From positions 1,459-65,458 of the forward strand of contig JAERTI010000055.1 of the NCBI GenBank assembly GCA_016844925.1: DNA of 64,000 nucleotides, in the 5' to 3' direction. This DNA comes from Candidatus Uhrbacteria bacterium. Lineage in GTDB: Bacteria > Patescibacteriota > Patescibacteriia > UBA9934 > GWF2-40-263. Of the stretch, positions 1 to 64,000 are shown one piece after another (positions within the stretch are counted from its first letter, which is position 1; each line of letters begins with the position of its first letter). The notes beneath the pieces were generated by a model. That model was given only the letters and a program-made list of their open reading frames with translations. It did no database searches and was not told the DNA's origin. The position numbers and the translations under genes were made by a program.

Positions 1-1758
1 GAGTAAGAACGTGAAACTTAGTGACCCCGTCTGACCCGGCTCCACAGAGAGAAACCCTCCAAACGATGTCAGCCCAAGCTCCCCGACAACATCTGTCTCA
101 ACACTTGCTTGAAGAAGTTCAGAACCCTCTGGGACATACACCCGTGTATAGGTGCGGTAGCGCGTGGTCTTGTAATCAAATGTACCTGTGTGATTGTAAG
201 TGACAACAACTTCCCCCATCCACTGACCGAGGCTGTTGCGACTAATGTCATAAGCAATCGCTCTCTCGACAACAGGATCTGTTTTGAGCGCGGCAAGGTT
301 CGCATCCACTACCATAAGGGTATCCACCTCCCCTGGCTCTATAGCGCCACCCCAACCAACACGCTCAATCATCTCCTGTACTTGCTCATCCGTCGAAAAG
401 AGAAGAAGCTGCTTGGCATCAAGCGCTTCACGCGCGTAGACGAACACCGTCTCCCACTCAGCATAAGAAAGCTGGTACAGACGTGACTTCATCTCATCAA
501 TCAAATCAGCGAGAATCTCTTTTCGTTGCGATACGGGAATCCCCTCCGCCTTAAATCCAAACTGAACTTGATACTCCAGAGCATCGGCAACATTCTCTGC
601 CGTGAACGTCTGTCCACCAACGTCAATTGACCCGGTGACCTCTAACAACTTTGATGCAAAGGTCGGCGTGAGAGCTATCACATGATCGATCTGATCTGTG
701 TGTGGAACACTCGAACCCTCCTCAAGGTAGCTTGCCTCCTGCAAAAACAGCTCTATTCCCTTTTGTGTAGAGATAGCGAAGTCTGGCGACCAATTGCTAT
801 CTCTGAAAAACCACTGCGTTGCAGCATTGTAGTCCTTAAGGGGTGCTGGCGGTTCAGCGACCACCTGTTCTGCCACCGCATTATCAAGCGTGTAGACATC
901 AGCCGTCTCCATGTGCTCGATGTCACCACCGTCAACCTCAAGAACTCCATAGGACCCGATAAACCCACCCCCCGGACGGATCTCGTCATTGTTTAAAAAC
1001 AGGAGGAGGTTTGTTGACGACTCCTGCAGTCCCGCATAGGCCGGCAGTAGACGCGCCCCGATCGAAAGAAGATCCAGCTGCTCTTCCAACAGAGATAGCT
1101 GCTCACGCACAGGATCAAGCATGCTCACGATGGGATCGAGAGCCGTTGCTCCAGCAAGTAGATCAATCTCTTCTTGAGCAATGCTGATCTGCGCAATCAA
1201 CAAATCGATTTCATCCGCAGATGCCGCAAGGCGTGCAAGCACGGCGCGCTTGGTCTCAGTTGAGAGGTCGTCAAACGTCACCTCTGGCGACAATCCACTC
1301 TGCACACTGTCGAGATACTCTTGTGAAATCCCTGCAAGCTGCATCATGTCTTGCCCAAGATCAAAAAGTGGATCAAGCGCAACGGCAATAGCAGAGCTTG
1401 TCTGGATCAACTCCGAGATAGAGGCCACATAGGTACCAACGCGCGGTATCCAAGCAACGGTCACCAGGATGGGTAATCGTCTCTCAGCCATGCTCAGATT
1501 CTCTTGAGCGCCTGAGAGTGTCTCCCGAGCACGCTCAAAAGAAAAAGCCTGTGCCTCATCCTTGGCAACAAGCAACTGATCACGAGCGTCAGACACATGA
1601 GCAAATACCTGACTCGTCACGACAACGAGGCAGACCGTCCATGCAAGAACCAAAATCAATGTGGATACAAAAAGTGTTCGCAGGATGCGCCTACGCTTGT
1701 GCTGCCTCTGCTGCGCTTTAGGCTCGGCTCGATGGAGAAAATTGAGGCTGTGACTCAT
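1..1758 (-). CDS. DUF4012-domain membrane protein (N-terminal part; C-terminus lies beyond window start)
   Basis: Hand translation of the minus strand from ATG at 1758 (ATGA overlap with the upstream GT2 stop) gives MSHSLNFL.., an N-terminal TM helix, then ..LLLFLNNDEIRPGGGFIGSYGVLEVDGG.., the hallmark of DUF4012 proteins found in cell-wall polysaccharide loci. No in-frame stop before position 1. Not in the ORF track because it is truncated by the window edge. Confidence 0.65.
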   Translation of the reverse strand, partial: MSHSLNFLHRAEPKAQQRQHKRRRILRTLFVSTLILVLAWTVCLVVVTSQVFAHVSDARDQLLVAKDEAQAFSFERARETLSGAQENLSMAERRLPILVTVAWIPRVGTYVASISELIQTSSAIAVALDPLFDLGQDMMQLAGISQEYLDSVQSGLSPEVTFDDLSTETKRAVLARLAASADEIDLLIAQISIAQEEIDLLAGATALDPIVSMLDPVREQLSLLEEQLDLLSIGARLLPAYAGLQESSTNLLLFLNNDEIRPGGGFIGSYGVLEVDGGDIEHMETADVYTLDNAVAEQVVAEPPAPLKDYNAATQWFFRDSNWSPDFAISTQKGIELFLQEASYLEEGSSVPHTDQIDHVIALTPTFASKLLEVTGSIDVGGQTFTAENVADALEYQVQFGFKAEGIPVSQRKEILADLIDEMKSRLYQLSYAEWETVFVYAREALDAKQLLLFSTDEQVQEMIERVGWGGAIEPGEVDTLMVVDANLAALKTDPVVERAIAYDISRNSLGQWMGEVVVTYNHTGTFDYKTTRYRTYTRVYVPEGSELLQASVETDVVGELGLTSFGGFLSVEPGQTGSLSFTFLL

Positions 1759-2561
1759 GAACGCTCACGATACTTCTTATAGTAGTATAGCGCACTTTTA
1801 ATCTGTACCCGCGTCAGAGGGTTCAAAAGCTGCTTCACAAATCCCCCCTCAGCTGTTTCCCGACGATGGTAGTGAATTAATTCAACCTGCGGGTGATACA
1901 CTACACGCCAATCAGCTAGCCAGAACCGACGGCACCAATCCTGATCTTCAAAATAAACAAAAAAGTTTGGATCAAATCCCCCCACCTGCTCATAGGCCTC
2001 ACGACGGACAAACATCGCCGCGCCAAGAATATAGTCGACGTTCTGCGTTCGCGAGAGATCCGCGTCCGCACGCATATAATTCTCAACGGTCCTCTTGGCA
2101 AAACCCATCCCACGCAAGACGGGCACCCGGCGATACAAAATCACCTGCGGCTCCATGAAGTTGTAGGCACTGTACTGGAGCGAACCGTCTGGATTTGAAA
2201 GTCGTGGACCAACCATCCCAATATCAGGATGCTCTTCCATGAACGTTATGAGCTTCTCAAGCGCCCCATCGGTCAGGATCATGTCCGGATTAAAGATGAA
2301 CAAGAAACGTCCTAATGCCTGCTCCATGGCCATATTCATTCCACGACCAAAACCAACATTCTCGGGTGAAGTCAAAACCTTCACCTCAGGAAACTCGGAC
2401 AGGACCTTCTCTTTTACCCGCATGGCGGGGTTGTTGTCGACCACAATAATCTCAAACGAACACTCCGGTTTTGAACGGTAAATTCCCTTCAGCGTCTGAC
2501 GCAGAAGCCCTGGAGTGTTGTAGTGCACGATAAGAATCGAAACATCCGTCATACAAACCAT
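1755..2561 (-). CDS. family 2 glycosyltransferase
   Basis: 268 aa; N-terminal ..ILIVHYNTPGLLRQTL..FEIIVVDNN.. and a DxD-type GT-A fold pattern typical of GT2. Confidence 0.8.
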   Translation of the reverse strand: MVCMTDVSILIVHYNTPGLLRQTLKGIYRSKPECSFEIIVVDNNPAMRVKEKVLSEFPEVKVLTSPENVGFGRGMNMAMEQALGRFLFIFNPDMILTDGALEKLITFMEEHPDIGMVGPRLSNPDGSLQYSAYNFMEPQVILYRRVPVLRGMGFAKRTVENYMRADADLSRTQNVDYILGAAMFVRREAYEQVGGFDPNFFVYFEDQDWCRRFWLADWRVVYHPQVELIHYHRRETAEGGFVKQLLNPLTRVQIKSALYYYKKYRERS

Positions 2562-3637
2562 TTTCTCAAATCTCGAGCCCGAACCTCACTCGACTGAAGT
2601 GTTGCGCGTCGTTTAACCCACATCACCGGAATTAATCGAACGGCATCGAATATCGCCCTGAATCCACCCTTCTCAAATGCGAGCACGTACATAAACCGAA
2701 GCCCTTCATACACCACGATCCATGGAAGAGCCAATAGCAAGTTTGAGAAACGAAGATTTTTCACGAGGAGCAACCAGTGATTCCGTGTCGAGAAGTAATT
2801 CCTCACAGACGATTTAATCCGACGATTCCGAATGCGCTCCCAGAGACCCATCTTCTCCGGTCCATACATTCCACGATAGTGATATGCAACGGCACTTGGA
2901 ACGTACAGTGACGGCCACCCAGCGTGCTGCAATCTCCAGGCCAGGTCCACATCTTCCTTGTACGCAAAAAAATCTTGATCAAAAAATTCATCACCGTACC
3001 GTGTCTCCTGCAAGGCTCGTCCACGATAGAGTGTCAGGGCTCCACTGATACCAAACACCTGCTCCACTTCATCGTACTGACCACGATCAAGCTCCCCTGC
3101 CCCACGGTCCGCCACCGTACGATTGCGCCGCGGGTTCAATCCCGCAGAGTCAAAGCGATCTGATCGAATCGTCTCTCGCAACACCTCATCAGCCAGGTTC
3201 TCACCAAACGCTCGCAATAGCTTTCCACCAAAACTCCCCATCTCAGGATGAACCTGCACCACGGCCATGAGATTCTCTAAATACGTCTCAGACAAAATAA
3301 CGTCTGGATTTGTGACGAGAATGTAGCGCTCCTTCCCCCCCTCCCAGTGATCCAGTGCATAGCGAATCCCCTGGTTGTGAGCAGCAGAGAACCCTAAGTT
3401 TCTGGCATTTCGAATAACGGTCGTTTCCGGGTAGTTCTCCCGCAAAAACGCCTCTGCCCCATCGCTTGAACCATTGTCTATGACAAGCACGTTGAAATCC
3501 CTGTAGGTCTGACCCATAATGGACTTCATAAGGTCCGGAAGGAACTCCATGGAGTTCCAGACCACAATATTGATACTTATTGAGGGATCTGACATAACAG
3601 GGCTATGGTAGACAATCAAGAGCAACAAAACAACCAT
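2549..3637 (-). CDS. family 2 glycosyltransferase
   Basis: 362 aa; ISINIVVWNSMEFLPDLMKSIMGQTY.DFNVLVIDNGSSDG is a classic GT2 N-terminus. Overlaps the downstream GT2 by 13 nt (operon). Confidence 0.8.
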   Translation of the reverse strand: MVVLLLLIVYHSPVMSDPSISINIVVWNSMEFLPDLMKSIMGQTYRDFNVLVIDNGSSDGAEAFLRENYPETTVIRNARNLGFSAAHNQGIRYALDHWEGGKERYILVTNPDVILSETYLENLMAVVQVHPEMGSFGGKLLRAFGENLADEVLRETIRSDRFDSAGLNPRRNRTVADRGAGELDRGQYDEVEQVFGISGALTLYRGRALQETRYGDEFFDQDFFAYKEDVDLAWRLQHAGWPSLYVPSAVAYHYRGMYGPEKMGLWERIRNRRIKSSVRNYFSTRNHWLLLVKNLRFSNLLLALPWIVVYEGLRFMYVLAFEKGGFRAIFDAVRLIPVMWVKRRATLQSSEVRARDLRKWFV

Positions 3638-3898
3638 TGGTTCATACCCAAGCGTTATGGGTATGGCATAGAACCCGTCACTTGGCAGGGTTGGCTTATG
3701 ACATTGGTGTTTATTGGCATCGTTATTGGAGCAGCCATCGTCGATTTTCCCGTGAAAGACGAACCTTCTCCGAGACAGGTTGGGCGCTTTTTCATCGACC
3801 TCTTCCTGCTTACATCCCTCTTCCTCATAATCTCATTACCTAAAACGAAAGGTAAGATGCGCTGGCGTTGGGGTCAGCGTGATGAAGATGCACTATGA
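3605..3898 (+). CDS. small 2-TM membrane protein (hypothetical)
   Basis: 97 aa with two hydrophobic helices. Its stop overlaps the NUDIX start as ATGA (translational coupling). Overlaps the divergent GT2 start by ~30 nt, so uncertain. Confidence 0.4.
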
Positions 3899-4608
3899 AT
3901 ACACAAAGGCCAAAGGTTGGTGTGGGGGTACTGGTTGTAAAAGACGGCAAGGTTTTGCTTGGCAAGCGCAAGGGTGCGCATGGTGAGGGGACATGGCATT
4001 TCCCAGGGGGCCACTTGGAAGGTGGTGAATCCTGGGAAGATTGTGCGCGCAGAGAGACCATGGAAGAAGCCGGGATACAGATCAAGAACCTCAGGCTCTT
4101 TGCGACCATTAATGATGTTCACCCAAACTGGGGGCAGCACTACGTCACCTTGTTGATGCAGGCCGATCATGACCAGGGAGAGGCTCGTGTCTGCGAACCA
4201 AATAAATGTGAACAGTGGGACTGGTTCCGTTGGGAAGAAATGCCTGAGCCTCTCTTTGAACCAATACAAGCCGCTCTAAACCAAGGCCTACACCCACTCT
4301 CTCTCACGCACGACAAGCTCGTGCGCGACAAAATCCCAGAGATTATCGAGCTCAGCGGAGATGTGGCCGTGATTCATACGGCTGACGAAAAAGAGTATCG
4401 CTTGCGCCTTCGCGCAAAACTCATTGAAGAAGTGAACGAGTATTTGGAGTCAGGATCACCAGAAGAACTCGCTGACATTCTCGAGGTCATCCACTCCCTC
4501 ACCGCCCTCGACGGCGTATCTCGTGAGCAACTCCAACTCATCCAAACAAAAAAGCGCGATGAGCGCGGTGGGTTTACTCAGCGGATTGTCCTTGATGAAA
4601 CCCGGTGA
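3895..4608 (+). CDS. NUDIX hydrolase fused to MazG-like NTP pyrophosphohydrolase domain
   Basis: N-terminal Nudix box [25 protein letters not shown]-terminal [33 protein letters not shown] is typical of the MazG/HisE-like all-alpha NTP-PPase domain. Confidence 0.75.
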
Positions 4609-6093
4609 TCAACGTGCCTTCTTTGTCACATCAAACCCAAGATACTTTCCTACCATCAGACGTGTCTGTGCATCGATCGCCGGGAAAGACCCAAAGACAA
4701 TAAACGTAATCGGCAACAAGGCCCACTGCAAAAGCATCACCACCCAGGTGTGCTTTTTAATTTGCTTTGGTCGACGTGGAAGCAATGTAAGTGAAACCAG
4801 AGCAGAGATAAGGATTCCAATCATCGCCAGCTGCATCAGGTGCTGCAAGGTAAATGGTGCTGCCTGAATCAGTGCCTCACCACGGCCTGTTGCCACCCAC
4901 AAGGGCAACCAACCAAGAACAAACATAATGATCGGCGCTGTGGCCCACGTCCACATCCCTTCAAGGTGATTGAACAAGTAACGTATACGTATACCCAGAG
5001 GGATGCCCTTATGGCGCCGGAAGCCATCAATCATGTAAGGCAAGTGCTCTACCCCCCAAGCCCAACGGCGCATCTGTTTGTAGAGCGCTGCGAGTGACTC
5101 ACGATAGGTCTTTCCTGTGACAGCATCCATGGACACTGGTAGGAACATCGGTGTCACTCGGTAGTCACCGCGATAGTGCAGGAACGCTTGCATGAAAATA
5201 CGTGAATCCTCGCTCACAATATCCTTCTGCCAGAACCGAACATCTTTCAACATCTTCCACGGCATAGAATGCGATGAGAACGTCCAGAGCCTATCTGGAC
5301 GTGTCAGCTCGCCGAATAACCAGAACGTTGTACCAAAGGCTCCAATTCTCACCGGCGCAGAGGAAGTCCAGATATTGTTTGAAAAGAGCGCAATTGGCTG
5401 GAACGAGCTACGCGTTGGATCCTCCACGGTCGCATAAAGATATGTCAGGTAAGAGAAGTACTGCGGATGAGCGATCGTATCGACGTCAAACGCAGAGACA
5501 ACAATATCCTCGTCCTTAAGCTCTGGAAACTCTTGAGCAAGCACCTCTTCGAGTCGGTGCCCCATCCAGTTCAGGTTAGATCCCTTACCAGGGATCTCCC
5601 CAGGGAGTCCCTTGGGATGAATGGTCGAGATGAGCCGAAGGAATACGTTTCCAAACTCCTTTTGAGCCCGAACTGTGTGATTCTTAAATGCCTGCTCATC
5701 CGCCTGCTCACCTCCAAGCACCACAATCATCCGCTTACTTGGAAATGGACTCTCCTGCAAAGAGCGGAGCGTTGTACGAATAATGTCGTATCCCTCCTTG
5801 TACGTCGGAAGAAAAACCACGTGGTGAATACGCTCAACACCCTCCACATCAGCAAGCTTTTCCTGCCAATCGATCTGAGCTGTTCGCTTAAACTTTCGCC
5901 ATGAGATCAAGACGAAGATATTGAAATACAGCACCCGAAAGAGCCACAGGAGATCAAAGACGATAATGAATACAATCACCCAAAGAGGCTTGTAAAAAGA
6001 GAGGGACAGGGCGAGCAGAAAAGTTCCCCAAACCGTTAGGCCGGGGAACATCTCCCAAAAACGCATTTTTCCGTAAGTGTAGGGTTGCGACAT
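4609..6093 (-). CDS. processive family 2 glycosyltransferase (cellulose/chitin/hyaluronan-synthase-like), multi-TM
   Basis: 494 aa with N- and C-terminal TM helices around a GT2 core. QxxRW motif (..YKQMRRWAWG..) is diagnostic of processive beta-glycan synthases. Confidence 0.75.
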   Translation of the reverse strand: MSQPYTYGKMRFWEMFPGLTVWGTFLLALSLSFYKPLWVIVFIIVFDLLWLFRVLYFNIFVLISWRKFKRTAQIDWQEKLADVEGVERIHHVVFLPTYKEGYDIIRTTLRSLQESPFPSKRMIVVLGGEQADEQAFKNHTVRAQKEFGNVFLRLISTIHPKGLPGEIPGKGSNLNWMGHRLEEVLAQEFPELKDEDIVVSAFDVDTIAHPQYFSYLTYLYATVEDPTRSSFQPIALFSNNIWTSSAPVRIGAFGTTFWLFGELTRPDRLWTFSSHSMPWKMLKDVRFWQKDIVSEDSRIFMQAFLHYRGDYRVTPMFLPVSMDAVTGKTYRESLAALYKQMRRWAWGVEHLPYMIDGFRRHKGIPLGIRIRYLFNHLEGMWTWATAPIIMFVLGWLPLWVATGRGEALIQAAPFTLQHLMQLAMIGILISALVSLTLLPRRPKQIKKHTWVVMLLQWALLPITFIVFGSFPAIDAQTRLMVGKYLGFDVTKKAR

Positions 6094-6773
6094 TACTTCT
6101 CTGAAGAGATATCTCTCTTTAACCGATCAAGGAATTTATTGGCATGATCTTTTCCACCCAGACCAAACGCGAGCCCGCCAGCAAGAGCAAGCATGGCCAC
6201 AAGTCCGGTGAAGAGAACGCGAATCAGCTCTGGGGCAATCTGCAACTGAACCAGTGCTGCCATAAAGGTAAACACCAAGATGGCCCACTTTGCCACACCA
6301 GAAAGAAAATCTGCTGACTCAAGCTTTGCTGCCTCAACAGAGGACTTCACAACGTTCTGAACAAAATTTCCGAGTAAAATACCTGCAAGCAGAATGATGA
6401 CTGCGATAATCACGTTTGGAATGAAGAGCACCACCTGCCCGAGATAATCCGTCACCTGATCCCAACCGAGGATGTCCGTAGCGGCAATAAGGGCAATGAC
6501 GATGAAGAACCATTTCACGATCCACCCGAGCAAGCCACCGATGTGCAGACGCAGGCCAACACGATCGAACTGAGAGGTTATCTCAAGACGTTTTGCCAAC
6601 TCATCGATGCGCAAAAGTGTGACCACCTTAATGACCACCGTTCGTAGAACATGTGCCACGATGACACCGATAAGAAAAACGAGAATCGCTCCCAGCAGGT
6701 TTGGCAGGTAAGCAATCACTGTATCCCATAGCTCCAGTAGCGGCCCTTGAAGAATTTCTTCAGTAAAAGACAT
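6093..6773 (-). CDS. membrane protein with duplicated MscS-type conserved TM-helix repeats
   Basis: 226 aa, internally repeated hydrophobic helices (LLGAILVFLIGVIVAHVL.. / ..VIIAVIILLAGILLGNFVQNVV) resembling the 'conserved TM helix' unit of mechanosensitive channels. Start overlaps the stop of the downstream synthase. Confidence 0.5.
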   Translation of the reverse strand: MSFTEEILQGPLLELWDTVIAYLPNLLGAILVFLIGVIVAHVLRTVVIKVVTLLRIDELAKRLEITSQFDRVGLRLHIGGLLGWIVKWFFIVIALIAATDILGWDQVTDYLGQVVLFIPNVIIAVIILLAGILLGNFVQNVVKSSVEAAKLESADFLSGVAKWAILVFTFMAALVQLQIAPELIRVLFTGLVAMLALAGGLAFGLGGKDHANKFLDRLKRDISSEK

Positions 6774-6846
6774 ATGTTTTTAGGCTAATAATGTTGATTT
6801 TACAGTAGCATTTTCCCCCACCCCTTTCTACTTCTTATCCCCACAC

Positions 6847-7239
6847 CTAGGCACTCTTTGTAATCATAGGTGGCCGATCATAAGAAGGTAGAACAAATCC
6901 TTGTTCAGGCAGTTGCAGAAGATCCACTTCAGCAAGAAGATCACCCAGAGGTCTCTTGTCTGTATTCTCCAGGCCCCAGACTGGGATCTTCTGCGTCAGC
7001 GCCAGACTGTTGGCAAGCGTCACAGAGACTCGACTGGCGGTAAAAGACCCTGGGCCTGTCACCACAATCACCCCCTTTAAATCCTGAATCGAAAGCCCCC
7101 ACTTCTCTAGCGCCTTATCAAGAGAATCGAGATGCTGCTCCGGAGGAACCAAAAAAACCTCGCTTTGAACAATATTCTTTCCATCAAACAATGCGAGGAT
7201 TAACTCTGAAATGTCTTGTGAGGCAATAGCCAAGTGCAT
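6847..7239 (-). CDS. tsaB: tRNA threonylcarbamoyladenosine biosynthesis protein TsaB (short form)
   Basis: MHLAIASQD..ALFDGKNIV.......LDSLDKALEKWGLSIQDLKGVIVVTGPGSFTASRVSVTLANSLALTQKIPVWGL matches the TsaB/YeaZ N-terminal domain. Only 130 aa; the usual C-terminal half is absent. Confidence 0.7.
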   Translation of the reverse strand: MHLAIASQDISELILALFDGKNIVQSEVFLVPPEQHLDSLDKALEKWGLSIQDLKGVIVVTGPGSFTASRVSVTLANSLALTQKIPVWGLENTDKRPLGDLLAEVDLLQLPEQGFVLPSYDRPPMITKSA

Positions 7240-7240
7240 A

Positions 7241-7846
7241 TTACACTGTGAGATTATCGACCATCACCACCTTTTCTCCATTCAAAATTGAAAGCAAGAA
7301 TCGATCTGCCACCTGCCGTCGATCAAGAAACTCGTCCTTTGGCATCAAGGTGTAATTGATCTCATAAGGAATCTCCTCCTCAAACTTAGTGATCATCTTT
7401 TCAAGATCAGCCTGTTTAATCTTTCCTACGATCAGAATGTCCGTCGCGATCTCTGTCGCATCAACGAAACGTCCAGTGAACGCAAAATAGTCAATTTGCC
7501 CCTTCTCCTGAAGATCTTGGACAAAATTCTTCTTCAATAAGATTTGTACTTTCTGAAAGAGAGAACGTAGATCTTCAAAAAGAATAAAGTCTGTATTCAC
7601 CTGGTAATACTTCTTTTTCTCTGAAAGACGCTTGGTTTCCTTTGCAAGGCCTTTTTTCTCGATAATCAAGCCAAGTTCAATCAAATTACTGAGTTCTCTC
7701 CGCACGGAGTTCAACTGTGCATCGATTCTGCGCGTCAGTTCGCGAACAAAAAACGACTCATCTGGGTGCTGTAGAAATAGCGCCATCAAACGAGCTCGTG
7801 TCTTTGAGCCAAACATCTGCTCAATTTTAAAGGGGTTTTTACTCAT
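7241..7846 (-). CDS. winged-helix transcriptional regulator with C-terminal uncharacterised domain
   Basis: Real start taken at internal ATG (MSKNPFKIEQMFGSKTRARLMALFL..FFVRELTRRIDAQLNSVRRELSNLIELGLI). The longer ORF-track extension to 8305 is not protein-like and overlaps the convincing plus-strand gene. Confidence 0.55.
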   Translation of the reverse strand: MSKNPFKIEQMFGSKTRARLMALFLQHPDESFFVRELTRRIDAQLNSVRRELSNLIELGLIIEKKGLAKETKRLSEKKKYYQVNTDFILFEDLRSLFQKVQILLKKNFVQDLQEKGQIDYFAFTGRFVDATEIATDILIVGKIKQADLEKMITKFEEEIPYEINYTLMPKDEFLDRRQVADRFLLSILNGEKVVMVDNLTV

Positions 7847-7922
7847 ATGGATTTCGGTTGCACCTCCATCGCATCCGGGTATAATGTACACAAATGACAA
7901 ATGGAGGGCAAATGGAAATCGC

Positions 7923-10124
7923 ATGAATATCAAAGCATCCCAATACGAGCCCACGAGTCCAGAGGAAAAGATTCGAGGGACATCTGTCCTTCTCCCGGTC
8001 GCCGATCGAGGAGGATATGTGTTCATGTTGGCGTACACAAAGAAGGAAAATGCCGACACAGAACTCCTCCTTGAGACCCTCATAGACCAAATCCATCGCC
8101 TTGCCGATTCTTTTGGGAAAGAATCGAACCCACAGCACCGCTTTGAACAATTTCTTGGCGCATTGAATGAAACGCTCTCGAGCCATGTCAGAGAGGGGCG
8201 CTGGACCGTTCCCATCAATAACGTGCACGCTATTGTAGGCATTGTCTCCGGTGGGCAAATGTTTCTCTCTGGAACCGGAGAGCTCACAGCCCTGTTCTTG
8301 CACAAGAAACCTTCACAGCGCTACCAGATCTATAATCTCTTCCGTGGCATTCAAACAGAGCAATCGCTCCCGACCTGGGAAAAACCTTTCGCTGTGGTTC
8401 TTGACGGTGATCTCCACGAAGGAGACGTCTTCTGTGTTTCAGACAAAGACTTGCAGCAAGCCATCGAAACCGATGAGCTTAATGGCATACTTTCAACACT
8501 CCCCCCTGTAAGTGCCGTTGAAAAAATCCGACAGTATTTCTCCCACAAGGACCCTCTCCTTTTAGTGATCATCAAACTCGATGATGGCTCCACAGCAAGC
8601 ATTGCCCCAGAGAGCGGATCGCCCGCCGTTCAACGAGCAGATGTTTCTGTTGAAGAACTTCTCGACACAGAAACATCTACCAGTCGCTTCCTTGAGGACC
8701 AGCGCCCAAGCATCTCCTCTCTTTTTCGGGGAGTCCAGCAATGGGTAAAGACAAAAACACAGTCAAAGTCCCGAATTCTCCAGGACCTCAATACAGAACG
8801 ATCATTTGTCACAACGCTCAAACGCCTTGGTCGAACCCTCATGCGCGGAATCATCTTCCTTGCAAAACGCTCGGTGAAACACGCCAAACGTGCCGTGCTA
8901 GCCCTGAAGAAAAAAGAATCACGTGAGCACATCAAGCAACAGGTACTGACTGGCGGCGGAGCAAAGGACCGAGCTCGCGCCATCATGCAATCGGCACAAC
9001 GCGTGCCCCGCTCTACCCTCTTTCTTGTACTAGGCGTCCTCATCGCCGTCATTATCCTTGCTGTTGGTATTTCCACCATCTCAAAGTCGCAGGCTCGCTC
9101 AGCTGAAGAAGAAGCCTATGCCAAACGCCTTACCACCATTGAGGACACCATCGAGCGTGCAGCCAGTGCTGTCATTTACAAAGATGAGGATCAAGCGCGC
9201 ACACTCTATCTAAACGCCGAAACGCTCATCGAAGAGCTCCCAACCGACACACCAGAACGCACCCAGAAAGTCTCTGAACTCACAGCAGACATCCAAGCGG
9301 CCATGGATGATATTCGTCACCTAGTTACTATTCCTAACCCACCATTGCTTGGAGACCTTGCCACGGTTACAGATGGCGTCTTTGGAAACGCTTTGGTTCA
9401 GACGCCAGACTCACTTTACGTTTTTGGTTCCGATGGGCGCGCGTATGAACTGAATCGTTCACAAAAAAGCTTTGACGTCTCCAGTGAAGCCCCTGAATCA
9501 GGAAGTATCGCTCAGCTGGGAACCCAAGAGGACGGCCGTGTCTACACCATGGACTCCATCGGAGAGATCTACCAGGTCACTGACACTGGAGCCAACAGTG
9601 TGAACCTGATCGACCCAAGCTGGGTAGACCTACAGGCCTATGCCGATCGCCTCTACCTGCTGCGTCCATCTTCCTCTGACCAAGAAGGTCAGATTGTGCG
9701 CTACACCCGAAGCGGATCTGAGTTCACTTCAGAAACAAACTGGATTACCTCCCGCACCGTTTCCTTTGACAATGCTGTGTCACTCACCATCGACGGCACC
9801 GTCTACGTGCTCATGCGCGACGGAAGCATCTCCCGATTCAGCAGCGGAAGCGAGGACGGCTGGGCTGCCGGAGCGGTTGAACCACGCATCACAGGCGCCA
9901 CAAGCATTTGGACGGACGCGGATTCATCCTATGTCTACGTCCTTGAGCCAAGTACTCAACGATTGATTGTCTTTGATAAGACCTCTGGTGAATTCTTAGT
10001 CCAATATTCCTCAAGCACCTTCACAGATCTCACAGACTTCGTGGTTGACGAATCGGACTACACCATTTATCTTCTAGCCGGATCGAAGCTCTACAGCATC
10101 GCCACTTCACATATCGATGAATAA
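7923..10124 (+). CDS. transmembrane signalling protein: N-terminal PP2C-like (possibly catalytically divergent) domain, single TM, C-terminal beta-propeller-like repeats
   Basis: Start ATG 7923 is preceded by GGAGGG (7903-7908) and a TATAAT at 7880-7885. Residues ~30-230 show a PP2C-fold pattern (..ADRGGYVFMLAY.., ..AIVGIVSGGQMFLSGTGELTALFL.., ..DGDLHEGDVFCVSDKDL.., ..LLLVIIKLDD) but lack the canonical DGHGG. TM helix LFLVLGVLIAVIILAVGI. The C-terminal 300 aa have repeated G-x-x-Y/V-L beta-strand units. Confidence 0.55.
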   Translation: MNIKASQYEPTSPEEKIRGTSVLLPVADRGGYVFMLAYTKKENADTELLLETLIDQIHRLADSFGKESNPQHRFEQFLGALNETLSSHVREGRWTVPINNVHAIVGIVSGGQMFLSGTGELTALFLHKKPSQRYQIYNLFRGIQTEQSLPTWEKPFAVVLDGDLHEGDVFCVSDKDLQQAIETDELNGILSTLPPVSAVEKIRQYFSHKDPLLLVIIKLDDGSTASIAPESGSPAVQRADVSVEELLDTETSTSRFLEDQRPSISSLFRGVQQWVKTKTQSKSRILQDLNTERSFVTTLKRLGRTLMRGIIFLAKRSVKHAKRAVLALKKKESREHIKQQVLTGGGAKDRARAIMQSAQRVPRSTLFLVLGVLIAVIILAVGISTISKSQARSAEEEAYAKRLTTIEDTIERAASAVIYKDEDQARTLYLNAETLIEELPTDTPERTQKVSELTADIQAAMDDIRHLVTIPNPPLLGDLATVTDGVFGNALVQTPDSLYVFGSDGRAYELNRSQKSFDVSSEAPESGSIAQLGTQEDGRVYTMDSIGEIYQVTDTGANSVNLIDPSWVDLQAYADRLYLLRPSSSDQEGQIVRYTRSGSEFTSETNWITSRTVSFDNAVSLTIDGTVYVLMRDGSISRFSSGSEDGWAAGAVEPRITGATSIWTDADSSYVYVLEPSTQRLIVFDKTSGEFLVQYSSSTFTDLTDFVVDESDYTIYLLAGSKLYSIATSHIDE

Positions 10125-10527
10125 TATGAAAACAAAGTTACACCATTGGATCGTCATTGCCCTTGCCATTGTCGGCATTGCCCTGCTTGCCTTCTGGCCC
10201 CCAGCAGCTGGAAAGGACCTCACTCCCTCAACCTCTGACGACGGACTAACAGGAAGTTGGTACACAGAATGGGTTGGAGAAGAAGGAGAGTCCACCTGGA
10301 TGCAATACGACATTGATTACCCCAACTACATCGTCACAGCCTCACACAACTACTTCGAAGAAGGGACCTACGAGATCGTGAAGCAAGCCATTGATGGCTC
10401 AATCGTCATTGAAAAGACCTGGAATACCCCTCGCGGCCTCCAAACCTACGAGCTCACCATCATTAAAGACGACGAAGCTCAGACCATCTCGTTTGAAGGC
10501 GTAACGCTCAAACGTGTAGAGCAGTAA
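10117..10527 (+). CDS. small secreted/membrane-anchored protein (hypothetical)
   Basis: 136 aa, N-terminal signal/anchor (HHWIVIALAIVGIALLAFWPPAAG). Start overlaps the upstream stop by 8 nt (coupled). Confidence 0.55.
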   Translation: MNNMKTKLHHWIVIALAIVGIALLAFWPPAAGKDLTPSTSDDGLTGSWYTEWVGEEGESTWMQYDIDYPNYIVTASHNYFEEGTYEIVKQAIDGSIVIEKTWNTPRGLQTYELTIIKDDEAQTISFEGVTLKRVEQ

Positions 10528-10530
10528 AAC

Positions 10531-10559
10531 AAAACACCCACCGCTCAGCGATGGGTGTT
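10531..10559. terminator. bidirectional Rho-independent terminator between the 136-aa gene and rplL
   Basis: ACACCCACCGCTCAGCGATGGGTGT hairpin followed by TTTTT on the plus strand and an A-run on the other side. Confidence 0.6.
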
Positions 10560-10576
10560 TTTAATTTGCTTGTTGC

Positions 10577-11032
10577 TTACTTGAGGTTGACGGCTCCGCC
10601 AGCATCCTCAATATCCTTCTTCATCTGCTCGGCCTCTTCCTTAGCTACACCAGCCTTTACGACGGTTGGAGCAGCGTCAACGATAGCCTTTGCCTCCTTA
10701 AGTCCCTCACCTGTGATAGCTCGGACAGCCTTGATCACAGCGATCTTGTTGTCACCAGCGCTTGCCAGCTCAACGTCGAACTCGGACTTCTCCTCAGCTG
10801 CACCAGCGTCTCCGCCAGCACCACCAGCCATCATCATGGCAGGAGCAGCGGCACTTACACCGAACTTGTCCTCGAGTACCTTTACGAGCTCAGCGAGGTC
10901 CAAAACGGACATCTGCTCGATTCCCTCTACGAGGTCCTTGAACTTTGCAGGAACCTCTACGGCCTTCTCCTCTGCGGCAGGAGCTGCTGCAGCCTCTACC
11001 TTCTCCTCTGTTGCTGTTGCTTCTTCTGACAT
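10577..11032 (-). CDS. rplL: 50S ribosomal protein L7/L12 with ~28-aa acidic/Ala-rich N-terminal extension
   Basis: ..[32 protein letters not shown]..(Ala/Gly hinge)..[58 protein letters not shown] aligns along its whole length with L7/L12. Confidence 0.9.
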
Positions 11033-11057
11033 AGTATTGATTGATTCAATCGTTGGA

Positions 11058-11579
11058 TTAACTCTTTGCCTCCTTAATAGCGTTCAATGCGTAGACCAGG
11101 CCTCGTAGGTTGCCCGCGAGGACATTCACGAATCCAGATACTGGCGCATTGAGTGAGCCAACAACCTTGGCAAGCAACTCTTCCTTGCTTGGCAAGCTTG
11201 AAAGCTGGGTGACGGCAGCGGAGTCAACAAACTCCCCTTCCAAGATTCCACCGACAAGCTTGATGTCTTCGCGGTCCTTGGCATACTCAGCCATCAGCTT
11301 TGCAGCTGCGACCTCGTCGTCGTATCCGAAGCTGGTAAGGATGGATCCCTGTAGGTCATCTTTCCCGACCTTGAATCCATTCGCTTCCAACGCACGGATC
11401 AGAAGGGTCTTCTTGGCAACCAGGAGTTCTACCCCCTGCTCACGACCCTTGCTGCGAAGCTCGTTTGCGTCCTCCATGGTGTAGCCCGATACGGACGTAA
11501 ACACCGCGGATTTCATCTTTCCGAGCTTGTCGGAGAGATCAGCGATGATCTGCTCCTTCTCAGCACGTGTTTTTGGCAT
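11058..11579 (-). CDS. rplJ: 50S ribosomal protein L10
   Basis: 173 aa, [57 protein letters not shown] is a canonical L10 N-terminus. Immediately upstream of rplL. Confidence 0.9.
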
Positions 11580-11750
11580 AAAAATTGTTCGACCTTTAAT
11601 TAAAAACTGCAGACTTGCGCCGCAGTAGAAAAAGGTCGAAACCTTTCACCTCGACGGGACTTATGCGCTAGGCAACCCGTTGTCTACGGCAGATCTTCAG
11701 TTCGAGGAGATAATAGATCATTCATATTAGGCTGTCAACCGTTTACCAAA
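11580..11750 (-). promoter_or_regulatory. putative ribosomal protein L10 leader (autoregulatory 5' UTR of rplJL)
   Basis: ~170-nt ORF-free, structured-looking region directly 5' of rplJ and 3' of an upstream terminator. This is the position where the L10(L12)4-binding leader is conserved in bacteria. Not verified against the covariance model. Confidence 0.35.
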
Positions 11751-11751
11751 T

Positions 11752-11775
11752 AAAAAAACGAGTGGTCGTACACTC
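11752..11775 (-). terminator. Rho-independent terminator of the 11777..12154 gene
   Basis: Minus-strand CGAGTG-TACGAC-CACTCG hairpin followed by TTTTTTTATTT. Confidence 0.55.
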
Positions 11776-11776
11776 G

Positions 11777-12154
11777 TCAGGAAGCCTTGTTGAACACCTG
11801 ATCGCGCTCAAGGATCTCGACCCCCATCATCGGAGGGAGCAACGTCTTGAGGCCCAGCTCGTACTTGCGTGAGAATTCAGATGGGCCAGCAATTGACCGG
11901 CCAGAGAGCATGAGCACTCGCTTGTTCCCCAGACCCACATCGCCGATCACAGACAAGGACCAGTCGTTGTGTGTGCCCAGAACCCATCGCCCGAGACCAG
12001 CCTTACCTCCCTCAGGCTCCCACGTAGGGTCACCTGTTTCCCCCACGATGATCTGCTGAAGACGCCAGGCCAATGCTCGACCAGGATGATCACCCTCCTT
12101 GGCCATCCAGTACGAATCGTTTTCAGGAACAGCTATAAATACACTCACGTTCAC
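11777..12154 (-). CDS. hypothetical protein (GC-rich)
   Basis: 125-aa ORF with clearly higher GC than flanking ribosomal genes. Co-oriented with and immediately downstream of the PP2C gene. No recognisable motif. Confidence 0.4.
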   Translation of the reverse strand: MNVSVFIAVPENDSYWMAKEGDHPGRALAWRLQQIIVGETGDPTWEPEGGKAGLGRWVLGTHNDWSLSVIGDVGLGNKRVLMLSGRSIAGPSEFSRKYELGLKTLLPPMMGVEILERDQVFNKAS

Positions 12155-12231
12155 CTTCTTTCTGCCGGATAGAATCCAACGAAATTAAACTAAAGAAAAA
12201 ACAGCCCTGCGTCAAGGCTGTGCGTTGGGTG

Positions 12232-13098
12232 CTAGGGCACCACTCGGAAGTAAATGATCATGATGTCATCGTCAGGATCGATGCAGCGTGACGTGGTCAG
12301 AAGTTCGATCTCGTCCCAGGGCGTGACCCAGGCGCGGCCGCGGAGCTCCCTCATGACCTGCTCGACAATCTGGTTACCGCCGTCGACGCACAGGGCGAAT
12401 AGCTCGTGTTCTCCAACCTGTGAGAGCGGGAACGCGCGGCACTCGGGGATCGACGGAAGTAAATCTGCGAACTCCCAGTCACCGAAGGTGCGCGTTGGCT
12501 CGAGCCGAAGCGTGTGAGACTTGTCACTTGTGACGATCTTCAGGTACGTGATCGTTCCATTTCCGGACATTCGTTGATCCAAGGCGAACCGCTTCTGAGC
12601 CAGTGCGCCGGCGAGCCGACGTCGCTCAGCGCGATTGCTGTAGACATGATCGTCGGAAAGCCTCCTGTAGCCGACACCTCGATCCATCGAGACATAGAAA
12701 CGTCCATCCCCCACCTGAGACAGGTAAAACGTTTCATCAAGGAACGTGACACAACTCGCCACAGCCCCCACGAACCTCAGGCCTGCTCCAGGCTTCAGGC
12801 TTACGCGTTTGCGCCACGGCTCAAGAGACGTCGTCACCGCACTGAAGTTCCCATGCGCATGCACAGGTTCCGGCCGAGCCGTAAACCGATCGCGCAATCC
12901 CACAGCCACCTCGGCCGCAAAGTCAGCCACCTGGTGAGACTTGAGGATCTTGATGTTGTTGCGGTCTACTTCTGCCCCGTGACCATCGACCACGGCAGCA
13001 AAGAACGGTTCCCCCTCCTGGGAGTGCACCGCGCAAGCATCTTCGCTCGGACACCCCTCGTAGCGAGGGACGAACACGAACCGGTACTCAACCCGCAT
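12232..13098 (-). CDS. PP2C-family serine/threonine protein phosphatase
   Basis: ..FFAAVVDGHGAEV.. (DGHG metal-binding motif), ..LSDDHVYSN.AERRRL.., ..CVDGG.., C-terminal ..DDDIMIIYFRV (PP2C motifs 1, 5, 8, 11). GC-rich relative to backbone. Confidence 0.7.
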   Translation of the reverse strand: MRVEYRFVFVPRYEGCPSEDACAVHSQEGEPFFAAVVDGHGAEVDRNNIKILKSHQVADFAAEVAVGLRDRFTARPEPVHAHGNFSAVTTSLEPWRKRVSLKPGAGLRFVGAVASCVTFLDETFYLSQVGDGRFYVSMDRGVGYRRLSDDHVYSNRAERRRLAGALAQKRFALDQRMSGNGTITYLKIVTSDKSHTLRLEPTRTFGDWEFADLLPSIPECRAFPLSQVGEHELFALCVDGGNQIVEQVMRELRGRAWVTPWDEIELLTTSRCIDPDDDIMIIYFRVVP

Positions 13099-13177
13099 CG
13101 GGTCTCCCTTCTTCGCGCCTTATGCGCGAGAAACAAAAGATGCCTGTCTCCAGGCATCCTGTCAATCACTCAATGTG

Positions 13178-13888
13178 CTAGCCGCCAATCACGGTTCCCA
13201 AGAACCGCTTCCCTTTCAAAAGATTATCGAGATTCTCCATGTTCTTTCCGTTTAAGATTCCTACACGGATTCCGCTATGATGAGCCAATCGAGAGGCCAC
13301 GGGATCAAACGGTGCGCTCATGCCAGGGTCCCACTCATTCCCCACCATGGCACGAAAGTCTTTCCATGAAATGTCGCAGATCACCTCAGCGTCTTTATGC
13401 TTATTCGGATCTTTATCGTACACGTAATCAATGTTCGACAAGTTGATCACCACCTTAGCCTTCAAGCGCTTGGCAATACGCGTAGCCACGTAATCTGTTG
13501 ACCAGCCTGGCTTCCATCCTGCTGCAACCATCACTGGCTGCTTCCATCCACGGATTGGCCGACTTGGATCTTTGAGCATGACCGGGTGCGCAACCTCTCG
13601 CAGAACAGTCCTCATAAGATGTCCGTTCAAGCGTGTCGCATGAATCCCCAACCAGTCCAAGTCATCACGCGTAAGTTTTCCAACCTGCCGTGCGGCCTCT
13701 TGATAATGCCGCGCTGTTCCTCCTCCGCCTACAACGATAACAAATCGCCATCCGCGCTTGATATGTTTTTTGATCAACTTCTTCAGGTCCTTCAGGAACG
13801 CGTGATCAATGTTCCCATTAGGAACCACGAGAGAGCCACCGACAGAAATAACAAGCGTAGACGGTTCGAGCGAATTGGAGTGGGTCAT
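13178..13888 (-). CDS. pyrH: UMP kinase (archaeal-type amino-acid-kinase fold)
   Basis: ..LVISVGGSLVVPNG.ID..FLKDL...IK.....G.RFVIVVGGGGTARHY.EAAR.VG.L.RDDLDWLGIHATRLNGHLMRTVL.. fits the short archaeal/CPR-type UMP kinase. Confidence 0.7.
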   Translation of the reverse strand: MTHSNSLEPSTLVISVGGSLVVPNGNIDHAFLKDLKKLIKKHIKRGWRFVIVVGGGGTARHYQEAARQVGKLTRDDLDWLGIHATRLNGHLMRTVLREVAHPVMLKDPSRPIRGWKQPVMVAAGWKPGWSTDYVATRIAKRLKAKVVINLSNIDYVYDKDPNKHKDAEVICDISWKDFRAMVGNEWDPGMSAPFDPVASRLAHHSGIRVGILNGKNMENLDNLLKGKRFLGTVIGG

Positions 13889-13917
13889 AAAAAGAGCGCC
13901 GCTGGGGCGCTAATGGG

Positions 13918-14271
13918 TTACGAATGTTGAGATTGTTTAATAAGCCAGTTGGTGGCGAGTGAGATTGCCCACAACATAAGTGCTGCAAGCAATGCGGGCA
14001 CAAACCCCTCAACCACAAACCCTTCTACGATCGTGGAGACAAGCCAGATCATAAAAGCGTTAATGACAAAGGTGAATAGACCGAGTGTAAGAATCGTGAC
14101 AGGAAGCGTGAGAATAAAGAACAGTGGACGCACGAGAGCGTTGGCGAGTCCGAGCACCAAGGCAGCGATCAAGGCGTTGTAGAACGTCTCGACGCCAAAA
14201 CCTGGCACCACATTGGCAACAATGATGAGCGCGATTGCATTGATGATCCACCGGAAGAGGATATACGCCAT
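13918..14271 (-). CDS. holin-4_2 / YvlD-like small membrane protein
   Basis: 117 aa, four hydrophobic helices, MAYILFRWIINAIALIIVANVVPGF.. resembles Phage_holin_4_2 / DUF360 family proteins. Confidence 0.5.
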   Translation of the reverse strand: MAYILFRWIINAIALIIVANVVPGFGVETFYNALIAALVLGLANALVRPLFFILTLPVTILTLGLFTFVINAFMIWLVSTIVEGFVVEGFVPALLAALMLWAISLATNWLIKQSQHS

Positions 14272-14273
14272 AG

Positions 14274-14480
14274 CTACCCAGCAAACTTCTCTTTAATAGA
14301 CTCTACCTTGTTCTCCACCTCAGAAAGCTTTTTCTTGAGCTCACCTGCCAGCTCCAACCCTCGCTCAAACTGCTTCAAGCCCTTATCGAGATCAAGGTTC
14401 TCCTCGGAATCAAACCACTGCGTGATCTCCTCGAGCTCCTCAAAGGCTTTGGCAAAATTGATCTTTTTCTTTGCTGGCAT
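14274..14480 (-). CDS. xseB: exodeoxyribonuclease VII small subunit
   Basis: 68 aa, ..FEELEEITQWFDSEENLDLDKGLKQFERGLELAGELKKKL..VENKVE is the canonical XseB pattern. Directly downstream of xseA. Confidence 0.85.
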   Translation of the reverse strand: MPAKKKINFAKAFEELEEITQWFDSEENLDLDKGLKQFERGLELAGELKKKLSEVENKVESIKEKFAG

Positions 14481-14483
14481 AGG

Positions 14484-15692
14484 TTAAACAAGTTTCTGCT
14501 GTCCTTTACCGTCTACGCGCGTTACCTGCGCATCAAACGATCCTGCGGCCAATTGTACACCAACCTCCTGACCGACACCAACCTTTGAGGCATCCGCTAC
14601 AACAGCGCCATTGACGGTAACAATTGAGTACCCTCGAGCCAGGACCCGCTTTGGATCCACCTGCCTAAGCACACGTGCAAGCCCCTCGAGCTCAGATCGA
14701 ATCAGCGGCAACCAATCCTCTCCCGCCACCATAAGACGCTCATGAGCCGCACGGAAACGCTCTTTCTGCCGCTCCAAGATAAACGAGATAGATCCTGTTG
14801 CACGCTCAATAACCCGTGAACGCATCTCTATGTGGTCACGCATCCGCTCCTCCATATGCCGCGCCATGGTCTCGATCTCGTAGCTCACATCAGAGCGAGA
14901 CGGCACCACGCGCTCGGCTGCGTTCGATGGTGTCGACGCACGCACATCTGCGACAAAATCTGCCAATGACTCATCACGCTCATGCCCCACGGCACAGACA
15001 ACGGGAATGCTTGAAGAAAAAATCGCACGGGCAACCCCCTCATCATTAAACGCATGAAGATCTTCAAGACCACCCCCACCACGGGTAAGCACCAGTGCGT
15101 CAGGGCGCTCCGACTCGGACAGCGCGTTGAAATACTGAAACGCTCCCACAATCTCTTTCACTGCCTGACGCCCCTGCACATGCACATGCGCATGTTCAAC
15201 CACCACGCCTCCCCATCGATTATTCAAAATGCGCAAGAAGTCTCCGTACGCTGCTGCATCGCGAGATGTGATGAGTCCGATGCGTTCAGGGAACCGAGAC
15301 AGACTCCGTTTACGGGAAACATCAAATAATCCCTCAGCTTCCATTTTTTTCTTCAACAACTCATACGCCCGGCGCAGCGCCCCCTCTCCCACCGGAGCGA
15401 CTTCCTGCACATTCATCTTAAAACTCCCGAACCGCTCGTACACCTTTGGATACCCTTTCACCTGCACCCGCATACCGCTTTCGATCTGCACCTTCAGTTG
15501 CCAGGTCGTCATGAAACATTTGAGCACCGCCTCCTCTTGCTCATCTTTCAAATCAAAACTCACCCACTTTCCCTGGGCGATACGAAAGTCCGACACCTCC
15601 CCCTCCACCACCGTCTGATCAGAAGGAACCTGCCTGAGCGCCTGATTTACCAGGTCCAGATATTGTGCGACAGAAAGAACGTGAGGATCCAT
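14484..15692 (-). CDS. xseA: exodeoxyribonuclease VII large subunit
   Basis: 402 aa, N-terminal OB fold (..LSVAQYLDLVNQAL....VVEGEVSDFRIAQGKWVSFDLKDE..) and catalytic core (..IGLITSRDAAAYGDFLRIL..RW..V....AHV.VQG..A..EIV.A...FN...........DALVLTRGGGGLEDLHAFNDE..). Confidence 0.85.
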   Translation of the reverse strand: MDPHVLSVAQYLDLVNQALRQVPSDQTVVEGEVSDFRIAQGKWVSFDLKDEQEEAVLKCFMTTWQLKVQIESGMRVQVKGYPKVYERFGSFKMNVQEVAPVGEGALRRAYELLKKKMEAEGLFDVSRKRSLSRFPERIGLITSRDAAAYGDFLRILNNRWGGVVVEHAHVHVQGRQAVKEIVGAFQYFNALSESERPDALVLTRGGGGLEDLHAFNDEGVARAIFSSSIPVVCAVGHERDESLADFVADVRASTPSNAAERVVPSRSDVSYEIETMARHMEERMRDHIEMRSRVIERATGSISFILERQKERFRAAHERLMVAGEDWLPLIRSELEGLARVLRQVDPKRVLARGYSIVTVNGAVVADASKVGVGQEVGVQLAAGSFDAQVTRVDGKGQQKLV

Positions 15693-16168
15693 TACAGTGG
15701 GAGGTTAAAAAAATGTGGTTGATAAAACTGCACAAGGAGCCAAAGACTGACTCCCAAAATAAGATGCGAAACAATGGTCTCAAGCCAGACATGCTTCCCT
15801 TCTTTGAGACCAAATAGCCCTAAACCCAAAGCGGGGTACACCACAAATCCAGCGACAACCCAGCTGAGCACAGCAAACACGAGCAACGAATGAATGGTAT
15901 AGGGAGCGTTTGTGACAAAGAGCCACCCCTGCCTCACGAACAACACGTAAATGATCCCAAACAAGAATCCAAAGATGAGATGCAGAAGCAAGCCAATAAA
16001 AAATACTTCGTGCTTATGCTTGATCTTGATGCCAAAAATCGTCTTTACATCGATCAAAAGTGGAGCATTCTTCACATTCCCGCGCTCTGCGATCTCAAGC
16101 ACAATCGCAGGAAGTGCAAAAAAGAATGCCACCAATCCTCCCAATGCTCCGCCAAGTAAATAATCCAT
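15692..16168 (-). CDS. integral membrane protein (hypothetical, 4 TM)
   Basis: 158-aa hydrophobic ORF tightly packed between the C39-like peptidase gene and xseA. Confidence 0.45.
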   Translation of the reverse strand: MDYLLGGALGGLVAFFFALPAIVLEIAERGNVKNAPLLIDVKTIFGIKIKHKHEVFFIGLLLHLIFGFLFGIIYVLFVRQGWLFVTNAPYTIHSLLVFAVLSWVVAGFVVYPALGLGLFGLKEGKHVWLETIVSHLILGVSLWLLVQFYQPHFFNLPL

Positions 16169-16169
16169 A

Positions 16170-17156
16170 TTACGGGTAAATAACTAACGCCACTTTCCTT
16201 CCATCGGTAATCTCGTCTCCCCCATTCCAATCGTGCATCGCGTAGAGCAACGTGTCAAAGTCATAAAGATACGCCTCACCTCGATACGTTCCAGGGTCAT
16301 TCACGATGAACTGACCAGCTTCTGTATATCCACGCACCACCAACATGTGATAGATCGGTCCAGGTGCTGTGAAATGTGGGTTGTTAAGCAAGCGCCCGGC
16401 AGCCGGAATGATTACGGGACGCCCCTGTACCAGATGAGACTTTAGATCATCAACAGACGGATCTTCAATCAACTCGTACGTTCTTCCAAACATGAGCTCA
16501 GCAAACACTCCTGTCTGTTCTGCAGTCGTGTCCTCGTAGTAACCAAACAACTCATGCTCAAACGCCACAATGGTCTGAATCGCTTCATCTGCCTTTCCTG
16601 CCTCAATCAACCCCTCAGGTTCACCCTCATAGTACCGCTCCACCATGTACACACTTGCCTCCTCACAAGACTCCTTATAGGGCTCACCCCAGTCGGCATG
16701 CGGAGCCTGTGGTGTAAATGGCACAGCGAGATTAATCGACAGCGGGAGCTCGACAGCAGGCTCTGCTGCTACCTCTTCTCCATCTTCGACAACCTCCTCA
16801 CCATCGACAACTTCTTCCGTGTCATCGTCAAGAACCTCCCCCTCTTGCTCAGGCAACGCGACAATCTCCTCACCAGCTTCCACATCGTCCACATCAGCAG
16901 GGGCCTCTATCTCAACCTCCTCAACCTCTTGCTCATCGCCCGCCTCTTCGACAGGCTCGCCAAGCGCCTCCTCTACTTCTTCGACACCTTCCTCCACCAC
17001 CTGCTCAAACGTCACGGATACCGGCAGCTCTGGCAGGCTCGCTGTCCGCCACCACTCGGCTACGGCGCCACGATTCAAATACAACGCTGCTCCCAGCGCA
17101 ATCAGCAAGATAATAAATTCTGCAAAACGTTTTACGGCTTTCATAGGGCGATACAA
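16170..17156 (-). CDS. membrane-anchored C39-like (YvpB/BtrH-type) cysteine peptidase with acidic E/V/D-rich linker
   Basis: N-terminal TM anchor, ~100-aa acidic low-complexity linker, then a C-terminal domain with spaced Cys/His/Asp (..ESCEEASVYMVERYY.., ..HMLVVRGY.., ..NDPG..) resembling Peptidase_C39_2. Confidence 0.5.
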   Translation of the reverse strand: MYRPMKAVKRFAEFIILLIALGAALYLNRGAVAEWWRTASLPELPVSVTFEQVVEEGVEEVEEALGEPVEEAGDEQEVEEVEIEAPADVDDVEAGEEIVALPEQEGEVLDDDTEEVVDGEEVVEDGEEVAAEPAVELPLSINLAVPFTPQAPHADWGEPYKESCEEASVYMVERYYEGEPEGLIEAGKADEAIQTIVAFEHELFGYYEDTTAEQTGVFAELMFGRTYELIEDPSVDDLKSHLVQGRPVIIPAAGRLLNNPHFTAPGPIYHMLVVRGYTEAGQFIVNDPGTYRGEAYLYDFDTLLYAMHDWNGGDEITDGRKVALVIYP

Positions 17157-17434
17157 ACCCCCACATCATCAATAAATTCTCCGCAAGCAAACCCCTCGGG
17201 GCACTGCACATCAGATTCACACTCACAGTACTCCACACAAACATCAACACACACCTCGACATCTTCTCCACGACAAGCGCTCCCACAATCTTCCCACAAA
17301 CCCCCGGCCTCCTGACAAGATGCCTCTGTTAGTTCCCCCGCGGACCGTTCACGCACCTCAAGAACAGGTTCCTGTGTGGGAACACAACCTGTTCCCAGTA
17401 AAAGCACCGTCATTACTAGAGCGACGAACTTCAT
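17141..17434 (-). CDS. small acidic cysteine-rich lipoprotein
   Basis: 97 aa. Lipoprotein signal MKFVALVMTVLLLGTGC. Mature part is acidic with 10 further Cys in CxxC/CxC-like spacing (..CVDVCVEYCECESDVQCPEGFACGEF..). Overlaps both neighbours (operon). Confidence 0.55.
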   Translation of the reverse strand: MKFVALVMTVLLLGTGCVPTQEPVLEVRERSAGELTEASCQEAGGLWEDCGSACRGEDVEVCVDVCVEYCECESDVQCPEGFACGEFIDDVGVCIAL

Positions 17435-18831
17435 AACACGGCATGCTCACGTGCCCAGCGCTGCAGCTTGTACGTGGCGATTACATCATCCTCGTTGTAC
17501 TCCATAATCTTCTGCAGCAACTTCGGCTTCTTTGTCTTGAGCCATTCTTCAAACCACATCACCGAGTTTGCCCCTGAGGCGTCCTTTGCCCTCCACTGGA
17601 ACCCGATGTAGTTCGCAATATCTTTAAGTGAATAGAATGACAGTGGGAAAATCACCGCCGGTCGCACCACCGCGAGCAAGTCGATCATATTACGGTCAAG
17701 AGCCTCACGCGCGATCTCACTGATTCCATAACGCATCGCAAAGCGCTGCACAACTTCGTGCTCAAACCAACCGTAGTGATAAATAGGTGCATCTAGATGC
17801 CGCTCGATAAATTCAACAAACTCGGCCCACATGGCTCCCTCTTGCTCCGGACTCTCCGCAAAGAATGAGTGATACGTCTGCTCTCCCCCCTCCACGACCA
17901 ACACACCAAACAAATACTCAAAATCCCTTAAAGGATCTGCTTCGATATCAAAATATAATTCAATAGACGCTTCTGGCAACTCAACGCCATGACGAATCAT
18001 GTGCCGGTTCTCTGTAATCGCAATCGCCTGATCCCGCATGGTCTCCAGGCGCCCTGAGTGAACATCCGGAGCGATGGACTCAAGCTCAGAGACAGATTTC
18101 ACAGCCAACTGACGAATCGTTTCAATCCCCGCCTCAGAGAGACGCTTCACCTCTTCGCGCCAAACACGATTCAAGAGCGAAAGATCCTCACAGCTCTCCG
18201 ACTCACTTCGACACTCTGTAAACCATGGCGACTGCTTACACCCAGACGTCACAAAGTGCACCGGACGCTTTCCCGCAACAATCTTCTCAATCTCTGTCAG
18301 CGTAAGTTCGTACTGTGCTTCAAACTCTTCAATCGAATACGGCATCACCTCATTGTCCGCGCTCACAACATACCCCTTATAGGGCTTCGTCCCCTGCACG
18401 CGAGCCAGCAGCTCGGCATAAAAACATCCCTGGAACTTATGATCGTCTCGCACCTGTCGTGAACGTTTGATGTCTGCCGCGACATAATAGTGATCTCCGA
18501 GCTTGGACCGACCCTCAACTTTTTCCAAAATGTCTGGATGCCCCACCCAGTGCTTGTCTACAAGCACCCCATGAAAAATCGTCTGGCGCCCCTCGGCCAT
18601 AAAGGCGAGCGTCTGATTGAACGCCTCGTCAGGATCCTCAGCCGTCACCTCCACCAAATCCTCACGATCAGAAATAATGTCGCGTTCCTTATCCTCAATC
18701 ATCCCGTCATCTTGAAGCCGGTGCATGAGCGCCTCGTGGGGTCGCGCTGCCTGCGCGTGAGCATCAAAATACACCCAGTTTGGGCACTTGAGGTATTGAT
18801 AAAATGTCCGCTCTGTAATTTGACCTTGCAT
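17431..18831 (-). CDS. TM0106-family RecB-like nuclease (Cas4-like PD-(D/E)xK N-terminus + RNase-H-like C-terminal domain)
   Basis: 466 aa. N-terminal ..YQYLKCPNWVYFD.. and ..GCFYAELLA.. (Cas4/RecB-nuclease-like with Cys). C-terminal ..IELYFDIEADPLRDFEYLFGVLVV.. and ..YHYGWFE.. typical of the predicted exonuclease domain of COG2251/TIGR03491 proteins. Confidence 0.6.
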   Translation of the reverse strand: MQGQITERTFYQYLKCPNWVYFDAHAQAARPHEALMHRLQDDGMIEDKERDIISDREDLVEVTAEDPDEAFNQTLAFMAEGRQTIFHGVLVDKHWVGHPDILEKVEGRSKLGDHYYVAADIKRSRQVRDDHKFQGCFYAELLARVQGTKPYKGYVVSADNEVMPYSIEEFEAQYELTLTEIEKIVAGKRPVHFVTSGCKQSPWFTECRSESESCEDLSLLNRVWREEVKRLSEAGIETIRQLAVKSVSELESIAPDVHSGRLETMRDQAIAITENRHMIRHGVELPEASIELYFDIEADPLRDFEYLFGVLVVEGGEQTYHSFFAESPEQEGAMWAEFVEFIERHLDAPIYHYGWFEHEVVQRFAMRYGISEIAREALDRNMIDLLAVVRPAVIFPLSFYSLKDIANYIGFQWRAKDASGANSVMWFEEWLKTKKPKLLQKIMEYNEDDVIATYKLQRWAREHAVL

Positions 18832-18888
18832 GAGATAAGTATAACATGACCTGGCTCTTGATTGTGCTGCTTAAAGAAGGAGAGTCCC

Positions 18889-20058
18889 ATGCGCATTCGG
18901 AAGATTCCGTTCCCGCCCATCAACCTCCAGGCATGCCTGGATCCAGACCATCCCGATCACGAGGCTTCATGTACGGAGCTCAGGCGCCAAGCCTGCGACT
19001 ACGGTATTGCCATGCTGTCCGTCGAGGGCGTGACCCCCAGCAGCTACGCGCTGGTCCGTGCCATGATGGAGAGCTACTGGAGCCAGCCCAAGTCGGCACT
19101 GGACCTGGATGTCCGGCCCCAGCACCACCGGCAGGTGGGGCGCATGGAGGCCTACTGCGAAACGGCCATGCCCTACCCCGAGCGCCTCGCCGCGCTCGAG
19201 GAAGACCAGCAGCCGTACCCCCACGCGGGTCCGAACCCACTGGAGCGCTTCTTCTGGCGATTCGGTTCGCGCCCCAGCACGAGCCGCTTCCCCGAGCGTC
19301 ACGCTGACCCGGTCATCCCCGAGCGCTTCGAGCGCGAGTGGGAGCCGGTCATGAACAGCTGGGGCGAGATCGTCCTGGATACCCTGTTCGACCTGGCCGA
19401 GGCCTTGGAATTCGCGTTCCGTCTCCCGCCCGGCACCATGCTGAAGAAGCTGCAGGCGGGCCCCCACCTGATCTCGCCGACGGGCTGCAACCTCCTGGAG
19501 CTGCTGGCCAAGCGCTGCTACAAGCCCGTAGAAGAGCTGTCCTTCGCGCTCAGGCAAGCTGACAGCGAGAACAAGCTCCGTCAGATCAACCGCAACCTGA
19601 GCCTCACCGGCGCGGTCCTCTCTCACTACCACGACGACTTCAACCCCATCACCATCCACGGCCCGGCGAACATGCCCGGCCTGATCTGCTGGGCACGAAG
19701 TGGCGACCCGTTCACGCCCGAGATCCCGTCCGGCTGCCTGTTCGCCCAGTTCGGCGCACAGACCGAGCACCTGTTCGCCGGTGGCCTGCACGAAGATGGT
19801 CCCATGGCGGGCATGCACCAGGTGGTGGTGACCTGGGAGACGCTCCGTGCGCTCTGGATGCGCATCAGACTGGGCCTGCCGCCCATCCGCGTCTCCTCGA
19901 CCTTCTTCGGTCAGGGCAACGCAGACCAGCCCCTGGAGGTTCTGCCCCCGTTCCGTGTGGACGGCTGGCGCCAGCGCTACCCGAGCACCACCTTCGGCGC
20001 TCACTCGGCGGCCGTGATCGAGAAGATCGGTCTGGCCGCTCAGCAGATCGCTGGGTAA
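18889..20058 (+). CDS. 2-oxoglutarate/Fe(II)-dependent oxygenase superfamily protein (isopenicillin-N-synthase-like)
   Basis: Start ATG 18889 preceded by GAAGGAGAG. ..SHYHDDFNPITIHGP.. (HxD), ..GMHQVVV.. (distal His) and ..IRVSSTFF.. (RxS 2OG-binding) in the expected order. Markedly GC-rich, and the long antisense ORFs are GC artefacts. Confidence 0.55.
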   Translation: MRIRKIPFPPINLQACLDPDHPDHEASCTELRRQACDYGIAMLSVEGVTPSSYALVRAMMESYWSQPKSALDLDVRPQHHRQVGRMEAYCETAMPYPERLAALEEDQQPYPHAGPNPLERFFWRFGSRPSTSRFPERHADPVIPERFEREWEPVMNSWGEIVLDTLFDLAEALEFAFRLPPGTMLKKLQAGPHLISPTGCNLLELLAKRCYKPVEELSFALRQADSENKLRQINRNLSLTGAVLSHYHDDFNPITIHGPANMPGLICWARSGDPFTPEIPSGCLFAQFGAQTEHLFAGGLHEDGPMAGMHQVVVTWETLRALWMRIRLGLPPIRVSSTFFGQGNADQPLEVLPPFRVDGWRQRYPSTTFGAHSAAVIEKIGLAAQQIAG

Positions 20059-20065
20059 TCCCCAA

Positions 20066-20092
20066 CGCCCCGTCGTACCACGACGGGTTTTT
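20066..20092 (+). terminator. Rho-independent terminator after the oxygenase gene
   Basis: CCCGTCGT-ACCA-ACGACGGG followed by TTTTTTG. Confidence 0.55.
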
Positions 20093-20118
20093 TGTTACGA
20101 TAATCTCTAGGAGAATCC

Positions 20119-20607
20119 ATGGACGACGACCCAGCCCGCCGCGCGCAACGCTTTCCACTGCTGATCAAACTCGACGAAGACGGTATCGAGTTCACGCACT
20201 TCTTCAACCGCATGGGGCACGTTCGCCTCCCACCCCAGTTCCCCGACCCGCTCCAGAAGCGTGTCCTACAGCTGATCGAACGACTCATGGCTCTACAGAT
20301 CCAAGCCCTCCAGCTCATCCCCGATGAACTACCTCGCTACCAGATCAACGGCACCTGGTCCCCGCTCCCCGCCTCGCTCACCCCAGAGACAGAAGACACC
20401 CTCTTGCTGACTGCCTGGTGGATGGAGCTCGAGAGACGAAAGACCACCCGCCACGACGACTGGGACTGCCAGGAGTGCGGGAAGCTCGTCACACGCAAGC
20501 GTGGAATCTGCCAGAATCACGAATGTGTCTCGTGGGACATCCTCCACATCATCACGGGAGACCCTCATCTCCACCTCGTGCCCAAGACCGGCACAGACAA
20601 CGACTGA
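20119..20607 (+). CDS. hypothetical protein with C-terminal CxxC...CxxxxC zinc-ribbon-like motif (GC-rich)
   Basis: 162 aa, AGGAGA RBS. ..DWDCQECGKLVTRKRGICQNHEC.. No family recognised. Confidence 0.45.
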   Translation: MDDDPARRAQRFPLLIKLDEDGIEFTHFFNRMGHVRLPPQFPDPLQKRVLQLIERLMALQIQALQLIPDELPRYQINGTWSPLPASLTPETEDTLLLTAWWMELERRKTTRHDDWDCQECGKLVTRKRGICQNHECVSWDILHIITGDPHLHLVPKTGTDND

Positions 20608-20665
20608 CCCTCTTGAGGGTAACCTCTCCGATCTTACGTCGGAGTTTTTTCTTTATCCATTGACA
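20605..20665 (+). repeat. copy of the GACCCTC..GAGGGT terminator/-35 junction module (divergent copy)
   Basis: TGA-CCCTCTTGAGGGTA hairpin starting at the stop codon, a second hairpin CTCCG..CGGAG+T6, then TTGACA at 20660-20665. Same family as copies at 26907, 28507, 29149, 29526 and (minus strand) 41261-41291. Confidence 0.6.
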
Positions 20666-20767
20666 AAACACATAAAAAGCCCGTACGCTCCCATCGCTCA
20701 CACAAGAGGCAAGCAACTCCGCCCAACTCTTTGCACGCTCTAGGTGCTCGCGTGAGACAACAGGACC

Positions 20768-21901
20768 ATGGAACAGAGGCAGACCGCCTTGTTCGCCCCG
20801 CGGCTTCTCGTCGCATCCTTCATCATCCTCACGGGCGCTGCCTGCGGTGACCTCTCGGTCTCCGACACGGCGCTCAATGAGTTCGAGCACGCCGGTGGTG
20901 TGTGGGAAACGGACGATGGATTCAGCCACATCGTCTACGATGGCAACAGCTACGGCGACTCCATCACCGACTGCATGAGCACGGAGTACGACTTCGCCCT
21001 CATGTTCGGGGAGTGCTACGAGTACGCTTCCATCCCCTACGCCCTGGGCGCGGTGACGAGTGGCGGCACCATGGACGTGGAGAACCAGTCCACGGGCTCA
21101 TGGGCCACCATGGACGCCTCCAGCTTCCTGGACTTCAACGGCCTCACCCCCGGCATCGCCCGCGTGCTCTGCTACACGGACAAGCCGGAGGAGTACAAGG
21201 CCGACTGCGAGGTCGAGAACGACTACGACAGCTTCGCCCCGGACTTCTACATGGAGATCGACACGGGCGACTACAACACCATCACGGTCTACCGTGGCAG
21301 TGCCAGCAGCGGCCTGGGCGAAGTGTTCCTGGGCAAGGACGGCGACTACAACTGCGACGGCGTGGACACCCCGGACGCCACCGTGCGCCTGGTCCGCACC
21401 TCGCTGGCCTACGACAGCGCGATCATCGAGCTGCTGGGCGAAGGCGGTCACGTCACATGGCCCGAGTGCATGCCCGACGGCTGGTACGACGAGCCCGAGG
21501 ACACCGGCGGTGCCGGCGACACGGGTGGTGACACCGGCATGGCGGGAACCGGTGAGAGCGAGGAGGTTCAGAACTTCCAGTATCCACCGATGTTCTACAT
21601 CACGAAGATCAACGCCCTGTGGCAGGTGACGCCCCAGAGCCAGCAGGCCTACCAGGCCACGGCGGACAGCTTCTTCGAGGAGCACCACCCCGAGCTCTAC
21701 GGCAGCGACATCCACCTGTTCGTGATGCGCCGCATCGACGCGTACTTCACCGACGCCTCCACCCGCGTGTTCTACGACACCCTCCTGAACACCATGGACC
21801 TGGCCGTCGCGCTGGATCTGCAGGCCCCTGCGAACAAGATCTTCGGGCACTGGATCAAGAACTACCGCCACTGGGAAGCCAACCGACAGAACCCTTTCTA
21901 G
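20768..21901 (+). CDS. secreted lipoprotein (hypothetical, GC-rich)
   Basis: 377 aa. Signal peptide with lipobox (..ILTGAACG). Asp/Gly/Thr-rich. No known domain. Followed by terminator CCCTGACC-TACGAC-GGTCAGGG+TTTTTATTT (21907-21940). Confidence 0.5.
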   Translation: MEQRQTALFAPRLLVASFIILTGAACGDLSVSDTALNEFEHAGGVWETDDGFSHIVYDGNSYGDSITDCMSTEYDFALMFGECYEYASIPYALGAVTSGGTMDVENQSTGSWATMDASSFLDFNGLTPGIARVLCYTDKPEEYKADCEVENDYDSFAPDFYMEIDTGDYNTITVYRGSASSGLGEVFLGKDGDYNCDGVDTPDATVRLVRTSLAYDSAIIELLGEGGHVTWPECMPDGWYDEPEDTGGAGDTGGDTGMAGTGESEEVQNFQYPPMFYITKINALWQVTPQSQQAYQATADSFFEEHHPELYGSDIHLFVMRRIDAYFTDASTRVFYDTLLNTMDLAVALDLQAPANKIFGHWIKNYRHWEANRQNPF

Positions 21902-21984
21902 GAGGAACTCCCCCTGACCTACGACGGTCAGGGATTTTTATTTGTTTGGCATCAAAAAACTCAGGGAAAAACCCTGAGTGTTAC

Positions 21985-23115
21985 TTACCGATAATTAGCC
22001 GGCTCATACACATTCCGCGCATTCCACAGAATCCACCCACTCGCGCCCGCATCTCTTGCCGCCTGTATCTGCGCCTCGATCAAATCTGCTGTGTATACCG
22101 CTCCGATATCGAAATCCTGTAACCATGGCCGACTCCGCGCCGCCAGCTCTTCATCTGAGCACGCACACAACCCTCGTGTCAGGCGCAGCCCCTCGTCAAG
22201 CGACATCTTCACAATCTCATAGGGATGCTTGGCTGGATTCGCTAGCCCCTTAAATCCGTCTGGGTAGTGACTTGGATAGACCATCGGTGAAATGTAATCA
22301 GCGTACGGCAACACATCTACCAGGCGCTGACCAATGTTGTAATCGTTATAGGACCAATACGTCATCCCGAAAAGATCGAACGACACAGGAATCTCTTTCT
22401 CCTGCATGGCCCCTCCTACAGTTTTAAAAAACCGCTGCATCACATCCACCTTTGACTCGATGCCATCGTACACGGGATACACAATCGCATTGACTGCGCC
22501 ATCTGAAGCAAAGCGCACATAGTCATACTGAATCTCATCAAACCCGAGCTCATAGAGCGCCTCCCCAAGCTCAATCACCTCCTGGGCAACAATTGGCGCT
22601 GCGGGGTCAACCCAAATCGAGCCAATGCTGTCATACCAATAGCCTCCCCCCGCTGTCCTGAGGGCTACATTCGGCCAGACGCGAGCCATTTCTCCATTGC
22701 GCATCACAGCAATGCGCGCGATGCGATAGATCCCCGCCTCAGCAAGTTCTGAGAGCACTGGCGTAAATTCCTCAATGTCGACAATCGTCCCATCGTCCAG
22801 CTGCGCATCAATCACCACGGCGTTAAGTCCGGTCTCAGTTATATACCCAAGCAACTCATCGGCACGAGCCGAACGCGCTGTGACCGCTGTCCAGTAGATG
22901 CCGCGGACTTCATCGGGAATTGGCACACGTGTCGTGGTCGCCACTTCTGGGGCAACCTCTTCTTCCAGCACTTGCTCCTCAGCAACTTCTGATACTGGCA
23001 CCGTACGCTCCTCGTCTTGCTCAACAGAAACAATCCCTCCAACCAAAAACGGAATTCCTGCGAGCACAATCAAAAACACAGGCACCATCCAGGTGAACCT
23101 GTGTTTTGTTTCCAT
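21985..23115 (-). CDS. GHL10-type putative glycoside hydrolase (YngK-like TIM barrel), membrane-anchored
   Basis: 376 aa. TM anchor, then ..IRGIYWTAVTA....DELL.YI.ETGLNAVVIDA.. and a TIM-barrel-like pattern typical of the glycosyl-hydrolase-like 10 family. Confidence 0.5.
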   Translation of the reverse strand: METKHRFTWMVPVFLIVLAGIPFLVGGIVSVEQDEERTVPVSEVAEEQVLEEEVAPEVATTTRVPIPDEVRGIYWTAVTARSARADELLGYITETGLNAVVIDAQLDDGTIVDIEEFTPVLSELAEAGIYRIARIAVMRNGEMARVWPNVALRTAGGGYWYDSIGSIWVDPAAPIVAQEVIELGEALYELGFDEIQYDYVRFASDGAVNAIVYPVYDGIESKVDVMQRFFKTVGGAMQEKEIPVSFDLFGMTYWSYNDYNIGQRLVDVLPYADYISPMVYPSHYPDGFKGLANPAKHPYEIVKMSLDEGLRLTRGLCACSDEELAARSRPWLQDFDIGAVYTADLIEAQIQAARDAGASGWILWNARNVYEPANYR

Positions 23116-23116
23116 A

Positions 23117-23722
23117 TTACTGTTTGTCCTCCACGCTTACCGTTGTCATTACATCTCCGATAGCGATAGCGTCGACAATCTCGAGCCCTTCAGTCACGCG
23201 ACCAAAAATGCTGTAAGCCTTAGGGAGTGGTACGTCAGCCAACATGATGAAGAACTGAGAACCGTTGGTGTTAGGACCAGCGTTGGCCATGGCCACAATG
23301 CCACGCTCGTACTGATACTCATCCTGCAGCTCATCCTCAAAGCGGTAACCAGGACCACCGGTTCCGTTTCCATTTGGATCACCTCCCTGAATCACGAATC
23401 CTTCTTCGCGACGGTGGAATGTCAGGCCGTTGTAGTACTCACCCTCTGTCAGATAGACAAAGTTTGAGACGGTCTTAGGGGCCGTGTCGGCAAAGAGTTC
23501 AAAGACGATATCGCCTTTCTCTGTTGCAAGCCGAATCTGCTTTCCTTCAATCTTCTCAGCCTCCAGCACTCCAGGGAATGCCCATGCCTCCGGTGTTGTG
23601 TCTGCCACAATCTCTGTTTCGTTAATGGTTAGGTCTGTTTCCTCCTGTTCAGGCTGCGTCTGATTGCAGCCAGCCCCCATGAGCACGAGCAGTGCCAGGG
23701 GCACAAGTACAAATCGTTTCAT
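23117..23722 (-). CDS. ppiB: peptidyl-prolyl cis-trans isomerase, cyclophilin type (lipoprotein)
   Basis: Lipobox ..LMGAGC, then ..GDIVFELFADTAPKTVSNFVYLTEGEYYNGLTFHRREEGFVIQGGDPNGNGTGGPGY.F.DE......ERGIVAMANAGPNTNGSQFFIM is a textbook cyclophilin. Confidence 0.9.
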   Translation of the reverse strand: MKRFVLVPLALLVLMGAGCNQTQPEQEETDLTINETEIVADTTPEAWAFPGVLEAEKIEGKQIRLATEKGDIVFELFADTAPKTVSNFVYLTEGEYYNGLTFHRREEGFVIQGGDPNGNGTGGPGYRFEDELQDEYQYERGIVAMANAGPNTNGSQFFIMLADVPLPKAYSIFGRVTEGLEIVDAIAIGDVMTTVSVEDKQ

Positions 23723-23751
23723 ACGAGAATGAGATACTAAACCTTCTTTAG

Positions 23752-24315
23752 CTAAAATGCTAGTCCGAGCTGTGTCATGACCAGGTCAAATGACGGAGCT
23801 CCGAGAATCACGATCCCTGAAAGGATGGCGATCATGATGGAAAGCACAGCCACAAGCTTCTCTGCACGCATTGGAATGTGATCACAGTTTCGGCAAGTGC
23901 CAATGTACACAATCTTTCGATGCACCTCTACAGGCACAGGCTCGTGCGTCACCTTGCTCTCTGTGACAGAGACAATCGGTGCTTTCATCTCAATAGCCTC
24001 TTCCACAACCTGCTGTACCGTCTTTTCAATCTTTAACTCAACCGTCTGCTTTGCCACAGGCTTCTTGGCGACAGGTTTCTTAGCCGTCACCTTCTTAGCA
24101 ACAGGCTTTTTCTTCGCAACGGCCTTCTTCTTCGCCGCAGGTTTCTTTGCGGCGGTCTTTTTTGCGACCGGCTTCTTCGCAACCGTCTTTTTCTTTGCGA
24201 CAGGCTTCTTTGCTGTCACCTTCTTTTTTGCTGCAGCAGGTTTTTTTGCCGCAGGCTTTTTTGCAGCCGTCTTTTTCTTGGCAGCTGCCGATGGCGCCTT
24301 CTTTTTTGTCGGCAT
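23752..24315 (-). CDS. lysine/alanine-rich histone-H1-like protein with C-terminal TM anchor
   Basis: N-terminal ~100 aa of AKKPAAKKPVAKK tandem repeats, a short domain with ..CRNCDH.., then a C-terminal hydrophobic helix. Confidence 0.5.
   Translation of the reverse strand: MPTKKKAPSAAAKKKTAAKKPAAKKPAAAKKKVTAKKPVAKKKTVAKKPVAKKTAAKKPAAKKKAVAKKKPVAKKVTAKKPVAKKPVAKQTVELKIEKTVQQVVEEAIEMKAPIVSVTESKVTHEPVPVEVHRKIVYIGTCRNCDHIPMRAEKLVAVLSIMIAILSGIVILGAPSFDLVMTQLGLAF
24060..24300 (-). repeat. imperfect ~21-24-nt tandem DNA repeats encoding the KKPVAKK low-complexity tail
   Basis: Visible periodic ggcttcttcgc/ggcttttttgc units within the CDS. Confidence 0.6.
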
Positions 24316-24429
24316 AATGTTTCTCTCCCCGAGTCCCCCCGAGAAATAATGAACGAAAGACTGACATCGCGAGCACCCCTATGGCACATTCACTCCTGTC
24401 AGTCTCGAGAATTATGATTGTTGATGTCA

Positions 24430-24882
24430 TTATAGCACACGGCTCACGGCCGTCACTAGTGTGGATCCGGAAAACTCGATCACCGCACTCACTGATCCGT
24501 CCGTCAGATCAAAACTTGTCGCAAGCGGAAGCCAGGTAAGCGTGTCTCGATCGAATTCATAGAGCACCACCTCTGTCACATCCACTCCACCGCTCACCAC
24601 CACCGTCAACTCCCCCTGCTCGAGCAATCCACGGTCGAGTGTTAACTCATACACGGGCCCAAGCGCTCCCTCAACTCCAACCTCTACTCCCTGAAGCCGC
24701 TCTACCGTAAGCGAGGCCGCACTACGCGTAAGCCCACTCACTTGCACAGCCCCATCCGGTGACCCAGCCACCATCTCCTCCGGTGCTGGCGACCACACAA
24801 GCGCAAGCGTGCCGATCAAAACCATGGCCACCATCGCCGCCACAGCCCAATTAGGTTTTTCCCGTCTCTTCTTCCCCGCCAT
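24430..24882 (-). CDS. membrane-anchored hypothetical protein
   Basis: 150 aa, N-terminal basic stretch plus TM helix, rest is a beta-rich exported domain. No family recognised. Confidence 0.4.
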   Translation of the reverse strand: MAGKKRREKPNWAVAAMVAMVLIGTLALVWSPAPEEMVAGSPDGAVQVSGLTRSAASLTVERLQGVEVGVEGALGPVYELTLDRGLLEQGELTVVVSGGVDVTEVVLYEFDRDTLTWLPLATSFDLTDGSVSAVIEFSGSTLVTAVSRVL

Positions 24883-25146
24883 ATACCCCCAGTATATCAG
24901 GAAACAAAAAATAGGGGGCTCGATGCCCTCTATTTTTTACTCCTCACCACCTCACCTTCCATTCGGTCCACCACGGCGAACGAGCGCTGGGACAATTTTG
25001 AGTCGGACAGTGTCCCTATAGATCTCAAAATTCGTACCAGCGATCGGTTCGCCCAGCCATAGCGAGACTACACGCCCCCATCTCGACAGGCTCGATGAGT
25101 ATTTGTCGAAGCAATCGAAAAGCCTCAAGTGTCTGCTTCACGAGCA

Positions 25147-26238
25147 CTAGAACAGCTTCCCTTCCTCTGCATCTGGCTGCATTTTCTCTCGCTCACGAGT
25201 AGGCCCCTCCCACGGGAATCCCTCTCGACCAAAATGCCCGTAGCTCGCTGTCGCCTGATACACAGGCTTGAGCAAATCTAGTCGCTCCACAATCGCCTCA
25301 GGCCGAAAATCAAACTTCTCTTTAATCAAATTTGTCAGGTCCATCTTAGCCCCCTTGGACTTCACGCCTATCCCAGCCGCATGAATATGCACGGGTTCAG
25401 CGCGACCCATCGAATACACCAGGTTCACCATCGCTGCAGACGCCAGGCCCTCTGAAACAATGTAGCGCGCGGCGTGCCGAGCCATGTACGAACCAGCACG
25501 ATCCACTTTCCCTGGATTTTTTCCAGAAAGTGCACAGTCCCCATGTGGAATCAGACCCCCATAGGTATCCACGTTCGACTTGCGCCCACTGGCACCAGAG
25601 TCTGCGCGGAATCCCACCTCTGTGAAACTTCCAATGGGATTAATGTAAAGCTGCGCGCCCTGCTCTCCCACAATCGGTACGAGCAACCGCTCCAGAAGTG
25701 CTGTCTGTACATCCTTGTCAGCCACGCTCACCTGGTGCGATGCACACACGGTCACGCCCACCACCTTGTCGCGGTCCATGACCACCTGCACTTTTCCATC
25801 AGGCTTGAGCCAAGAGAACGCAGGATCTGTCTTGCGCAAGTCATCAAGCCGTCGAGAAAGGTTGTGTGCGTAGACCACTGCCCGCGGCAGAAGCTCGCGC
25901 GTCTCACTCGTCGCGTACCCGTTAATCACCACGTTATCCGTCGTGCCGTTTTTAATGCGCTTCATTTCATCGGACTGCGCCTCGATGTTTACAAACACCT
26001 CCACATCATCTCGGTAGCCGATGTCCTTATACACCTTCTGTGCGAGCGCCCCGATATCAAAGTCCGCCGTTGAGGTCACCTCCCCACCAATCATCATCAT
26101 TCCGTGACTCCCCATTACATTGAGATCCACCTGGGCCTGTGGGTCTCGGCGCAAATATTCATCAACAATAGCATCGGCAATCTGGTCACAAACCTTATCC
26201 GGATGCCCCTGTGTAACAGATTCAACAGTCTTTTTCAT
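25147..26238 (-). CDS. metK: S-adenosylmethionine synthetase
   Basis: ..VESVTQGHPDKVCDQIADAIVDEYL..DP.A.V........G...IGGE.T... is the bacterial MetK signature. Start taken at internal ATG (MKKTVES..). The ORF-track N-terminal extension begins at a TTG. Confidence 0.9.
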   Translation of the reverse strand: MKKTVESVTQGHPDKVCDQIADAIVDEYLRRDPQAQVDLNVMGSHGMMMIGGEVTSTADFDIGALAQKVYKDIGYRDDVEVFVNIEAQSDEMKRIKNGTTDNVVINGYATSETRELLPRAVVYAHNLSRRLDDLRKTDPAFSWLKPDGKVQVVMDRDKVVGVTVCASHQVSVADKDVQTALLERLLVPIVGEQGAQLYINPIGSFTEVGFRADSGASGRKSNVDTYGGLIPHGDCALSGKNPGKVDRAGSYMARHAARYIVSEGLASAAMVNLVYSMGRAEPVHIHAAGIGVKSKGAKMDLTNLIKEKFDFRPEAIVERLDLLKPVYQATASYGHFGREGFPWEGPTREREKMQPDAEEGKLF

Positions 26239-26348
26239 AGCGACGACAGGATAACAGATGAGTACCCTACCTTCAATTGTTGACAACTCACAGGGAGCAA
26301 GGTGAAATGCCTCAGCCGCACACGATGTGACGGTAGAAAGGCCTCTCG

Positions 26349-26891
26349 ATGCCCCCTGCTCCTGCTCCCCCGTTCCTGACTCGACTCGACGCCTACAGCC
26401 TCTCCCAAGCCGAGAACATCCTCTTCCTGGGAAGCCTCTGGTTCCTGTTCATGAGCTTCCTCATGTTCGTGCAGCCGGGCCCTCTGGATCCGAAGCTGCT
26501 AATCGGCATGACCATCACGCTTCTGGCCGGCGTTGGACTTGGGTGCTGGAGCATCTGGTACCAGCTCACCGGCGAGCACAACGTGTACAAGAAGTTCATC
26601 ACCCTGTGTGAGGAGCAAAGGCTCCTGCAGCAAGGTGAAGAGCTCGCCGCCAGCTACGCGCAGATCAACAGACTCCGACGCATCTACAAGGAAGACACGA
26701 GCCTGTCTGAGACCATGGTGGCGCGCATGCTCAAGGACCTCGACCTCGAGGAAGAACTCCTCCGCGAAACGCAGGTGGCCCTCCACCTCAAGCAGGCGCC
26801 GCTCCTGCAACGAGCCTTCGAGGCAAGCCGCCACGCGTTCCCCTGGGAGAACTTCACCGAGACGGCCAAGCAACCCGCTGTGAGCACCTAG
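26349..26891 (+). CDS. 2-TM membrane protein with C-terminal coiled-coil (island cassette 1)
   Basis: 180 aa. RBS AGAAAGG 7 nt upstream. Two hydrophobic helices then a charged helical tail. GC-rich. Confidence 0.5.
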   Translation: MPPAPAPPFLTRLDAYSLSQAENILFLGSLWFLFMSFLMFVQPGPLDPKLLIGMTITLLAGVGLGCWSIWYQLTGEHNVYKKFITLCEEQRLLQQGEELAASYAQINRLRRIYKEDTSLSETMVARMLKDLDLEEELLRETQVALHLKQAPLLQRAFEASRHAFPWENFTETAKQPAVST

Positions 26892-26906
26892 CTCACGACG
26901 CCCACC

Positions 26907-26939
26907 GACCCTCACGCGAAGGGTCTTTTTCTTTTGACA
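26907..26939 (+). repeat. terminator/-35 junction module copy
   Basis: GACCC-tcacgcgaa-GGGTC, T5, CTTTTGACAA (TTGACA 26934-26939). 17 nt later TAACGT. Confidence 0.65.
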
Positions 26940-26991
26940 AAAGCTCTCAAAACTCCTAACGTCACCCCCTGCTCTTTCAAAGGAGACGCGG

Positions 26992-28509
26992 ATGGCAACG
27001 ACCAGACTCCGGTGGCTCAGCCGGTACCCAATCCCGGGAACAACTGGCCAGCTCATCGGTTCCAAAACAAACGGACTACGCCCTGCAGCAAACGCCTCAG
27101 GTGTGCTTTCAGAGCACATGTCCAACCACGTCCTGAAGAAAATCAATGGCGACCCAGAAGTTCTCGAAGAGATCCTCAGGGCCGTGGTCAACTACTCGGT
27201 GGCCGATTTCCAATGTGCCGCGCATGCGCGCACGGCCATCTTCCGGTGCCTGGTGCAAACGGGTGACAAGTACCTCACTCAACTAGACAGCCTGCTCACC
27301 AAAGCCCACAGGACCTTCTCCAGAATCCCCTACGCTCTGAACATGATCGGCTTCACTGAAGCATGCGGGTTCCGCTACGATCGCGTCGAGCACTACCTCA
27401 TGCTCATCGAAACCCTCGATACCTTCATGGCACGTGAGGTGGGGCCCTGGCTGCCACACGACGACAGACGGAAGCGACCTGCTTACGTTAGCGGTGCGGC
27501 CAAAGGCCTGTCAGAACAACTCGGTCTCGAACCAGGTTCTCTGAAAGCGCTCGGTAAGCCTCCGCTCAGACTTAGACCACGAACTCTCGCTCTAAGCTGC
27601 GAGCTTCACCTCACAGCGCCGGGCGTGAACGAGCTCATGCAGTACACCACGGCCGGCGGAATCGCCCTCACCCTCGGGGCCCTCTGGAGGACCGTCGATG
27701 CCATGCTCCACGCGGGCATGTCTTCCGGATCATTACGCAAGTTCGTCGAACGACTGAACGTCCCCATGCTTCGCTGGGCGCACCAATGCCTCCAAGCAGG
27801 CTCCATCGATCTCAAGATGGTTCGTGCACTACCCCAGCAGCCACTGGACTGGTACATCGCACAGAAAGACCTAAACCTAGACGTTCTCCCTGTGCTGAAA
27901 GCCTGGTCCGATGAAGGCCACCCCTGTGGGTGGAGTGAGTGGATCAAGTTGGGTGGTACCACAGACGCCTGGCAACAAGAGGCCAAAAGGCAGGAGCAGC
28001 GCAAACTCGAACGAGAAGCGCACTTCGCTCAAAAGCAGGCAGGGACAAAGCCGCCATCGCCGCGACCCAAACCAATCCCTACGGTGTCACCTGCGAATCA
28101 AACCCCCACGGGAAGAAAGCGACACCATCCTGGCCACAAAGCACAAGAGCAGACGCAGGAAATCAACTGGGGGGAGACTCTCGTGAATCTCGTAGAGATG
28201 GTTCAAAGCCACCTAGACGATGTTGATGACAATCTCTCCGCTGGAATCCTCCTCTCGCTCATCCGCTCGGGTGATCGCCTCATGCCACGGTCCCGCTGGC
28301 CCAAGATGAAACTCAACAAGCTTCGTCGAGAAGTGAAGCGGCTGGTCGACGGCGCAAGCAACCGTGAGATCAATGCCGCGCTTGGATCCCTAGAGGCCAT
28401 CCGCCTTGTCCGGCAGACCGCTGGCAAGTACCACATCTCCGAAACCACGCCGCGCCACACGGGCGCAGCCGAAATCCGCAAAAGGCTCATCAGCCTCTGC
28501 AGCTCCTGA
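26992..28509 (+). CDS. 505-aa hypothetical soluble protein (island cassette 2)
   Basis: RBS AAAGGAGA. No recognisable motif. Pro/basic-rich linker (..KPPSPRPKPIPTVSP..) between two helical halves. Confidence 0.5.
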   Translation: MATTRLRWLSRYPIPGTTGQLIGSKTNGLRPAANASGVLSEHMSNHVLKKINGDPEVLEEILRAVVNYSVADFQCAAHARTAIFRCLVQTGDKYLTQLDSLLTKAHRTFSRIPYALNMIGFTEACGFRYDRVEHYLMLIETLDTFMAREVGPWLPHDDRRKRPAYVSGAAKGLSEQLGLEPGSLKALGKPPLRLRPRTLALSCELHLTAPGVNELMQYTTAGGIALTLGALWRTVDAMLHAGMSSGSLRKFVERLNVPMLRWAHQCLQAGSIDLKMVRALPQQPLDWYIAQKDLNLDVLPVLKAWSDEGHPCGWSEWIKLGGTTDAWQQEAKRQEQRKLEREAHFAQKQAGTKPPSPRPKPIPTVSPANQTPTGRKRHHPGHKAQEQTQEINWGETLVNLVEMVQSHLDDVDDNLSAGILLSLIRSGDRLMPRSRWPKMKLNKLRREVKRLVDGASNREINAALGSLEAIRLVRQTAGKYHISETTPRHTGAAEIRKRLISLCSS

Positions 28510-28536
28510 CCCTCCTGAGGGTCTTTTTTCTTGACC
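28507..28536 (+). repeat. terminator/-35 junction module copy (stop codon included)
   Basis: TGA-CCCTCCTGAGGGTC-TTTTTT-C-TTGACC. -10 TACGGT 17 nt downstream. Confidence 0.7.
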
Positions 28537-28593
28537 AAGCCCTCCATCTCCCCTACGGTGGCCCTCCGGCGTACGCTGGTAAAGGAACGTACC

Positions 28594-29151
28594 GTGTCAC
28601 CACACCACACCCCTTTCGAGCAAAGAAAGGGGCCCACCTACTTCACCTACGACGAAGTGCTCGCAAAGAGCGACGTGCAGATCATTGCCCTGAGCCTGCT
28701 GATCCCCGTGATGTTTGGCGCTCTGGCAGCGGCCTGGATCTACTTCCCCATCCCAACCACCGCCCAAGACAACATCCCGCTCTTGGTGACCGCTGGCTTG
28801 ATCTCCTCGCTCTGCGCCGGAGGCATCGGCGTCTCGCGCCTCCTGCGCTTCGACCGCACGCTTCACGCCGTGCGAACAAGCGACGAGGGAAAGAGGCTCT
28901 TCAACCGAGGGAGCACCTTGGCCACACTCCACCAGGCAATCCTGAAGGAGGAGGAAGATAACCACTTTCCTCGAACCAAAGATTCCTTTGAAAAGCGCGC
29001 ACAACGCTACCTTGACCGCTGGACGTACTACATCTCGCAGGCCGAGGCGCTCCACCGAGAGCAGCACAACCTCCTCAAGCTCTTCTACCGAAACGAAAAG
29101 CAGCCCGATCCCTGGAAGGATCGATGCAACTGCCCCAAGTTCGGACTCTGA
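28594..29151 (+). CDS. 2-TM membrane protein with charged C-terminal tail (island cassette 3)
   Basis: GTG start 6 nt after AAAGGAA. ..IIALSLLIPVMFGALAAAWIYFPIP.. and ..LLVTAGLISSLCAGGIGV.. helices. Confidence 0.5.
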   Translation: MSPHHTPFEQRKGPTYFTYDEVLAKSDVQIIALSLLIPVMFGALAAAWIYFPIPTTAQDNIPLLVTAGLISSLCAGGIGVSRLLRFDRTLHAVRTSDEGKRLFNRGSTLATLHQAILKEEEDNHFPRTKDSFEKRAQRYLDRWTYYISQAEALHREQHNLLKLFYRNEKQPDPWKDRCNCPKFGL

Positions 29152-29179
29152 CCCTCCTGAGGGTCTTTTTTCTTTGACA
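29149..29179 (+). repeat. terminator/-35 junction module copy (stop codon included)
   Basis: TGA-CCCTCCTGAGGGTC-TTTTTT-CTTTGACAA. -10 TTAGAT 17 nt downstream. Confidence 0.7.
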
Positions 29180-29239
29180 ATTCAACAAATCAACGCTTAG
29201 ATACCGACGTCACAGCACGCGTGACAGAAAGGATGCTTC

Positions 29240-29518
29240 GTGAGCGAACAGAAGATTACCCCAGCTGCCCTGCGCACGGCCTTCAAGCAGTCCATCAGAA
29301 ACTCTCTGGTGGTGGCACTCATCCTGGTCATCTCCATGGCCGTTCTGAGATTCGGCGTCTCACCGGAACCCAACGCAGAGGCCCATGCAATCGTCCTGGG
29401 CTTTGCTGCGCTCCTGCTGGTGATCGTCCTCTGGCACATGATCGGCAACATCTTCTTCTACTGGACCCACCCCGTCCGACGCGCAGCACTCCCAGACCAC
29501 CAGGAACCCTCCTCCTGA
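29240..29518 (+). CDS. small 2-TM membrane protein (island cassette 4)
   Basis: 92 aa. GTG start 6 nt after AAAGGA (same RBS-to-start geometry as cassette 3). The overlapping 135-aa ORF in another frame reads through the terminator and is rejected. Confidence 0.45.
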   Translation: MSEQKITPAALRTAFKQSIRNSLVVALILVISMAVLRFGVSPEPNAEAHAIVLGFAALLLVIVLWHMIGNIFFYWTHPVRRAALPDHQEPSS

Positions 29519-29525
29519 CCACGCC

Positions 29526-29569
29526 GACCCTCCTGAGGGTCTTTTTTCTTTTCCGCAGAACCATTGACA
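29526..29569 (+). repeat. terminator/-35 junction module copy
   Basis: GACCCTCCTGAGGGTC-TTTTTT-CTTTTCC...TTGACA (29564-29569), 17 nt, TATATT (29587-29592). Confidence 0.7.
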
Positions 29570-29651
29570 TTTCAGTTAAAATGAACTATATTCTCGCTCT
29601 GCTTCATTTGTCATGGTGGAGCGGATGAACCCTACTGAAAGGAGACATGAC

Positions 29652-30491
29652 GTGAGGAAAATCCTCTTTCCCCTGCTGGTCGCGGCGGCCACGCTGCTCA
29701 CCGGCTGCTACGGAACGAACGTGGTCATCAACCCGGCGGAAGTCGGACGCGAGCTGAACCCCAGCGGGCTCAGCGAGACGATCCTCCAGCCGAGTTCCTT
29801 CAACCTCGACTGGTGCATGTACACCTGTCCGAAGCTGGTCCGCCTCGAGGTCGCCAAGGCCACCCGCGAGATCACCATCGAGCGCGTGTTCCTGCCCAAG
29901 AGCAACGTGGACCTCAGCGACGTCGAGATCGCGATGCAGTTCCGCGTCCGCCAGGACCAAGACTCCATCAACACGGTGTTCTCCGAGGTCACCCCGCAGC
30001 CCGCGGGTGTCGAGGACACCATGCTCATCTCCAACGAGATGATCTACGCCACCTACCTCGAGCGCATCGGCCCGGAGGCCGTGATCGAGGCGCTGCGTGA
30101 GTACACCGTCGAGGACGTGCTCTCCAACGTGGGCGAGATCGGCGCGCACTCGCGCGACATGGTCAACCAGCGACTGGGCGACAGCCCCGTCGAGGTGACC
30201 GAGCTCTCCTTCCCCAACGGCATCGGCGACCCGCCCGAAGAGGTCCTGGTGGCCAAGCGGCTGCTGTACGCGGTCGACGAGGAGAAGGCACGCGAGGTCA
30301 AGGCCCTGGAGGCCGAGCTCGCCGTGGAGGAGCAGCGCCAGGCCGTGCAGATGGCCCGCGCCAAGAACGACCTGGCCGTGGCCAAGGTGGTGGGCGTCCG
30401 CTACGACGTCTACACCGAGCTCAAGATCATGGAGCGCTTCGCCGAAGAAGAAGTGCCCCTGGGCTACATCCCCGGCGCCAGCGGCCGATAG
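29652..30491 (+). CDS. SPFH/band-7 (stomatin/prohibitin/flotillin/HflK-like) domain lipoprotein
   Basis: GTG start 7 nt after AAAGGAG. Signal peptide with lipobox LLTGC. ..SDVEIAMQFRVRQ.. and especially ..FPNGIGDPPEEVLVAKRLLYA.DEEKAREVKALEAELAVEEQRQAVQMA.. match the SPFH core including the DPPEEV hallmark. Confidence 0.7.
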   Translation: MRKILFPLLVAAATLLTGCYGTNVVINPAEVGRELNPSGLSETILQPSSFNLDWCMYTCPKLVRLEVAKATREITIERVFLPKSNVDLSDVEIAMQFRVRQDQDSINTVFSEVTPQPAGVEDTMLISNEMIYATYLERIGPEAVIEALREYTVEDVLSNVGEIGAHSRDMVNQRLGDSPVEVTELSFPNGIGDPPEEVLVAKRLLYAVDEEKAREVKALEAELAVEEQRQAVQMARAKNDLAVAKVVGVRYDVYTELKIMERFAEEEVPLGYIPGASGR

Positions 30492-30503
30492 AAGGAGAAC
30501 GAC

Positions 30504-30887
30504 ATGAACTTCCTCGGACTGATTTCCTTCCTGGTCTTCGTCGCCCTCCTGATCGGCGGCGGTCTCTGGGCGATCCGTCACTCCATCACCCGTGAGGAGG
30601 AGGACGAGCGGAAGATCTTCAAGTACGGTGGCTGGGTGGCCATCGCCCTGGGGGTGTTCATCACCCTGGGCGTGCTCAACAGCTACGGCAAGATCGACGC
30701 CCCCAACCCCCTATCCGCTCCCGAAGCCGAGATCTCCTCGGTTCCCGCGGAGCGCGCCGAACCCCGAGCCCCCACCTTCGAAGAGGACACCACTCCCTCG
30801 GAGATGGAGAAGGCGCGGGAGGATCAGCGCAAGTCGGTGGACGAGTTCACCGAGCACACGAGCAAGGACGACGCGACCGACGAGTAG
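30504..30887 (+). CDS. small 2-TM membrane protein, likely SPFH-partner (NfeD/YqiJ-like role)
   Basis: 127 aa. RBS GAAGGAGA. Two TM helices then an acidic tail. Starts 13 nt after the SPFH gene (operon). Confidence 0.5.
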   Translation: MNFLGLISFLVFVALLIGGGLWAIRHSITREEEDERKIFKYGGWVAIALGVFITLGVLNSYGKIDAPNPLSAPEAEISSVPAERAEPRAPTFEEDTTPSEMEKAREDQRKSVDEFTEHTSKDDATDE

Positions 30888-30902
30888 TCGCGCCCCTGCA
30901 CC

Positions 30903-30928
30903 CCTGGCCACACCGGTCAGGGTTTTTA
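30903..30928 (+). terminator. terminator after SPFH operon, with an adjacent convergent terminator for the minus-strand hydroxylase gene at ~30940-30965
   Basis: CCCTGG-CCACACCGGT-CAGGG+TTTTT. The second hairpin is CACCGC-tgcgt-GCGGTG with an A-run on the plus strand. Confidence 0.5.
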
Positions 30929-30966
30929 CATACAAAAAAATCACCGCTGCGTGCGGTGAGTTGCGT

Positions 30967-31851
30967 CTAGCCAGCGTCGGCGCGCTGGAAGGTTGCCCAG
31001 CGCCAGGGCGTGAGCCAGTGGGCGGTGAGCGTGGGCGGTATCTCGACGTCCTGCAAGCCAACTTGCTCGAGCTCTCGATCCTTGGGCAAGAACCGAGTGC
31101 CAAACACGATGTCCCACAGAATCAGGTTGCTGGAGAAGTTGGTGTTGGACTCCCCCATGACCTCACTGTGATGCCAGCGGTGCAAGTCGCACGTCGCCAA
31201 GATCCAGTTGAGCGGACCGAGGATCACGCGGATGTTGGCGTGCTGCATGCCACCGTTAATGGCCGTGAAGACACTGAACAGCACCAACGTCTGCGAACTC
31301 GCTCCCAGCAGGACCAGCGGCGCCACGGGCGCGAGGTACGTTGCCAGGAAGTTGATCGGGTGCAGGCGCGTGGCCGAGAAGAAGTACAGCTTGTCCGAGC
31401 TGTGATGCACCGCATGGATGCGCCAGAGCCAGTCCCACTTGTGCAGCGCGCGGTGCGCCCAGTAGAACCCGAAGTCGCCGATGACCAGCGCGAGCAAGAG
31501 CTCGAGCGAGAGTGGCCAGTGGTGTGGCCACAGGCTGCTGCCCGCCATCGCGGCCGCCTTCATGGATCCCCAGACCAGTGCACTGAAGCACACGGCCTGC
31601 ACTAGCGGCGGAAAGATCACCGCCGTGAAGATGAGATGCCAGAGATCCACCTTCACTTCACGGCGCCCTACGCGCCAGTCCTCTCGGTGCGGCATGCACA
31701 CCTGCACGATCATCACCGCCACCCCCGCCACAATGGTCGTGGCAAAGGTGATCAGCGTCTCGTCCACCCCCAACGTCAGCAGCGATCCAGCTGTGACCAG
31801 GGCGATCAGCAGAACTCCCGGGTACAGCGCGTGTTCAATCAGCTTCATCAT
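30967..31851 (-). CDS. fatty-acid hydroxylase superfamily protein (sterol desaturase / C-4 methyl-sterol oxidase-like), multi-TM
   Basis: Three histidine boxes in canonical order: HRALH, HAVHH, HRWHH. Four or more TM helices. GC-rich. Confidence 0.7.
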   Translation of the reverse strand: MMKLIEHALYPGVLLIALVTAGSLLTLGVDETLITFATTIVAGVAVMIVQVCMPHREDWRVGRREVKVDLWHLIFTAVIFPPLVQAVCFSALVWGSMKAAAMAGSSLWPHHWPLSLELLLALVIGDFGFYWAHRALHKWDWLWRIHAVHHSSDKLYFFSATRLHPINFLATYLAPVAPLVLLGASSQTLVLFSVFTAINGGMQHANIRVILGPLNWILATCDLHRWHHSEVMGESNTNFSSNLILWDIVFGTRFLPKDRELEQVGLQDVEIPPTLTAHWLTPWRWATFQRADAG

Positions 31852-31975
31852 TACCCCCTATCCGAGCCCGAGCGGCTCGAAGCCAGATTGTCACGCACAT
31901 GCGTGAGTGTCAATAAAGAGTTGACAAGCCCCCCTTGGGGCCCTAACCTCCAATCACCTGCGACTGGAGATTGAC

Positions 31976-32803
31976 ATGCAGAGAATCTTGGAGATTGCGC
32001 AGAAGGCCGCCAAGGCCGGCGGGCAAGAACTCGCCCGATTCCGTGGTGAGAGGATCGCCCTGGAGAAACGCACCAAGCTGGACGGCTCGGTGGTCACCGC
32101 CGCCGACGGTGCGGCTTCCGTCGTGATCCGAGATGTCATCCTGGCCCACGACCGCGACGCGTTCATCGTGGACGAAGAAGACCCGACCTCGCACGATCGC
32201 GAGCGCCCGGACCGCATGTGGGTCGTGGACCCCCTCGACGGAACCCGCACCTTCGCCAGCGGCAGGGATGGCTACTGCACCCTCGTCGGCTACGTGGTAG
32301 ATGGTGTCCCCCGCGTGGGAGTCATCTACTTCCCGGACACGAAGATCATCGTCTACGGCGGCAAGGGTCTCGGCGCGTGGATCGACGCCCCGTCGCTCAC
32401 CAGGCCCACCCGTCTTGCGGGATGGTCGCCTGAGGCCCTCGAGAACAGCAGGCTGTTCATCCCGGACAAGCCCGAGGCGCGTGAGCTCTACAAGCGCCTG
32501 ACCACCGCGCTGGGCACCAACCAGCTGGAAGGTCAGAACATCGCAGGGGCCATGTACCTGGCCCTGCTGCGCAACGCCTGCGAGTTCGTCATCACCCGCA
32601 TGGACAACCCGTTCATCTGGGACATCGCGGCCCCGCACGCCCTCCTGCTCGCCATCGGTGGCGACATCGTGAACCTACGCGGAGAGCCCATCGACTACCA
32701 GAGAACCACCCTGCTGGAGCACGGCACGATCGGAATGATCCACCCGCACCTCCTCCCCCAGATCCTCGAGCGTCTTCCCCCACTGGAACAGATGCGGATC
32801 TGA
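31976..32803 (+). CDS. inositol-monophosphatase family phosphatase (CysQ/SuhB-like)
   Basis: ..DGSVVTAADGAASVVIRDVI........FIVDEEDP.. and ..WVVDPLDGTRTFASG.. (WxxDP(I/L)DGT motif). Terminator CCGCCT..AGGCGG+ATTTTTG follows. Confidence 0.7.
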   Translation: MQRILEIAQKAAKAGGQELARFRGERIALEKRTKLDGSVVTAADGAASVVIRDVILAHDRDAFIVDEEDPTSHDRERPDRMWVVDPLDGTRTFASGRDGYCTLVGYVVDGVPRVGVIYFPDTKIIVYGGKGLGAWIDAPSLTRPTRLAGWSPEALENSRLFIPDKPEARELYKRLTTALGTNQLEGQNIAGAMYLALLRNACEFVITRMDNPFIWDIAAPHALLLAIGGDIVNLRGEPIDYQRTTLLEHGTIGMIHPHLLPQILERLPPLEQMRI

Positions 32804-32863
32804 ACGCCCCGCCTAAGGCCTAAAACCAAAGGCGGATTTTTGTTATCCACACCCAACCCTTGC

Positions 32864-32905
32864 GTTCGGTTTTTGTTCGGTGCACAATGCGAACAGAAAG
32901 CGAAC
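32864..32905. promoter_or_regulatory. candidate LexA operator: 16-nt-arm imperfect palindrome GTTCGGTTTTTGTTCG-N10-CGAACAGAAAGCGAAC, 10 nt upstream of lexA
   Basis: Seen directly in sequence. Each arm is itself a GTTCG/CGAAC direct repeat. GAAC/GTTC half-sites are the core of Gram-positive-type SOS boxes. Confidence 0.45.
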
Positions 32906-32914
32906 AGCAAATCT

Positions 32915-33529
32915 ATGTCCAATCTCACAAAGAAACAATCAGAAGTGCTCAAGATCATTCGCCAGCACCTCGACACCGAAGGCTACGCCCCTTCGTACCG
33001 AGAGATCGCCGATGCTCTCGGCCTCTCCTCCCCCTCCACCATCCACGCGCATGTTCAAGCACTCGTGGAGAAAGGCCTGATCGCCACCGGTGAGGATGGT
33101 CGCGCACGCTCCATCGAGCTCGTCGACGAATCTCCTAAGGGACCTTCCGTCATGCTACCGCTTATGGGCATCATCACCGCTGGTCAACCTATTGAGGCTG
33201 TGGAGGACAATGAAGCCATGGCCGTGCCAGCAGACTTTGTCCTGGACGGCTCCAACTCATTCGTCCTGCGGGTAAAGGGCCGCTCCATGATTGAAGACGG
33301 CATCCTTGATGGAGACTTCGTCGTCATCGAGCGCAACCCTTCACCACGCAACGGTGAAGTCGTCGTCGCGCTGATGGACAATGCTTTTGCCACACTGAAA
33401 CGATTTTACCGAGAAAGAAACCGTATCAGACTTCAACCCGCAAACAGCACCATGGAACCAATCTACGTCCAAGATTGCATCATCCAAGGCGTTGTCCGAG
33501 CTGTCATACGAAAATTCCAACCAGTGTAG
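32915..33529 (+). CDS. lexA: LexA repressor
   Basis: N-terminal winged HTH (..LTKKQSEVLKIIRQHLDTEGYAPSYREIADALGLSSPSTIHAHVQALVEKGLI..). Cleavage-site region ..ITAGQPI.. C-terminal S24 peptidase (..VKGRSM......DGD.VVIE........GEVVVAL.D..ATLKRF). Start taken at internal ATG 32915. Confidence 0.9.
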   Translation: MSNLTKKQSEVLKIIRQHLDTEGYAPSYREIADALGLSSPSTIHAHVQALVEKGLIATGEDGRARSIELVDESPKGPSVMLPLMGIITAGQPIEAVEDNEAMAVPADFVLDGSNSFVLRVKGRSMIEDGILDGDFVVIERNPSPRNGEVVVALMDNAFATLKRFYRERNRIRLQPANSTMEPIYVQDCIIQGVVRAVIRKFQPV

Positions 33530-34182
33530 TGAGACGTTTGGCCTGATTCGATAGCGAAGGGATCACGCAATCGAATCAACACAAACGAAAAAGCGCTCCG
33601 TCCGGCAAGACATTGAAGCGCTTCTCAGGAACTACCTAGTTACGCCACGGGACGATTCCCGCGCGTATGGCAGCTTTTGAATTGTAAACACAGGAGGGCT
33701 TGGAGAGCAAATGTCGGGATGCTCTCTAGGCCTAACCTCATCTAGTCCGGAGGTTCCGCTGCAAGGCTGGGGACAGGAAAGACCACACTCTGCTGGGTGC
33801 CAGAGTCGTCACGTCCGAGATCCTCTTTGCGGCCGAACCTTCGTCCTAGACGACGATGATCCCTTAATTCACAAAAAATATAGACTGTTTCAAAAATCGA
33901 TGAGATTGCCTTGAATGGGCTGCCAACCCTGAAGATGTACTAACAGGTACATTGAAGGGATGGCTGGGCGCCCATGAAAGGCAAGATCGCTATTTTTGGA
34001 AGAGTCATCCATGCTTATGTCTTCTGCAGCTTTACGCCACACGGCCATCACCCTCTCGTTCCTTCCCTACAAACGGGACCGTCGTCTTACAAAAAACATA
34101 CGTTCCCTCCGTCTCCGTGCCTCTCGCCGGCGTGCGAAGCAGGCCATGCGTCACGTTCTTACTCGCATGAAAACCGCTGGCT

Positions 34183-34431
34183 ATGCACGAACTTCTTAAT
34201 GACCCTGTGGACGTGATGGTCTCATTTGCAGACAATCGCGTCCTTCCACGCACCATGCGCTGGAATCAGAAAGACTACAAGATCGAGAACATTAACCTGG
34301 TTCACACCGTCCGTGAGGGTCGTAAGAAAGTCTTCTACTTCTCTGTCTCAGACCTCAACAACTATTTCAAACTCAAACTTGATCCAGAGAATCTCGATTG
34401 GAGACTGGTGGAGTTGTATACGGATGGATAA
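34183..34431 (+). CDS. hypothetical small protein
   Basis: 82-aa ORF with protein-like composition (..VREGRKKVFYFSVSDLNNYFKLKLDPENLDWRLVEL..). Overlaps a preceding 67-aa Arg-rich ORF. No RBS seen. Confidence 0.3.
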   Translation: MHELLNDPVDVMVSFADNRVLPRTMRWNQKDYKIENINLVHTVREGRKKVFYFSVSDLNNYFKLKLDPENLDWRLVELYTDG

Positions 34432-34451
34432 GAAAAAAGCATCCGTAGATG

Positions 34452-34937
34452 CTAGTGATGGAGCCGAAGCTCGAAGTGTCGATCTGAGCCGTCGACTAGC
34501 GTGAAGCCGAGCTTCTGGTAGAGAGACCGTGCGGCTTCGTGCCAGGGCTCGCTTACGAGCCTGATGACCGCAAGCCGTGGCCGAACCTCACGGGCTTGCG
34601 CCAGCAAGTCCTCCATGACCACACGCCCAAGGCCGCAGCCTCGGAAGTCGGTGTCGACCAGAACGTACTCAACGCTGCCGACACCCTTGCGCCAGTCGTA
34701 ACTCACCATGAGCAGGGCCACCGCGACCATCTGGCGGGTCTCTCGCTCACGAATGATCGAGATGCGTGTCCGCGTGCGGTCCATGAGCCTGGCCTGGAAC
34801 AATGCGTCGCGATACTCCAGATCTCCAGAGCGAAGCAGATCCTGCCCACGTTCGTTCAGAAACGTCAGGCAATCTCGGTAGTCTTCCAGCCGAGCGGCTG
34901 CGATTCTGAAACGATCATCGTCAAAGGGCATGATCAC
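34452..34937 (-). CDS. GNAT-family N-acetyltransferase
   Basis: 161 aa. ..VDTDFRGCGLGRVVMEDLLAQAR.. (acetyl-CoA-binding motif A, Q/RxxGxG/A). GC-rich. Confidence 0.7.
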   Translation of the reverse strand: MIMPFDDDRFRIAAARLEDYRDCLTFLNERGQDLLRSGDLEYRDALFQARLMDRTRTRISIIRERETRQMVAVALLMVSYDWRKGVGSVEYVLVDTDFRGCGLGRVVMEDLLAQAREVRPRLAVIRLVSEPWHEAARSLYQKLGFTLVDGSDRHFELRLHH

Positions 34938-34983
34938 CTCCTTAGAAAAGACCCTACCAGACCCTCATGACCCGTCAATCACC

Positions 34984-36216
34984 ATGAACCGCATCATCCT
35001 CCATATCGATTTTAATTCTTACTTCGCCTCTGTTGAACAGCAGGCGAATCCTTTTTTACGGGGAAAGCCCATCGGCATCACGGGCAAGCAAGTAGAGCGT
35101 TCTGTCATTACGACGGCGTCGATTGAAGCCAAAGCTCTCGGGGTAAAAACCGCCATGAGCACCTGGGAGGCAAAGAAGATTTGCCCCTCCCTCATGCTCT
35201 GGCCCGGGGACCCAAAAAAATACGCCGCCATCACAGAACGTTTCAATTGCATCCTTAAGGAGTTTAGCCCCAACGTCTCTCAGTTCAGCGTGGACGAAAG
35301 TTTTTTAGATATTACAAACGAGGCTGAAGACTATTTTGGCGCCACCTGCCTTGCGCAGGCTCTACGTAAGCGACTCCAAGAAGAGTGCGGTGAACACATC
35401 ACCGCTTCCATTGGCATTGCTCCAAACAAGCTCATGGCAAAACTTGCCTGTGAATCCGTGAAACCAAACGGACTCACCGTTGTGCGCTCAGAGGATCTCA
35501 TTTCTTTTATCGACACAAGACCACTTCCCGCACTCTGCGGCATCGGCAGGCGCATCGAGGCTCGCTTAAACGCCTTGGGCATCGAGACGTTCAAACAACT
35601 TCGTGAGTTCCCTCTGGAGGACCTGCAAACTGAGTTCAATAGCTACGGCACCTGGCTCCACGAAGCCGCCCATGGCCGCGACTCATCGGCTGTTGTCTCC
35701 TCAACCCAAAAAGGCATTCGCAACATGCACTCTGAAGATGTGAAGTCGTACGGCCACTCGTACACCCTCCCCCAAGACACCTACGACCCCCTCGTTCTCA
35801 AACGTTACCTTCTGGGTCTAGCGGACAAAGTTGCCTGGCGCATGAGACGTGACGGTATTGTCTCTCGCCGTGTGAGTGCCTTTGTACGCTTCGGTGATTT
35901 CTCAAGCCACGGCGAACAACGAACCTTTCACGCCCCTACCGCCAACGGACTCAAACTTTTTCAAATCGCCTGGAACATTATCCAGCCCCACCTTGGGTAC
36001 ACTCCCGTCAGACTTGTCGGTCTCTCCGCCTCACAGCTCACGCAAGGCCCCGAACAACCACCTCTATTTAAAAAAGACCGAAAGATCCTTTCCGTCTTCT
36101 CTTCTCTTGATACCCTCCAGCACCGCTACGGCTCCGGCGTCTGGCAACGCGCCTCAACCCTCTCCGCAAAGTTCAAAACTCGCTCCAGCGGGTTTCACTA
36201 TGATCATGAAGTCTAA
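34984..36216 (+). CDS. dinB: Y-family DNA polymerase (DinB/Pol IV-like)
   Basis: ..MNRIILHIDFNSYFASVEQQ.NP.LRGKPIGI.......SVITTASIEAKALGVKTAMSTWEAKKICP.L.. and ..IASIGIAPNKLMAKLA...KPNGLTVV.. are canonical Y-family palm/finger motifs. Start at internal ATG 34984. Confidence 0.85.
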   Translation: MNRIILHIDFNSYFASVEQQANPFLRGKPIGITGKQVERSVITTASIEAKALGVKTAMSTWEAKKICPSLMLWPGDPKKYAAITERFNCILKEFSPNVSQFSVDESFLDITNEAEDYFGATCLAQALRKRLQEECGEHITASIGIAPNKLMAKLACESVKPNGLTVVRSEDLISFIDTRPLPALCGIGRRIEARLNALGIETFKQLREFPLEDLQTEFNSYGTWLHEAAHGRDSSAVVSSTQKGIRNMHSEDVKSYGHSYTLPQDTYDPLVLKRYLLGLADKVAWRMRRDGIVSRRVSAFVRFGDFSSHGEQRTFHAPTANGLKLFQIAWNIIQPHLGYTPVRLVGLSASQLTQGPEQPPLFKKDRKILSVFSSLDTLQHRYGSGVWQRASTLSAKFKTRSSGFHYDHEV

Positions 36217-36310
36217 TCCCTTATCATTGACATAAGGGATGAATTCCTCTATATTCACCAGCCTCTCACCCCAGTCGAGAGGTCCCGTTAACCCTAACCA
36301 AGGAGGTGCC

Positions 36311-36328
36311 ATGACGACCATAAAGTAA
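36311..36328 (+). other. 5-codon leader mini-ORF (MTTIK) with its own AGGAGG RBS; its stop abuts the RBS of the ParB-like gene
   Basis: AGGAGGtgccATGACGACCATAAAGTAAGGAGGtcgcATG. Upstream: TATATT (36250-36255) and a CCTCTC..GAGAGG hairpin (36262-36284). Confidence 0.4.
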
Positions 36329-36337
36329 GGAGGTCGC

Positions 36338-36661
36338 ATGGTGAGAACCGCTTGGCTCTCGATCGAGCACATCGCTGTTTCTTCCAAGCAGCGCAAGAAG
36401 GTGTCCCCCAAGAAGGTGGAGAAGCACCGCAAGGCGTTTGAGGAAGACCGATTCGTCGAGCCCATCGACGTCGTGTCCTGCAGGACCGATGAGAAGGAGC
36501 GCTACCGCATCCTCGGCAACGGCCGTCACCGCTACTTCGGCGCGCTGGAAGCCGGCATGCCGCTCATCGAGTGCAAGATCCACGACTCGAGACACGAAGA
36601 CTGGGATACGCACAACCACCCCTCCGCCCCCCAGGGCGAGCGGGTGTTTTTCTTTTTTTAA
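36338..36661 (+). CDS. ParB/sulfiredoxin-like nuclease-domain protein
   Basis: 107 aa. ..VEPIDVVSCRTDEKERYRILGNGRHRYFGALEAGMP.. contains the ParB N-domain GxGRxR-type motif. GC-rich. The 3' end runs into a terminator hairpin plus TTTTTCTTTTTTT. Confidence 0.55.
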   Translation: MVRTAWLSIEHIAVSSKQRKKVSPKKVEKHRKAFEEDRFVEPIDVVSCRTDEKERYRILGNGRHRYFGALEAGMPLIECKIHDSRHEDWDTHNHPSAPQGERVFFFF

Positions 36662-36666
36662 AAATC

Positions 36667-37443
36667 CTACTCACCACCCACCTTCTTTATCCAGTTATCT
36701 AAATAAACTTTCACCTGATCCAGGCATCCTTGCTCTCGATATGAGTGACCAGCACCTGAAATAACATGAAGCTCTTTCTCTCCAGGAAGAACATCAAATA
36801 ATTTTTGTTGGTGCCTGGGGGGCGTACCTTCGTCTATCTCCCCAACAATAAGCAAAACGGGCATCGTGAGTTTCTTTGCGTCTTTCAGCAGGTCGTACTT
36901 AAGACGGTCTTCCATATGCGACCACGGGAGCCGCAGCTCAACACCAGGTTTTGATCTGCTCATCCGCGTCTGCCATCCTGTTTGCTTCCATTTATCGTCA
37001 TCCTCAGGGCGATGTGCCTCCTGAGACAACGCTCCGGAAATCACTGACGATATGGGGGCCAAGCCCATGATCTCTTCTGGGTGCTGCTCGGCATAGAGCG
37101 CCGTCGAGATACCTCCCAAACTATGCCCCACCAAAAAGAATGGAGCGCTGTACCAGTCTTGTGACTTCGACCAACTGATGACATCTTCAAGGTCGCGATA
37201 ATAACTCGTAATGGTCGCATCCTCATATCGTCCACCACTCTCGCCGATTGTATCTGCTGTGTCGAATCGAACTGTTGTAAACCCGTTATCTACAAAACAA
37301 CGTGCAAACATCTCGACATGCACCTGCTCCTTAAACCCACCAAGCCCATGCATCACAAAAGCAAGTCCACGAGATGCTTCGGGTTGCTCGATCACCACCG
37401 CAATCTTCTGACCTCTTCGATTCTCAATAAAAACCTTCTCCAT
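36667..37443 (-). CDS. alpha/beta-fold hydrolase
   Basis: ..FVMHGLGG.. (oxyanion HGxxG), nucleophile elbow GHSLGG, later Asp/His. Confidence 0.75.
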   Translation of the reverse strand: MEKVFIENRRGQKIAVVIEQPEASRGLAFVMHGLGGFKEQVHVEMFARCFVDNGFTTVRFDTADTIGESGGRYEDATITSYYRDLEDVISWSKSQDWYSAPFFLVGHSLGGISTALYAEQHPEEIMGLAPISSVISGALSQEAHRPEDDDKWKQTGWQTRMSRSKPGVELRLPWSHMEDRLKYDLLKDAKKLTMPVLLIVGEIDEGTPPRHQQKLFDVLPGEKELHVISGAGHSYREQGCLDQVKVYLDNWIKKVGGE

Positions 37444-37445
37444 AC

Positions 37446-38000
37446 CTACTTCCCAAACGTTCCCTCCACCAAATGCTCACCTGGGTCAGCGCTCCCCTCA
37501 AACTGGTTCACCGTAATCACCAGATCTGTATAGGCAAAGTAATCCTCGTTGTCTGGCGCGTCCCATTCCAAAACGAACTCTCCATCATCGTTGGTCAACA
37601 TCTGACCGGCAGAGAAAAAGTCGTACGGGATCTTACGTACCATCCATACCTGGTAGTAATGAATCTCCCGGTCGATGTCTGGCAGTAGTGTATTGATCTC
37701 AAGATAGTACTGTCCGTCTTTGTCACCACGCTCTGCCTTTCCAAGTTCTTCTCCTGTACTCACCCAGCGCAACACGGCCTCACGTGCCTCTGTATCGATC
37801 GCTCCGTTGATGATTGCCTGTGAGATTGGGTCTGGTGTAAGAATGTTCACGATGGAATCGACTTCTGCCTCCTCTTGAGGTGGCTCAGAGCGAAACCATG
37901 TCACTGCCAAAACAAATACTCCAAACAATACCAATACGATCAATACGGTCCCAAGCGTAGACCCTAGTCGAAGTTTCTTTTTTTGTTGCCCGTACACCAT
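37446..38000 (-). CDS. membrane-anchored hypothetical protein (possible anti-sigma RskA-C-like ectodomain)
   Basis: 184 aa. N-terminal TM helix. The extracytoplasmic domain (..YYQVWMVRK...DFFSAGQ....DGEFVLEW..) loosely resembles anti-sigma-K C-terminal domains. Weak. Confidence 0.35.
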   Translation of the reverse strand: MVYGQQKKKLRLGSTLGTVLIVLVLFGVFVLAVTWFRSEPPQEEAEVDSIVNILTPDPISQAIINGAIDTEAREAVLRWVSTGEELGKAERGDKDGQYYLEINTLLPDIDREIHYYQVWMVRKIPYDFFSAGQMLTNDDGEFVLEWDAPDNEDYFAYTDLVITVNQFEGSADPGEHLVEGTFGK

Positions 38001-38002
38001 AG

Positions 38003-39145
38003 CTAAGCCGCACGCTTTACAGCCTCGGCAACAACATCTGCCACTCCTTCATCAAACGGAGACGGAAGGATCTTGTGCACCGTTGGCTCTGGCACCATTT
38101 TTGAAAGTGCCGATGCTGCAGCTACCCGCATGGCAGGTGTAATTGTTTGTATCCGGGCCTCAAGTGCTCCTTTGAATATTCCAGGAAATGCCAGCACGTT
38201 ATTCACCTGATTCGGAAAATCGGATCGCCCCGTTGCCACCACCGCCGCTCCAGCCGCTTCGGCAACGTCAGGCATAATCTCAGGTACAGGATTTGAAAGC
38301 GCAAAAATAATCGGCTGTGCCGCCATGGACCGCACCATCTCTTCATCAACAAGCCCTGGCTGACTCACGCCAATAAAGACATCCGCCCCTTTAAGAGCCT
38401 CCGCCAATGTTCCCGTTCTGCCTTCTGGATTGATATGCGCCGCCAACTCATCCTTATATGGATTCATGCCCCCGCGCCCAACAGCAATCATGCCGCGGGA
38501 ATCCACCATGGCCATGTGCTTGAGCCCTGCATCGAACAATAAGTTTGCAATTCCCATACCACCGGCACCAGCACCGGCCACCACCACACAGACATCCTCA
38601 ATCTTCTTCCCCACAACCTTCAACGCATTCATGAGGCCAGCGAGTACCACGATAGCCGTCCCATGCTGATCATCGTGCATTACAGGAATGTTGAGCTCTT
38701 CCTCGAGCCGACGCTCTATTTCAAAACAACGTGGAGCAGAGATGTCCTCGAGATTGATCCCCCCGAAGCCGGGAGCGATCCACTTCACCGCCTGAACAAT
38801 CTCATCAACATCCTGCGTGTCCAGACAAATCGGATACGCATCAACGTTTGCAAAATGTTTAAACAAAATCGCTTTCCCCTCCATAACGGGCAACCCCGCC
38901 TCAGGGCCAATATTCCCTAAGCCTAATACCGCAGACCCATCCGTAACCACAGCCACAGACCGTCCCTTAATCGTCAGATCCCACGCCTGAGACTGATCCG
39001 CTGCAATCAACCGACACGGCTCAGCCACGCCAGGGGTGTAGGCAATAGATAAGTCATCACTGTTCTCCATTGGAAACGTCGACTGGATTTCCAGCTTCCC
39101 CTGCTTCTTCCGATGAAGATCGGCGGATTGATCTGCGTAGCTCAT
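38003..39145 (-). CDS. NAD(P)-dependent malic enzyme (short, MaeB-N-domain type)
   Basis: ..LSIAYTPGVAEPC..IA........DLT.KG..VAVVTDGSAVLGLGNIGPEAGLPVMEGKAILFK.FA.VDA.PI.L.......EIV..VK.IAP.FGGINLEDI.AP.CFEIE..L.. and the AGAGAGG Rossmann motif. Confidence 0.85.
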   Translation of the reverse strand: MSYADQSADLHRKKQGKLEIQSTFPMENSDDLSIAYTPGVAEPCRLIAADQSQAWDLTIKGRSVAVVTDGSAVLGLGNIGPEAGLPVMEGKAILFKHFANVDAYPICLDTQDVDEIVQAVKWIAPGFGGINLEDISAPRCFEIERRLEEELNIPVMHDDQHGTAIVVLAGLMNALKVVGKKIEDVCVVVAGAGAGGMGIANLLFDAGLKHMAMVDSRGMIAVGRGGMNPYKDELAAHINPEGRTGTLAEALKGADVFIGVSQPGLVDEEMVRSMAAQPIIFALSNPVPEIMPDVAEAAGAAVVATGRSDFPNQVNNVLAFPGIFKGALEARIQTITPAMRVAAASALSKMVPEPTVHKILPSPFDEGVADVVAEAVKRAA

Positions 39146-41238
39146 AAGTCGTTTACATCTCTTAGAAAGCTCATGCCACTAATATCTTTTTTCACACGCT
39201 CCCCCATTTCATCGAGCACGATCGTGGGGCCGTCATCACTACGATCATTCCAACGAGAGCGACTCGGTGATGCGCTGTAGGCCGCCTTCAGTCGGACTTC
39301 TTCCAGAAGACCTGTTGGAAGCTCCTGCAAAAACTGTGAGGGCTGGCTTATCATGAGCGTATCATAGCCGGCAGTGATGGGATATGTGTAAAACAAGTGC
39401 TTTCGTGCGCGCGTGGTCGCTACGTAAAACAAGCGACGTTCCTCCTCAAGTCCGCCTTTCTCCTCCAGCGCACGACCGATTGGAAACTTCCCGTCGATCA
39501 GATGCATCACAAACACCGCATCCCACTCAAGTCCCTTGGCCTGGTGAATCGTTGAAAGAACCATCTTCTCATCATCCTCTCGTCCACCTTGCTCACGTAC
39601 AGATCCATAATCCGCACTTAACGAAACTTCGTCTAGGAACGTCGTGAGACTCTTATATCCCTCAGCAAACAACGCGAACTGTTCCAGATCGTCTAGACGA
39701 TCCATAAAATCTGGATACTCAGCCTCGACGTAATCCCGGTAGTCACCCCCGGTCACCGCTCGGATCAAATCTGCCGGGAGCTCTTCAGCTGACATCTTTG
39801 TGAGCGTACGCACAAGCATGGCCCAACTGGCCTGTGCCCTCTTAGGCACTTTAATCTCTCGGGTCAGCACATCCTGCAGAGCTTCTATGTCTCGTATTTG
39901 TCCGATAATTTTTTGTGCGGTCACGATACCGATCCCGTTCATGAGCCCGAGCACACGCATCCATGCCATCTCATCACGTGGATTCTGCTTAATGCGCAAG
40001 TGCGCCACGATGTCTTTTACGTGAGCACGCTCAAAAAACTTCAGACCGCCGCGATACTCATATGGGATATCACGCTTCATGAGCTCGAACTCGAGCGTCT
40101 GTGAATGAAAGGCTGCGCGGAACAAGACCGCGATCTCATTAAGAGGAACACCCTCATCTCGCAGCGCCAGAATACGCTGAGCAATAAACTGCGCCTCTTG
40201 AGAACTATTCGATGCCGGCACAAGATTCGGTCGCTCCATCTCACCGCGCACAGCCGTCAGTTCTTTTTTAAACTGATCTTTATTTTGTGTAATCGATGCA
40301 TTCGCCACAGCCAAAATATCTGGTGTAGATCGATAGTTGGTCGTGAGCCGAAATGTCTTTGTCTGATCGTACGTCTGTGGGAAGCCAAGAATATTCCTGA
40401 TCTCAGCTGCGCGGAACGAATAAATCGACTGAGCATCATCCCCCACGACCAAAATGTTTCCATGCTCGGATGCCAGCTGCCTGACAATCTCTGCCTGCAC
40501 AACGTTCGTGTCCTGGTACTCGTCGACCAAGATAAACTCAAACTGTTGTGCGAGCTTACGCCGCACCCCCTCATGGCTCTGCAAGAGCTTCCGCAGGTTG
40601 AGAAGCAAGTCGTCAAAGTCCATGCTGTCCGCCTCCCGCTTACGTACCTGGTACAGCTCGCCAATTCGTTCGATGATCGGCGCAATCTCTGTGAATGACG
40701 GATACTTCTGTTCAATCACTTGAGGAATCGTCTTCCCAGAGTTCATGCCGTAGCTAATCATGCCATGCAGCTTTGCTGGTGAAGGAAATCGCCGTGCACT
40801 CGTGTCGACGTTCAATGCCTTGATACAGACCTTCACCAAACTCTTTGCGTCCTCCTGATCTAGAATCGTAAAGCTTGGTGAGTAGCCAAGCTCACGGCCA
40901 TAGATACGAAGCAGACGATTCGCGATCGAGTGAAATGTCCCTCCCCAGAGCCCGACTGGGTAGCGTCCCAGGAGACCTTCGACTCGAGAGAGCATTTCTT
41001 TTGCTGCCTTGTTCGTAAACGTAACGAGCAGGATGTTGTCCGCACTCACGCCACGCTCAAGAAGATACGCCACACGATAGGTAATTGTCCGGGTCTTTCC
41101 AGATCCAGCTCCGGCGAGCACCAGGGCAGGGCCATCTCCATGAAGCACCACATCCAGCTGCTCAGGGTTTAATTCTGCTTTAAAATCAATCGTTGAGCGC
41201 GAAAGATCAAAGTCATCTTGTAAAACAAATTCTTTCAT
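39142..41238 (-). CDS. uvrD: ATP-dependent DNA helicase UvrD/PcrA
   Basis: Walker A ..AGAGSGKT.., motif II ..ILVDEYQDTN.., motif ..YRST.. and a C-terminal UvrD_C region. Confidence 0.9.
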   Translation of the reverse strand: MKEFVLQDDFDLSRSTIDFKAELNPEQLDVVLHGDGPALVLAGAGSGKTRTITYRVAYLLERGVSADNILLVTFTNKAAKEMLSRVEGLLGRYPVGLWGGTFHSIANRLLRIYGRELGYSPSFTILDQEDAKSLVKVCIKALNVDTSARRFPSPAKLHGMISYGMNSGKTIPQVIEQKYPSFTEIAPIIERIGELYQVRKREADSMDFDDLLLNLRKLLQSHEGVRRKLAQQFEFILVDEYQDTNVVQAEIVRQLASEHGNILVVGDDAQSIYSFRAAEIRNILGFPQTYDQTKTFRLTTNYRSTPDILAVANASITQNKDQFKKELTAVRGEMERPNLVPASNSSQEAQFIAQRILALRDEGVPLNEIAVLFRAAFHSQTLEFELMKRDIPYEYRGGLKFFERAHVKDIVAHLRIKQNPRDEMAWMRVLGLMNGIGIVTAQKIIGQIRDIEALQDVLTREIKVPKRAQASWAMLVRTLTKMSAEELPADLIRAVTGGDYRDYVEAEYPDFMDRLDDLEQFALFAEGYKSLTTFLDEVSLSADYGSVREQGGREDDEKMVLSTIHQAKGLEWDAVFVMHLIDGKFPIGRALEEKGGLEEERRLFYVATTRARKHLFYTYPITAGYDTLMISQPSQFLQELPTGLLEEVRLKAAYSASPSRSRWNDRSDDGPTIVLDEMGERVKKDISGMSFLRDVNDL

Positions 41239-41260
41239 AACGGGGCCATAGTATCATACG

Positions 41261-41291
41261 AGTCAAAAGAAAAAGACCCTCGTCAAGGGTC
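41261..41291 (-). repeat. terminator/-35 junction module copy (minus-strand orientation)
   Basis: Minus strand reads GACCCT-TGACGA-GGGTC-TTTTTCTTTTGACT directly after the stop of the 461-aa GC-rich gene and 22 nt before uvrD. Confidence 0.6.
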
Positions 41292-41303
41292 TCGTGTGTG
41301 CAC

Positions 41304-42689
41304 CTAGAGCGGTGCGCAGGCCTTACGGAGCTCGTCCGTCATGCCCTCAAGGTCAGGCCCTCCGTCTGAGAGCTTGCGCATGAGATGCACGTCCGCCAGG
41401 TGAACGTGAGGGAACACGCTGGCACGGACCTTTCGTGCGAACCCGTCGTCCAGGAACGCCCTGGTCTCGGGAACCCGACGCGTGAGGCGTCGGTGGATGG
41501 CACGCAGATCATCATGCCAGGCGATCTGGCGAGAGTCGGCGACATCCTCTCTGCGATCGATGAGAATGGCCGCTTGCAGCAGAAGCTCTTCGAGCTGCCA
41601 GTGCAGATCTCGCAGCACCATGCCGTGGTAGCTCTGCATCAGCACGTCGCGTGAGCGGAGCATCACTGCGGCGGCAGCGTCTGCCCCCTCGCTTTTGGCC
41701 ACGTCAGCAGCCTCGCGCATGATCGCGGCAGCTTGGCGCATATTGCGCACGGAGTGCCGGAGCGACCGCACGAACGGCCGGGTCACGATCTGCTCGAGCT
41801 GACGTGCGTACTGCTCGAGTCGATCCGCCTCACGGCGGACCGTTGCGGTCGAGCGTACAGCTCCGTCGCCACCTGAGCGTCCACGCACCGGCAGCAGACG
41901 ATCATCGCCGAACAGCACCCTGGACTGCAGCCGGTGCAGCTGTGAGTTGCCGATCTGTCGACAGATGATGCGCAGGCGGTCGATGTAGACCTCCAGCACC
42001 ACCTCGCGGAAACTGATACGACGCGTGATGCCTCGCACCGTCTGGATCCGCTCAGCGAGATCCTTCTGCCCAGCGAAGATGATGAGCGGAATGCGCCCCG
42101 GGTTGAACCGGCCCAAGGAGTCCTTGAGCTTGCCAGCCTGGATCGCACGCGCCAGCGCTGCCACCTTGTTCTCGTCGATGACGCGACCATGAGCATCCAG
42201 CAGCGCAGCGGCCACCAGGACGTACTCTTCACGCCCATCTTCCTCCAGGAGATGAAGCGTCCAGGACGTCTTGACCATCCAGTCGAAGGTCTCGTCCCAG
42301 CTCGCGAGAGCCGGAAGCTCGACGTGCTTGCCACGCGTTTGCGCATGCGCCATCCCGCGGCGCGCCTTGTAGACGCTCTCGTACGAGATGAAACACTGCT
42401 GCGCGTAGGTCACCTTCTCTACGCCATTGAGGCGCTCGGACACCCTGAGGTTCCGAGAGAGAATGCGACCGGGCTCCAGCTCCTTGATGCCCTTGAGGGC
42501 CTCGATGCTGTGCGCCGGCACCTCGTAGAGGCAGTGCGGCACGAGCTCGATCAGAGCGAAGTCCTTCACCTCGAGCGGCGGCGGCTTCTTGCCCTTGCTG
42601 GGCCTCTTGCGCAGAAGCTTGAAGCTGCGCTTGATGACGACCAGGTTGAGTGGATCCGGCCACTCGAACGGGTCACGGTAATGAGCCAC
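41304..42689 (-). CDS. 461-aa hypothetical protein (GC-rich insertion upstream of uvrD)
   Basis: GTG start 7 nt after AGAGGAG. A TTGACA-17-TATTTT promoter sits upstream. No family recognised. Arg-rich helical C-terminal half. Confidence 0.5.
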   Translation of the reverse strand: MAHYRDPFEWPDPLNLVVIKRSFKLLRKRPSKGKKPPPLEVKDFALIELVPHCLYEVPAHSIEALKGIKELEPGRILSRNLRVSERLNGVEKVTYAQQCFISYESVYKARRGMAHAQTRGKHVELPALASWDETFDWMVKTSWTLHLLEEDGREEYVLVAAALLDAHGRVIDENKVAALARAIQAGKLKDSLGRFNPGRIPLIIFAGQKDLAERIQTVRGITRRISFREVVLEVYIDRLRIICRQIGNSQLHRLQSRVLFGDDRLLPVRGRSGGDGAVRSTATVRREADRLEQYARQLEQIVTRPFVRSLRHSVRNMRQAAAIMREAADVAKSEGADAAAAVMLRSRDVLMQSYHGMVLRDLHWQLEELLLQAAILIDRREDVADSRQIAWHDDLRAIHRRLTRRVPETRAFLDDGFARKVRASVFPHVHLADVHLMRKLSDGGPDLEGMTDELRKACAPL

Positions 42690-42804
42690 GATTCATCTCC
42701 TCTGTATCTGTAGAATTCTCGGTGAATCGGCACTATAAAATAATAAAAAAACCCCTGAATGTCAATCCAGAAGCCTTCTTTTTTTAACAACGACGTACCC
42801 TTAC

Positions 42805-43827
42805 CTACTTAAGGTATCGATACTTGTTATCAATGTGCTGATCAAATGTTGCGGAGTAAATCGCCACTCCCTCAGGAGTCGTCAAGAAGTACAAATACTC
42901 AGAATCTTGTGGGTTCAGCACGGCATTGATCGCATTCATACCAGGGTTACTGATGGGCCCTGGTGGCAATCCAAGATTCTTATACGTATTGTAAGGCGAG
43001 TTCACCCGAGAGTCCTCGAGGGTGACACCAGGATCATTCTTTCCTGTGATGTAGTTCACCGTCGAGTCGGCCTGCAGGGCCATCCCAATTCTCAGGCGGC
43101 TAAAGAAGATCCCTGCCACAAGAGCCATATCCTCAGGATCACGCACCTCACGTTCAACGATGGACGCGAGCGTGATCACCTCATGAAGCGTCATACCATT
43201 TTCAAACACGAGCGTATCAGGAATCACGATATTGTTTTCAGCCATGCGACGCTTGAGTGTGAGCACCATGGTGTCCGCAACTGTCTCAGCATTTGCTCCT
43301 TCGGCAAAACGATAGGTGTCAGGAAACAAGTACCCCTCAAGACCCTGCCCCTGTGGAATACCACCAAGCACATCCGTCGAGGTAAGCATCCACTTACCAT
43401 TCTCCCCGCTCACTGTTGCCCACTCTTCATCCGTCACCTGTGCAAGAGCCTCGACAACTGTTTCTCCAATCTGCGCACGTGTATACCCCTCAGGAATCGT
43501 GACCTCAACTTCATTGGCTTCTGCAAACGCCAGCTCTGAGACCACCGAGGAGAGACTCATGCCTGGCGTTAGTTCAAAGCTCCCCGCCTGAAGTGTTGCG
43601 TTATTCAGCTTGACGTAAACTTTGAAAAACAATGGACTCGTAATGAGCTCCGCCTCCTGAAGCGCTGCGCCAATAGTCTCGACAGAAGCACCTGCCTCGA
43701 CATCAAACGCCACCGCCTCAGCGTCAGCAGCGGGACTTATCATGTACGCATCGTACAAATACGACCCGCCCATGAGGCTTCCAAGCACTAAACAGATTCC
43801 CAGGAATAAAAGAATAGCTCGAATCAT
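42805..43827 (-). CDS. mltG: endolytic murein transglycosylase MltG (YceG-like)
   Basis: N-terminal TM anchor, ..GASVETIGAALQEA.LI......F........AT.LQAGSFEL.PGMS.... and the YceG C-terminal pattern ..GLPPGPISNPG..A.NAVLNP. Confidence 0.8.
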   Translation of the reverse strand: MIRAILLFLGICLVLGSLMGGSYLYDAYMISPAADAEAVAFDVEAGASVETIGAALQEAELITSPLFFKVYVKLNNATLQAGSFELTPGMSLSSVVSELAFAEANEVEVTIPEGYTRAQIGETVVEALAQVTDEEWATVSGENGKWMLTSTDVLGGIPQGQGLEGYLFPDTYRFAEGANAETVADTMVLTLKRRMAENNIVIPDTLVFENGMTLHEVITLASIVEREVRDPEDMALVAGIFFSRLRIGMALQADSTVNYITGKNDPGVTLEDSRVNSPYNTYKNLGLPPGPISNPGMNAINAVLNPQDSEYLYFLTTPEGVAIYSATFDQHIDNKYRYLK

Positions 43828-43829
43828 AC

Positions 43830-44315
43830 TTATGCCCCATGGCAGTCAACGTATTTTTTTTCTGCTCCGCAAAAACACTCTCGATCTGATCGGTCCTCTG
43901 CTGTAAGCCAAGAGCTCGACTGCACCTTCCCTCCCCGACCAATGTTAAAGACCGTTTGAATATTCATCTCCTTAGCTAAGATCGCCTCTGGAATATTATC
44001 AGCAAACCGGTCACCGCCATTGGCAAAGACGTGTGGCTGAATCTCCCGAAGCGCATCACACACGCTCATATCCTCACAATCAGGCTCATGACCAGTCAAC
44101 ACAACACGTGCCACGCCCGCCATCGCCTCAATAATCTCTTTACGTTGCTCTTGAGGCATGAACACATACCCCTTCTTTTTTGTGAGCCAGTTGTCATTGT
44201 TAATAATCACAACCAACTCGTCTCCAAGCGCGGCCGCTTCTTGAATCATTCGAACATGACCCACATGAATAGGATCGAACCCACCTGAAACTGTGACAAT
44301 AATGTTCTCTGACAT
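43830..44315 (-). CDS. cytidylyltransferase-fold nucleotidyltransferase (RfaE-II/TagD/NadD-like)
   Basis: ..VTVSGGFDPIHVGHVRMIQEA.. (HxGH nucleotidyltransferase motif). C-terminal Cys cluster ..CFCG....YVDCHG. Confidence 0.65.
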   Translation of the reverse strand: MSENIIVTVSGGFDPIHVGHVRMIQEAAALGDELVVIINNDNWLTKKKGYVFMPQEQRKEIIEAMAGVARVVLTGHEPDCEDMSVCDALREIQPHVFANGGDRFADNIPEAILAKEMNIQTVFNIGRGGKVQSSSWLTAEDRSDRECFCGAEKKYVDCHGA

Positions 44316-44320
44316 AACGT

Positions 44321-44860
44321 CTAGATAAATAGATGGTCAAATTTTGTAAGCGTTATCAATGAAAGTATCAGCGGAAACGCCGCTCCACCAACAAGGCCGA
44401 TGAGCATACCAACCAGAACATCGGATACATAATGTACACCAACAGCCACGCGCCCAAAAGCCACAATGACAGCACCTACCAAAAACCAGGCAAAAAACTC
44501 GCCCACCAGAACTTGCGACATCAGCGCCAGACAAAACACAAACGTTGCATGAGATGAAGGAAAGGACCTAGTCTCGATGAAAGGCTTAATCGTTGGCTGG
44601 TACCCCTGCTTGGCATACGGCCGCTCTCTTTGCACAAAACGAGAGATCAGAGCCGTTACAAGCCAAGGTAAAAACAAACCCATCCCGATAACTAACGCTA
44701 GAAGAATTGGACTCCGCTGGTTCAAAAGGGTCATGCCGTAAACAACACCAATCATGAGCCAAATCAAATCGTCAGCACAAAATACCGCCAGATGCCTGAG
44801 TACCCACGAGCGTTTCGTGAACTCATGAATAGATCGAGATAGTTTTTGATCAACACTCAT
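44321..44860 (-). CDS. PAP2-family phosphatase (undecaprenyl-diphosphatase-like)
   Basis: ..KQGYQPTIK.., ..FPSSHATFVF.. (PSGH motif) and ..GVHYVSDVLVGMLIG.. (SRxxxxxHxxxD motif). Multi-TM. Confidence 0.7.
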   Translation of the reverse strand: MSVDQKLSRSIHEFTKRSWVLRHLAVFCADDLIWLMIGVVYGMTLLNQRSPILLALVIGMGLFLPWLVTALISRFVQRERPYAKQGYQPTIKPFIETRSFPSSHATFVFCLALMSQVLVGEFFAWFLVGAVIVAFGRVAVGVHYVSDVLVGMLIGLVGGAAFPLILSLITLTKFDHLFI

Positions 44861-45564
44861 ACCGCTTGTTCTCTTAACGCTTCAAGAATAGTTTCGCGAC
44901 GTTCGATGTCTTCCAGAATCGCCTCTGCATTTTTTGGAGGCTCCAAGTTCTTCTCTTTAAATGCGCATTGGTCTGCCACCGGACATGCCCAGCAACGCGG
45001 CTTGCGAATACACAGATACCGCCCATGTTTCACGAAGACCTGATTCACTGTCTTCTTACTTTTGTCTGGAATGATTTTCAAAAGAGCCTCTTCTGTCTTC
45101 TCCGGTGTCTTGGCCTTCACCCAGCCAAGACGATTTGTGACGCGGTGCACGTGCGTATCAACCGCAATGGCTGGTGTGTTGAATGAGGCGACCAGCACGA
45201 CTGACGCCGTCTTGCGACCAACGCCCGCGAGCGACACGAGCTTTTCCATCGTCTGCGGAATTTCTCCACCGAACTTCTCAACCACGTCCGTCGCCATCGA
45301 CTTAAGGTTCTTCGCCTTCTGTCTGAACATCCCTATCGTGTTGATCTTGCTCTCAATCTTATCGACGGGCGCGGCTGCCAACTTCTCTGGAGTCGGGAAC
45401 GCTTTAAAAAACCCTGGCATCAACTTGAGCACCTGTTCATCCCGCGTCCTTGCAGACAACAATACCCCCACAAGATTCTGATACGGATTCCCAATCTCCA
45501 TCGCCCCAGGGTTGGGCCAACGTTTCTTGAGTGTCTTCAACATCGCAATAAGATCGTTTGTCAT
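44857..45564 (-). CDS. nth: endonuclease III
   Basis: HhH-GPD (..LVSLAGVGRKTASVVL..) and 4Fe-4S cluster CIRKPRCWACPVADQC. Confidence 0.9.
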   Translation of the reverse strand: MTNDLIAMLKTLKKRWPNPGAMEIGNPYQNLVGVLLSARTRDEQVLKLMPGFFKAFPTPEKLAAAPVDKIESKINTIGMFRQKAKNLKSMATDVVEKFGGEIPQTMEKLVSLAGVGRKTASVVLVASFNTPAIAVDTHVHRVTNRLGWVKAKTPEKTEEALLKIIPDKSKKTVNQVFVKHGRYLCIRKPRCWACPVADQCAFKEKNLEPPKNAEAILEDIERRETILEALREQAV

Positions 45565-45565
45565 G

Positions 45566-47143
45566 CTACATGAGGGGCTGCCCTGTCATCTCTGGGGGCT
45601 GCGGGATTCCCATCTGAGAGAGAATCGTTGGTGCCACATCAGCCAACATTCCTACCGCCGGCATAAGCGACGGATCCCCCTCAGGTACCTCTCCTGCAAT
45701 GGACGGCTGCCCCTGTAGACGATTAGAAATAATCAAAAATGGAACAGGATTCGTGGCGTGCTCCTTGTTAATGTCTCCCGTTCGCAGGTTCATGAGCTCC
45801 TCCGCGTTTCCATGATCGGCCGTGATAAATACCTGACCGTCGCGAGCAAGGGTCTCTTCGACAATTTTTCCAAGCGCACTATCAACAGCCTCCACCCCCT
45901 TCTTTGCCGCCTCAAGATCCCCCGTATGCCCCACCATGTCGGGATTCGCAAAGTTCATGACAATAAAGTCATACTTATTCTCACGCATCTCTTGGACAAC
46001 ACGATCGGCGATCGCTTTCGCACTCATCTCCGGCGCCTCGTTATACGAAGCCACTTTCGGCGACGGGATGATCACACGATCCTCACCTGGGAACGGCTTC
46101 TCTTTTGTTCCATTCAAAAAGAATGTTACGTGCGCATACTTCTCGGTCTCAGCGATGTGCAACTGTGTCAGCCCAGCATCAGAAATCACTTCACCTAGGC
46201 ACTTCTCGATTGTTTCTGGAGGAAATGCTATCTCAACTGGAAGCCCTTTCTCGTACTCAGCCATTGTGATTGGAAAAATGTTCTCAAGTTTGCGACGCTC
46301 AAACCCATCGAAGTCAGACATCACAAATGCTTTTGCCAGCTGTCGCATGCGATCCGGACGGAAGTTGAAAAAGACAACCGCATCATTATCCTGAATCGTT
46401 CCCACTGGTTCACCTCCTTTGGCAACCACCATTGGCGGGAACTCTTCGTCATAAACCTCTTTCTGGTAGGACGCCTTAATCGCCTCTAGTGGACTCTCCG
46501 TCTGCTCACCCTGCCCGAGCACCATCGCGTTGTAGGCCTTGCCTGTACGATCCCAACGATTATCTCGATCCATGGCGTAGTAACGTCCACTGAGTGATGC
46601 CACCTTTCCGATTCCCAACTCTTTCATCTTGGCGTCGAGCGTGGTGAAGAAATCAATTCCAACGTTATAAACCGTATCGCGACCATCTAAAATACCGTGC
46701 ACGAACACCTCCGTGACCCCCTGATCTTTTGCAAGCTTCAAAAGGGCGTGACAGTGCGCATCCATCGAGTGCACTCCCCCCTCGGAAATCATCCCAATGA
46801 GATGCAGGCGGCTCTTGTAATATTGCGCATGCTGAATGGCATGTAAGAATGCCTCATTTGAAAAAAACTCGCCCGAGTCGATCGCCCGGTTAATGCGAGG
46901 AAACATTTGGTAGTACACGCGCCCAGCACCAATCGCCAAGTGCCCCACCTCTGAGTTCCCCATCTCCCCCCATGAAAGCCCCACCTCTTCACCAGAGGCG
47001 CGCAGGGTCATGGTTGGGTAGGTGCGAACAAAACGATCGTAATTTGGTGTATTGGCGCGAGAAATCGCATTTCCATCTGAATCAGGAGCCACACCAAAGC
47101 CATCGATCACAATAAGAACCGTTGGTTTTTTGATATCAGCCAT
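45566..47143 (-). CDS. gpmI: 2,3-bisphosphoglycerate-independent phosphoglycerate mutase
   Basis: ..PTVLIVIDGFGVAPDSDGNAISRANTPNYD.. and full-length iPGM. Confidence 0.9.
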   Translation of the reverse strand: MADIKKPTVLIVIDGFGVAPDSDGNAISRANTPNYDRFVRTYPTMTLRASGEEVGLSWGEMGNSEVGHLAIGAGRVYYQMFPRINRAIDSGEFFSNEAFLHAIQHAQYYKSRLHLIGMISEGGVHSMDAHCHALLKLAKDQGVTEVFVHGILDGRDTVYNVGIDFFTTLDAKMKELGIGKVASLSGRYYAMDRDNRWDRTGKAYNAMVLGQGEQTESPLEAIKASYQKEVYDEEFPPMVVAKGGEPVGTIQDNDAVVFFNFRPDRMRQLAKAFVMSDFDGFERRKLENIFPITMAEYEKGLPVEIAFPPETIEKCLGEVISDAGLTQLHIAETEKYAHVTFFLNGTKEKPFPGEDRVIIPSPKVASYNEAPEMSAKAIADRVVQEMRENKYDFIVMNFANPDMVGHTGDLEAAKKGVEAVDSALGKIVEETLARDGQVFITADHGNAEELMNLRTGDINKEHATNPVPFLIISNRLQGQPSIAGEVPEGDPSLMPAVGMLADVAPTILSQMGIPQPPEMTGQPLM

Positions 47144-47146
47144 AGC

Positions 47147-48400
47147 TTATCCAAGCTCCTCCTCAATCTCCATTAATCGATTATATTTTGCCAGCCGCTC
47201 TGATCGAGAAAGCGACCCCGTCTTGATGTAATCCGCATTCACAGCCACAGCCAAATCCGCAATCGTGGTGTCTGCTGTCTCACCCGATCGATGCGAGACA
47301 CTCACTTTATACTTGTACTGCTTGGCGAGCATGATCGCATCGACGGCCTCTGAGAGGCTACCGATCTGGTTCACCTTAATCAAGATCGCATTGGCCGCCT
47401 TGAGCTCGATGGCTTTGCGCAAGCGCTCAACATTCGTCACAAGGAAGTCGTCACCCACAAGAGCCACCTTCTTACCAAGACGCCTATTCATCTCTACCCA
47501 ACCATCCCAGTCATCCTGATCGAGTCCATCTTCCAGCGAAATGATTGGATACTTCTTGAGCCATCGCTCCCACATCGCAATCATCTGCGTACTTGTCAGA
47601 CTCTTACCATCTACGTTCAATTTATAACGCTTCGTTTTCTTGTCGTACACCTCGCTCACCGCAGGGTCCATAGCGAGCTGCACATCCTTCCCTGGCGTAT
47701 ACCCAGCCTTCTTAATCGCCTGCATGATCAACTTAAACGCATCTTCATTCTTCTTGAGCGGCGCCGCATAGCCACCCTCATCTCCCTTCAACGTTGAGTG
47801 ACCTTTTTTCTTCAGCAGATCTCCGAGCGCGTGAAAGACCTCCGATCCACAACGCACCTTCTCCTTAAACTTGCGCTGACGTGGAACAATCATGAACTCC
47901 TGAAAATCCAGAATCCATCCAGCATGAGCCCCACCGTTAAGCACGTTCATTGTTGGAATGGGCATGCGAAAACGATCGAACGGAAGATCGAACGTTTGCC
48001 GGAGATACACGTACAGCGGCATTTTCTTTGCACGAGCAGCTGCGTGTGCACACGCAAGACTCACACCCAAAATGGCATTAGCCCCCAGCTTCGATTTGTT
48101 TGGCGTGCCGTCCAGCTGAATCATGGCTGCATCAATATCTCGCTGCCGGGTAACGCGCATCCCATAAAGAGCCGGTGCAATCTTTTTGTGAACATTCGCT
48201 GCCGCCTTAAGCACTCCCTTGCCCCGATAGCGTTTTTTATCACCATCACGCAATTCCAAAGCTTCATGTACACCTGTTGATGCTCCGCTTGGCACGCTCG
48301 ACGAGCCTGTCACACCATTTTTTAAAAGAACCGTAACATTCAATGTTGGATTCCCTCGGGAATCAAGAATCTCGTGCGCGTGAATGGATTCAATCTTCAT
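47147..48400 (-). CDS. eno: enolase
   Basis: MKIESIHAHEILDSRGNPT..V.V.L.NG..G...VPSGASTG..EALELRDGD.. Confidence 0.95.
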   Translation of the reverse strand: MKIESIHAHEILDSRGNPTLNVTVLLKNGVTGSSSVPSGASTGVHEALELRDGDKKRYRGKGVLKAAANVHKKIAPALYGMRVTRQRDIDAAMIQLDGTPNKSKLGANAILGVSLACAHAAARAKKMPLYVYLRQTFDLPFDRFRMPIPTMNVLNGGAHAGWILDFQEFMIVPRQRKFKEKVRCGSEVFHALGDLLKKKGHSTLKGDEGGYAAPLKKNEDAFKLIMQAIKKAGYTPGKDVQLAMDPAVSEVYDKKTKRYKLNVDGKSLTSTQMIAMWERWLKKYPIISLEDGLDQDDWDGWVEMNRRLGKKVALVGDDFLVTNVERLRKAIELKAANAILIKVNQIGSLSEAVDAIMLAKQYKYKVSVSHRSGETADTTIADLAVAVNADYIKTGSLSRSERLAKYNRLMEIEEELG

Positions 48401-49581
48401 AGTTTTAAAGCTTCAATGCCAGGAAGTTTCTCCCCAGCTAAAAATTGTAAAAGAGCACCTCCGCCTGTAGAGAGCAACGTATACTGATCAGCTAAACCTA
48501 ATTTTTCGATGACTGGCATCGTGTCTCCCCCACCGACAATCGTCGTAGCCTTTCCCGTCCGATCGGCAATCGCCCCGGCAATAGATCGCGTTGCTCCACA
48601 GAATTCAGAAATCTCGCAATAGCCCAACGGTCCATTCCACACGATGGTCTTTGCCTCACCAATGAGTTCTTTGTAACGAGCAATCGTATTTGGACCCAAG
48701 TCCACAATCCTCTGTGTTGGCTTCACGGCATCGATAGGCACCACCTCTTGCCTCGCATCTTTTCGTAACGCTTTTACAACTACAACGTCTGTGGGAAGCA
48801 GAAGCTTGCTCTCATATCTAGCAAGAACCTTCTTAGCCTCACTAACCGCCTCATGTTCATAAGCAGACCTGCCAACCTCAAGCCCCTTAGCCACCAAAAA
48901 CGCTGTAGCAATAGCTCCGCCAACCAACACCTTGTCTACACGAGAAGCAAAGTGCTTCATGATAGGAATCTTCGTACTCATCTTAAGCCCACCAATGGTG
49001 AGCACAAAAGGATTACGCGCCTTGGCTTCGAGTTTAGAAAGGACAGAAATCTCATTAGCCAAAAGCGGACCTGCATACGACGGAAGCTCTGAGGTGATGG
49101 CATCGAGACTTGTGTGTGCACGGTGCGAGACAGCAAACGCATCATTTACGTACAAGTCCGCAAGTTTCGCCAGAGCAGAAGCGTACGACGGTGCATTCTC
49201 TTTTTCTCGAGAATCAAAACGGACATTCTCCAACATCAACACGTCTCCATCCTTAAGCTGCTCAACGAGTTTGTGTACATCTGGTCCCACAACTGATCGT
49301 GCGACCTTTACTTTTCCTCCCAGCAAACCTGAAAGGCGCTTGGCGACCGGCTTAACGGTGTAGGCGCTCACACGTCGACCATTCGGTCGACCCAAGTGCG
49401 TCATCACAATCACCCTGGCCCCACGTTGAAGGAGCCAGTTAATCCCTACGGCACTTCGAGCAATCCTTCCGTGAGGACCATCGATGGCCTTTCCTTTTTT
49501 AATTGGAACATTTGCGTCAATCCGAACAAGCACCCGCTTACCCTTGAGCTTCATGTCGGAACGCAATTTTCGCAGTCGCAT
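48397..49581 (-). CDS. pgk: phosphoglycerate kinase
   Basis: ..GKRVLVRIDANVPI..GK.ID....RI.......I..LL..GARVI.M.HLGRP.G.. Confidence 0.95.
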   Translation of the reverse strand: MRLRKLRSDMKLKGKRVLVRIDANVPIKKGKAIDGPHGRIARSAVGINWLLQRGARVIVMTHLGRPNGRRVSAYTVKPVAKRLSGLLGGKVKVARSVVGPDVHKLVEQLKDGDVLMLENVRFDSREKENAPSYASALAKLADLYVNDAFAVSHRAHTSLDAITSELPSYAGPLLANEISVLSKLEAKARNPFVLTIGGLKMSTKIPIMKHFASRVDKVLVGGAIATAFLVAKGLEVGRSAYEHEAVSEAKKVLARYESKLLLPTDVVVVKALRKDARQEVVPIDAVKPTQRIVDLGPNTIARYKELIGEAKTIVWNGPLGYCEISEFCGATRSIAGAIADRTGKATTIVGGGDTMPVIEKLGLADQYTLLSTGGGALLQFLAGEKLPGIEALKL

Positions 49582-49609
49582 AACGAACCCATCCTATCAC
49601 GGACAAGCC

Positions 49610-50113
49610 CTAGCCAAACAGCCAACTTGTCCACCCACCAGACTTTCTGAACTGCCTCTTCAAAAAGGCGTCCACTCCCCAAATATGACCGAAGCCACCT
49701 GTCATAAACAGCAAGAACACCATTGAATACATGATGTGCTCATTGAGAAGTCCATGCATCGTATTCATCTCGAAACCAGAGAAGTAATAAAGCAACATCA
49801 AAATAATAGCCAGCAACGATGCGAGTCTCATAAAAGCACCTAGAAGAAATGCTAGCCCAATCAACAAGAGTCCCCAGATGTTTAGTTGATCCACCAACAC
49901 GCTTCCGGCCATAGACTGGAACCATTCAGCAAATGGTCCCGTAGATGCAGAGAGATAACCAGCCGCACTCCACCCTCCTTCAGCCGTGAGCTTTGACCAA
50001 CCCGCCATAAAGAAAAGAAGGCCGAATCCTAGGCGTAAAAGAAGCGCTGCCCAAGAAAATGCGTCTGTAAATGCCGCTTTTGAAAAAAGAGAAAATGATG
50101 TTGATTTACGCAT
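49610..50113 (-). CDS. DoxX-family membrane protein
   Basis: ..LLLRLGFGLLFFMAGWSKL.. four-helix DoxX pattern. Confidence 0.5.
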   Translation of the reverse strand: MRKSTSFSLFSKAAFTDAFSWAALLLRLGFGLLFFMAGWSKLTAEGGWSAAGYLSASTGPFAEWFQSMAGSVLVDQLNIWGLLLIGLAFLLGAFMRLASLLAIILMLLYYFSGFEMNTMHGLLNEHIMYSMVFLLFMTGGFGHIWGVDAFLKRQFRKSGGWTSWLFG

Positions 50114-50114
50114 A

Positions 50115-51020
50115 CTAGTATCGAACAGTTAAGAGATTGATTTCTGGAGGATTAAACAATCTGGCACGTGGCCCTGTCTCTCCCAAACCTGCTGTTATAA
50201 ACAATTGCTGACGACCGTAAGTGAATAGACCCTTATCGTAATCATTTCCAAGCTTCGTCGGCACCTGTGCCAGTGAGCCTATCCATGGAAGACGAATTTG
50301 GCCTCCATGCGTATGACCAGCAATAACCAAGTCCGCAACTTCGACACTTGAATACAATATAGCGTCAGGATTATGAGACAATAGGATCACCGTCTGCTCT
50401 TCCGTAAGTCCCTCCATAGTCTCCTGAGGCTGCCCCGCAAACCAGATATCTGAGACACCTGCAAGCGTTATGAATCTTCCTTGAATATCCAGCTGGACAG
50501 ATTCGTTCTCTAGCACCGTAATCCCCAACCGAGTGAGTGTCTCGATTACCTCCTGCTGAGCATCATCGAGGTAATCATGATTTCCCGTGACGGCATACAC
50601 ACCGAGCGGGGCCTCAAGGCCCTCCAGTGGCTCAAGAAACCTTACCTGATTTACCTTTGAAAAAATGAAATCGCCTGGAAGAACAATCACCTCTGCCTGA
50701 AGCTGCATGGTTTGATCAACTACCTTCTGTGTCCAGGCCTCATCTTTGTATGGACCCAAGTGCAGATCTGCCACAACAGCCACACGCACGCTCGCTTCAG
50801 GTGTTTCATCTAGAACGATCTCCTGAGTTCGAACAACCAATGTTCTCGGCTCGATGAAACTTCCATAAAAAATCGTCACCCACCCGACCAGGAGCACCAA
50901 TCCAATCGACATCACCACAGGTTTTCGGCAAAAACGTTTCCACGAGGTAAGCATGTCGATCAAAAGCGCGCCGGCAAAGATCAAGTAACCAAAGATGGTG
51001 ATTTCAAACAGCCAGGCCAT
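50115..51020 (-). CDS. membrane-anchored calcineurin-like metallophosphoesterase (YkuE-like)
   Basis: ..VADLHLG.., ..LPGDFIF.., ..GNHDY.., ..GHTHGGQ.. Confidence 0.75.
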   Translation of the reverse strand: MAWLFEITIFGYLIFAGALLIDMLTSWKRFCRKPVVMSIGLVLLVGWVTIFYGSFIEPRTLVVRTQEIVLDETPEASVRVAVVADLHLGPYKDEAWTQKVVDQTMQLQAEVIVLPGDFIFSKVNQVRFLEPLEGLEAPLGVYAVTGNHDYLDDAQQEVIETLTRLGITVLENESVQLDIQGRFITLAGVSDIWFAGQPQETMEGLTEEQTVILLSHNPDAILYSSVEVADLVIAGHTHGGQIRLPWIGSLAQVPTKLGNDYDKGLFTYGRQQLFITAGLGETGPRARLFNPPEINLLTVRY

Positions 51021-51023
51021 AAC

Positions 51024-52061
51024 TTAGAGATTCCCTACGTGCTCAGCCATGTCGAGCAAGCGCTGGGTATATCCCCATTCATTATCATACCAAGCAAGTA
51101 CTTTCACCAGGTCACCGTCTACCACACGTGTCATACCCAGGTCGACGACAGACCCGTAAGGCGTCTGGATAAAGTCCGTGGAAACCAACGGCTCTTCCGT
51201 TACACCCAGAATCCCCTTCCATCGAGCGCTACGAGCGGCTTTTTTGAACAAGCTATTGATCTCCTTAGCGGTCGTTTTCTTTTTAAGGACAAACGTAAAA
51301 TCGGTAAGTGATACATCCAACGAAGGTACACGCACAGAGATTCCATCAAACTTCCCTGTAAGCTCTGGCATCACCTGCGTGGTTGCTTTCGCTGCTCCAG
51401 TCGTCGTCGGGATGATGTTGGTCAGAGCAGAGCGCGCACGTCGAAGATCTCCTTTCCGCGCCAATCCATCCACAATGTTCTGCTGTGCGGTCACCGAGTG
51501 AATCGTCGTCAACATGGCCTTCTTAATCCCCATGGCATCTTGCAAAATCTGAGCCACAGGAGCCACAGAGTTCGTCGTGCACGAGGCATTGCTCACAATA
51601 TTCTGATTGCGTTTACAGGCACGATGATTCACTCCCATTAAAAACGAAGGCGCATCTCCAGACGGTGCAGAGATAACCACCTTACGAGCACCCGCTGTAA
51701 TATGACCACCAGCTCCCTCAAGTGTTCGGAAGAAACCCGTTGATTCAATGACTACGTCCACCTTGTGCTTTGCCCATGGAAGGTCTGCTGGATTGCGCTC
51801 GCTGTAGACGGGAATCTTTTTAGAGCCAATCTTAATGAAGTCCTTTCCTGCCGTGATCTCCTTATCCCATGTACGAAACACCGAATCGTACTTGAGCAAA
51901 TGCGCAAGTTCCTTTGGATCGGTTAAATCGTTGACCGCCACAAAGTTTAAATCTTTGCGCTTCCAACCCGCACGAAGGGTCGTGCGGCCGATGCGACCAA
52001 ACCCATTAATAGCAACTCGAATCATAAAAAATGTAAGTGATGAAAATAAGTTTATCTTCAT
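51024..52061 (-). CDS. gap: glyceraldehyde-3-phosphate dehydrogenase
   Basis: ..RVAINGFGRIGR.., ..ASCTTN.. catalytic Cys. Confidence 0.95.
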   Translation of the reverse strand: MKINLFSSLTFFMIRVAINGFGRIGRTTLRAGWKRKDLNFVAVNDLTDPKELAHLLKYDSVFRTWDKEITAGKDFIKIGSKKIPVYSERNPADLPWAKHKVDVVIESTGFFRTLEGAGGHITAGARKVVISAPSGDAPSFLMGVNHRACKRNQNIVSNASCTTNSVAPVAQILQDAMGIKKAMLTTIHSVTAQQNIVDGLARKGDLRRARSALTNIIPTTTGAAKATTQVMPELTGKFDGISVRVPSLDVSLTDFTFVLKKKTTAKEINSLFKKAARSARWKGILGVTEEPLVSTDFIQTPYGSVVDLGMTRVVDGDLVKVLAWYDNEWGYTQRLLDMAEHVGNL

Positions 52062-52163
52062 TCTACCACTTACCTCCGTTGACTTCGAGGTGTTTCTGAG
52101 CTATTTTATCGGCGTCACCAAAGTGAGAGTGGCACCAATACCCCACTGGGAGGATAGAAGGAC

Positions 52164-52538
52164 ATGGAGCAGATGACGCTGATCGAACGCCTCTGGAAGG
52201 AGTTCCGCGAGAACACCCTGGAGGAGCTGAAGTTGCTGCTGTTGAACAAGCTCTGTCCCGACGGCGCCACCAACGCTGCCGTCGGCAAGGTCTGGACGAT
52301 CCTGTCCAGCATGCGCGCCCGCATCAAGGGCAACGCCCTGATCGTCACCATCCTCGGCGTCGAACAGAGCGTCGTCCACGCCGCGCTCTGCGACGAGGAG
52401 TTCTGCTACTGCCACCCCGATGGCGAGATCAAGCTCCCCCCGGAGCCCGGCGCCGCGCGCCTGGCCATCCACTTCCCGCTCCCGAGCTCGGACACCCCCA
52501 TCTTCACGGACTTCCTCACCGGCGCCACGCCCGCCTGA
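52164..52538 (+). CDS. hypothetical 124-aa protein (small GC-rich insertion)
   Basis: GC-rich ORF between gap and the giant gene. Followed by hairpin GCCCCGCC..GGCGGG+TATTTCTTTT and by a bidirectional AACAACAGG-ttcaca-CCTGTTGTT terminator. Confidence 0.4.
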   Translation: MEQMTLIERLWKEFRENTLEELKLLLLNKLCPDGATNAAVGKVWTILSSMRARIKGNALIVTILGVEQSVVHAALCDEEFCYCHPDGEIKLPPEPGAARLAIHFPLPSSDTPIFTDFLTGATPA

Positions 52539-52625
52539 GGACCTCGCCCCGCCACCGACCAACGTCGGCCCGGCGGGTATTTCTTTTCCAAACAAAACAA
52601 CAGGTTCACACCTGTTGTTTTATTA

Positions 52626-55600
52626 TCACTCTGGCCAATTTATCTTCCCCTGCTCTTTCGTCCAAATGACCACACACCCAAACGGACCACTAGCGTTCCA
52701 ATTATCATAGCCATTGAACTGCATCTCAGGTGTTGCTCGCAATTCCTGTCGCTTATGTTTCCCAAAGAACTTTTGATACACGCTCGAGACCCCTTGCCTG
52801 TTAGATGACGACTGCGACGCGTCATCGATCGGCACAAGCACCTGTTCAATTCCTCGACGCTGAGCTGTTTCAATAGCTTTCTCAAGCGACTGAAGCACGA
52901 ACGATTCATTATCAACGGACTGGATCAAGTTCTCACGTGGATTATTTGCACGCACCAAGAGCGCAGACGTCTTTCCGTCTGCAAGCTGTCCCTCACAAAA
53001 CAACACAGAACCAGCAAACCGCTCCTGCGCTGTGTCTCGCCCCAGCACATACGTAAACGCGTGCAAATCTGGATACCCACCTTTGGCAAGCGTGTCTCGC
53101 TTGGATGTATAGCACGCATCCCCCGTGTCGCCACTCATGATCTTTGGTAGCCCTTCTCCTGGCACCATGGCAACAGACATAGTCTTTTTTGAAACTTCCC
53201 CAGGTCCATTAATCTCAGCGATCTTTTTCTTCGCGGCAACAAAAGGGTTCTTCTCAACACCTTTTTCCACGCGCCAAACTTTCTTGAGCACCCGTATAAG
53301 TTCATCAGAGAACGGTCTGTGGTTTGTATGCTTAGGATCTTGATCGGGATGAAGATAATGTTCTGTTAAAACCTGCTCAATAAACTCAGCCGCCAATCCC
53401 ACCTGCTCGAGGGCACCCAATTCTTCTCCATCCTTCTTTCCATCGTGGAACCATTCTTCATATTCAGGCCCACCCGGAGGTTGAAGAATGGTGTTATGAA
53501 CGGCAGAGAGTCGTTGTATAACACGTTCATACAATGGCCCCTTGCCTCCAAGCTGAACCCACTGCTCCATCAGAGCAGCATGATTCGTTTTCACGACACT
53601 TTTCTGAGATGATACACGATCAAACTCCTCATACCCCATCACCTGCTCACGCATCTGCGCCACACGTTTTTTCAACCCTTCCTGAGCCTTTCCATGCAAA
53701 CTACCAACCCGCTCTTCAAGTTCTCTTAATCGTTCTTTTGTTGTTGCCACCAGCTCACCAATAAACGCAGAGAGGGTCTTATCTGGTTGGTACGGTGGAT
53801 ATGGATCAAATACCTCAAAGTACGCTTGCCGCTCCACCTCCAGAGGCTTACCGGCCAGCACACGTCGAACCTGCTCTTTCTGTTTCTCCTGCTTCCCTTT
53901 GGTGGAGCGCTCGCGTACCCCAACAACGATTTCTTCTTCTTGATACCCCTCAGGAAGCTTTGCGAGCTCTGGAGTTTCGGTCACCACCTGCTCCCAAGTA
54001 TCGATCACTTCTCTCACTTCGCCAGGACGAGCCCACTGACCAGACCCAACGGCAGCCGCAAAAATTTCGGAACCTAGTTTCGTCTTCAGTACGGACGGAA
54101 CCTCATCGCGAAGAAAATCCGAAACAGCTGCCGACCTCACTTCTCTAAGTTCACTTAACAGCAGTGGAGCTGTGAGTCTGTCTATGCGACCCTCTTGGTA
54201 AAGCTGCCTTATAAATCGTTGCTCACCTTGCTTGTATACATATACCTGAAGCGTTCGCTTACCTGTTTCTGGATCAATAGGTGCAACCTTCTCAAGAATC
54301 TCCTTAGCCCAAGACCAAGAAAGATCCCGCTCAGGGACACTTTCCAAAGCTTTTATGGCCCTCTTTTGCGTAATCTGTGGCGTAATTTCCATAAGCGCCT
54401 CAACAACAGAATCCCTCTGAACCCCACGAAGCTCCGATGCTCCCCCATGACGCTCAATACGAATAACAATATCTGCAAGCCTTGGCGCATTGATCATCCC
54501 GTACTCTTCAACAAACTTTAACAGAAGCTCTCCATCTTCTGGAGCGTCATAAGAAAGCAAGCCACCTTCTACAAGACCATGAACAAGCGGACCCAAATCC
54601 GTCTTCCAAGGATCGTGTGCGGCATTGGCCGTGTGCGCCTGAAGCTTCTCAAGTTTTTTCAACGTCGGTGCCCAGGGGATATGTTCAGCAAGTTCAGGGT
54701 AATCTCGAATCAATTGCTCAACAACAAGCAAATGTATTCCCTGCTCTTGCATGATCCCTGCAATAACCTTCCAATCAGGCTTCACTTCAGTGTAGTTCTC
54801 AATATCGGAGAGAAATTCCGGATGATCCTGCTCTGGATCCAGGAGCCAAAAATAGGCTCGTTGTACAGCCACATGATCAAACACATGCCCTTCCTTTGGA
54901 TACGCCTCAATATTGGCCAACATACGAACAGGATTCATGGCCACCATGGCATCCATTAAATCTCCCCGTAGTCCACCTGGAAGCTCAAAATCCTTATCCT
55001 CTTCTTTTTTATTGAGACACACTTCATGAACCTTAAAGGGCTTCTTTTGAATCAATTGCCTCAGGACCTCCTCCTGCGACATCTCCACCACATCATAAAA
55101 ACCCCGATGCTTGTCACCTAGAAATTCTCGAATCCTTGATCCATTGTTCGCCATCTGAGCGAGCAACTTCTCTAAGTCTCCAGATGTTAAACGCAAACCG
55201 CCCTCGACCGCTCCCACCATTTTTTCTGGAACCTTACTTATCCCACGTGTGATAGCTTGCTCCTTTCTCTTAGGGTCCAGGCCCTCAACCAGATCACCAA
55301 ACGCATCAATGTTTTTCAAAAACACGTTATTCATATTCAAGGCCCCACCAGAAATTTCTGTCTCGAGTAATATGGATTGAGCATCAAAAAGTACCTTCCT
55401 CAACTCATGATATTCCTCCGAAGTACGAAACTCAGCATCACCTGGAAGCGCATCAAGCTCAACGAGCTGCAACGTTTGTTGACGACGATCACGATTCGCC
55501 AGAAGTCCCCTCGTCATGTTTAACATCACCTCAGGATTGGTTGGAATCTTTTTTGAAGGAGCAATGATAATCAACTCCTCTGCGCCGGCAAACACCTCAC

Positions 55601-56858
55601 CCACCACCTGCGCCTTCAGCTCATCCTTACCCTTGCGAATTTCCGGAACGGTGCCCTTAATCTGCCCAGGAGTGTATCGATTCTTAAAACGCTCCCCCAC
55701 CTCAAACTGAAGCTGAGACTGAAGCCCCTTAGAAACCCCCTCAAACCCAGGCATGTCATCTGAAAGCTCACGATAGACGGCTTTTGCCCTCACATACTCA
55801 ACCCCCTCCGCCTCAGACTCAAAATCAAACTCTCGATCATCCTCTCGCCAGGCGAGACGGAAGCGTTCTTGTACTTCTTTTTTAAAATGAAACTTAAACG
55901 CTCCCTTGTCCTGACGGACCTTACTATTCTCTGAGCTACCCAATTGTCTAAATGCTCCCCATGCCCCTTCCAAGTCACCTTCTTTTGCTTGTTGCAATAA
56001 CCGATAGATATTTAAACGTTCTGCAAAAACACTCTTAGTGCCTTCAGAAAACGATGGGTTCGTAAACGCTCGATGAACAAAAAGCTCATGCATGCGCTCA
56101 GCAACATCAGGGTTAATTGTTAAAAACACCTCGGATGCCTTCTTTGTGAAAGTCCTCTTTGCTTCTCTTGCCACCTCCTCGACATCTGCCCCCTCAAGAT
56201 GGTTAATAACCTCAAAGGCCCGTAACCCAGCCTGAGGATTTCTTTCCAAAATATTCACTGCCCCCCACATCATGCTTCGAACAAGAGCCCTTTGACTGGC
56301 ATCCTTTTCACTCTCCCCAGCCCGAACAACATAACGACGGTAATGCTCGATAGCGCGCTCAGGATCAACTTCCAACACACGTATCGCCGCATCACGCATC
56401 ATCCATTCCACAGCCGTATCTAAATTCTCTTCAGGAGTATGCTCTTGTGTCCAACCACTCACGTCCACATGCTCTCTATAAAACTCCTCTGCTGATCGTT
56501 CATCTTGTACGACCAATTCAGCGAGGGCCTCCCTCTCAATAGCACTTTGAAAAAACTCTGGAAATTCCTCACGGTGCAATAAAGCTTCCTTGGGAAACTT
56601 CCGCACAAACTCACGCAAGGCTTGCACCTCTCTTTTTTCGCGATCCCCCTTAACAGCGGCAAATACATCGTCATCTGGTGACAGATCTGAAACCGAACGA
56701 ATCCTCCACAACTCTCCATACCCCCCCTGCTTAAACCGATCCATCCCACGCTCAAAATCTTTCTGTCGTTTTTCTTTTTCCTGTTCCAACTCTTGTGAAA
56801 CGCGCACCTTCTCTTGCGCCGGCATCTCTGCCCGTGGTTGTTTACGAAACTCGACCAT
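52626..56858 (-). CDS. giant (~1410 aa) helical hypothetical protein
   Basis: Single uninterrupted ORF with low GC and charged/helical composition. Start uncertain (ATG 56858 with TATACT 9 nt upstream, or ATG 56825). The ORF-track TTG start at 56882 lies inside the tsf terminator hairpin. Confidence 0.55.
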   Translation of the reverse strand: MVEFRKQPRAEMPAQEKVRVSQELEQEKEKRQKDFERGMDRFKQGGYGELWRIRSVSDLSPDDDVFAAVKGDREKREVQALREFVRKFPKEALLHREEFPEFFQSAIEREALAELVVQDERSAEEFYREHVDVSGWTQEHTPEENLDTAVEWMMRDAAIRVLEVDPERAIEHYRRYVVRAGESEKDASQRALVRSMMWGAVNILERNPQAGLRAFEVINHLEGADVEEVAREAKRTFTKKASEVFLTINPDVAERMHELFVHRAFTNPSFSEGTKSVFAERLNIYRLLQQAKEGDLEGAWGAFRQLGSSENSKVRQDKGAFKFHFKKEVQERFRLAWREDDREFDFESEAEGVEYVRAKAVYRELSDDMPGFEGVSKGLQSQLQFEVGERFKNRYTPGQIKGTVPEIRKGKDELKAQVVGEVFAGAEELIIIAPSKKIPTNPEVMLNMTRGLLANRDRRQQTLQLVELDALPGDAEFRTSEEYHELRKVLFDAQSILLETEISGGALNMNNVFLKNIDAFGDLVEGLDPKRKEQAITRGISKVPEKMVGAVEGGLRLTSGDLEKLLAQMANNGSRIREFLGDKHRGFYDVVEMSQEEVLRQLIQKKPFKVHEVCLNKKEEDKDFELPGGLRGDLMDAMVAMNPVRMLANIEAYPKEGHVFDHVAVQRAYFWLLDPEQDHPEFLSDIENYTEVKPDWKVIAGIMQEQGIHLLVVEQLIRDYPELAEHIPWAPTLKKLEKLQAHTANAAHDPWKTDLGPLVHGLVEGGLLSYDAPEDGELLLKFVEEYGMINAPRLADIVIRIERHGGASELRGVQRDSVVEALMEITPQITQKRAIKALESVPERDLSWSWAKEILEKVAPIDPETGKRTLQVYVYKQGEQRFIRQLYQEGRIDRLTAPLLLSELREVRSAAVSDFLRDEVPSVLKTKLGSEIFAAAVGSGQWARPGEVREVIDTWEQVVTETPELAKLPEGYQEEEIVVGVRERSTKGKQEKQKEQVRRVLAGKPLEVERQAYFEVFDPYPPYQPDKTLSAFIGELVATTKERLRELEERVGSLHGKAQEGLKKRVAQMREQVMGYEEFDRVSSQKSVVKTNHAALMEQWVQLGGKGPLYERVIQRLSAVHNTILQPPGGPEYEEWFHDGKKDGEELGALEQVGLAAEFIEQVLTEHYLHPDQDPKHTNHRPFSDELIRVLKKVWRVEKGVEKNPFVAAKKKIAEINGPGEVSKKTMSVAMVPGEGLPKIMSGDTGDACYTSKRDTLAKGGYPDLHAFTYVLGRDTAQERFAGSVLFCEGQLADGKTSALLVRANNPRENLIQSVDNESFVLQSLEKAIETAQRRGIEQVLVPIDDASQSSSNRQGVSSVYQKFFGKHKRQELRATPEMQFNGYDNWNASGPFGCVVIWTKEQGKINWPE

Positions 56859-56915
56859 ACGCAGACAAGTATAACAAAACAACGGGCCTAAGCCCGTTGT
56901 TTTTTCTGGATAAGT

Positions 56916-57503
56916 TTAGATAGAGAATCGTGCGAAGCTCTTGATCTGCATGTTCTCTCCCAATGACGCAATCGTGCTCTTCACGAATCCATCAATGGTC
57001 ATGTCCTCGTCCTTGATAAACGGCTGTTCCATCAAGACGACTTCTGAGAACCACTTGTTCATCTTTCCTTCGACGATCTTCTCAATCACGTCAGCTGGCT
57101 TGTTCTGTGCCTCCATCTCCTTGGTGTAAATCTCCTTCTCCTTTGCAACAATGTCCTCAGGGACATCCTCACGTACCAAGTACTTTGGATCTGCAGCACT
57201 CACATGGAGTGCAATGTCGTTACAGAATTCGATGAACGCCTCGTTGCGAGCGACAAAGTCTGTCTCACAGAGAACGGATACCATGGCACCCAACTTTCCT
57301 GTTGAGTGAAGATACGCGTGCACGCGTCCCTCAGTTGTGGCGCGATCAGCCTTCTTCGCAGCCTTAGCGAGCCCCTTCTCACGAAGAAGTTCAACGGCCT
57401 TAGGAATGTCTCCCCCTGCTTCCTCGAGGGCTTTCTTTGCGGCCATCATGCCCGCACCAGTTTGTGAACGAAGCTCAGCAACTTGTGATGCTGTAATGCT
57501 CAT
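56916..57503 (-). CDS. tsf: elongation factor Ts
   Basis: MSITASQVAELR..TGAGMM..KKAL.EA.GD..KA.E.LREKG.. and EF-Ts dimerisation domain. Downstream of rpsB. Confidence 0.9.
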   Translation of the reverse strand: MSITASQVAELRSQTGAGMMAAKKALEEAGGDIPKAVELLREKGLAKAAKKADRATTEGRVHAYLHSTGKLGAMVSVLCETDFVARNEAFIEFCNDIALHVSAADPKYLVREDVPEDIVAKEKEIYTKEMEAQNKPADVIEKIVEGKMNKWFSEVVLMEQPFIKDEDMTIDGFVKSTIASLGENMQIKSFARFSI

Positions 57504-57518
57504 AAAGAACGGTTTACG

Positions 57519-58265
57519 TTATTTTGATTGTTTTGTCTGCTGCACAGCCTTTGCTCGAATGTTGGCTGCGTCTTTGATAGCGTTTGCCTTTCCTTCTTTG
57601 ATCGCGTCGCACATCAACTTAGAAATAAGTTCGATGGACTTCACGGCATCATCGTTTCCAGGAATGATCTTGCTCACGCCACCAGGGTTTACGTTGGTGT
57701 CGCACAAAGCGATCACAGGGATACCTGTTACGTTTGCTTCTTTCAACGCCGTCTTCTCCGTACGGACGTCGATGATAAACATGGCGTCAGGTACCTTGGT
57801 AACCTCCTGCATTCCACCGAGCTTGTGCTCCATGTCCTCGATCTCGCGAGAAATCATGAGGCGCTCCTTCTTGGTGTACTTGTTGAGCTCACCCTTGTCG
57901 CGCTGATCCTTGAGCATCTTCATGCGCTTAAGGGTCTTCTTGATCTGTTCAAAGTTTGTCAGTGTTCCACCGAGCCATCGGTGAATCACGTATGGCATGC
58001 CACAGGCGTCAGCGTACTTCTTTACGATGTCCTGTGCCTGTACCTTTGTACCGACAAACAAAATGACACCACCGCGAGCGGCAATGCCCTTAGCTGTCTC
58101 AAGAGCAGACTCCAACATCTTGTTGGTCTCCTCAAGATTAATAATGTGAACGCCCTGACGTGCACCAAAGATGTAGTCTTTCATCTTAGGATGCCACCGG
58201 GACGTCTTGTGACCAAAGTGCATGCCCGCTTTGAGCATGTCGGTCAACGACGGAAGATTTGGCAT
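57519..58265 (-). CDS. rpsB: 30S ribosomal protein S2
   Basis: ..MLKAGMHFGHKTSRW.P.M..YIFG.R.G..IINLE.T.. Confidence 0.95.
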   Translation of the reverse strand: MPNLPSLTDMLKAGMHFGHKTSRWHPKMKDYIFGARQGVHIINLEETNKMLESALETAKGIAARGGVILFVGTKVQAQDIVKKYADACGMPYVIHRWLGGTLTNFEQIKKTLKRMKMLKDQRDKGELNKYTKKERLMISREIEDMEHKLGGMQEVTKVPDAMFIIDVRTEKTALKEANVTGIPVIALCDTNVNPGGVSKIIPGNDDAVKSIELISKLMCDAIKEGKANAIKDAANIRAKAVQQTKQSK

Positions 58266-58336
58266 AAAATTCCTTTTTACATCGGTGGCAGTGCCGGGCC
58301 CGTTTTACGGGAGGATCCGGTCATCTGTTTGCCCCA

Positions 58337-58379
58337 CCTGTAGGGTTAATTACGCGGCGGAGTATAGGAAATACGCGTA
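58337..58379 (-). promoter_or_regulatory. rpsB-tsf promoter (TTGACA-17-TATACT) bracketed by a perfect 10-bp inverted repeat TAATTACGCG/CGCGTAATTA
   Basis: Minus-strand -35 TTGACA = 58379..58374. -10 TATACT = 58356..58351. IR arms at 58337-58346 and 58364-58373 flank the -10 box. An ~85-nt 5' UTR with CCCGT-aaa-ACGGG hairpin follows. Confidence 0.55.
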
Positions 58380-58391
58380 ATTATGTCAATG

Positions 58392-60521
58392 TTAGGCGGC
58401 TTTCTTAGCATCTTTAGAAACGACGTTAAACACATAATGGGCGTTCCAAGACCTTGGCAATTCTCTCCCCTTTTTTTGCGCCGCCTCACGCTTCTTACTC
58501 AAAAACTCAAGCTCGGGATACATTCGTGAATCAACTGAATCACTTATCGAAGTCCGACCAGCACCTTTTAATTCATCAGAAATAACATCCAGTACATCTC
58601 CCAACCTTACTTTCTTTTTACTTTCCTGACCCAATCGCCTCAAGACGTTCCCTAGCAGATCCCCACCAACCTCTTGTCCAACTCGATTGAGCATCTGCAC
58701 CAATCGATGATCCATACGGTGCTTTCCAGTGACCAAAATATCATTCACTTCTTCACGCACCTCAACAACATCCGGCTGTACACGCAAAGACTCAGTACCA
58801 ATCTTAGCATCAGAAGAACCCTTGCTTTGATCTGCAAACTTACGATCTACCAAGTCTGGATCAAGCACCTCCTTAAATTGCCGTCTAGCTGGAAAAAGGC
58901 GTGACATCACATATATCTCGCGTTGCTGATCATCCATCCCTTTTGGACCCCCTTTCAGATAGACACCAAGAACATCTGTTACATCAGATGTACCCAATGG
59001 TGAAATGGGGCTTATCTTATTAACTTCCAGCACCTCATTGAGAATACGAAACATGTCTTGATATGTATCTACCTCTTCCTGATCAGCACGTTCAATAAAC
59101 TCCCCCAGCATATCCTTTCCAACTGTCTCCCCTGCCTGTCTTAATTGATCGTATAAAACCGGAGCCACAATACGATCACCTTTAAATTTACGATAGATAT
59201 CTTCAAGATTCTCTTGATTAATCCTTTTGAAATAAGCCTTGCCATATACAGGCTTGGTTTCTTTAGGTGTTTTCTTTTTAACTTCAACCTTCTGCCTCGC
59301 TCTACCTGACTCTCTCCTCTTTTCCCTTCTTTTCTTCAATGCACCCAAAGAAATCTCAGGGGACCCCTTACCCTCCTCGGGAAGCTCTGCCCACATTCGA
59401 TCTAGCTCATCTTGTTCAAACACCCCATCGAGAACCCCCTTGAAGACATACTCTTTTACCTCCTCAGGCCAATACTGCTCCGGTCCACCTGGTGGACGAC
59501 CCGCTTTAAACCACGCCTTATACTGTTTTGTAATTCCAACGATCGGCACAGACACGAGAACAATGTCATCAATACGATCTTTCTCAACCAACTTCTTTTT
59601 TGCGCGTTTAATTTGAGATTGCTTTTTCCCTATGCCATGAGCATCAGCACGAAGGGTAAATTGAACCCCCAAGTTCTTCGTGTCTGTTGTCTCCACACCT
59701 ACACCGCGACGATGACGAGAACGACTCACCACAAAATCAATCTTCTGCACCATGTCTTGCATCAAGTCCCCCATCTGAACAGCAATCTCAACACCAAGAT
59801 CCAACTGAAGTTTTTTAAAGAAGTTCTCAACCATCACCTCAGCCACGTGACCCTCATTCATCTTCTGAATCTCGGGAGACATCAATTTCTCTCGACCTTC
59901 CAAGAGCTCTCCTGAGATCATTCTGAACATCTGGCGTCTTTCTTCTGTTTTATCCATCCTTGCCCCCTCCTCCTCCGTAATCTGCCGATTCAACAAATCC
60001 ATGAGCTCCCCCTTCGTTCTCTCAATCGCCATCATCTTATGGGCGCGCCTGGGAACGGTTGCTGGATCAAGGGAATACGAAAGTCCCCACGCCATATCAG
60101 TAACCATGTCACCGAGCGTGAGTCGTGTCTCTATTGTTCCGTCCTCCACCTCTTGTTTCCAAATGTATTCCCCGTCTCGATATTCAACAGGACGCTCCCC
60201 CTCACGAGGCTTCCACTCGCGTTCTGGATTATCAATCTCTCGAAGTTGCTGGCGGAGCTCTAGCATCAACTCCTGCTTACGACGCTGAATATCCACCACT
60301 TTCTCCTGCACTGCTTTCTCCGTATGTGAACGCTCCATGGCCTTGGTCATGCGGTAATCCACAACCACCGCCAACTTGTTCAGCTCTCCACGGTCCACTT
60401 CCTGCTCCTCGGGTTCATACTCTCCAGATCGCTCTTTTTCTTTCATCGATGCCTTAAGCTTCGCTTCATCACGAAGCACCTCGCTATACCCTTCTAATGA
60501 TCGTCGCATCGATGGTCTCAT
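58392..60521 (-). CDS. 709-aa charged/helical hypothetical protein
   Basis: Single long ORF, Lys/Glu/Arg-rich, with no recognisable catalytic motif. Confidence 0.5.
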   Translation of the reverse strand: MRPSMRRSLEGYSEVLRDEAKLKASMKEKERSGEYEPEEQEVDRGELNKLAVVVDYRMTKAMERSHTEKAVQEKVVDIQRRKQELMLELRQQLREIDNPEREWKPREGERPVEYRDGEYIWKQEVEDGTIETRLTLGDMVTDMAWGLSYSLDPATVPRRAHKMMAIERTKGELMDLLNRQITEEEGARMDKTEERRQMFRMISGELLEGREKLMSPEIQKMNEGHVAEVMVENFFKKLQLDLGVEIAVQMGDLMQDMVQKIDFVVSRSRHRRGVGVETTDTKNLGVQFTLRADAHGIGKKQSQIKRAKKKLVEKDRIDDIVLVSVPIVGITKQYKAWFKAGRPPGGPEQYWPEEVKEYVFKGVLDGVFEQDELDRMWAELPEEGKGSPEISLGALKKRREKRRESGRARQKVEVKKKTPKETKPVYGKAYFKRINQENLEDIYRKFKGDRIVAPVLYDQLRQAGETVGKDMLGEFIERADQEEVDTYQDMFRILNEVLEVNKISPISPLGTSDVTDVLGVYLKGGPKGMDDQQREIYVMSRLFPARRQFKEVLDPDLVDRKFADQSKGSSDAKIGTESLRVQPDVVEVREEVNDILVTGKHRMDHRLVQMLNRVGQEVGGDLLGNVLRRLGQESKKKVRLGDVLDVISDELKGAGRTSISDSVDSRMYPELEFLSKKREAAQKKGRELPRSWNAHYVFNVVSKDAKKAA

Positions 60522-60533
60522 AGTGAGACTAGT

Positions 60534-61556
60534 TTATCTGATAAACATCGCGTCGCCAAAAGAGAAGAACCTAAACTCACCTTGCACGGCCTGGTCATAT
60601 GCACTTAAGACATGCTCTCTCCCAGCAAACGCGCTCACCAGCACGAGCAGTGTCGACTTAGGAAGGTGAAAGTTTGTAATGAGCGCATCGATGACGTTAA
60701 ACGTGAAACCTGGGGTGATGAAGAGATTCACGTCGCCAGAGAAACCTTCTGCTGGCAAAGACCACTCGTGATCTGCGGCGACCCCCTCAAGCGTCCGCAC
60801 TGTCGTCGTGCCTACTGCTATAACACGTCGCCCCTCCCGCTTGGTCGCATTGATCCGCTGAGCCACCTCCGGCGCGATCGTCACGTACTCTGCGTGCATC
60901 TTGTGTTCTTCAAGCGTATCCGTCTTCACCGGACGGAACGTGCCAATCCCCACATGGAGGGTGACGTACTCGATGCTCACACCCTTTGCACGAATCTTCT
61001 CAAGAAGCTCTTCTGTGAAATGAAAACCTGCCGTGGGCGCAGCTACCGAACCTGTCTGCTCGGCGTACACCGTCTGGTACTTCTCGATGGAGTCTGGCAC
61101 CTCACTCACGTACGGAGGAATCGGAATCTCTCCGTGTGCGTTCGCATAATCAATAAGCTGCTGATCCGACAGATCGAATTGCACAGACATCACATCACTC
61201 TTGCTCACCACTTCTCCAGACACATCCCCGATCTTCATCGTGTCGCCGACCGACACACGCCGCCCAGGCCGAACCAGCACATCCCAAGCGTCACCACGTG
61301 GCCGCAATAAAAATACTTCGAGCTCGTGCTCGCCAACGCTCCCTCGCAACCGTGCGCGGAACACTTTTGTATTATTCATCACGAGCACATCCCCCTCATG
61401 GAGCTCATCGATAATCCCAAAGAACTGTTTCTCCTGTGTAACGCCACTCTCCCGATCCAAAAGCATGAGCCGGGAATGATCGCGGGGTTCTACAGAGTGC
61501 TGTGCAATGAGCTCTGGTGGAAGTTCATAATCGAACAGTTCGATAGGTGTAGGCAT
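60534..61556 (-). CDS. queA: S-adenosylmethionine:tRNA ribosyltransferase-isomerase
   Basis: ..FDYELP.ELIAQ...PRD.SRL....R......F..I...L..GD.LV.NNTKV..ARL.G matches QueA. Start at ATG 61556 (MPTPIELF..). Confidence 0.85.
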   Translation of the reverse strand: MPTPIELFDYELPPELIAQHSVEPRDHSRLMLLDRESGVTQEKQFFGIIDELHEGDVLVMNNTKVFRARLRGSVGEHELEVFLLRPRGDAWDVLVRPGRRVSVGDTMKIGDVSGEVVSKSDVMSVQFDLSDQQLIDYANAHGEIPIPPYVSEVPDSIEKYQTVYAEQTGSVAAPTAGFHFTEELLEKIRAKGVSIEYVTLHVGIGTFRPVKTDTLEEHKMHAEYVTIAPEVAQRINATKREGRRVIAVGTTTVRTLEGVAADHEWSLPAEGFSGDVNLFITPGFTFNVIDALITNFHLPKSTLLVLVSAFAGREHVLSAYDQAVQGEFRFFSFGDAMFIR

Positions 61557-61564
61557 ATGGCCCC

Positions 61565-61608
61565 TATTCTGCCTGAGGCCTAGGCGATTGACAAAATAGG
61601 GGCTCATT
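61565..61608. promoter_or_regulatory. divergent queA/rpmE control region: 9-bp-stem hairpin GCCCCTATT..AATAGGGGC enclosing the rpmE -35 TTGACA (61592-61597), -10 TATTCT 17 nt downstream
   Basis: Seen directly in sequence. Confidence 0.45.
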
Positions 61609-61655
61609 GCTATTCTCCCCGCGAATTAAATGTACGTATTAAGCGTGCGAAACCT

Positions 61656-61949
61656 ATGAAAAAAGACATTCATCCAACTTATCACTCAGACGCCAAGATC
61701 TCTTGCGCCTGTGGAAACACCCTCGACGTTGGTTCAACTATCGAGGCAATCTCTGTAGAGCTTTGCTCACAGTGCCACCCGTTCTACACCGGTAAGCAGA
61801 AGATTATCGATACAGCTCGACGTGTTGAGAAGTTCCAGGCCCGTGCTTCTAAGAAAGCTGAGAAGGTCACTGGAAAGAAGGCTAAGCAGGCCAAGCGCAC
61901 AGCGCAGAAGATTGCGAAGCGTGAGGAAGCCGAGAAAGCTGAGGCTTAA
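61656..61949 (+). CDS. rpmE: 50S ribosomal protein L31 (Zn-ribbon type) with K/A-rich C-terminal extension
   Basis: MKKDIHP.Y.......C.CGN.......... and [10 protein letters not shown]. Confidence 0.9.
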
Positions 61950-61994
61950 CTGTTATAATGAAAAGCGTCCTTTATCCTGGACGCTTTTTAGTTT

Positions 61995-63068
61995 ATGAAC
62001 TTGATCGAACAACTACAGGCCCATCGTGACCGACTCAAAGACCTTGAATCCAAGCTCAGTGCTCCGGACGTACTTTCTGATCCGCGAAAGATCAAACAAG
62101 TAAACCAGGATTACGCGGCCGAGCGCGAGATCGTTGAGATTGGTGGACGCTACGACAGCGCTGTGAAGAATCTCCAGAACGCAAAAAGTGCCCTTGAGGA
62201 GACAGCGGAAGATGAGATGAAAGAGTTGGCCCAGATGGAGATCGACGAACTAGAAGCAGCACTCCCTGGTCTTGAGCACGCCTTCACCGTTGCCCTCATT
62301 CCACCGGACCCGATGGACAACAAAAACATCATTGTGGAAATCCGTGCAGGAGCCGGTGGTGACGAGTCTTCCCTATTCGCCGGTGAGCTCATGCGCAGCT
62401 ACAGCATGTACGCTGACACGCAGGGCTGGAAGACAGAGCTTATCTCCGCGAGCCGCACCGACGTCGGTGGGTTTAAGGAAGTTGTCTTTAGCATCAAGGG
62501 GCTCGGTGCCTATAGCGCTCTCAAGTACGAAAGTGGCGTGCACCGCGTGCAGCGCGTTCCAGAGACAGAGAAGCAGGGGCGCGTGCACACCTCGACCGTG
62601 ACGGTTGCCATCATGCCTGAGGCGGAAGAAGTGGACGTAAAAATCGAACAAAAAGATTTGATCATCGAAGCCACTACCTCTACTGGAGCTGGCGGACAGA
62701 GTGTAAACACCACCTACAGCGCTGTGCGTGTCACCCACGTCCCTAGCGGCATCATGGTGTACTGCCAAGAGGAACGTTCACAGAAACAAAACAAGGAGCG
62801 CGCGCTGCAGATTATTCGTGCGCGTGTGTATGCCATGGAGCAAGAGAAGGCGCGGTTGGAACGCGAGGAAGCTCGCCGTGGTCAGATTGGAACGGGAGGG
62901 CGATCCGAAAAAATCCGCACGTACAACTTCCCCCAGGACCGTGTGACAGACCACCGCATCAACAAAAACTTTCACAACCTTCCAGGTGTCATGAATGGCG
63001 GTTTCGAAGAGATCGTTGGAGCCTTGAAGGCGGCAGAAATTGAAGAGCGACTTCAGGAGCTGAGTTAA
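61995..63068 (+). CDS. prfA: peptide chain release factor 1
   Basis: GGQ motif (..TSTGAGGQSVNTT..) and RF1-type tripeptide PET in ..RVQRVPETEKQGRVHTS.. Confidence 0.9.
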   Translation: MNLIEQLQAHRDRLKDLESKLSAPDVLSDPRKIKQVNQDYAAEREIVEIGGRYDSAVKNLQNAKSALEETAEDEMKELAQMEIDELEAALPGLEHAFTVALIPPDPMDNKNIIVEIRAGAGGDESSLFAGELMRSYSMYADTQGWKTELISASRTDVGGFKEVVFSIKGLGAYSALKYESGVHRVQRVPETEKQGRVHTSTVTVAIMPEAEEVDVKIEQKDLIIEATTSTGAGGQSVNTTYSAVRVTHVPSGIMVYCQEERSQKQNKERALQIIRARVYAMEQEKARLEREEARRGQIGTGGRSEKIRTYNFPQDRVTDHRINKNFHNLPGVMNGGFEEIVGALKAAEIEERLQELS

Positions 63069-63069
63069 T

Positions 63070-63741
63070 ATGCAAGCCGTTATCCTGGCAGCAGGAAAAG
63101 GAGCGCGCCTACGCCCGCTCACTCACACCACCCCAAAACCACTCATTGATCTGTGTGGCAAACCGCTTATTGAGCACGTGCTCGATGTGTTGCCTCCGCA
63201 GGTTGATGAGATTTTTGTTGTCGTGAATCACCTACGTGAACAAATCATCGAGCGACTTGGAGACAGCTGGAACACTGTGCCGATCAAGTACGTCATTCAA
63301 GAGCCACTCACTGGAACTGCCGGTGCCGTACACCTGCTCCGAGAACATCTGCAGAGCTCGTTCCTCGTTGTGAATGCCGACGATTTGTACGAAGCAAATG
63401 ATCTCGCGCAGCTCGCTAAGCACTCCATGGCGATACTCTTCCATGCATCAGACTCAGAAAAACGATCCGGCGCCCTCGTGCAGTCCAGTCGATTCATTGG
63501 TCTGGGCCCAGGACGCAATGCCGTGTGCGGGGCGTACGTCCTAGACCAGAGATTCTTCTCTGTCGACCCTGTTGAGATCCACGTGAGTCAATACAAAGAA
63601 CTCGGCCTGCCACAGACGCTTGCTGTACTCGCCGAGCGCGAAACCGTCGCTGCTGTCCCAGCCACATCCTGGCTCCCGGTCGGAAATCCGGACCAGCTCG
63701 CGCAAGCTGTCCACCATTTTTCTGGAGAAGTCTGTGGATAA
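63070..63741 (+). CDS. sugar-phosphate nucleotidyltransferase (RmlA/ManC-like)
   Basis: MQAVILAAGKGARLRPLT...PKPLI.L.GKPLIEH.L is the NTP_transferase G-loop. Terminator AAAAAAGGGCC-taatgt-GGGCCC follows (63768-63795). Confidence 0.8.
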   Translation: MQAVILAAGKGARLRPLTHTTPKPLIDLCGKPLIEHVLDVLPPQVDEIFVVVNHLREQIIERLGDSWNTVPIKYVIQEPLTGTAGAVHLLREHLQSSFLVVNADDLYEANDLAQLAKHSMAILFHASDSEKRSGALVQSSRFIGLGPGRNAVCGAYVLDQRFFSVDPVEIHVSQYKELGLPQTLAVLAERETVAAVPATSWLPVGNPDQLAQAVHHFSGEVCG

Positions 63742-64000
63742 GTTTTGTACAAAAATCAAAAAGATCGAAAAAAGGGCCTAATGTGGGCCCTTGACTTATT
63801 TATTCGCCAAGGTATCGTAGGTGTTACCGTCGACTGAACGGAGCGCTGGAATACGAGGACGAGCTTGCTCGATCTCAGACGTCAGTGAGCCAACTCGGTC
63901 GAACTAGCAGCAAGCAAATGGATGAGGAGCCCTCGCGGTTCCGTGATCCTCTGGAAGGCGACCCACTCCTCACGGAGCCCCCCGCTCTCCTAAAGCGCCC

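Follow-up and report, generated by a model that had tools for sequence, protein, structure and literature searches.

Based on analyses of a 64-kb stretch of chromosome (the window) and comparisons to sister strains and genus-level relatives, we propose that the GC-rich interval between metK and lexA is probably a strain-variable accessory islet of moron-like autonomous units, belonging to an uncultured organism, probably of the Patescibacteria/CPR, and generated by tandem duplication and recombination at the junctions between units, without a dedicated recombinase. The islet would occupy a gain- and loss-prone interval of the chromosome. Each unit would have a promoter of the sigma-70 type (17-nt spacer) and an AAAGGA(G) ribosome-binding site, followed by a single ORF, or by two in the case of the SPFH unit. 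A short intrinsic terminator would close the unit, its 6-bp stem often overlapping the TGA stop and its U-tract running into the -35 element of the following unit. The repetition of the junctions would stem from tandem duplication of a 2-TM gene unit, which yielded the 180-, 181- and 185-aa paralogues, beside an older 92-aa gene whose terminator presumably already possessed the GACCCT/AGGGTC stem. Three junctions match perfectly over 25 nt even though the coding sequences of the paralogues have diverged to approximately 24% identity, a contrast that simple duplication does not account for without gene conversion or selection; in the proposed mechanism, recombination or gene conversion would keep the junction copies alike. 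As breakpoints would be tolerated at the 25-27-nt identical junctions and at other A/T-rich terminator spacers, whole units could be swapped, inserted or lost between strains, likely through RecA-type or illegitimate recombination, either inside the genome or following the uptake of DNA, with no dedicated cassette recombinase being involved.

Composition and gene content of the metK-lexA interval

The GC content reaches 0.57-0.65 in 1-kb windows at 26-33 kb, compared to approximately 0.47-0.53 across most of the window, confirming the rise over a backbone of about 50% that the original prediction had claimed. All eight genes it had listed within 26290-32830 are present (180, 505, 185 and 92 aa, the 279-aa SPFH lipoprotein, 127 aa, FA_hydroxylase and IMPase), and their codon usage sets them apart, with a GC3 of 0.67-0.94 versus 0.45-0.63 (approximately 0.55) in housekeeping genes. 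The GC-rich block is thus located where it had been placed, but the signature and the module also occur at 20606 (+) and 41275 (-). The description as a tandem array of monocistronic cassettes requires adjustment: the 180-, 181- and 185-aa genes are tandem paralogues and each unit has its own predicted promoter and mostly one ORF, but the SPFH unit has two ORFs, and the fatty-acid hydroxylase family gene (FAH) lies on the minus strand, so the array is not uniformly tandem. The orphan ORFs are real genes, as they are under purifying selection (dN/dS 0.11-0.24 against the sister strain). The region does not resemble phage or plasmid DNA and contains no phage genes, the sole PHROG match being the SPFH lipoprotein. 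As a guess, the membrane proteins of the array may serve a cell-envelope or host-interface role.

Unit 1 (26349..26891, +) encodes a 180-aa 2-TM protein of an orphan family, with predicted transmembrane segments at residues 23-41 and 51-69 and no family match in Pfam, PHROG or PADLOC. Its candidate promoter (26280..26308, +; TTGACA, 17 nt, TGAAAT), a prediction only, is divergent from metK. Unit 2 (26992..28509, +) is strain-specific and encodes a 505-aa soluble orphan protein, a singleton cluster that matches nothing but itself among 5.8 billion proteins, and for which the AF2 model has a pLDDT of 40. Unit 3 (28594..29151, +; GTG start) encodes a 185-aa 2-TM protein, paralogous to the product of the sister 181-aa gene (BLASTP 1e-5), and its sister orthologue is the only match among 1.84 billion representatives. 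The mismatch profile against the sister strain reveals a hypervariable patch at 28881-29030 in this gene; dN/dS is 0.19, and 0.24 for the 180-aa gene. Judged from sequence, the 180-aa protein is a distant paralogue of the sister 181-aa and the 185-aa proteins, since it aligns to that pair with an hhalign E of 3.9e-4 and RGS.LA, ALH.EQ..LL and PW motifs are common to them. The original suggestion of cassette duplication is hence upheld, as the three proteins are diverged tandem paralogues. Unit 4 (29240..29518, +) encodes a 92-aa 2-TM protein (segments 22-40 and 50-68) without detectable relationship to units 1-3. Its orthologue in the relative L229 is 54% identical and adjoins metK, and the 92-aa gene is a long-standing resident of the metK-lexA interval.

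Downstream, an inserted strain-specific, moron-like operon (29561..30935, +), with a putative promoter TTGACA-17-TATATT at 29564-29592, encodes the SPFH lipoprotein (29652-30491, +; 279 aa, Pfam Band_7, phrog_200, GC3 0.94) and its 127-aa 2-TM partner (30504-30887, +; GC3 0.88), and closes with the terminator CCCTGGCC..GGTCAGGG at 30902-30922 (+), a hairpin different from that of the module. The operon was not found in any sister contig, and the pairing of SPFH with a gene of approximately 125 aa is kept in unrelated larger genomes (64% identity in L217, 53% in L218). It is clearly of foreign origin, one clear horizontal transfer. FAH (30967..31851, -; Pfam PF04116, E 2.7e-29) is convergent with the array and has its own, separate terminator hairpin (30941-30959, -); syntenic orthologues adjoin lexA in L229 (71%) and L231 (65%). 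The IMPase family gene (31976..32803, +; Pfam PF00459, E 3.7e-35) is the final GC-rich gene before lexA. It shares only 30% identity with the IMPase found at this locus in L231. Against the sister strain, 10.6% of its nucleotides mismatch, compared to 0% in the neighbouring intergenic region.

The recurrent junction and its copies

The recurrent junction consists of a GACCCT-loop-AGGGTC hairpin, followed by T5-6 and CTT(T)TGAC. The 16-mer GACCCTCCTGAGGGTC has three exact copies in the window (28508, 29150 and 29526); allowing up to 3 mismatches, 9 matches are obtained versus 0.63 expected, which none of 100 shuffles reached. Junction j1 (26907..26939, +) is composed of GACCCT-CACGCGA-AGGGTC, T5 and CTTTTGACA, with a -10 TAACGT at 26957 (-9.2 kcal/mol). 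The loop of its hairpin measures 7 nt, and 15 nt separate the hairpin from the upstream TAG stop of the 180-aa gene, while the sister strain has another stem at this site, CGCCC/GGGCG. In j2 (28507..28536, +) and j3 (29149..29179, +) the TGA stop overlaps GACCCTCCTGAGGGTC and T6 follows, continuing into CTTGACC with a -10 TACGGT at 28554 in j2, and into CTTTGACA with a -10-like TTAGAT at 29197 in j3. Junction j4 (29526..29551, +; GACCCTCCTGAGGGTC, T6, CTTTT) is a terminator only, without its own -35; in sister strains the convergent FAH terminator directly follows. The module loops vary (CCTG, CTTG, CCCCG, CACGCGA and TGAC), and the TGA stop occupies one module position in the 505-, 185- and 162-aa genes and the sister 181-aa gene. 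The hairpins are predicted to fold with -9.1 to -12.2 kcal/mol with U-tracts directly 3', and all five putative promoters have spacers of exactly 17 nt, suggesting that the junctions have terminator and promoter activity.

Several details of the junction differ from those first described. Four genes (180, 505, 185 and 92 aa), not five, end in the module; the hairpin of the 127-aa gene is a different one, and IMPase and FAH possess still other terminators, not GACCCT...AGGGTC. The identity claimed for about 31 nt in three copies extends over 25 nt (27 for j2/j3), although a 31-nt repeat family of 87-100% identity does exist. The 17-nt spacing is confirmed as exact throughout, with AAAGGA(G) preceding the start codons by 6-8 nt, but the fourth TTGACA, at 29564, is located outside the module and belongs to the SPFH insertion.

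Outside the array, a 162-aa orphan gene ends in a TGA stop that overlaps the hairpin GACCCTCTTGAGGGT at 20605..20621 (+), where the sister strain has a full module (hairpin, T5, CATTGACA). Directly 3' of this copy starts the replacement of a 476-aa gene of the sister strains by a strain-specific 377-aa cassette (20621..21950, +; GC3 0.91), whose 5' end carries a hairpin/T-run/TTGACA of its own and which has a terminator CCCTGACC..GGTCAGGG at 21912. A further copy at 41261..41293 (-; GAGACCCTTGACGAGGGTCTT, T-run, CTTTTGACT; -12.2 kcal/mol) follows a 461-aa GC-rich orphan gene (41304-42689, minus strand). Since just 23 nt separate it from the ATG of uvrD, its TTGACT is not usable as a -35. Hairpin, T-run and CTTTTGAC hence also occur behind the unrelated 162-aa and 461-aa genes, at two unlinked loci, which, together with the lack of a usable -35 at the latter, suggests that the approximately 31-nt unit was copied as such and not merely co-duplicated. 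All six copies in the 64 kb are terminator-oriented and exclusively behind GC3-rich accessory genes, with none in backbone intergenic regions of the window. Many unrelated contigs from phages and metagenomes likewise have the 16-mer GACCCTCCTGAGGGTC as a single terminator.

Strain variation and alternative origins

With two haplotypes and 64 kb of the present genome as the basis of comparison, the sister strains are approximately 93% identical to the present strain at the nucleotide level, and whole-unit differences are seen in more than 10 independent sister contigs. The presence/absence polymorphism anticipated by the original prediction is found as the 181-to-505 swap, the SPFH insertion and the 476-to-377 swap. 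The sister strains carry the 181-aa 2-TM paralogue in the slot of the 505-aa gene; 26940-28505 has no counterpart in the sister contig L082, and homology returns at 28506. All breakpoints of these changes are in or adjoin terminator junctions. Breakpoints in general are situated 10 nt 5' of a hairpin, inside it, directly 3', after T-runs or at unrelated terminators. Similarly, a hydrolase and a methyltransferase gene are swapped at an unrelated terminator at 36.65-37.44 kb. Divergence from the sister strain is mosaic between units (2.0%, 10%, 2.9%, 3.8%, 0% and 10.6%), indicating repeated recombination. In L229 (metK 87% identical at the amino acid level) the order is lexA, FAH, 92-like gene, metK, and the 92-like gene ends in GACCCTCACGAGAAGGGTC and T6, with the same stem as the module.

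Alternatively, the module may itself be mobile or copied, as a small element of REP/MITE type for which a RAYT/HUH transposase gene elsewhere could provide mobility, and which would insert immediately 3' of genes, bringing with it the stop codon, terminator and -35. Its presence behind unrelated genes at three unlinked loci, the unusable TTGACT near uvrD, the fixed TGA/hairpin overlap in unrelated ORFs and another dispersed repeat in the lineage, REP200, agree with this origin, as does the density, which at one copy in approximately 10 kb is similar to that of REPs in E. coli. We nevertheless regard it as unlikely, because no Y1/HUH transposase was found in the 64-kb window, the copies keep one orientation and avoid the backbone, no clusters or inverted copies of the BIME kind were found, and the stem at the orthologous L229 site fits inheritance rather than insertion. 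Quite unlikely, too, is a single recent import of the whole block from one GC-rich donor, with chance-similar terminators and repeats of no significance. While the elevated GC3, the predominance of orphan proteins, the foreign SPFH pair and the assignment of source-named deeper FAH homologues to Myxococcota, Polyangiales or Deltaproteobacteria are compatible with such an event, lexA-FAH-(92-aa gene)-metK synteny is kept in genus-level relatives of approximately 49-50% GC, and FAH GC3 is graded over the relatives (0.53, 0.66 and 0.85), which leaves a portion of the GC signal unexplained by a recent import. The very unequal divergence of the units, the mutual paralogy of three proteins and the unit-by-unit differences between strains also oppose it. 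The proposed laterally acquired membrane module therefore applies to the SPFH pair, not to the block as a recent import.

An integron-like platform, in which the hairpin is the target of a site-specific recombinase and promoter-bearing cassettes are captured and shuffled, would explain why the same hairpin bounds the units, why entire units vary among strains and the breakpoints fall at hairpins or close to them, and why sister assemblies often end at unit borders. We consider it very unlikely, as scanned ORFs of at least 97 aa in the window include no integrase, transposase or other recombinase, and no integrase was found in approximately 20 kb of sister or relative loci either. Moreover, the 16-nt perfect hairpin is without the length, bulges and R/L core sites of attC, each unit has its own predicted promoter, breakpoints are scattered relative to the hairpin with some at unrelated terminators, the SPFH insert does not have module copies at both ends, and each slot has two alleles only; the integron-cassette-like architecture first envisaged is accordingly not supported. 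Finally, the 16-bp inverted repeat may chiefly be an operator, under binding selection, for a dimeric regulator co-regulating the accessory genes. Three -35 hexamers lie approximately 17 nt downstream of the centre of the perfect palindrome GACCCTC-CT-GAGGGTC, the identity of which exceeds what a terminator requires. An operator function is nevertheless highly improbable given that j4 in sister strains and the 20606 copy are without a promoter at that spacing, that the loop, and hence the half-site distance, varies freely, as suits a stem and not an operator, and that the U-tract is always 3' in gene orientation.

Comparison to known systems

REP/BIME sequences are short GC-rich palindromes just 3' of genes, where they can terminate or stabilise transcripts, at unlinked loci. 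The module is likewise a short GC-rich palindrome repeated 3' of genes at unlinked loci, but has few copies, in one orientation and at accessory genes only, includes a T-run and a -35, and is without a RAYT in the window. With Rho-independent terminators it shares a 6-9-bp GC-rich stem, a 3-7-nt loop and a U-tract 0-25 nt from the stop, while six one-stem copies in 64 kb, three of them identical over 25 nt and all behind GC3-rich accessory genes, are atypical. Integron arrays similarly hold mostly single-gene tandem units with a recurring hairpin in between and cassette-level strain variation; however, the array is without IntI and attI, its 16-nt perfect hairpin differs from attC (approximately 55-140 nt with core sites), its cassettes have predicted promoters and there is no fixed crossover point.

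Phage morons are independent promoter-gene-terminator units between genes (Cumby, Davidson & Maxwell 2012, PMC3594210). In agreement, units of the array have their own predicted promoter and factor-independent terminator, a GC content unlike their neighbours and often a membrane protein or lipoprotein as cargo, and the SPFH operon and 377-aa unit separate genes that are direct neighbours in a relative. Unlike morons, the array is found in a housekeeping chromosomal context without phage or prophage genes, and several of its units share a common terminator/promoter junction, with several cargo genes being paralogous. Patescibacteria are known for many genomic islands (PMC12455944). As far as the summary in PMC3787668 describes them, minimal mobile elements or replacement-type flexible genomic islands (Saunders & Snyder 2002) also have alternative content between the same conserved flanks in close relatives, no mobility genes, and exchange ascribed to homologous recombination. 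Compared to that description, the array differs in exchanging single transcription units within itself, and in that the nearest shared sequences are the 25-31-nt junctions rather than flanking genes.

Composition and gene content of the metK-lexA interval

The GC rise of the original prediction is borne out by a 1-kb composition profile, in which GC lies at 0.57-0.65 between 26 and 33 kb versus about 0.47-0.53 for most of the window, and which reveals two more GC-rich patches at 19-22 kb and 41-43 kb. The contrast at gene level sits in the third codon position, GC3 being 0.67-0.94 for the eight genes of the region (26290-32830) and 0.45-0.63 in metK, lexA, enolase, PGK and EF-Ts. The list of eight genes is likewise correct. 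Flanked by metK (minus strand) and lexA, they are a 180-aa gene with two predicted TM segments, a 505-aa gene for a soluble protein, a 185-aa gene (GTG start at 28594; 2 TM), a 92-aa gene (2 TM), a 279-aa SPFH/Band_7 lipoprotein gene with its partner (127 aa, 2 TM), a minus-strand gene of the fatty-acid-hydroxylase family (FAH) and one of the inositol-monophosphatase family (IMPase). As a whole, the original observation is confirmed in part and extended, and its interpretation is supported in part, the basis of the account being 64 kb of genome and two haplotypes.

The surroundings are ordinary chromosome, encoding glycolysis, ribosomal proteins, EF-Ts, RF-1, UvrD, exonuclease VII and QueA, and also dinB. 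Among these housekeeping genes lies a 117-aa ORF (13918-14271, minus strand) that matches Pfam Phage_holin_4_2 with an E of 1.5e-32. At 23752-24315 (minus strand) we note a histone-H1-like HC2 family gene with 15-18-nt periodic Lys/Ala-rich repeats (families D1-D3), which is conserved in the genus-level relative L229; proteins of this family are unusual outside Chlamydiae.

A search of 5.8 billion proteins yielded no relative of the 505-aa protein, whose single-sequence AF2 model reaches a pLDDT of 40. For the 185-aa protein, the orthologue in close sister strains (~93% nt identity) is the sole relative among 1.84 billion representatives, one repeat-protein match in a deep search being spurious. 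The orphan proteins have no match in Pfam, PHROGs or PADLOC (a sub-threshold BrxB match, E 0.005, was disregarded), and no viral relatives were found for the 505-aa protein or for the 461-aa orphan of the 41-43 kb patch. As judged from dN/dS of 0.11-0.24 relative to a sister strain, the orphan genes are real genes; the 92-aa gene, with few changes, gives 0.58, and backbone genes mostly 0.00-0.08, with DUF4015 (0.25) as the exception.

Cassette duplication, as originally suggested, is upheld in the form of tandem paralogues of common descent. The 181-aa protein encoded by sister strains in the 505-aa slot and the 185-aa protein are paralogues (BLASTP 1e-5 over 135 aa), and a profile built from both aligns with the 180-aa protein in its C-terminal half (E 3.9e-4, 36% probability). 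All three display the same architecture, 2-TM plus a helical tail, and have the motifs RGS.LA, ALH.EQ..LL and PW in common; coding identity between the paralogous proteins is ~24%. By sequence and profile comparison, neither the 92-aa nor the 505-aa protein belongs to this family. The relatedness implies an ancestral array composed of three tandem paralogues, all diverged, and the 92-aa gene, which is unrelated to them.

The repeated junction and its predicted signals

Four genes, of 180, 505, 185 and 92 aa, end in the repeated junction (j1-j4, respectively), and not five as first proposed: the 127-aa gene is closed by CCCTGGCC..GGTCAGGG, and the terminators of IMPase and FAH are different again. 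The module of stop codon, hairpin, T-run and TTGAC had been described as identical over ~31 nt in three copies, an extent that shrinks to 25 nt for the best three. GACCCTCCTGAGGGTC occurs exactly three times in the window (28508, 29150 and 29526), a variant of the hairpin with a 7-nt loop is present at 26907, and nine matches with up to three mismatches are found in the window versus 0.63 expected. Overall, the repeat consists of a perfect 6-7-bp stem and a 2-7-nt loop, 16-19 nt in total, with a T-run on the 3' side; the j1-j4 hairpins have a 6-bp stem with an energy of about -9.1 to -9.3 kcal/mol, and T5-6 comes next. With a GC-rich stem-loop and a U-tract just 3' of the stop codon on the coding strand, they have the features of predicted intrinsic terminators.

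At j1-j3 the T-run runs on into CTT(T)TGAC(A/C), placing a -35 hexamer 7-8 nt past the stem, with a -10-like hexamer exactly 17 nt further on and AAAGGA(G) 6-8 nt 5' of the start codon, so the layout of TTGACA, 17-nt spacer, -10 and ribosome-binding site in the original prediction is recovered here as predicted promoters. The 17-nt spacing recurs in the promoter-like sites of the first gene and of the SPFH operon, and a consensus scan with manual coordinates predicts a -35, 17-nt spacer and -10 of its own for each unit. The TTGACA at 29564, previously counted as part of the module, belongs to the inserted SPFH operon instead.

The module also extends beyond the region to which it had been limited: one copy, at 20606, overlaps the stop codon (TGA) of a 162-aa orphan gene, and another follows the 461-aa orphan gene on the minus strand (41261-41293), both genes being GC3-rich (0.77 and 0.79). 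All six copies in the 64 kb lie behind accessory genes. Backbone terminators in the window are unrelated in sequence, and a direct hairpin/T-run/TTGAC layout occurs in the window only at 26926, 28524, 29166 and 41274 (minus strand); hence, for this window, a generic genome-wide terminator is rejected. The hairpin sequence itself is commonplace, a degenerate pattern occurring singly in each of more than 120 unrelated viral contigs, and a 21-nt pattern as a single terminator in each of six unrelated metagenome contigs. As a lineage marker in public data the module is uninformative, its matches being single and unrelated.

A second shared terminator type was observed in the unit of a 377-aa gene (21912-21933, CCCTGACC..GGTCAGGG) and in the SPFH operon (30902-30922), i.e. 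at the end of both strain-specific insertions. Its arm lies within a tandem repeat of the module arm (GACCCTGACCCT), and the two types may therefore stem from one source or reflect a shared sequence bias.

Exchange of whole units between strains and relatives

The closest metK among GTDB representatives is only 53% identical, amid CPR and other MAGs, and is thus of no use for locus comparison; useful relatives were reached via FAH homologues. Such a distance is in keeping with a sparsely sampled lineage, probably Patescibacteria-like. The sister set comprises more than 10 independent contigs at ~92-95% nt identity from ENA, JGI and Logan, retrieved by exact-protein look-ups, all with one haplotype: metK, 180, 181, ~185, 92, FAH (minus strand), IMPase, a 200-bp repeat and lexA. 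The proposed presence/absence comparison with these genomes reveals that whole units differ (181/505, SPFH operon, 377/476). Window 26940-28505, which holds the 505-aa gene and, upstream of it, a predicted terminator and promoter, stands in place of a 593-bp sister segment encoding the 181-aa protein, with homology lost just past the 180-aa stop codon and regained at CTGACCCTCC of j2. Window 29561-30935, where the SPFH and 127-aa genes lie between a predicted promoter and a predicted terminator of their own, is missing from the sister strains, where the convergent FAH terminator directly follows j4. At 20621-21950 the 377-aa gene replaces a sister 476-aa gene, the left breakpoint falling directly after the 20606 hairpin. 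Breakpoints lie 10 nt 5' of j1, in j2 (left arm or loop), immediately 3' of the hairpin at 20606, past the j4 T-run and within the A-run of the FAH terminator; they are not confined to the module and occupy no set place with respect to the hairpin. No translocated sister-specific cassettes were found in the window, or the reverse. An assembly chimera was rejected, because assemblies made independently (ENA, JGI and Logan) contain the same island flanks.

Divergence from the sister strain is uneven from segment to segment, identifying the region as a recombination mosaic: nt mismatch is 4.9% in metK, 2.0% in the 180-aa gene, 10% in the 185-aa gene, 2.9% in the 92-aa gene, 3.8% in FAH, 0% in the FAH-IMPase spacer and 10.6% in IMPase. 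Within the 185-aa gene, a hypervariable patch at 28881-29030 (21-35% mismatch, flanks 1-5%) maps to the part that follows TM helix 2; it represents a short tract of recombination or else a target of diversifying selection. In the terminator after the 180-aa gene (26897-26925 versus ~10549-10575 of sister contig L082) the loop is kept (CACGCGA versus CACACGA) and the stem changed (GACCCT/AGGGTC versus CGCCC/GGGCG), beside a gene 98% identical to its sister; this terminator was exchanged along with the downstream unit. In the window j2, j3 and j4 are identical, and the j2 counterpart of the sister strains differs in loop and T-run, a hint that the copies were homogenised or that j2 was imported with the 505 unit.

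Elsewhere, a 258-aa alpha/beta-hydrolase gene (36650-37443, GC3 0.49) stands where sister strains have a 198-aa methyltransferase gene (L082 18278-18874, GC3 0.41), with breakpoints in a terminator T-run that is not of module type and at the boundary of the neighbouring gene; replacement on the scale of cassettes therefore extends beyond GC-rich units and beyond the module. The sister strains also hold a ~70-nt extra insert rich in TAGC/TAGCTA between the LexA-box region and the lexA start (L082 14450-14525), absent at window 32908-32914. Furthermore, a dispersed intergenic repeat of ~170-200 bp (REP200) is present once in the window, at 24900-25103 between metK and a 150-aa gene, and at least four times in ~45 kb of the sister strains (L082 5269-5467, 8550-8762 and 14150-14352; L213 1057-1221), three of these at GC-rich island borders directly after a TTTTTTCTTTATC tail. 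Sister contigs frequently end inside it. A bidirectional terminator hairpin, the stem of which has compensatory changes between copies, is followed by a nearly invariant core of ~85 nt, with chance-level matches only in Rfam. Most differences of the core from that of L229 fall on third positions in a single frame (peptide ANERWDNFES), and REP200 may accordingly encode a small peptide rather than an RNA.

The genus-level relatives place these exchanges in a longer history. In L229 (metK 87% aa identity, locus GC 0.49), the order is lexA, FAH, a 92-like gene (54% identical) and metK, and the 92-like gene ends in GACCCTCACGAGAAGGGTC plus T6, i.e. the module stem with a loop one base off window j1. 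L231 (metK 77%) has lexA, FAH, a non-orthologous IMPase and metK, with no 2-TM genes and no module at this locus; its DUF4015-RNase_H_2 interval holds homologues of the 162-aa (37%) and sister 476-aa (35%) genes. This synteny marks FAH, the 92-aa gene and its terminator stem as old residents, and since the contents of both the metK-lexA and the DUF4015-RNase_H_2 intervals differ among the window, the sister strains, L229 and L231, both are long-standing sites of gain and loss.

GC3 of the syntenic FAH climbs from 0.53 in L231 (2902-3777) to 0.66 in L229 (3454-4365) and 0.85 in the window (30967-31851), while backbone GC3 stays at ~0.45-0.6; GNAT has the same tendency. The graded rise means that the GC signal is not readable simply as recent import, and it could reflect xenologous replacement or recombination-linked GC enrichment. 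The SPFH plus 127-aa operon is nevertheless a clear case of horizontal acquisition. Its GC3 is 0.88-0.94, it is strain-specific, as is the 377-aa unit, SPFH homologues are 41-64% identical, and in both contexts examined (n=2; larger, non-CPR-looking genomes) the SPFH gene is followed by a ~125-aa gene. A laterally acquired module, as originally envisaged, hence holds for the SPFH operon and is not supported for FAH, the 92-aa gene and the terminator stem.

Proposed origin and relation to known systems

We propose, as the best-supported reading, that the region is an array of autonomous moron-like transcription units. A 2-TM gene unit would have been duplicated in tandem beside an older gene already bearing this terminator, and later remodelling would have occurred through recombination with breakpoints in the compact terminator/promoter junctions. 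Each junction would act as a terminator with its U-tract abutting the next -35, the repeats giving 25-27 nt of identity between units. Junction identity despite paralogue identity of ~24% would need gene conversion or selection.

That disparity is only partly accounted for by this model, as are the identity of j2, j3 and j4, the fixed position of the TGA, the unusable TTGAC at 41261-41293 and the occurrence behind unrelated genes at unlinked loci; together, these observations keep alive a module copied in REP/MITE-like fashion, which we consider improbable, and with it a site-specific recombination platform, which ranks lower still. It is similarly doubtful that the ~31-nt module is a recombination or mobility signal read by a hairpin-recognising enzyme encoded elsewhere, i.e. 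a promoter-carrying cassette system with its recombinase in trans; if true, such a system would, within a CPR lineage, spread orphan genes from one chromosomal slot to another and represent a new gene-capture platform. An operator role of the hairpin is unlikely, because neither loop length nor half-site spacing is constrained and some copies lack a downstream promoter.

CPR/Patescibacteria, whose genomes are tiny, live in dependence on other cells, and to our knowledge it is poorly understood how they gain and test new envelope genes. The locus offers a concrete sequence-level case in which strains ~93% identical differ by the exchange, gain and duplication of single transcription units, most of them for orphan membrane proteins that are restricted to the lineage and under purifying selection, at compact terminator/promoter junctions and without mobile-element genes in sight. 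The stepwise FAH GC3 across syntenic relatives moreover implies that high GC3 in such islets need not signal recent import, and raises the idea of recombination-linked GC enrichment.

The integron-cassette-like character of the original prediction did not survive comparison, every testable defining feature of an integron being absent. Integrons have intI beside the array, whereas Pfam scans of the window (nearly all non-overlapping ORFs of at least ~100 aa, plus several shorter) found no integrase, transposase or other recombinase gene, and precomputed Pfam on the sister and relative loci contains no Phage_integrase or other recombinase. An attC site is an imperfect palindrome, ~55-140 nt long, that has extrahelical bases and bears R''/L''-L'/R' cores (GTTRRRY), whereas the module has a perfect stem, measures 16-19 nt and lacks a GTT core. 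Integron cassettes are mostly promoterless and use a common Pc, in contrast to a predicted promoter per unit here, and they recombine at one fixed point in the site, where here breakpoints are scattered. An island anchored by a tRNA or ncRNA was rejected, as the window has no tRNA and no Rfam family. A phage or plasmid origin was rejected as well: the window has no DNA similarity to phages or plasmids, and PHROG and PADLOC are blank save for SPFH, the only protein with phage likeness (phrog_200). REP/RAYT systems combine many dispersed extragenic palindromes with a RAYT (Y1 HUH) transposase; in the 64 kb covered here there are six module copies, all behind accessory genes, and no Y1_Tnp.

Morons possess a promoter and a terminator of their own and deviant GC, and are extra relative to related genomes (PMC3594210). 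The units here likewise have their own predicted promoter and intrinsic terminator, and the SPFH operon, like a moron, differs in composition from its neighbours and sits between genes that are adjacent in relatives. However, morons reside in phages or prophages, and the present units are flanked by metK, lexA, dinB, uvrD, glycolysis and ribosomal genes. Minimal mobile elements and replacement flexible islands have variable content between conserved flanks without mobility genes (PMC3787668), as does this locus, and genomic islands are frequent in Patescibacteria (PMC12455944). Minimal mobile elements move by homologous recombination of the flanks after DNA uptake; at this locus, only mosaic divergence compatible with recombination was observed. 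Should the junction be an active recombination signal, it would define a new cassette system; as it stands, the locus is a tidy variant of flexible-island dynamics.

Follow-up and report, generated by a model that had tools for sequence, protein, structure and literature searches.

Orphan genes are often patchy in distribution and AT-rich, and defense genes are typically patchy as well. Here we describe gene X, from a 64-kb window (the whole stretch of DNA that was analyzed) of a Candidatus Uhrbacteria genome, which has points in common with two described groups of systems. Like the orphan families of CPR/Patescibacteria, it is limited to one candidate lineage, is represented in databases by "hypothetical protein" entries, and belongs to no Pfam or NCBIfam model. 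Like the defense systems that contain a UvrD-like SF1 helicase, such as Gabija (GajA/GajB), it is an uncharacterized gene that immediately precedes a UvrD-family helicase gene and runs in the same direction. We consider it probable that X is a true gene, confined to Uhrbacteria, present in single copy, and passed on vertically; that across most of the lineage it occupies one constant position, with yceG/mltG on one side and pcrA/uvrD on the other; and that its product is a non-enzymatic binder.

Gene X and its predicted transcription signals

Gene X (positions 41304 to 42689, minus strand) was identified in the list of open reading frames (ORFs) and encodes 461 amino acids, with GTG as the start codon and TAG as the stop. 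As stated in the first-pass annotation, it is GC rich and ends 65 nt upstream of the gene for a UvrD/PcrA helicase of 698 amino acids, which runs in the same direction (39142 to 41238, minus strand; Pfam UvrD-helicase, 8e-76, and UvrD_C, 3e-58). The upstream neighbor is the gene for a YceG/MltG protein of 340 amino acids (42805 to 43827, minus strand; Pfam YceG, 3e-79). GC content rises from about 0.51 in the surroundings to 0.61 to 0.66 exactly across the ORF, and the gene as a whole has a GC of 0.637 and a GC3 of 0.788, compared to a GC of 0.51 to 0.53 and a GC3 of 0.53 to 0.56 in its four neighbors. The sole Rfam match within the gene, IRES_Bip, scored 21.6 bits against a gathering score of 40 and was dismissed as chance, and a structured RNA was rejected.

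The earlier annotation also gave the gene its own promoter and ribosome-binding site, and both are present. A candidate sigma-70-type promoter, TTGACA-17-TATTTT (42737 to 42765, minus strand), matches the consensus at 10 of 12 positions. One site of this type was found in 2.2 kb, compared to 0.5 in shuffles, and TTGAC(A/G)-17-TAnnTT recurs upstream of gene X in nearly all relatives. The putative Shine-Dalgarno sequence AGAGGAG (42697 to 42703, minus strand) lies 7 nt before the GTG and is unchanged in L027, the 97% relative used for divergence estimates, and other relatives carry GGAGG-type sites in the same place. A stem, GATTCA...TGAATC, that encloses this sequence in the 5' untranslated region of the window's gene X was not significant (z = -0.86). 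A terminator-like hairpin with a T-run follows yceG (42745 to 42780, minus strand; RNA fold, -14.5 kcal/mol; z = -3.8), and its loop contains the -35 hexamer of the gene X promoter, so that terminator and promoter would overlap.

Downstream, gene X ends, as the same annotation had it, in a "junction module," which we read as an intrinsic terminator (41263 to 41293, minus strand; fold, -13.7 kcal/mol; z = -3.2). The hairpin, GAGACCCTTGACGAGGGTCTT, is placed together with a T-run at 41293 to 41273, and the module is composed of GAGACCCT-TGAC-GAGGGTCT, next TTTTCTTTT, and last GAC. Its general pattern is GACCCT-loop-AGGGTC followed by T5-6 C T2-4, with GAC immediately after in four of the five copies in the window; the others lie at 26907, 28508, 29150, and 29526. 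Five copies compare to 0.04 expected, none of 100 shuffles contained five or more, and the gene X copy is identical in L027.

The short interval before uvrD also holds a candidate extended -10 element, TGATACTAT (41248 to 41256, minus strand). Nine nucleotides separate the end of this element from the ATG, and a Shine-Dalgarno sequence is absent; uvrD therefore probably has a leaderless mRNA and is probably transcribed independently of gene X. TGnTAnAAT-like elements occur at equal distance to the uvrD ATG in 12 relatives, and relatives repeat the overall layout, in which a promoter precedes X, and uvrD is preceded by a hairpin with its T-run and then by an extended -10. An operon would join X to uvrD with no terminator or promoter in between; here a predicted terminator and the uvrD extended -10 both intervene, and the two genes look like separate transcription units. 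Judged from sequence, gene X is a putatively autonomous unit, as it has a sigma-70 promoter close to consensus, a strong Shine-Dalgarno sequence, and an intrinsic terminator on either side. SOS regulation of X or uvrD was rejected, as lexA has two GTTC-N7-GTTC boxes whereas X and uvrD have none.

Purifying selection and a family-wide GC3 excess

Gene X is a genuine protein-coding gene and is under purifying selection, with a dN/dS of 0.098 relative to L027 (49 synonymous and 16 nonsynonymous changes). Its nonsynonymous evolution is 1.6 to 4 times faster than that of UvrD, and divergence from L027 at four-fold sites is 0.11 in X versus 0.30 in the adjacent uvrD. The identity matrices of X and UvrD agree in their main groups (Spearman's rho, 0.54, with UvrD near saturation).

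Among all long ORFs, X has the highest GC3 in the loci of 11 of 16 relatives, including those at other genome positions. In most members its GC3 lies 10 to 25 points above that of the genome, across deep divergence and different loci, which in a vertically inherited gene suggests that recombination specific to this gene, or selection on its synonymous sites, has acted in these reduced genomes. A plain housekeeping model fails to account for the GC3 excess together with the low synonymous divergence relative to uvrD. Translational selection is an unlikely source of the high GC3, as the genes that we take, from their N-terminal sequences, to be those for L10 and EF-Ts reach a GC3 of only 0.58 to 0.63.

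Predicted structure and family of protein X

Protein X is a soluble protein of 52.6 kDa with a pI of 9.8, contains 12% Arg, and has a pI above 9.3 in every segment. The AlphaFold2 model of the full-length protein (pLDDT, 93.2; pTM, 0.89) predicts a beta domain at approximately residues 11 to 105, an all-helical body at residues 106 to 461, and a variable loop at residues 264 to 280. The N-terminal domain is predicted to be five-stranded with a Lys/Arg-rich beta-hairpin tip; in the alignment and the model, a basic loop (residues 27 to 38) lies between two long strands. The body is modeled as a large bundle of long helices. An Arg-rich, helical C-terminal half had been proposed earlier and was confirmed, with 35 Arg in residues 231 to 461 versus 21 in residues 1 to 230 and, in the model, nearly all helix from residue 106 onward.

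Residues near-invariant in the family are R21, Y55, G74, L77, R79, N80, F100, A109, R111, E124, K175, A178, N196, R214, R228, P305, F417, L454, and A457. Since Arg, Lys, and Asn make up most of those residues, which include no catalytic-looking constellation of acids or histidines, and given the charge of the protein, X is probably a non-enzymatic nucleic acid binder. Charge and residue type suggest DNA or RNA as the most plausible polyanion to be bound or scaffolded. Nuclease, ATPase, and other effector motifs were not found in the protein.

Searches for homologues of X gave 34 clusters in a set of 5.8 billion proteins and, at 50% identity, 58 representatives in a set of 1.84 billion. All are 340 to 480 amino acids long or fragments, all database entries are annotated as hypothetical proteins, and conservation at the protein level extends over the full length down to 25% identity. 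Every named match, distant clusters included, belongs to Candidatus Uhrbacteria, Patescibacteria, or the Parcubacteria group, and a word-indexed search with distant X profiles added few members. The family is best read as a lineage-restricted orphan confined to Candidatus Uhrbacteria (Patescibacteria/CPR).

The best Pfam-A match of protein X was FlgM (anti-sigma-28 factor, PF04316), whose C-terminal sigma-binding helix is resembled by residues 167 to 189 (DENKVAALARAIQAGKLKDSLGR). The match (E = 0.14) reached 12.8 bits where the cutoff is 25, covered 23 of 461 residues, and recurred in only 3 of 60 members (best E = 0.03); we attribute it to chance. Searching 60 aligned members against Pfam gave no family with more than three members matched (best E = 0.005), and NCBIfam gave no match for protein X. 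Sequence-profile matches in the PDB (designed coiled coils, YfiT, and Mor; E = 0.0008 to 2) were dismissed as compositional, and the Mor match covers a strand-helix segment with no helix-turn-helix. With a fold match defined as an E value of at most 0.001 or a TM score of at least 0.5, Foldseek returned at best 7vq3 (AtALMT1; E = 0.05; TM, 0.14) for the full model against the PDB, an E value of 0.69 against BFVD, and an E value of 2.1 (TM ≤ 0.24) for the N-terminal domain alone (pLDDT, 87) against the PDB. The structure search that had been called for thus gave no match in the PDB or BFVD, and the earlier description of the family as unrecognized holds across Pfam, NCBIfam, PDB, and BFVD. Compared with these four resources, both family and fold are provisionally new; this newness applies to the protein family and fold alone and is no claim to a new kind of system.

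Conserved locus and searches for mobile or defense context

The order yceG-X-uvrD-malic enzyme is kept in all Uhrbacteria-type loci recovered, a tally of loci with X that has no denominator of genomes without it. The slot belongs to a conserved block, PGK-enolase-iPGM-nth-PAP2-cytidylyltransferase-yceG-X-uvrD-malic enzyme, and the syntenic region comprises about 15 genes, including glycolysis genes as well as nth, dinB, and lexA; the yceG/mltG neighbor is syntenic in all relatives. X and uvrD are adjacent in at least 16 distinct genomes, and the slot persists where X is only 25 to 36% identical and UvrD is still 68 to 74% identical (68 to 84% across relatives). Extra DNA of 0.2 to 1.2 kb separates X from uvrD in four relatives (L003, L006, L007, and L012). 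Three or four distant subfamilies sit elsewhere, with no helicase nearby: X lies between DsbA and spermine synthase/Lgt in P0083 and P0091, between a pilin and an aminoacyl-tRNA synthetase (aaRS) in P0087, or by sigma-like genes, and helicase adjacency has apparently been lost in P0050. When the family HMM was run on every ORF in the window and in 27 loci, no paralogues were detected, each locus holding one copy.

The expectation that homologues would stand beside helicases thus held in every Uhrbacteria-type locus recovered but failed in the distant subfamilies. Across the family, adjacency is kept wherever the whole block is kept. Since the whole block is syntenic, the adjacency is weak evidence on function, and we infer that it reflects the larger block rather than a demonstrated partnership. 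The use of helicase adjacency as functional evidence in the first-pass annotation was accordingly not sustained, the predicted terminator and separate promoter and the helicase-free distant members pointing the same way. Persistent adjacency to pcrA/uvrD, in a block that contains nth, dinB, and lexA as well, may nonetheless stem from a functional link, and X may or may not have a role in DNA processing.

Searches for a mobile origin found no direct repeats bracketing X, no flanking integrase, and no tRNA in the 64 kb that could serve as an insertion target. No empty site, with yceG next to uvrD, was seen in the relatives examined. X matched none of the PHROGs families, no IMG/VR viral contigs, and, by tblastn, no INPHARED phages or PLSDB plasmids. 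The word "inserted," as applied to this gene, must be withdrawn: the same slot is filled in all recovered relatives, and repeats, tRNA, integrase, and phage, plasmid, or viral homologues are absent. Against PADLOC-DB 2.0, protein X of the window matched only ZorA (E = 0.024; 11 bits), which is not credible, and a search with 60 members gave one CARF_HEPN match at 2.7e-4 and none for the other 59. X has no partner genes, and instead of a variable, island-like context with patchy presence, the same slot recurs across the recovered Uhrbacteria-type loci. An anti-phage role, raised in the first-pass annotation, found no support in this single-copy gene at a fixed locus.

Competing explanations

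We favor the reading in which an autonomous unit, inherited vertically within Candidatus Uhrbacteria, would encode X, and X would bind or scaffold a polyanion without enzymatic activity, DNA and RNA being the most plausible ligands. X would then belong to the ordinary cell biology of these bacteria and would not be a mobile or defense gene. That X serves PcrA/UvrD as a dedicated accessory factor (a loader, regulator, or substrate adaptor), with selection keeping the two genes adjacent, seems unlikely to us. Adjacency even at 25% X identity, the presence of nth, dinB, and lexA in the block, and the basic protein would suit such a factor, but the synteny of glycolysis genes in the same block makes the adjacency unspecific, insertions between the genes are tolerated, and distant members do without a helicase. 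The predicted terminator after X, the putative promoter of uvrD, and the lack of an SOS-box-like motif upstream of X also speak against it. Slightly more doubtful is the broader proposal that X is the founder of a novel family and fold and plays a new part in nucleic acid transactions, either as a PcrA/UvrD cofactor or as a stand-alone immunity protein. Its gene would then be a recombination-prone, insulated single-gene module, and the GC3 excess and low synonymous divergence would record either frequent exchange of alleles accompanied by GC-biased gene conversion or strong synonymous-site selection, in CPR genomes that are otherwise streamlined.

A fast-evolving anti-phage or anti-mobile-element gene acting alone, in which allele recombination between strains and GC-biased gene conversion lift GC3, would match the rapid nonsynonymous change, identities down to 25 to 30% at a constant locus, the family-wide GC3 excess, the insulation of X as a single-gene unit, and a synonymous divergence between the window and L027 that is lower by a factor of 3 for X than for uvrD, a pattern expected of recent allele transfer. 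We nevertheless hold this to be improbable: there is no credible PADLOC match among 60 members (ZorA and CARF_HEPN in a single member each), no effector motif or partner gene, a single copy at the same place in every locus recovered, a dN/dS of 0.10, and broad agreement between the X and UvrD groupings. A recent horizontal transfer that brought X in from a GC-rich donor and placed it before uvrD would explain the contrast in composition (GC, 0.64 versus 0.51; GC3, 0.79 versus 0.55) and a terminator module common to X and other GC-rich uncharacterized genes of the window, yet it is very improbable given orthologues in the same slot in all relatives, a GC excess in those relatives too, no homologues found outside Patescibacteria, and no repeats, tRNA, or integrase. 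Long ORFs are expected in GC-rich DNA, and several antisense ORFs of 68 to 187 amino acids overlap X; that X itself is an untranslated chance frame is nonetheless scarcely credible beside its dN/dS, full-length conservation to 25% identity, a pLDDT of 93, and the conserved ribosome-binding site and promoter. The case cautions that GC content and helicase adjacency alone are insufficient to call a gene an insertion or a defense candidate.

Comparison with known systems

Long helices are shared by X with spectrin, alpha-catenin, and ALMT channels, and the profile of X matched the designed antiparallel coiled coil sc-apCC-4 (PDB 8a3k) at an E value of 8e-4 over residues ~232 to 338. However, its helical matches in the PDB superpose with TM scores of 0.10 to 0.24 and rmsd values above 12 Å (mostly above 20 Å), indicating helical composition and not homology. 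The resemblance to Gabija-type systems ends at gene order. The helicase of the X locus is a housekeeping PcrA/UvrD (68 to 84% identity) surrounded by genes for glycolysis and repair, X matches nothing credible in PADLOC and has no nuclease or ATPase motif, the two genes appear to form separate units, and the locus is not variable.

If our favored reading of X as a vertically inherited binder is true, X is one more lineage-restricted protein of the CPR, although an unusually clean one whose locus is fixed, whose sequence is conserved over its full length, and whose model is confident, and it is a good structural and biochemical target for learning what Uhrbacteria do differently. Unlike typical orphans, X is neither patchy among the recovered loci nor AT-rich, and it differs from other CPR orphan families in its fixed syntenic slot, its conservation along the full length of the protein, its confidently predicted compact fold, and a GC3 that in most members is above that of the genome.

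Gene X, its genomic position, and its inheritance

Gene X is an open reading frame of 461 codons with a GTG start and a TAG stop (41304..42689, minus strand). The YceG/MltG gene identified with Pfam lies upstream (42805..43827), and a 698-aa UvrD/PcrA helicase lies downstream in the same direction across a spacer of 65 nt (39142..41238, minus strand; Pfam UvrD-helicase 8e-76, UvrD_C 3e-58), an arrangement that agrees with the first-pass annotation. The GC richness described there also holds up: GC along the window rises from ~0.51 to 0.61-0.66 across the ORF and drops again at either end, and gene X has a GC of 0.637 (GC1 0.71, GC2 0.42, GC3 0.79) versus 0.51-0.53 in four neighboring genes (GC3 0.53-0.56). 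Between the window and L027, the locus of a 97% identical relative, there are 49 synonymous and 16 nonsynonymous changes (dN/dS = 0.098), and homologues can be aligned over their full length down to ~25% identity. Gene X is a real protein-coding gene.

A word-indexed search recovered 34 clusters of the protein. All named clusters are hypothetical proteins of Candidatus Uhrbacteria or the "Patescibacteria group," none carries a Pfam domain, and the Uhrbacteria label extends to two distant clusters. Exhaustive searching of 1.84 billion representatives with phmmer yielded just 58 homologues, 17 of them scoring below 1e-30. Twelve species-level genomes and several metagenome contigs keep the block order PGK, enolase, iPGM, nth, PAP2, cytidylyltransferase, yceG, X, uvrD, and malic enzyme, after which dinB and lexA often come. 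This order is kept even where gene X is only 33%, 28%, or 25% identical to that of the window (matching UvrD, 73%, 72%, and 68%). Gene X is single copy at each locus and has no paralogue in the window, no repeats bracket it, the window contains no tRNA, and the identity matrices of X and UvrD give the same main groups. Gene X has therefore long occupied the yceG-uvrD slot and been inherited vertically; it is not, as was first proposed, an insertion. The suggested association with helicases stands wherever the block is kept, including at 25% identity, but not in three distant subfamilies that have no helicase nearby. There, gene X lies between DsbA and spermine synthase/Lgt (family members P0083 and P0091), between a pilin gene and a class-II aaRS (P0087), or next to sigma-70-region-4-like genes (P0050). 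Proximity to the helicase follows from the synteny of the block as a whole in a single lineage.

In some genomes, extra genes interrupt this otherwise conserved block. A JGI contig with family member P0034 has extra 417-aa and 385-aa genes without Pfam matches at the yceG/X and iPGM/nth junctions, and relative L003 has a 289-aa gene between enolase and iPGM; thus, the block tolerates lineage-specific genes at several junctions. Two MAGs titled "uncultured Gammaproteobacteria bacterium" (L007, CAZELN010000001.1; L014, CAYHRJ010000018.1) carry the whole Uhrbacteria-type block, and their UvrD is 73-77% identical to that of the window, which suggests that these records are taxonomically mislabeled.

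Transcriptional layout and terminator modules

As first annotated, gene X has its own promoter-like site and ribosome-binding site. The TTGACA-17-TATTTT site (42765..42737, minus strand) is the sole such site in 2.2 kb (0.5 in shuffles), and the Shine-Dalgarno sequence AGAGGAG stands 7 nt 5' of the GTG on the same strand. Terminator-like hairpins with T-runs follow yceG (42780..42745, minus strand; fold z = -3.8 versus shuffled sequence) and gene X (41293..41273, minus strand; z = -3.2), and in the window the -35 hexamer of the X promoter falls inside the loop of the yceG terminator. Upstream regions of X and uvrD were compared by reading in 13-15 loci. TTGAC(A/G)-17-TAnnTT and a GGAGG-type Shine-Dalgarno sequence precede nearly all X genes, and a hairpin with a T-run follows most of them. 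In the Uhrbacteria loci examined, uvrD always has an extended -10 (TGnTAnAAT-like) ending ~9-10 nt before the ATG (41239-41256 in the window; corresponding stretch of 12 loci, among them L008, L010, and L014) and never a Shine-Dalgarno sequence, which together suggest a leaderless uvrD/pcrA mRNA conserved across these loci. Given the promoter before X, the hairpin and T-run after it, and the extended -10 of uvrD, we infer that the two genes are separate transcription units throughout the lineage.

Seven relatives (L003, L006, L007, L008, L012, L014, and L015) have a strong hairpin, GACCCTCCGGTG...CCTGGAGGGT with a U-run (-15 to -23 kcal/mol), which begins immediately 3' of the X promoter's -10 and has the X Shine-Dalgarno sequence in its 3' arm. 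This hairpin may represent the yceG terminator, with which the X promoter would then overlap; alternatively, it may act in the leader as an attenuator or by sequestering the Shine-Dalgarno sequence.

The hairpin module GACCCT-loop-AGGGTC, with which gene X was said to end, is confirmed there (41275-41291, the X terminator) and occurs five times in the window versus 0.04 expected. The other copies lie at 26907-26925, 28508-28523, 29150-29165, and 29526-29541. All five are followed by T5-6 C T2-4, with GAC directly after in four of the five. Four GC-rich genes in a row at 26.3-29.6 kb, none with a Pfam match, are each followed by a near-identical module (GACCCTCCTGAGGGTC then TTTTTTCTT(T)GAC). 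For the first three copies, this GAC is part of a TTGAC(A/C) hexamer 17 nt before a -10-like hexamer of the next gene. The module is missing from all relatives examined except L027 and is species specific.

Two inverted GTTC-N7-GTTC boxes precede lexA (32864-32878, plus strand; 32891-32905, minus strand; ATG at 32915), with the same sequence upstream of lexA in locus L028 and no such box upstream of X or uvrD. The motif is similar to the LexA box known from alphaproteobacteria and would be unexpected in a Patescibacterium.

Base composition and synonymous divergence

Among 16 relatives' loci, 11 have gene X as the long ORF with the highest GC3, and these include two where it occupies another genome position (L017 and L022). 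The GC excess therefore belongs to the X family and not to a single transfer. In the window/L027 pair, 4-fold-site divergence is 0.112 for X and 0.302 for the adjacent uvrD (dS, 0.16 versus 0.48), whereas dN shows the opposite trend (0.016 versus 0.004); older pairs are saturated. Selection on synonymous sites would fit these patterns, as would frequent allele exchange with GC-biased conversion. Translational selection looks insufficient as the source of the GC3, since the probable L10 and EF-Ts genes reach only 0.58-0.63.

Other GC-rich genes or islands lie at 18862-21901, 26349-31605, 31976-32803, and 34452-34937 (GC 0.59-0.66, GC3 ≤0.91) against a genome GC of 0.53. Most of their genes lack a Pfam match, the exceptions being an inositol monophosphatase and a GNAT acetyltransferase, and GC-rich genes without a known family appear to constitute a class of this genome.

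Predicted structure and relation to known families

The AlphaFold2 model of gene X, built on 60 sequences, has a mean pLDDT of 93.2 and a pTM of 0.89. It places five strands (18-25, 39-50, 54-56, 76-79, and 99-103) and a short helix in an N-terminal domain, where the loop joining the first two long strands is, in the close clade, rich in Lys/Arg. From residue 106 onward the model is nearly all long helices, one spanning 58 residues, apart from a variable, low-confidence loop at 264-280. The protein (52.6 kDa, pI 9.8, 12% Arg) is basic in each segment, and 35 of its 56 Arg residues lie in the second half, in keeping with the Arg-rich helical C-terminal half read from the sequence earlier. The near-invariant residues (R21, Y55, G74, L77, R79, N80, F100, A109, R111, E124, K175, A178, N196, R214, R228, P305, F417, L454, and A457) are mainly Arg, Lys, and Asn plus structural Gly, Pro, Phe, and Leu, with no catalytic-type constellation seen among them. 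Taken with the protein's high pI and its basic hairpin tip, these residue types make a nonenzymatic binder of nucleic acid or polyanion our best guess.

Pfam gave only FlgM for the window protein (E = 0.14, 12.8 bits versus a cutoff of 25) and no family in more than 3 of the 60 members, and NCBIfam and PHROGs gave no match. An Rfam IRES_Bip hit inside the coding sequence (42198-42280, minus strand) scored 21.6 bits, below the gathering score of 40, and was considered chance. The anti-phage role raised by the first-pass annotation is unsupported: in PADLOC, the window protein matched ZorA at E = 0.024, and the 60 members gave a single CARF_HEPN match (2.7e-4). Homologues were not found on viral contigs, phage genomes, or plasmids. 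A PDB sequence-profile search hit designed coiled coils only, and the structure search proposed at first reading found no match with Foldseek for the full model (PDB, best E = 0.05, TM 0.14; BFVD, best E = 0.69) or for the N-terminal domain (pLDDT 87; PDB, best E = 2.1). By every membership test run, gene X fits no known family, defense system, or mobile element, and its protein family and fold are provisionally new relative to Pfam, NCBIfam, PDB, and BFVD. The GC3/dS anomaly and a confident, unmatched fold are what keep the gene from being trivial. Orphan genes of this type are common in CPR, and what gene X most resembles is the broad class of conserved hypotheticals restricted to particular CPR lineages.
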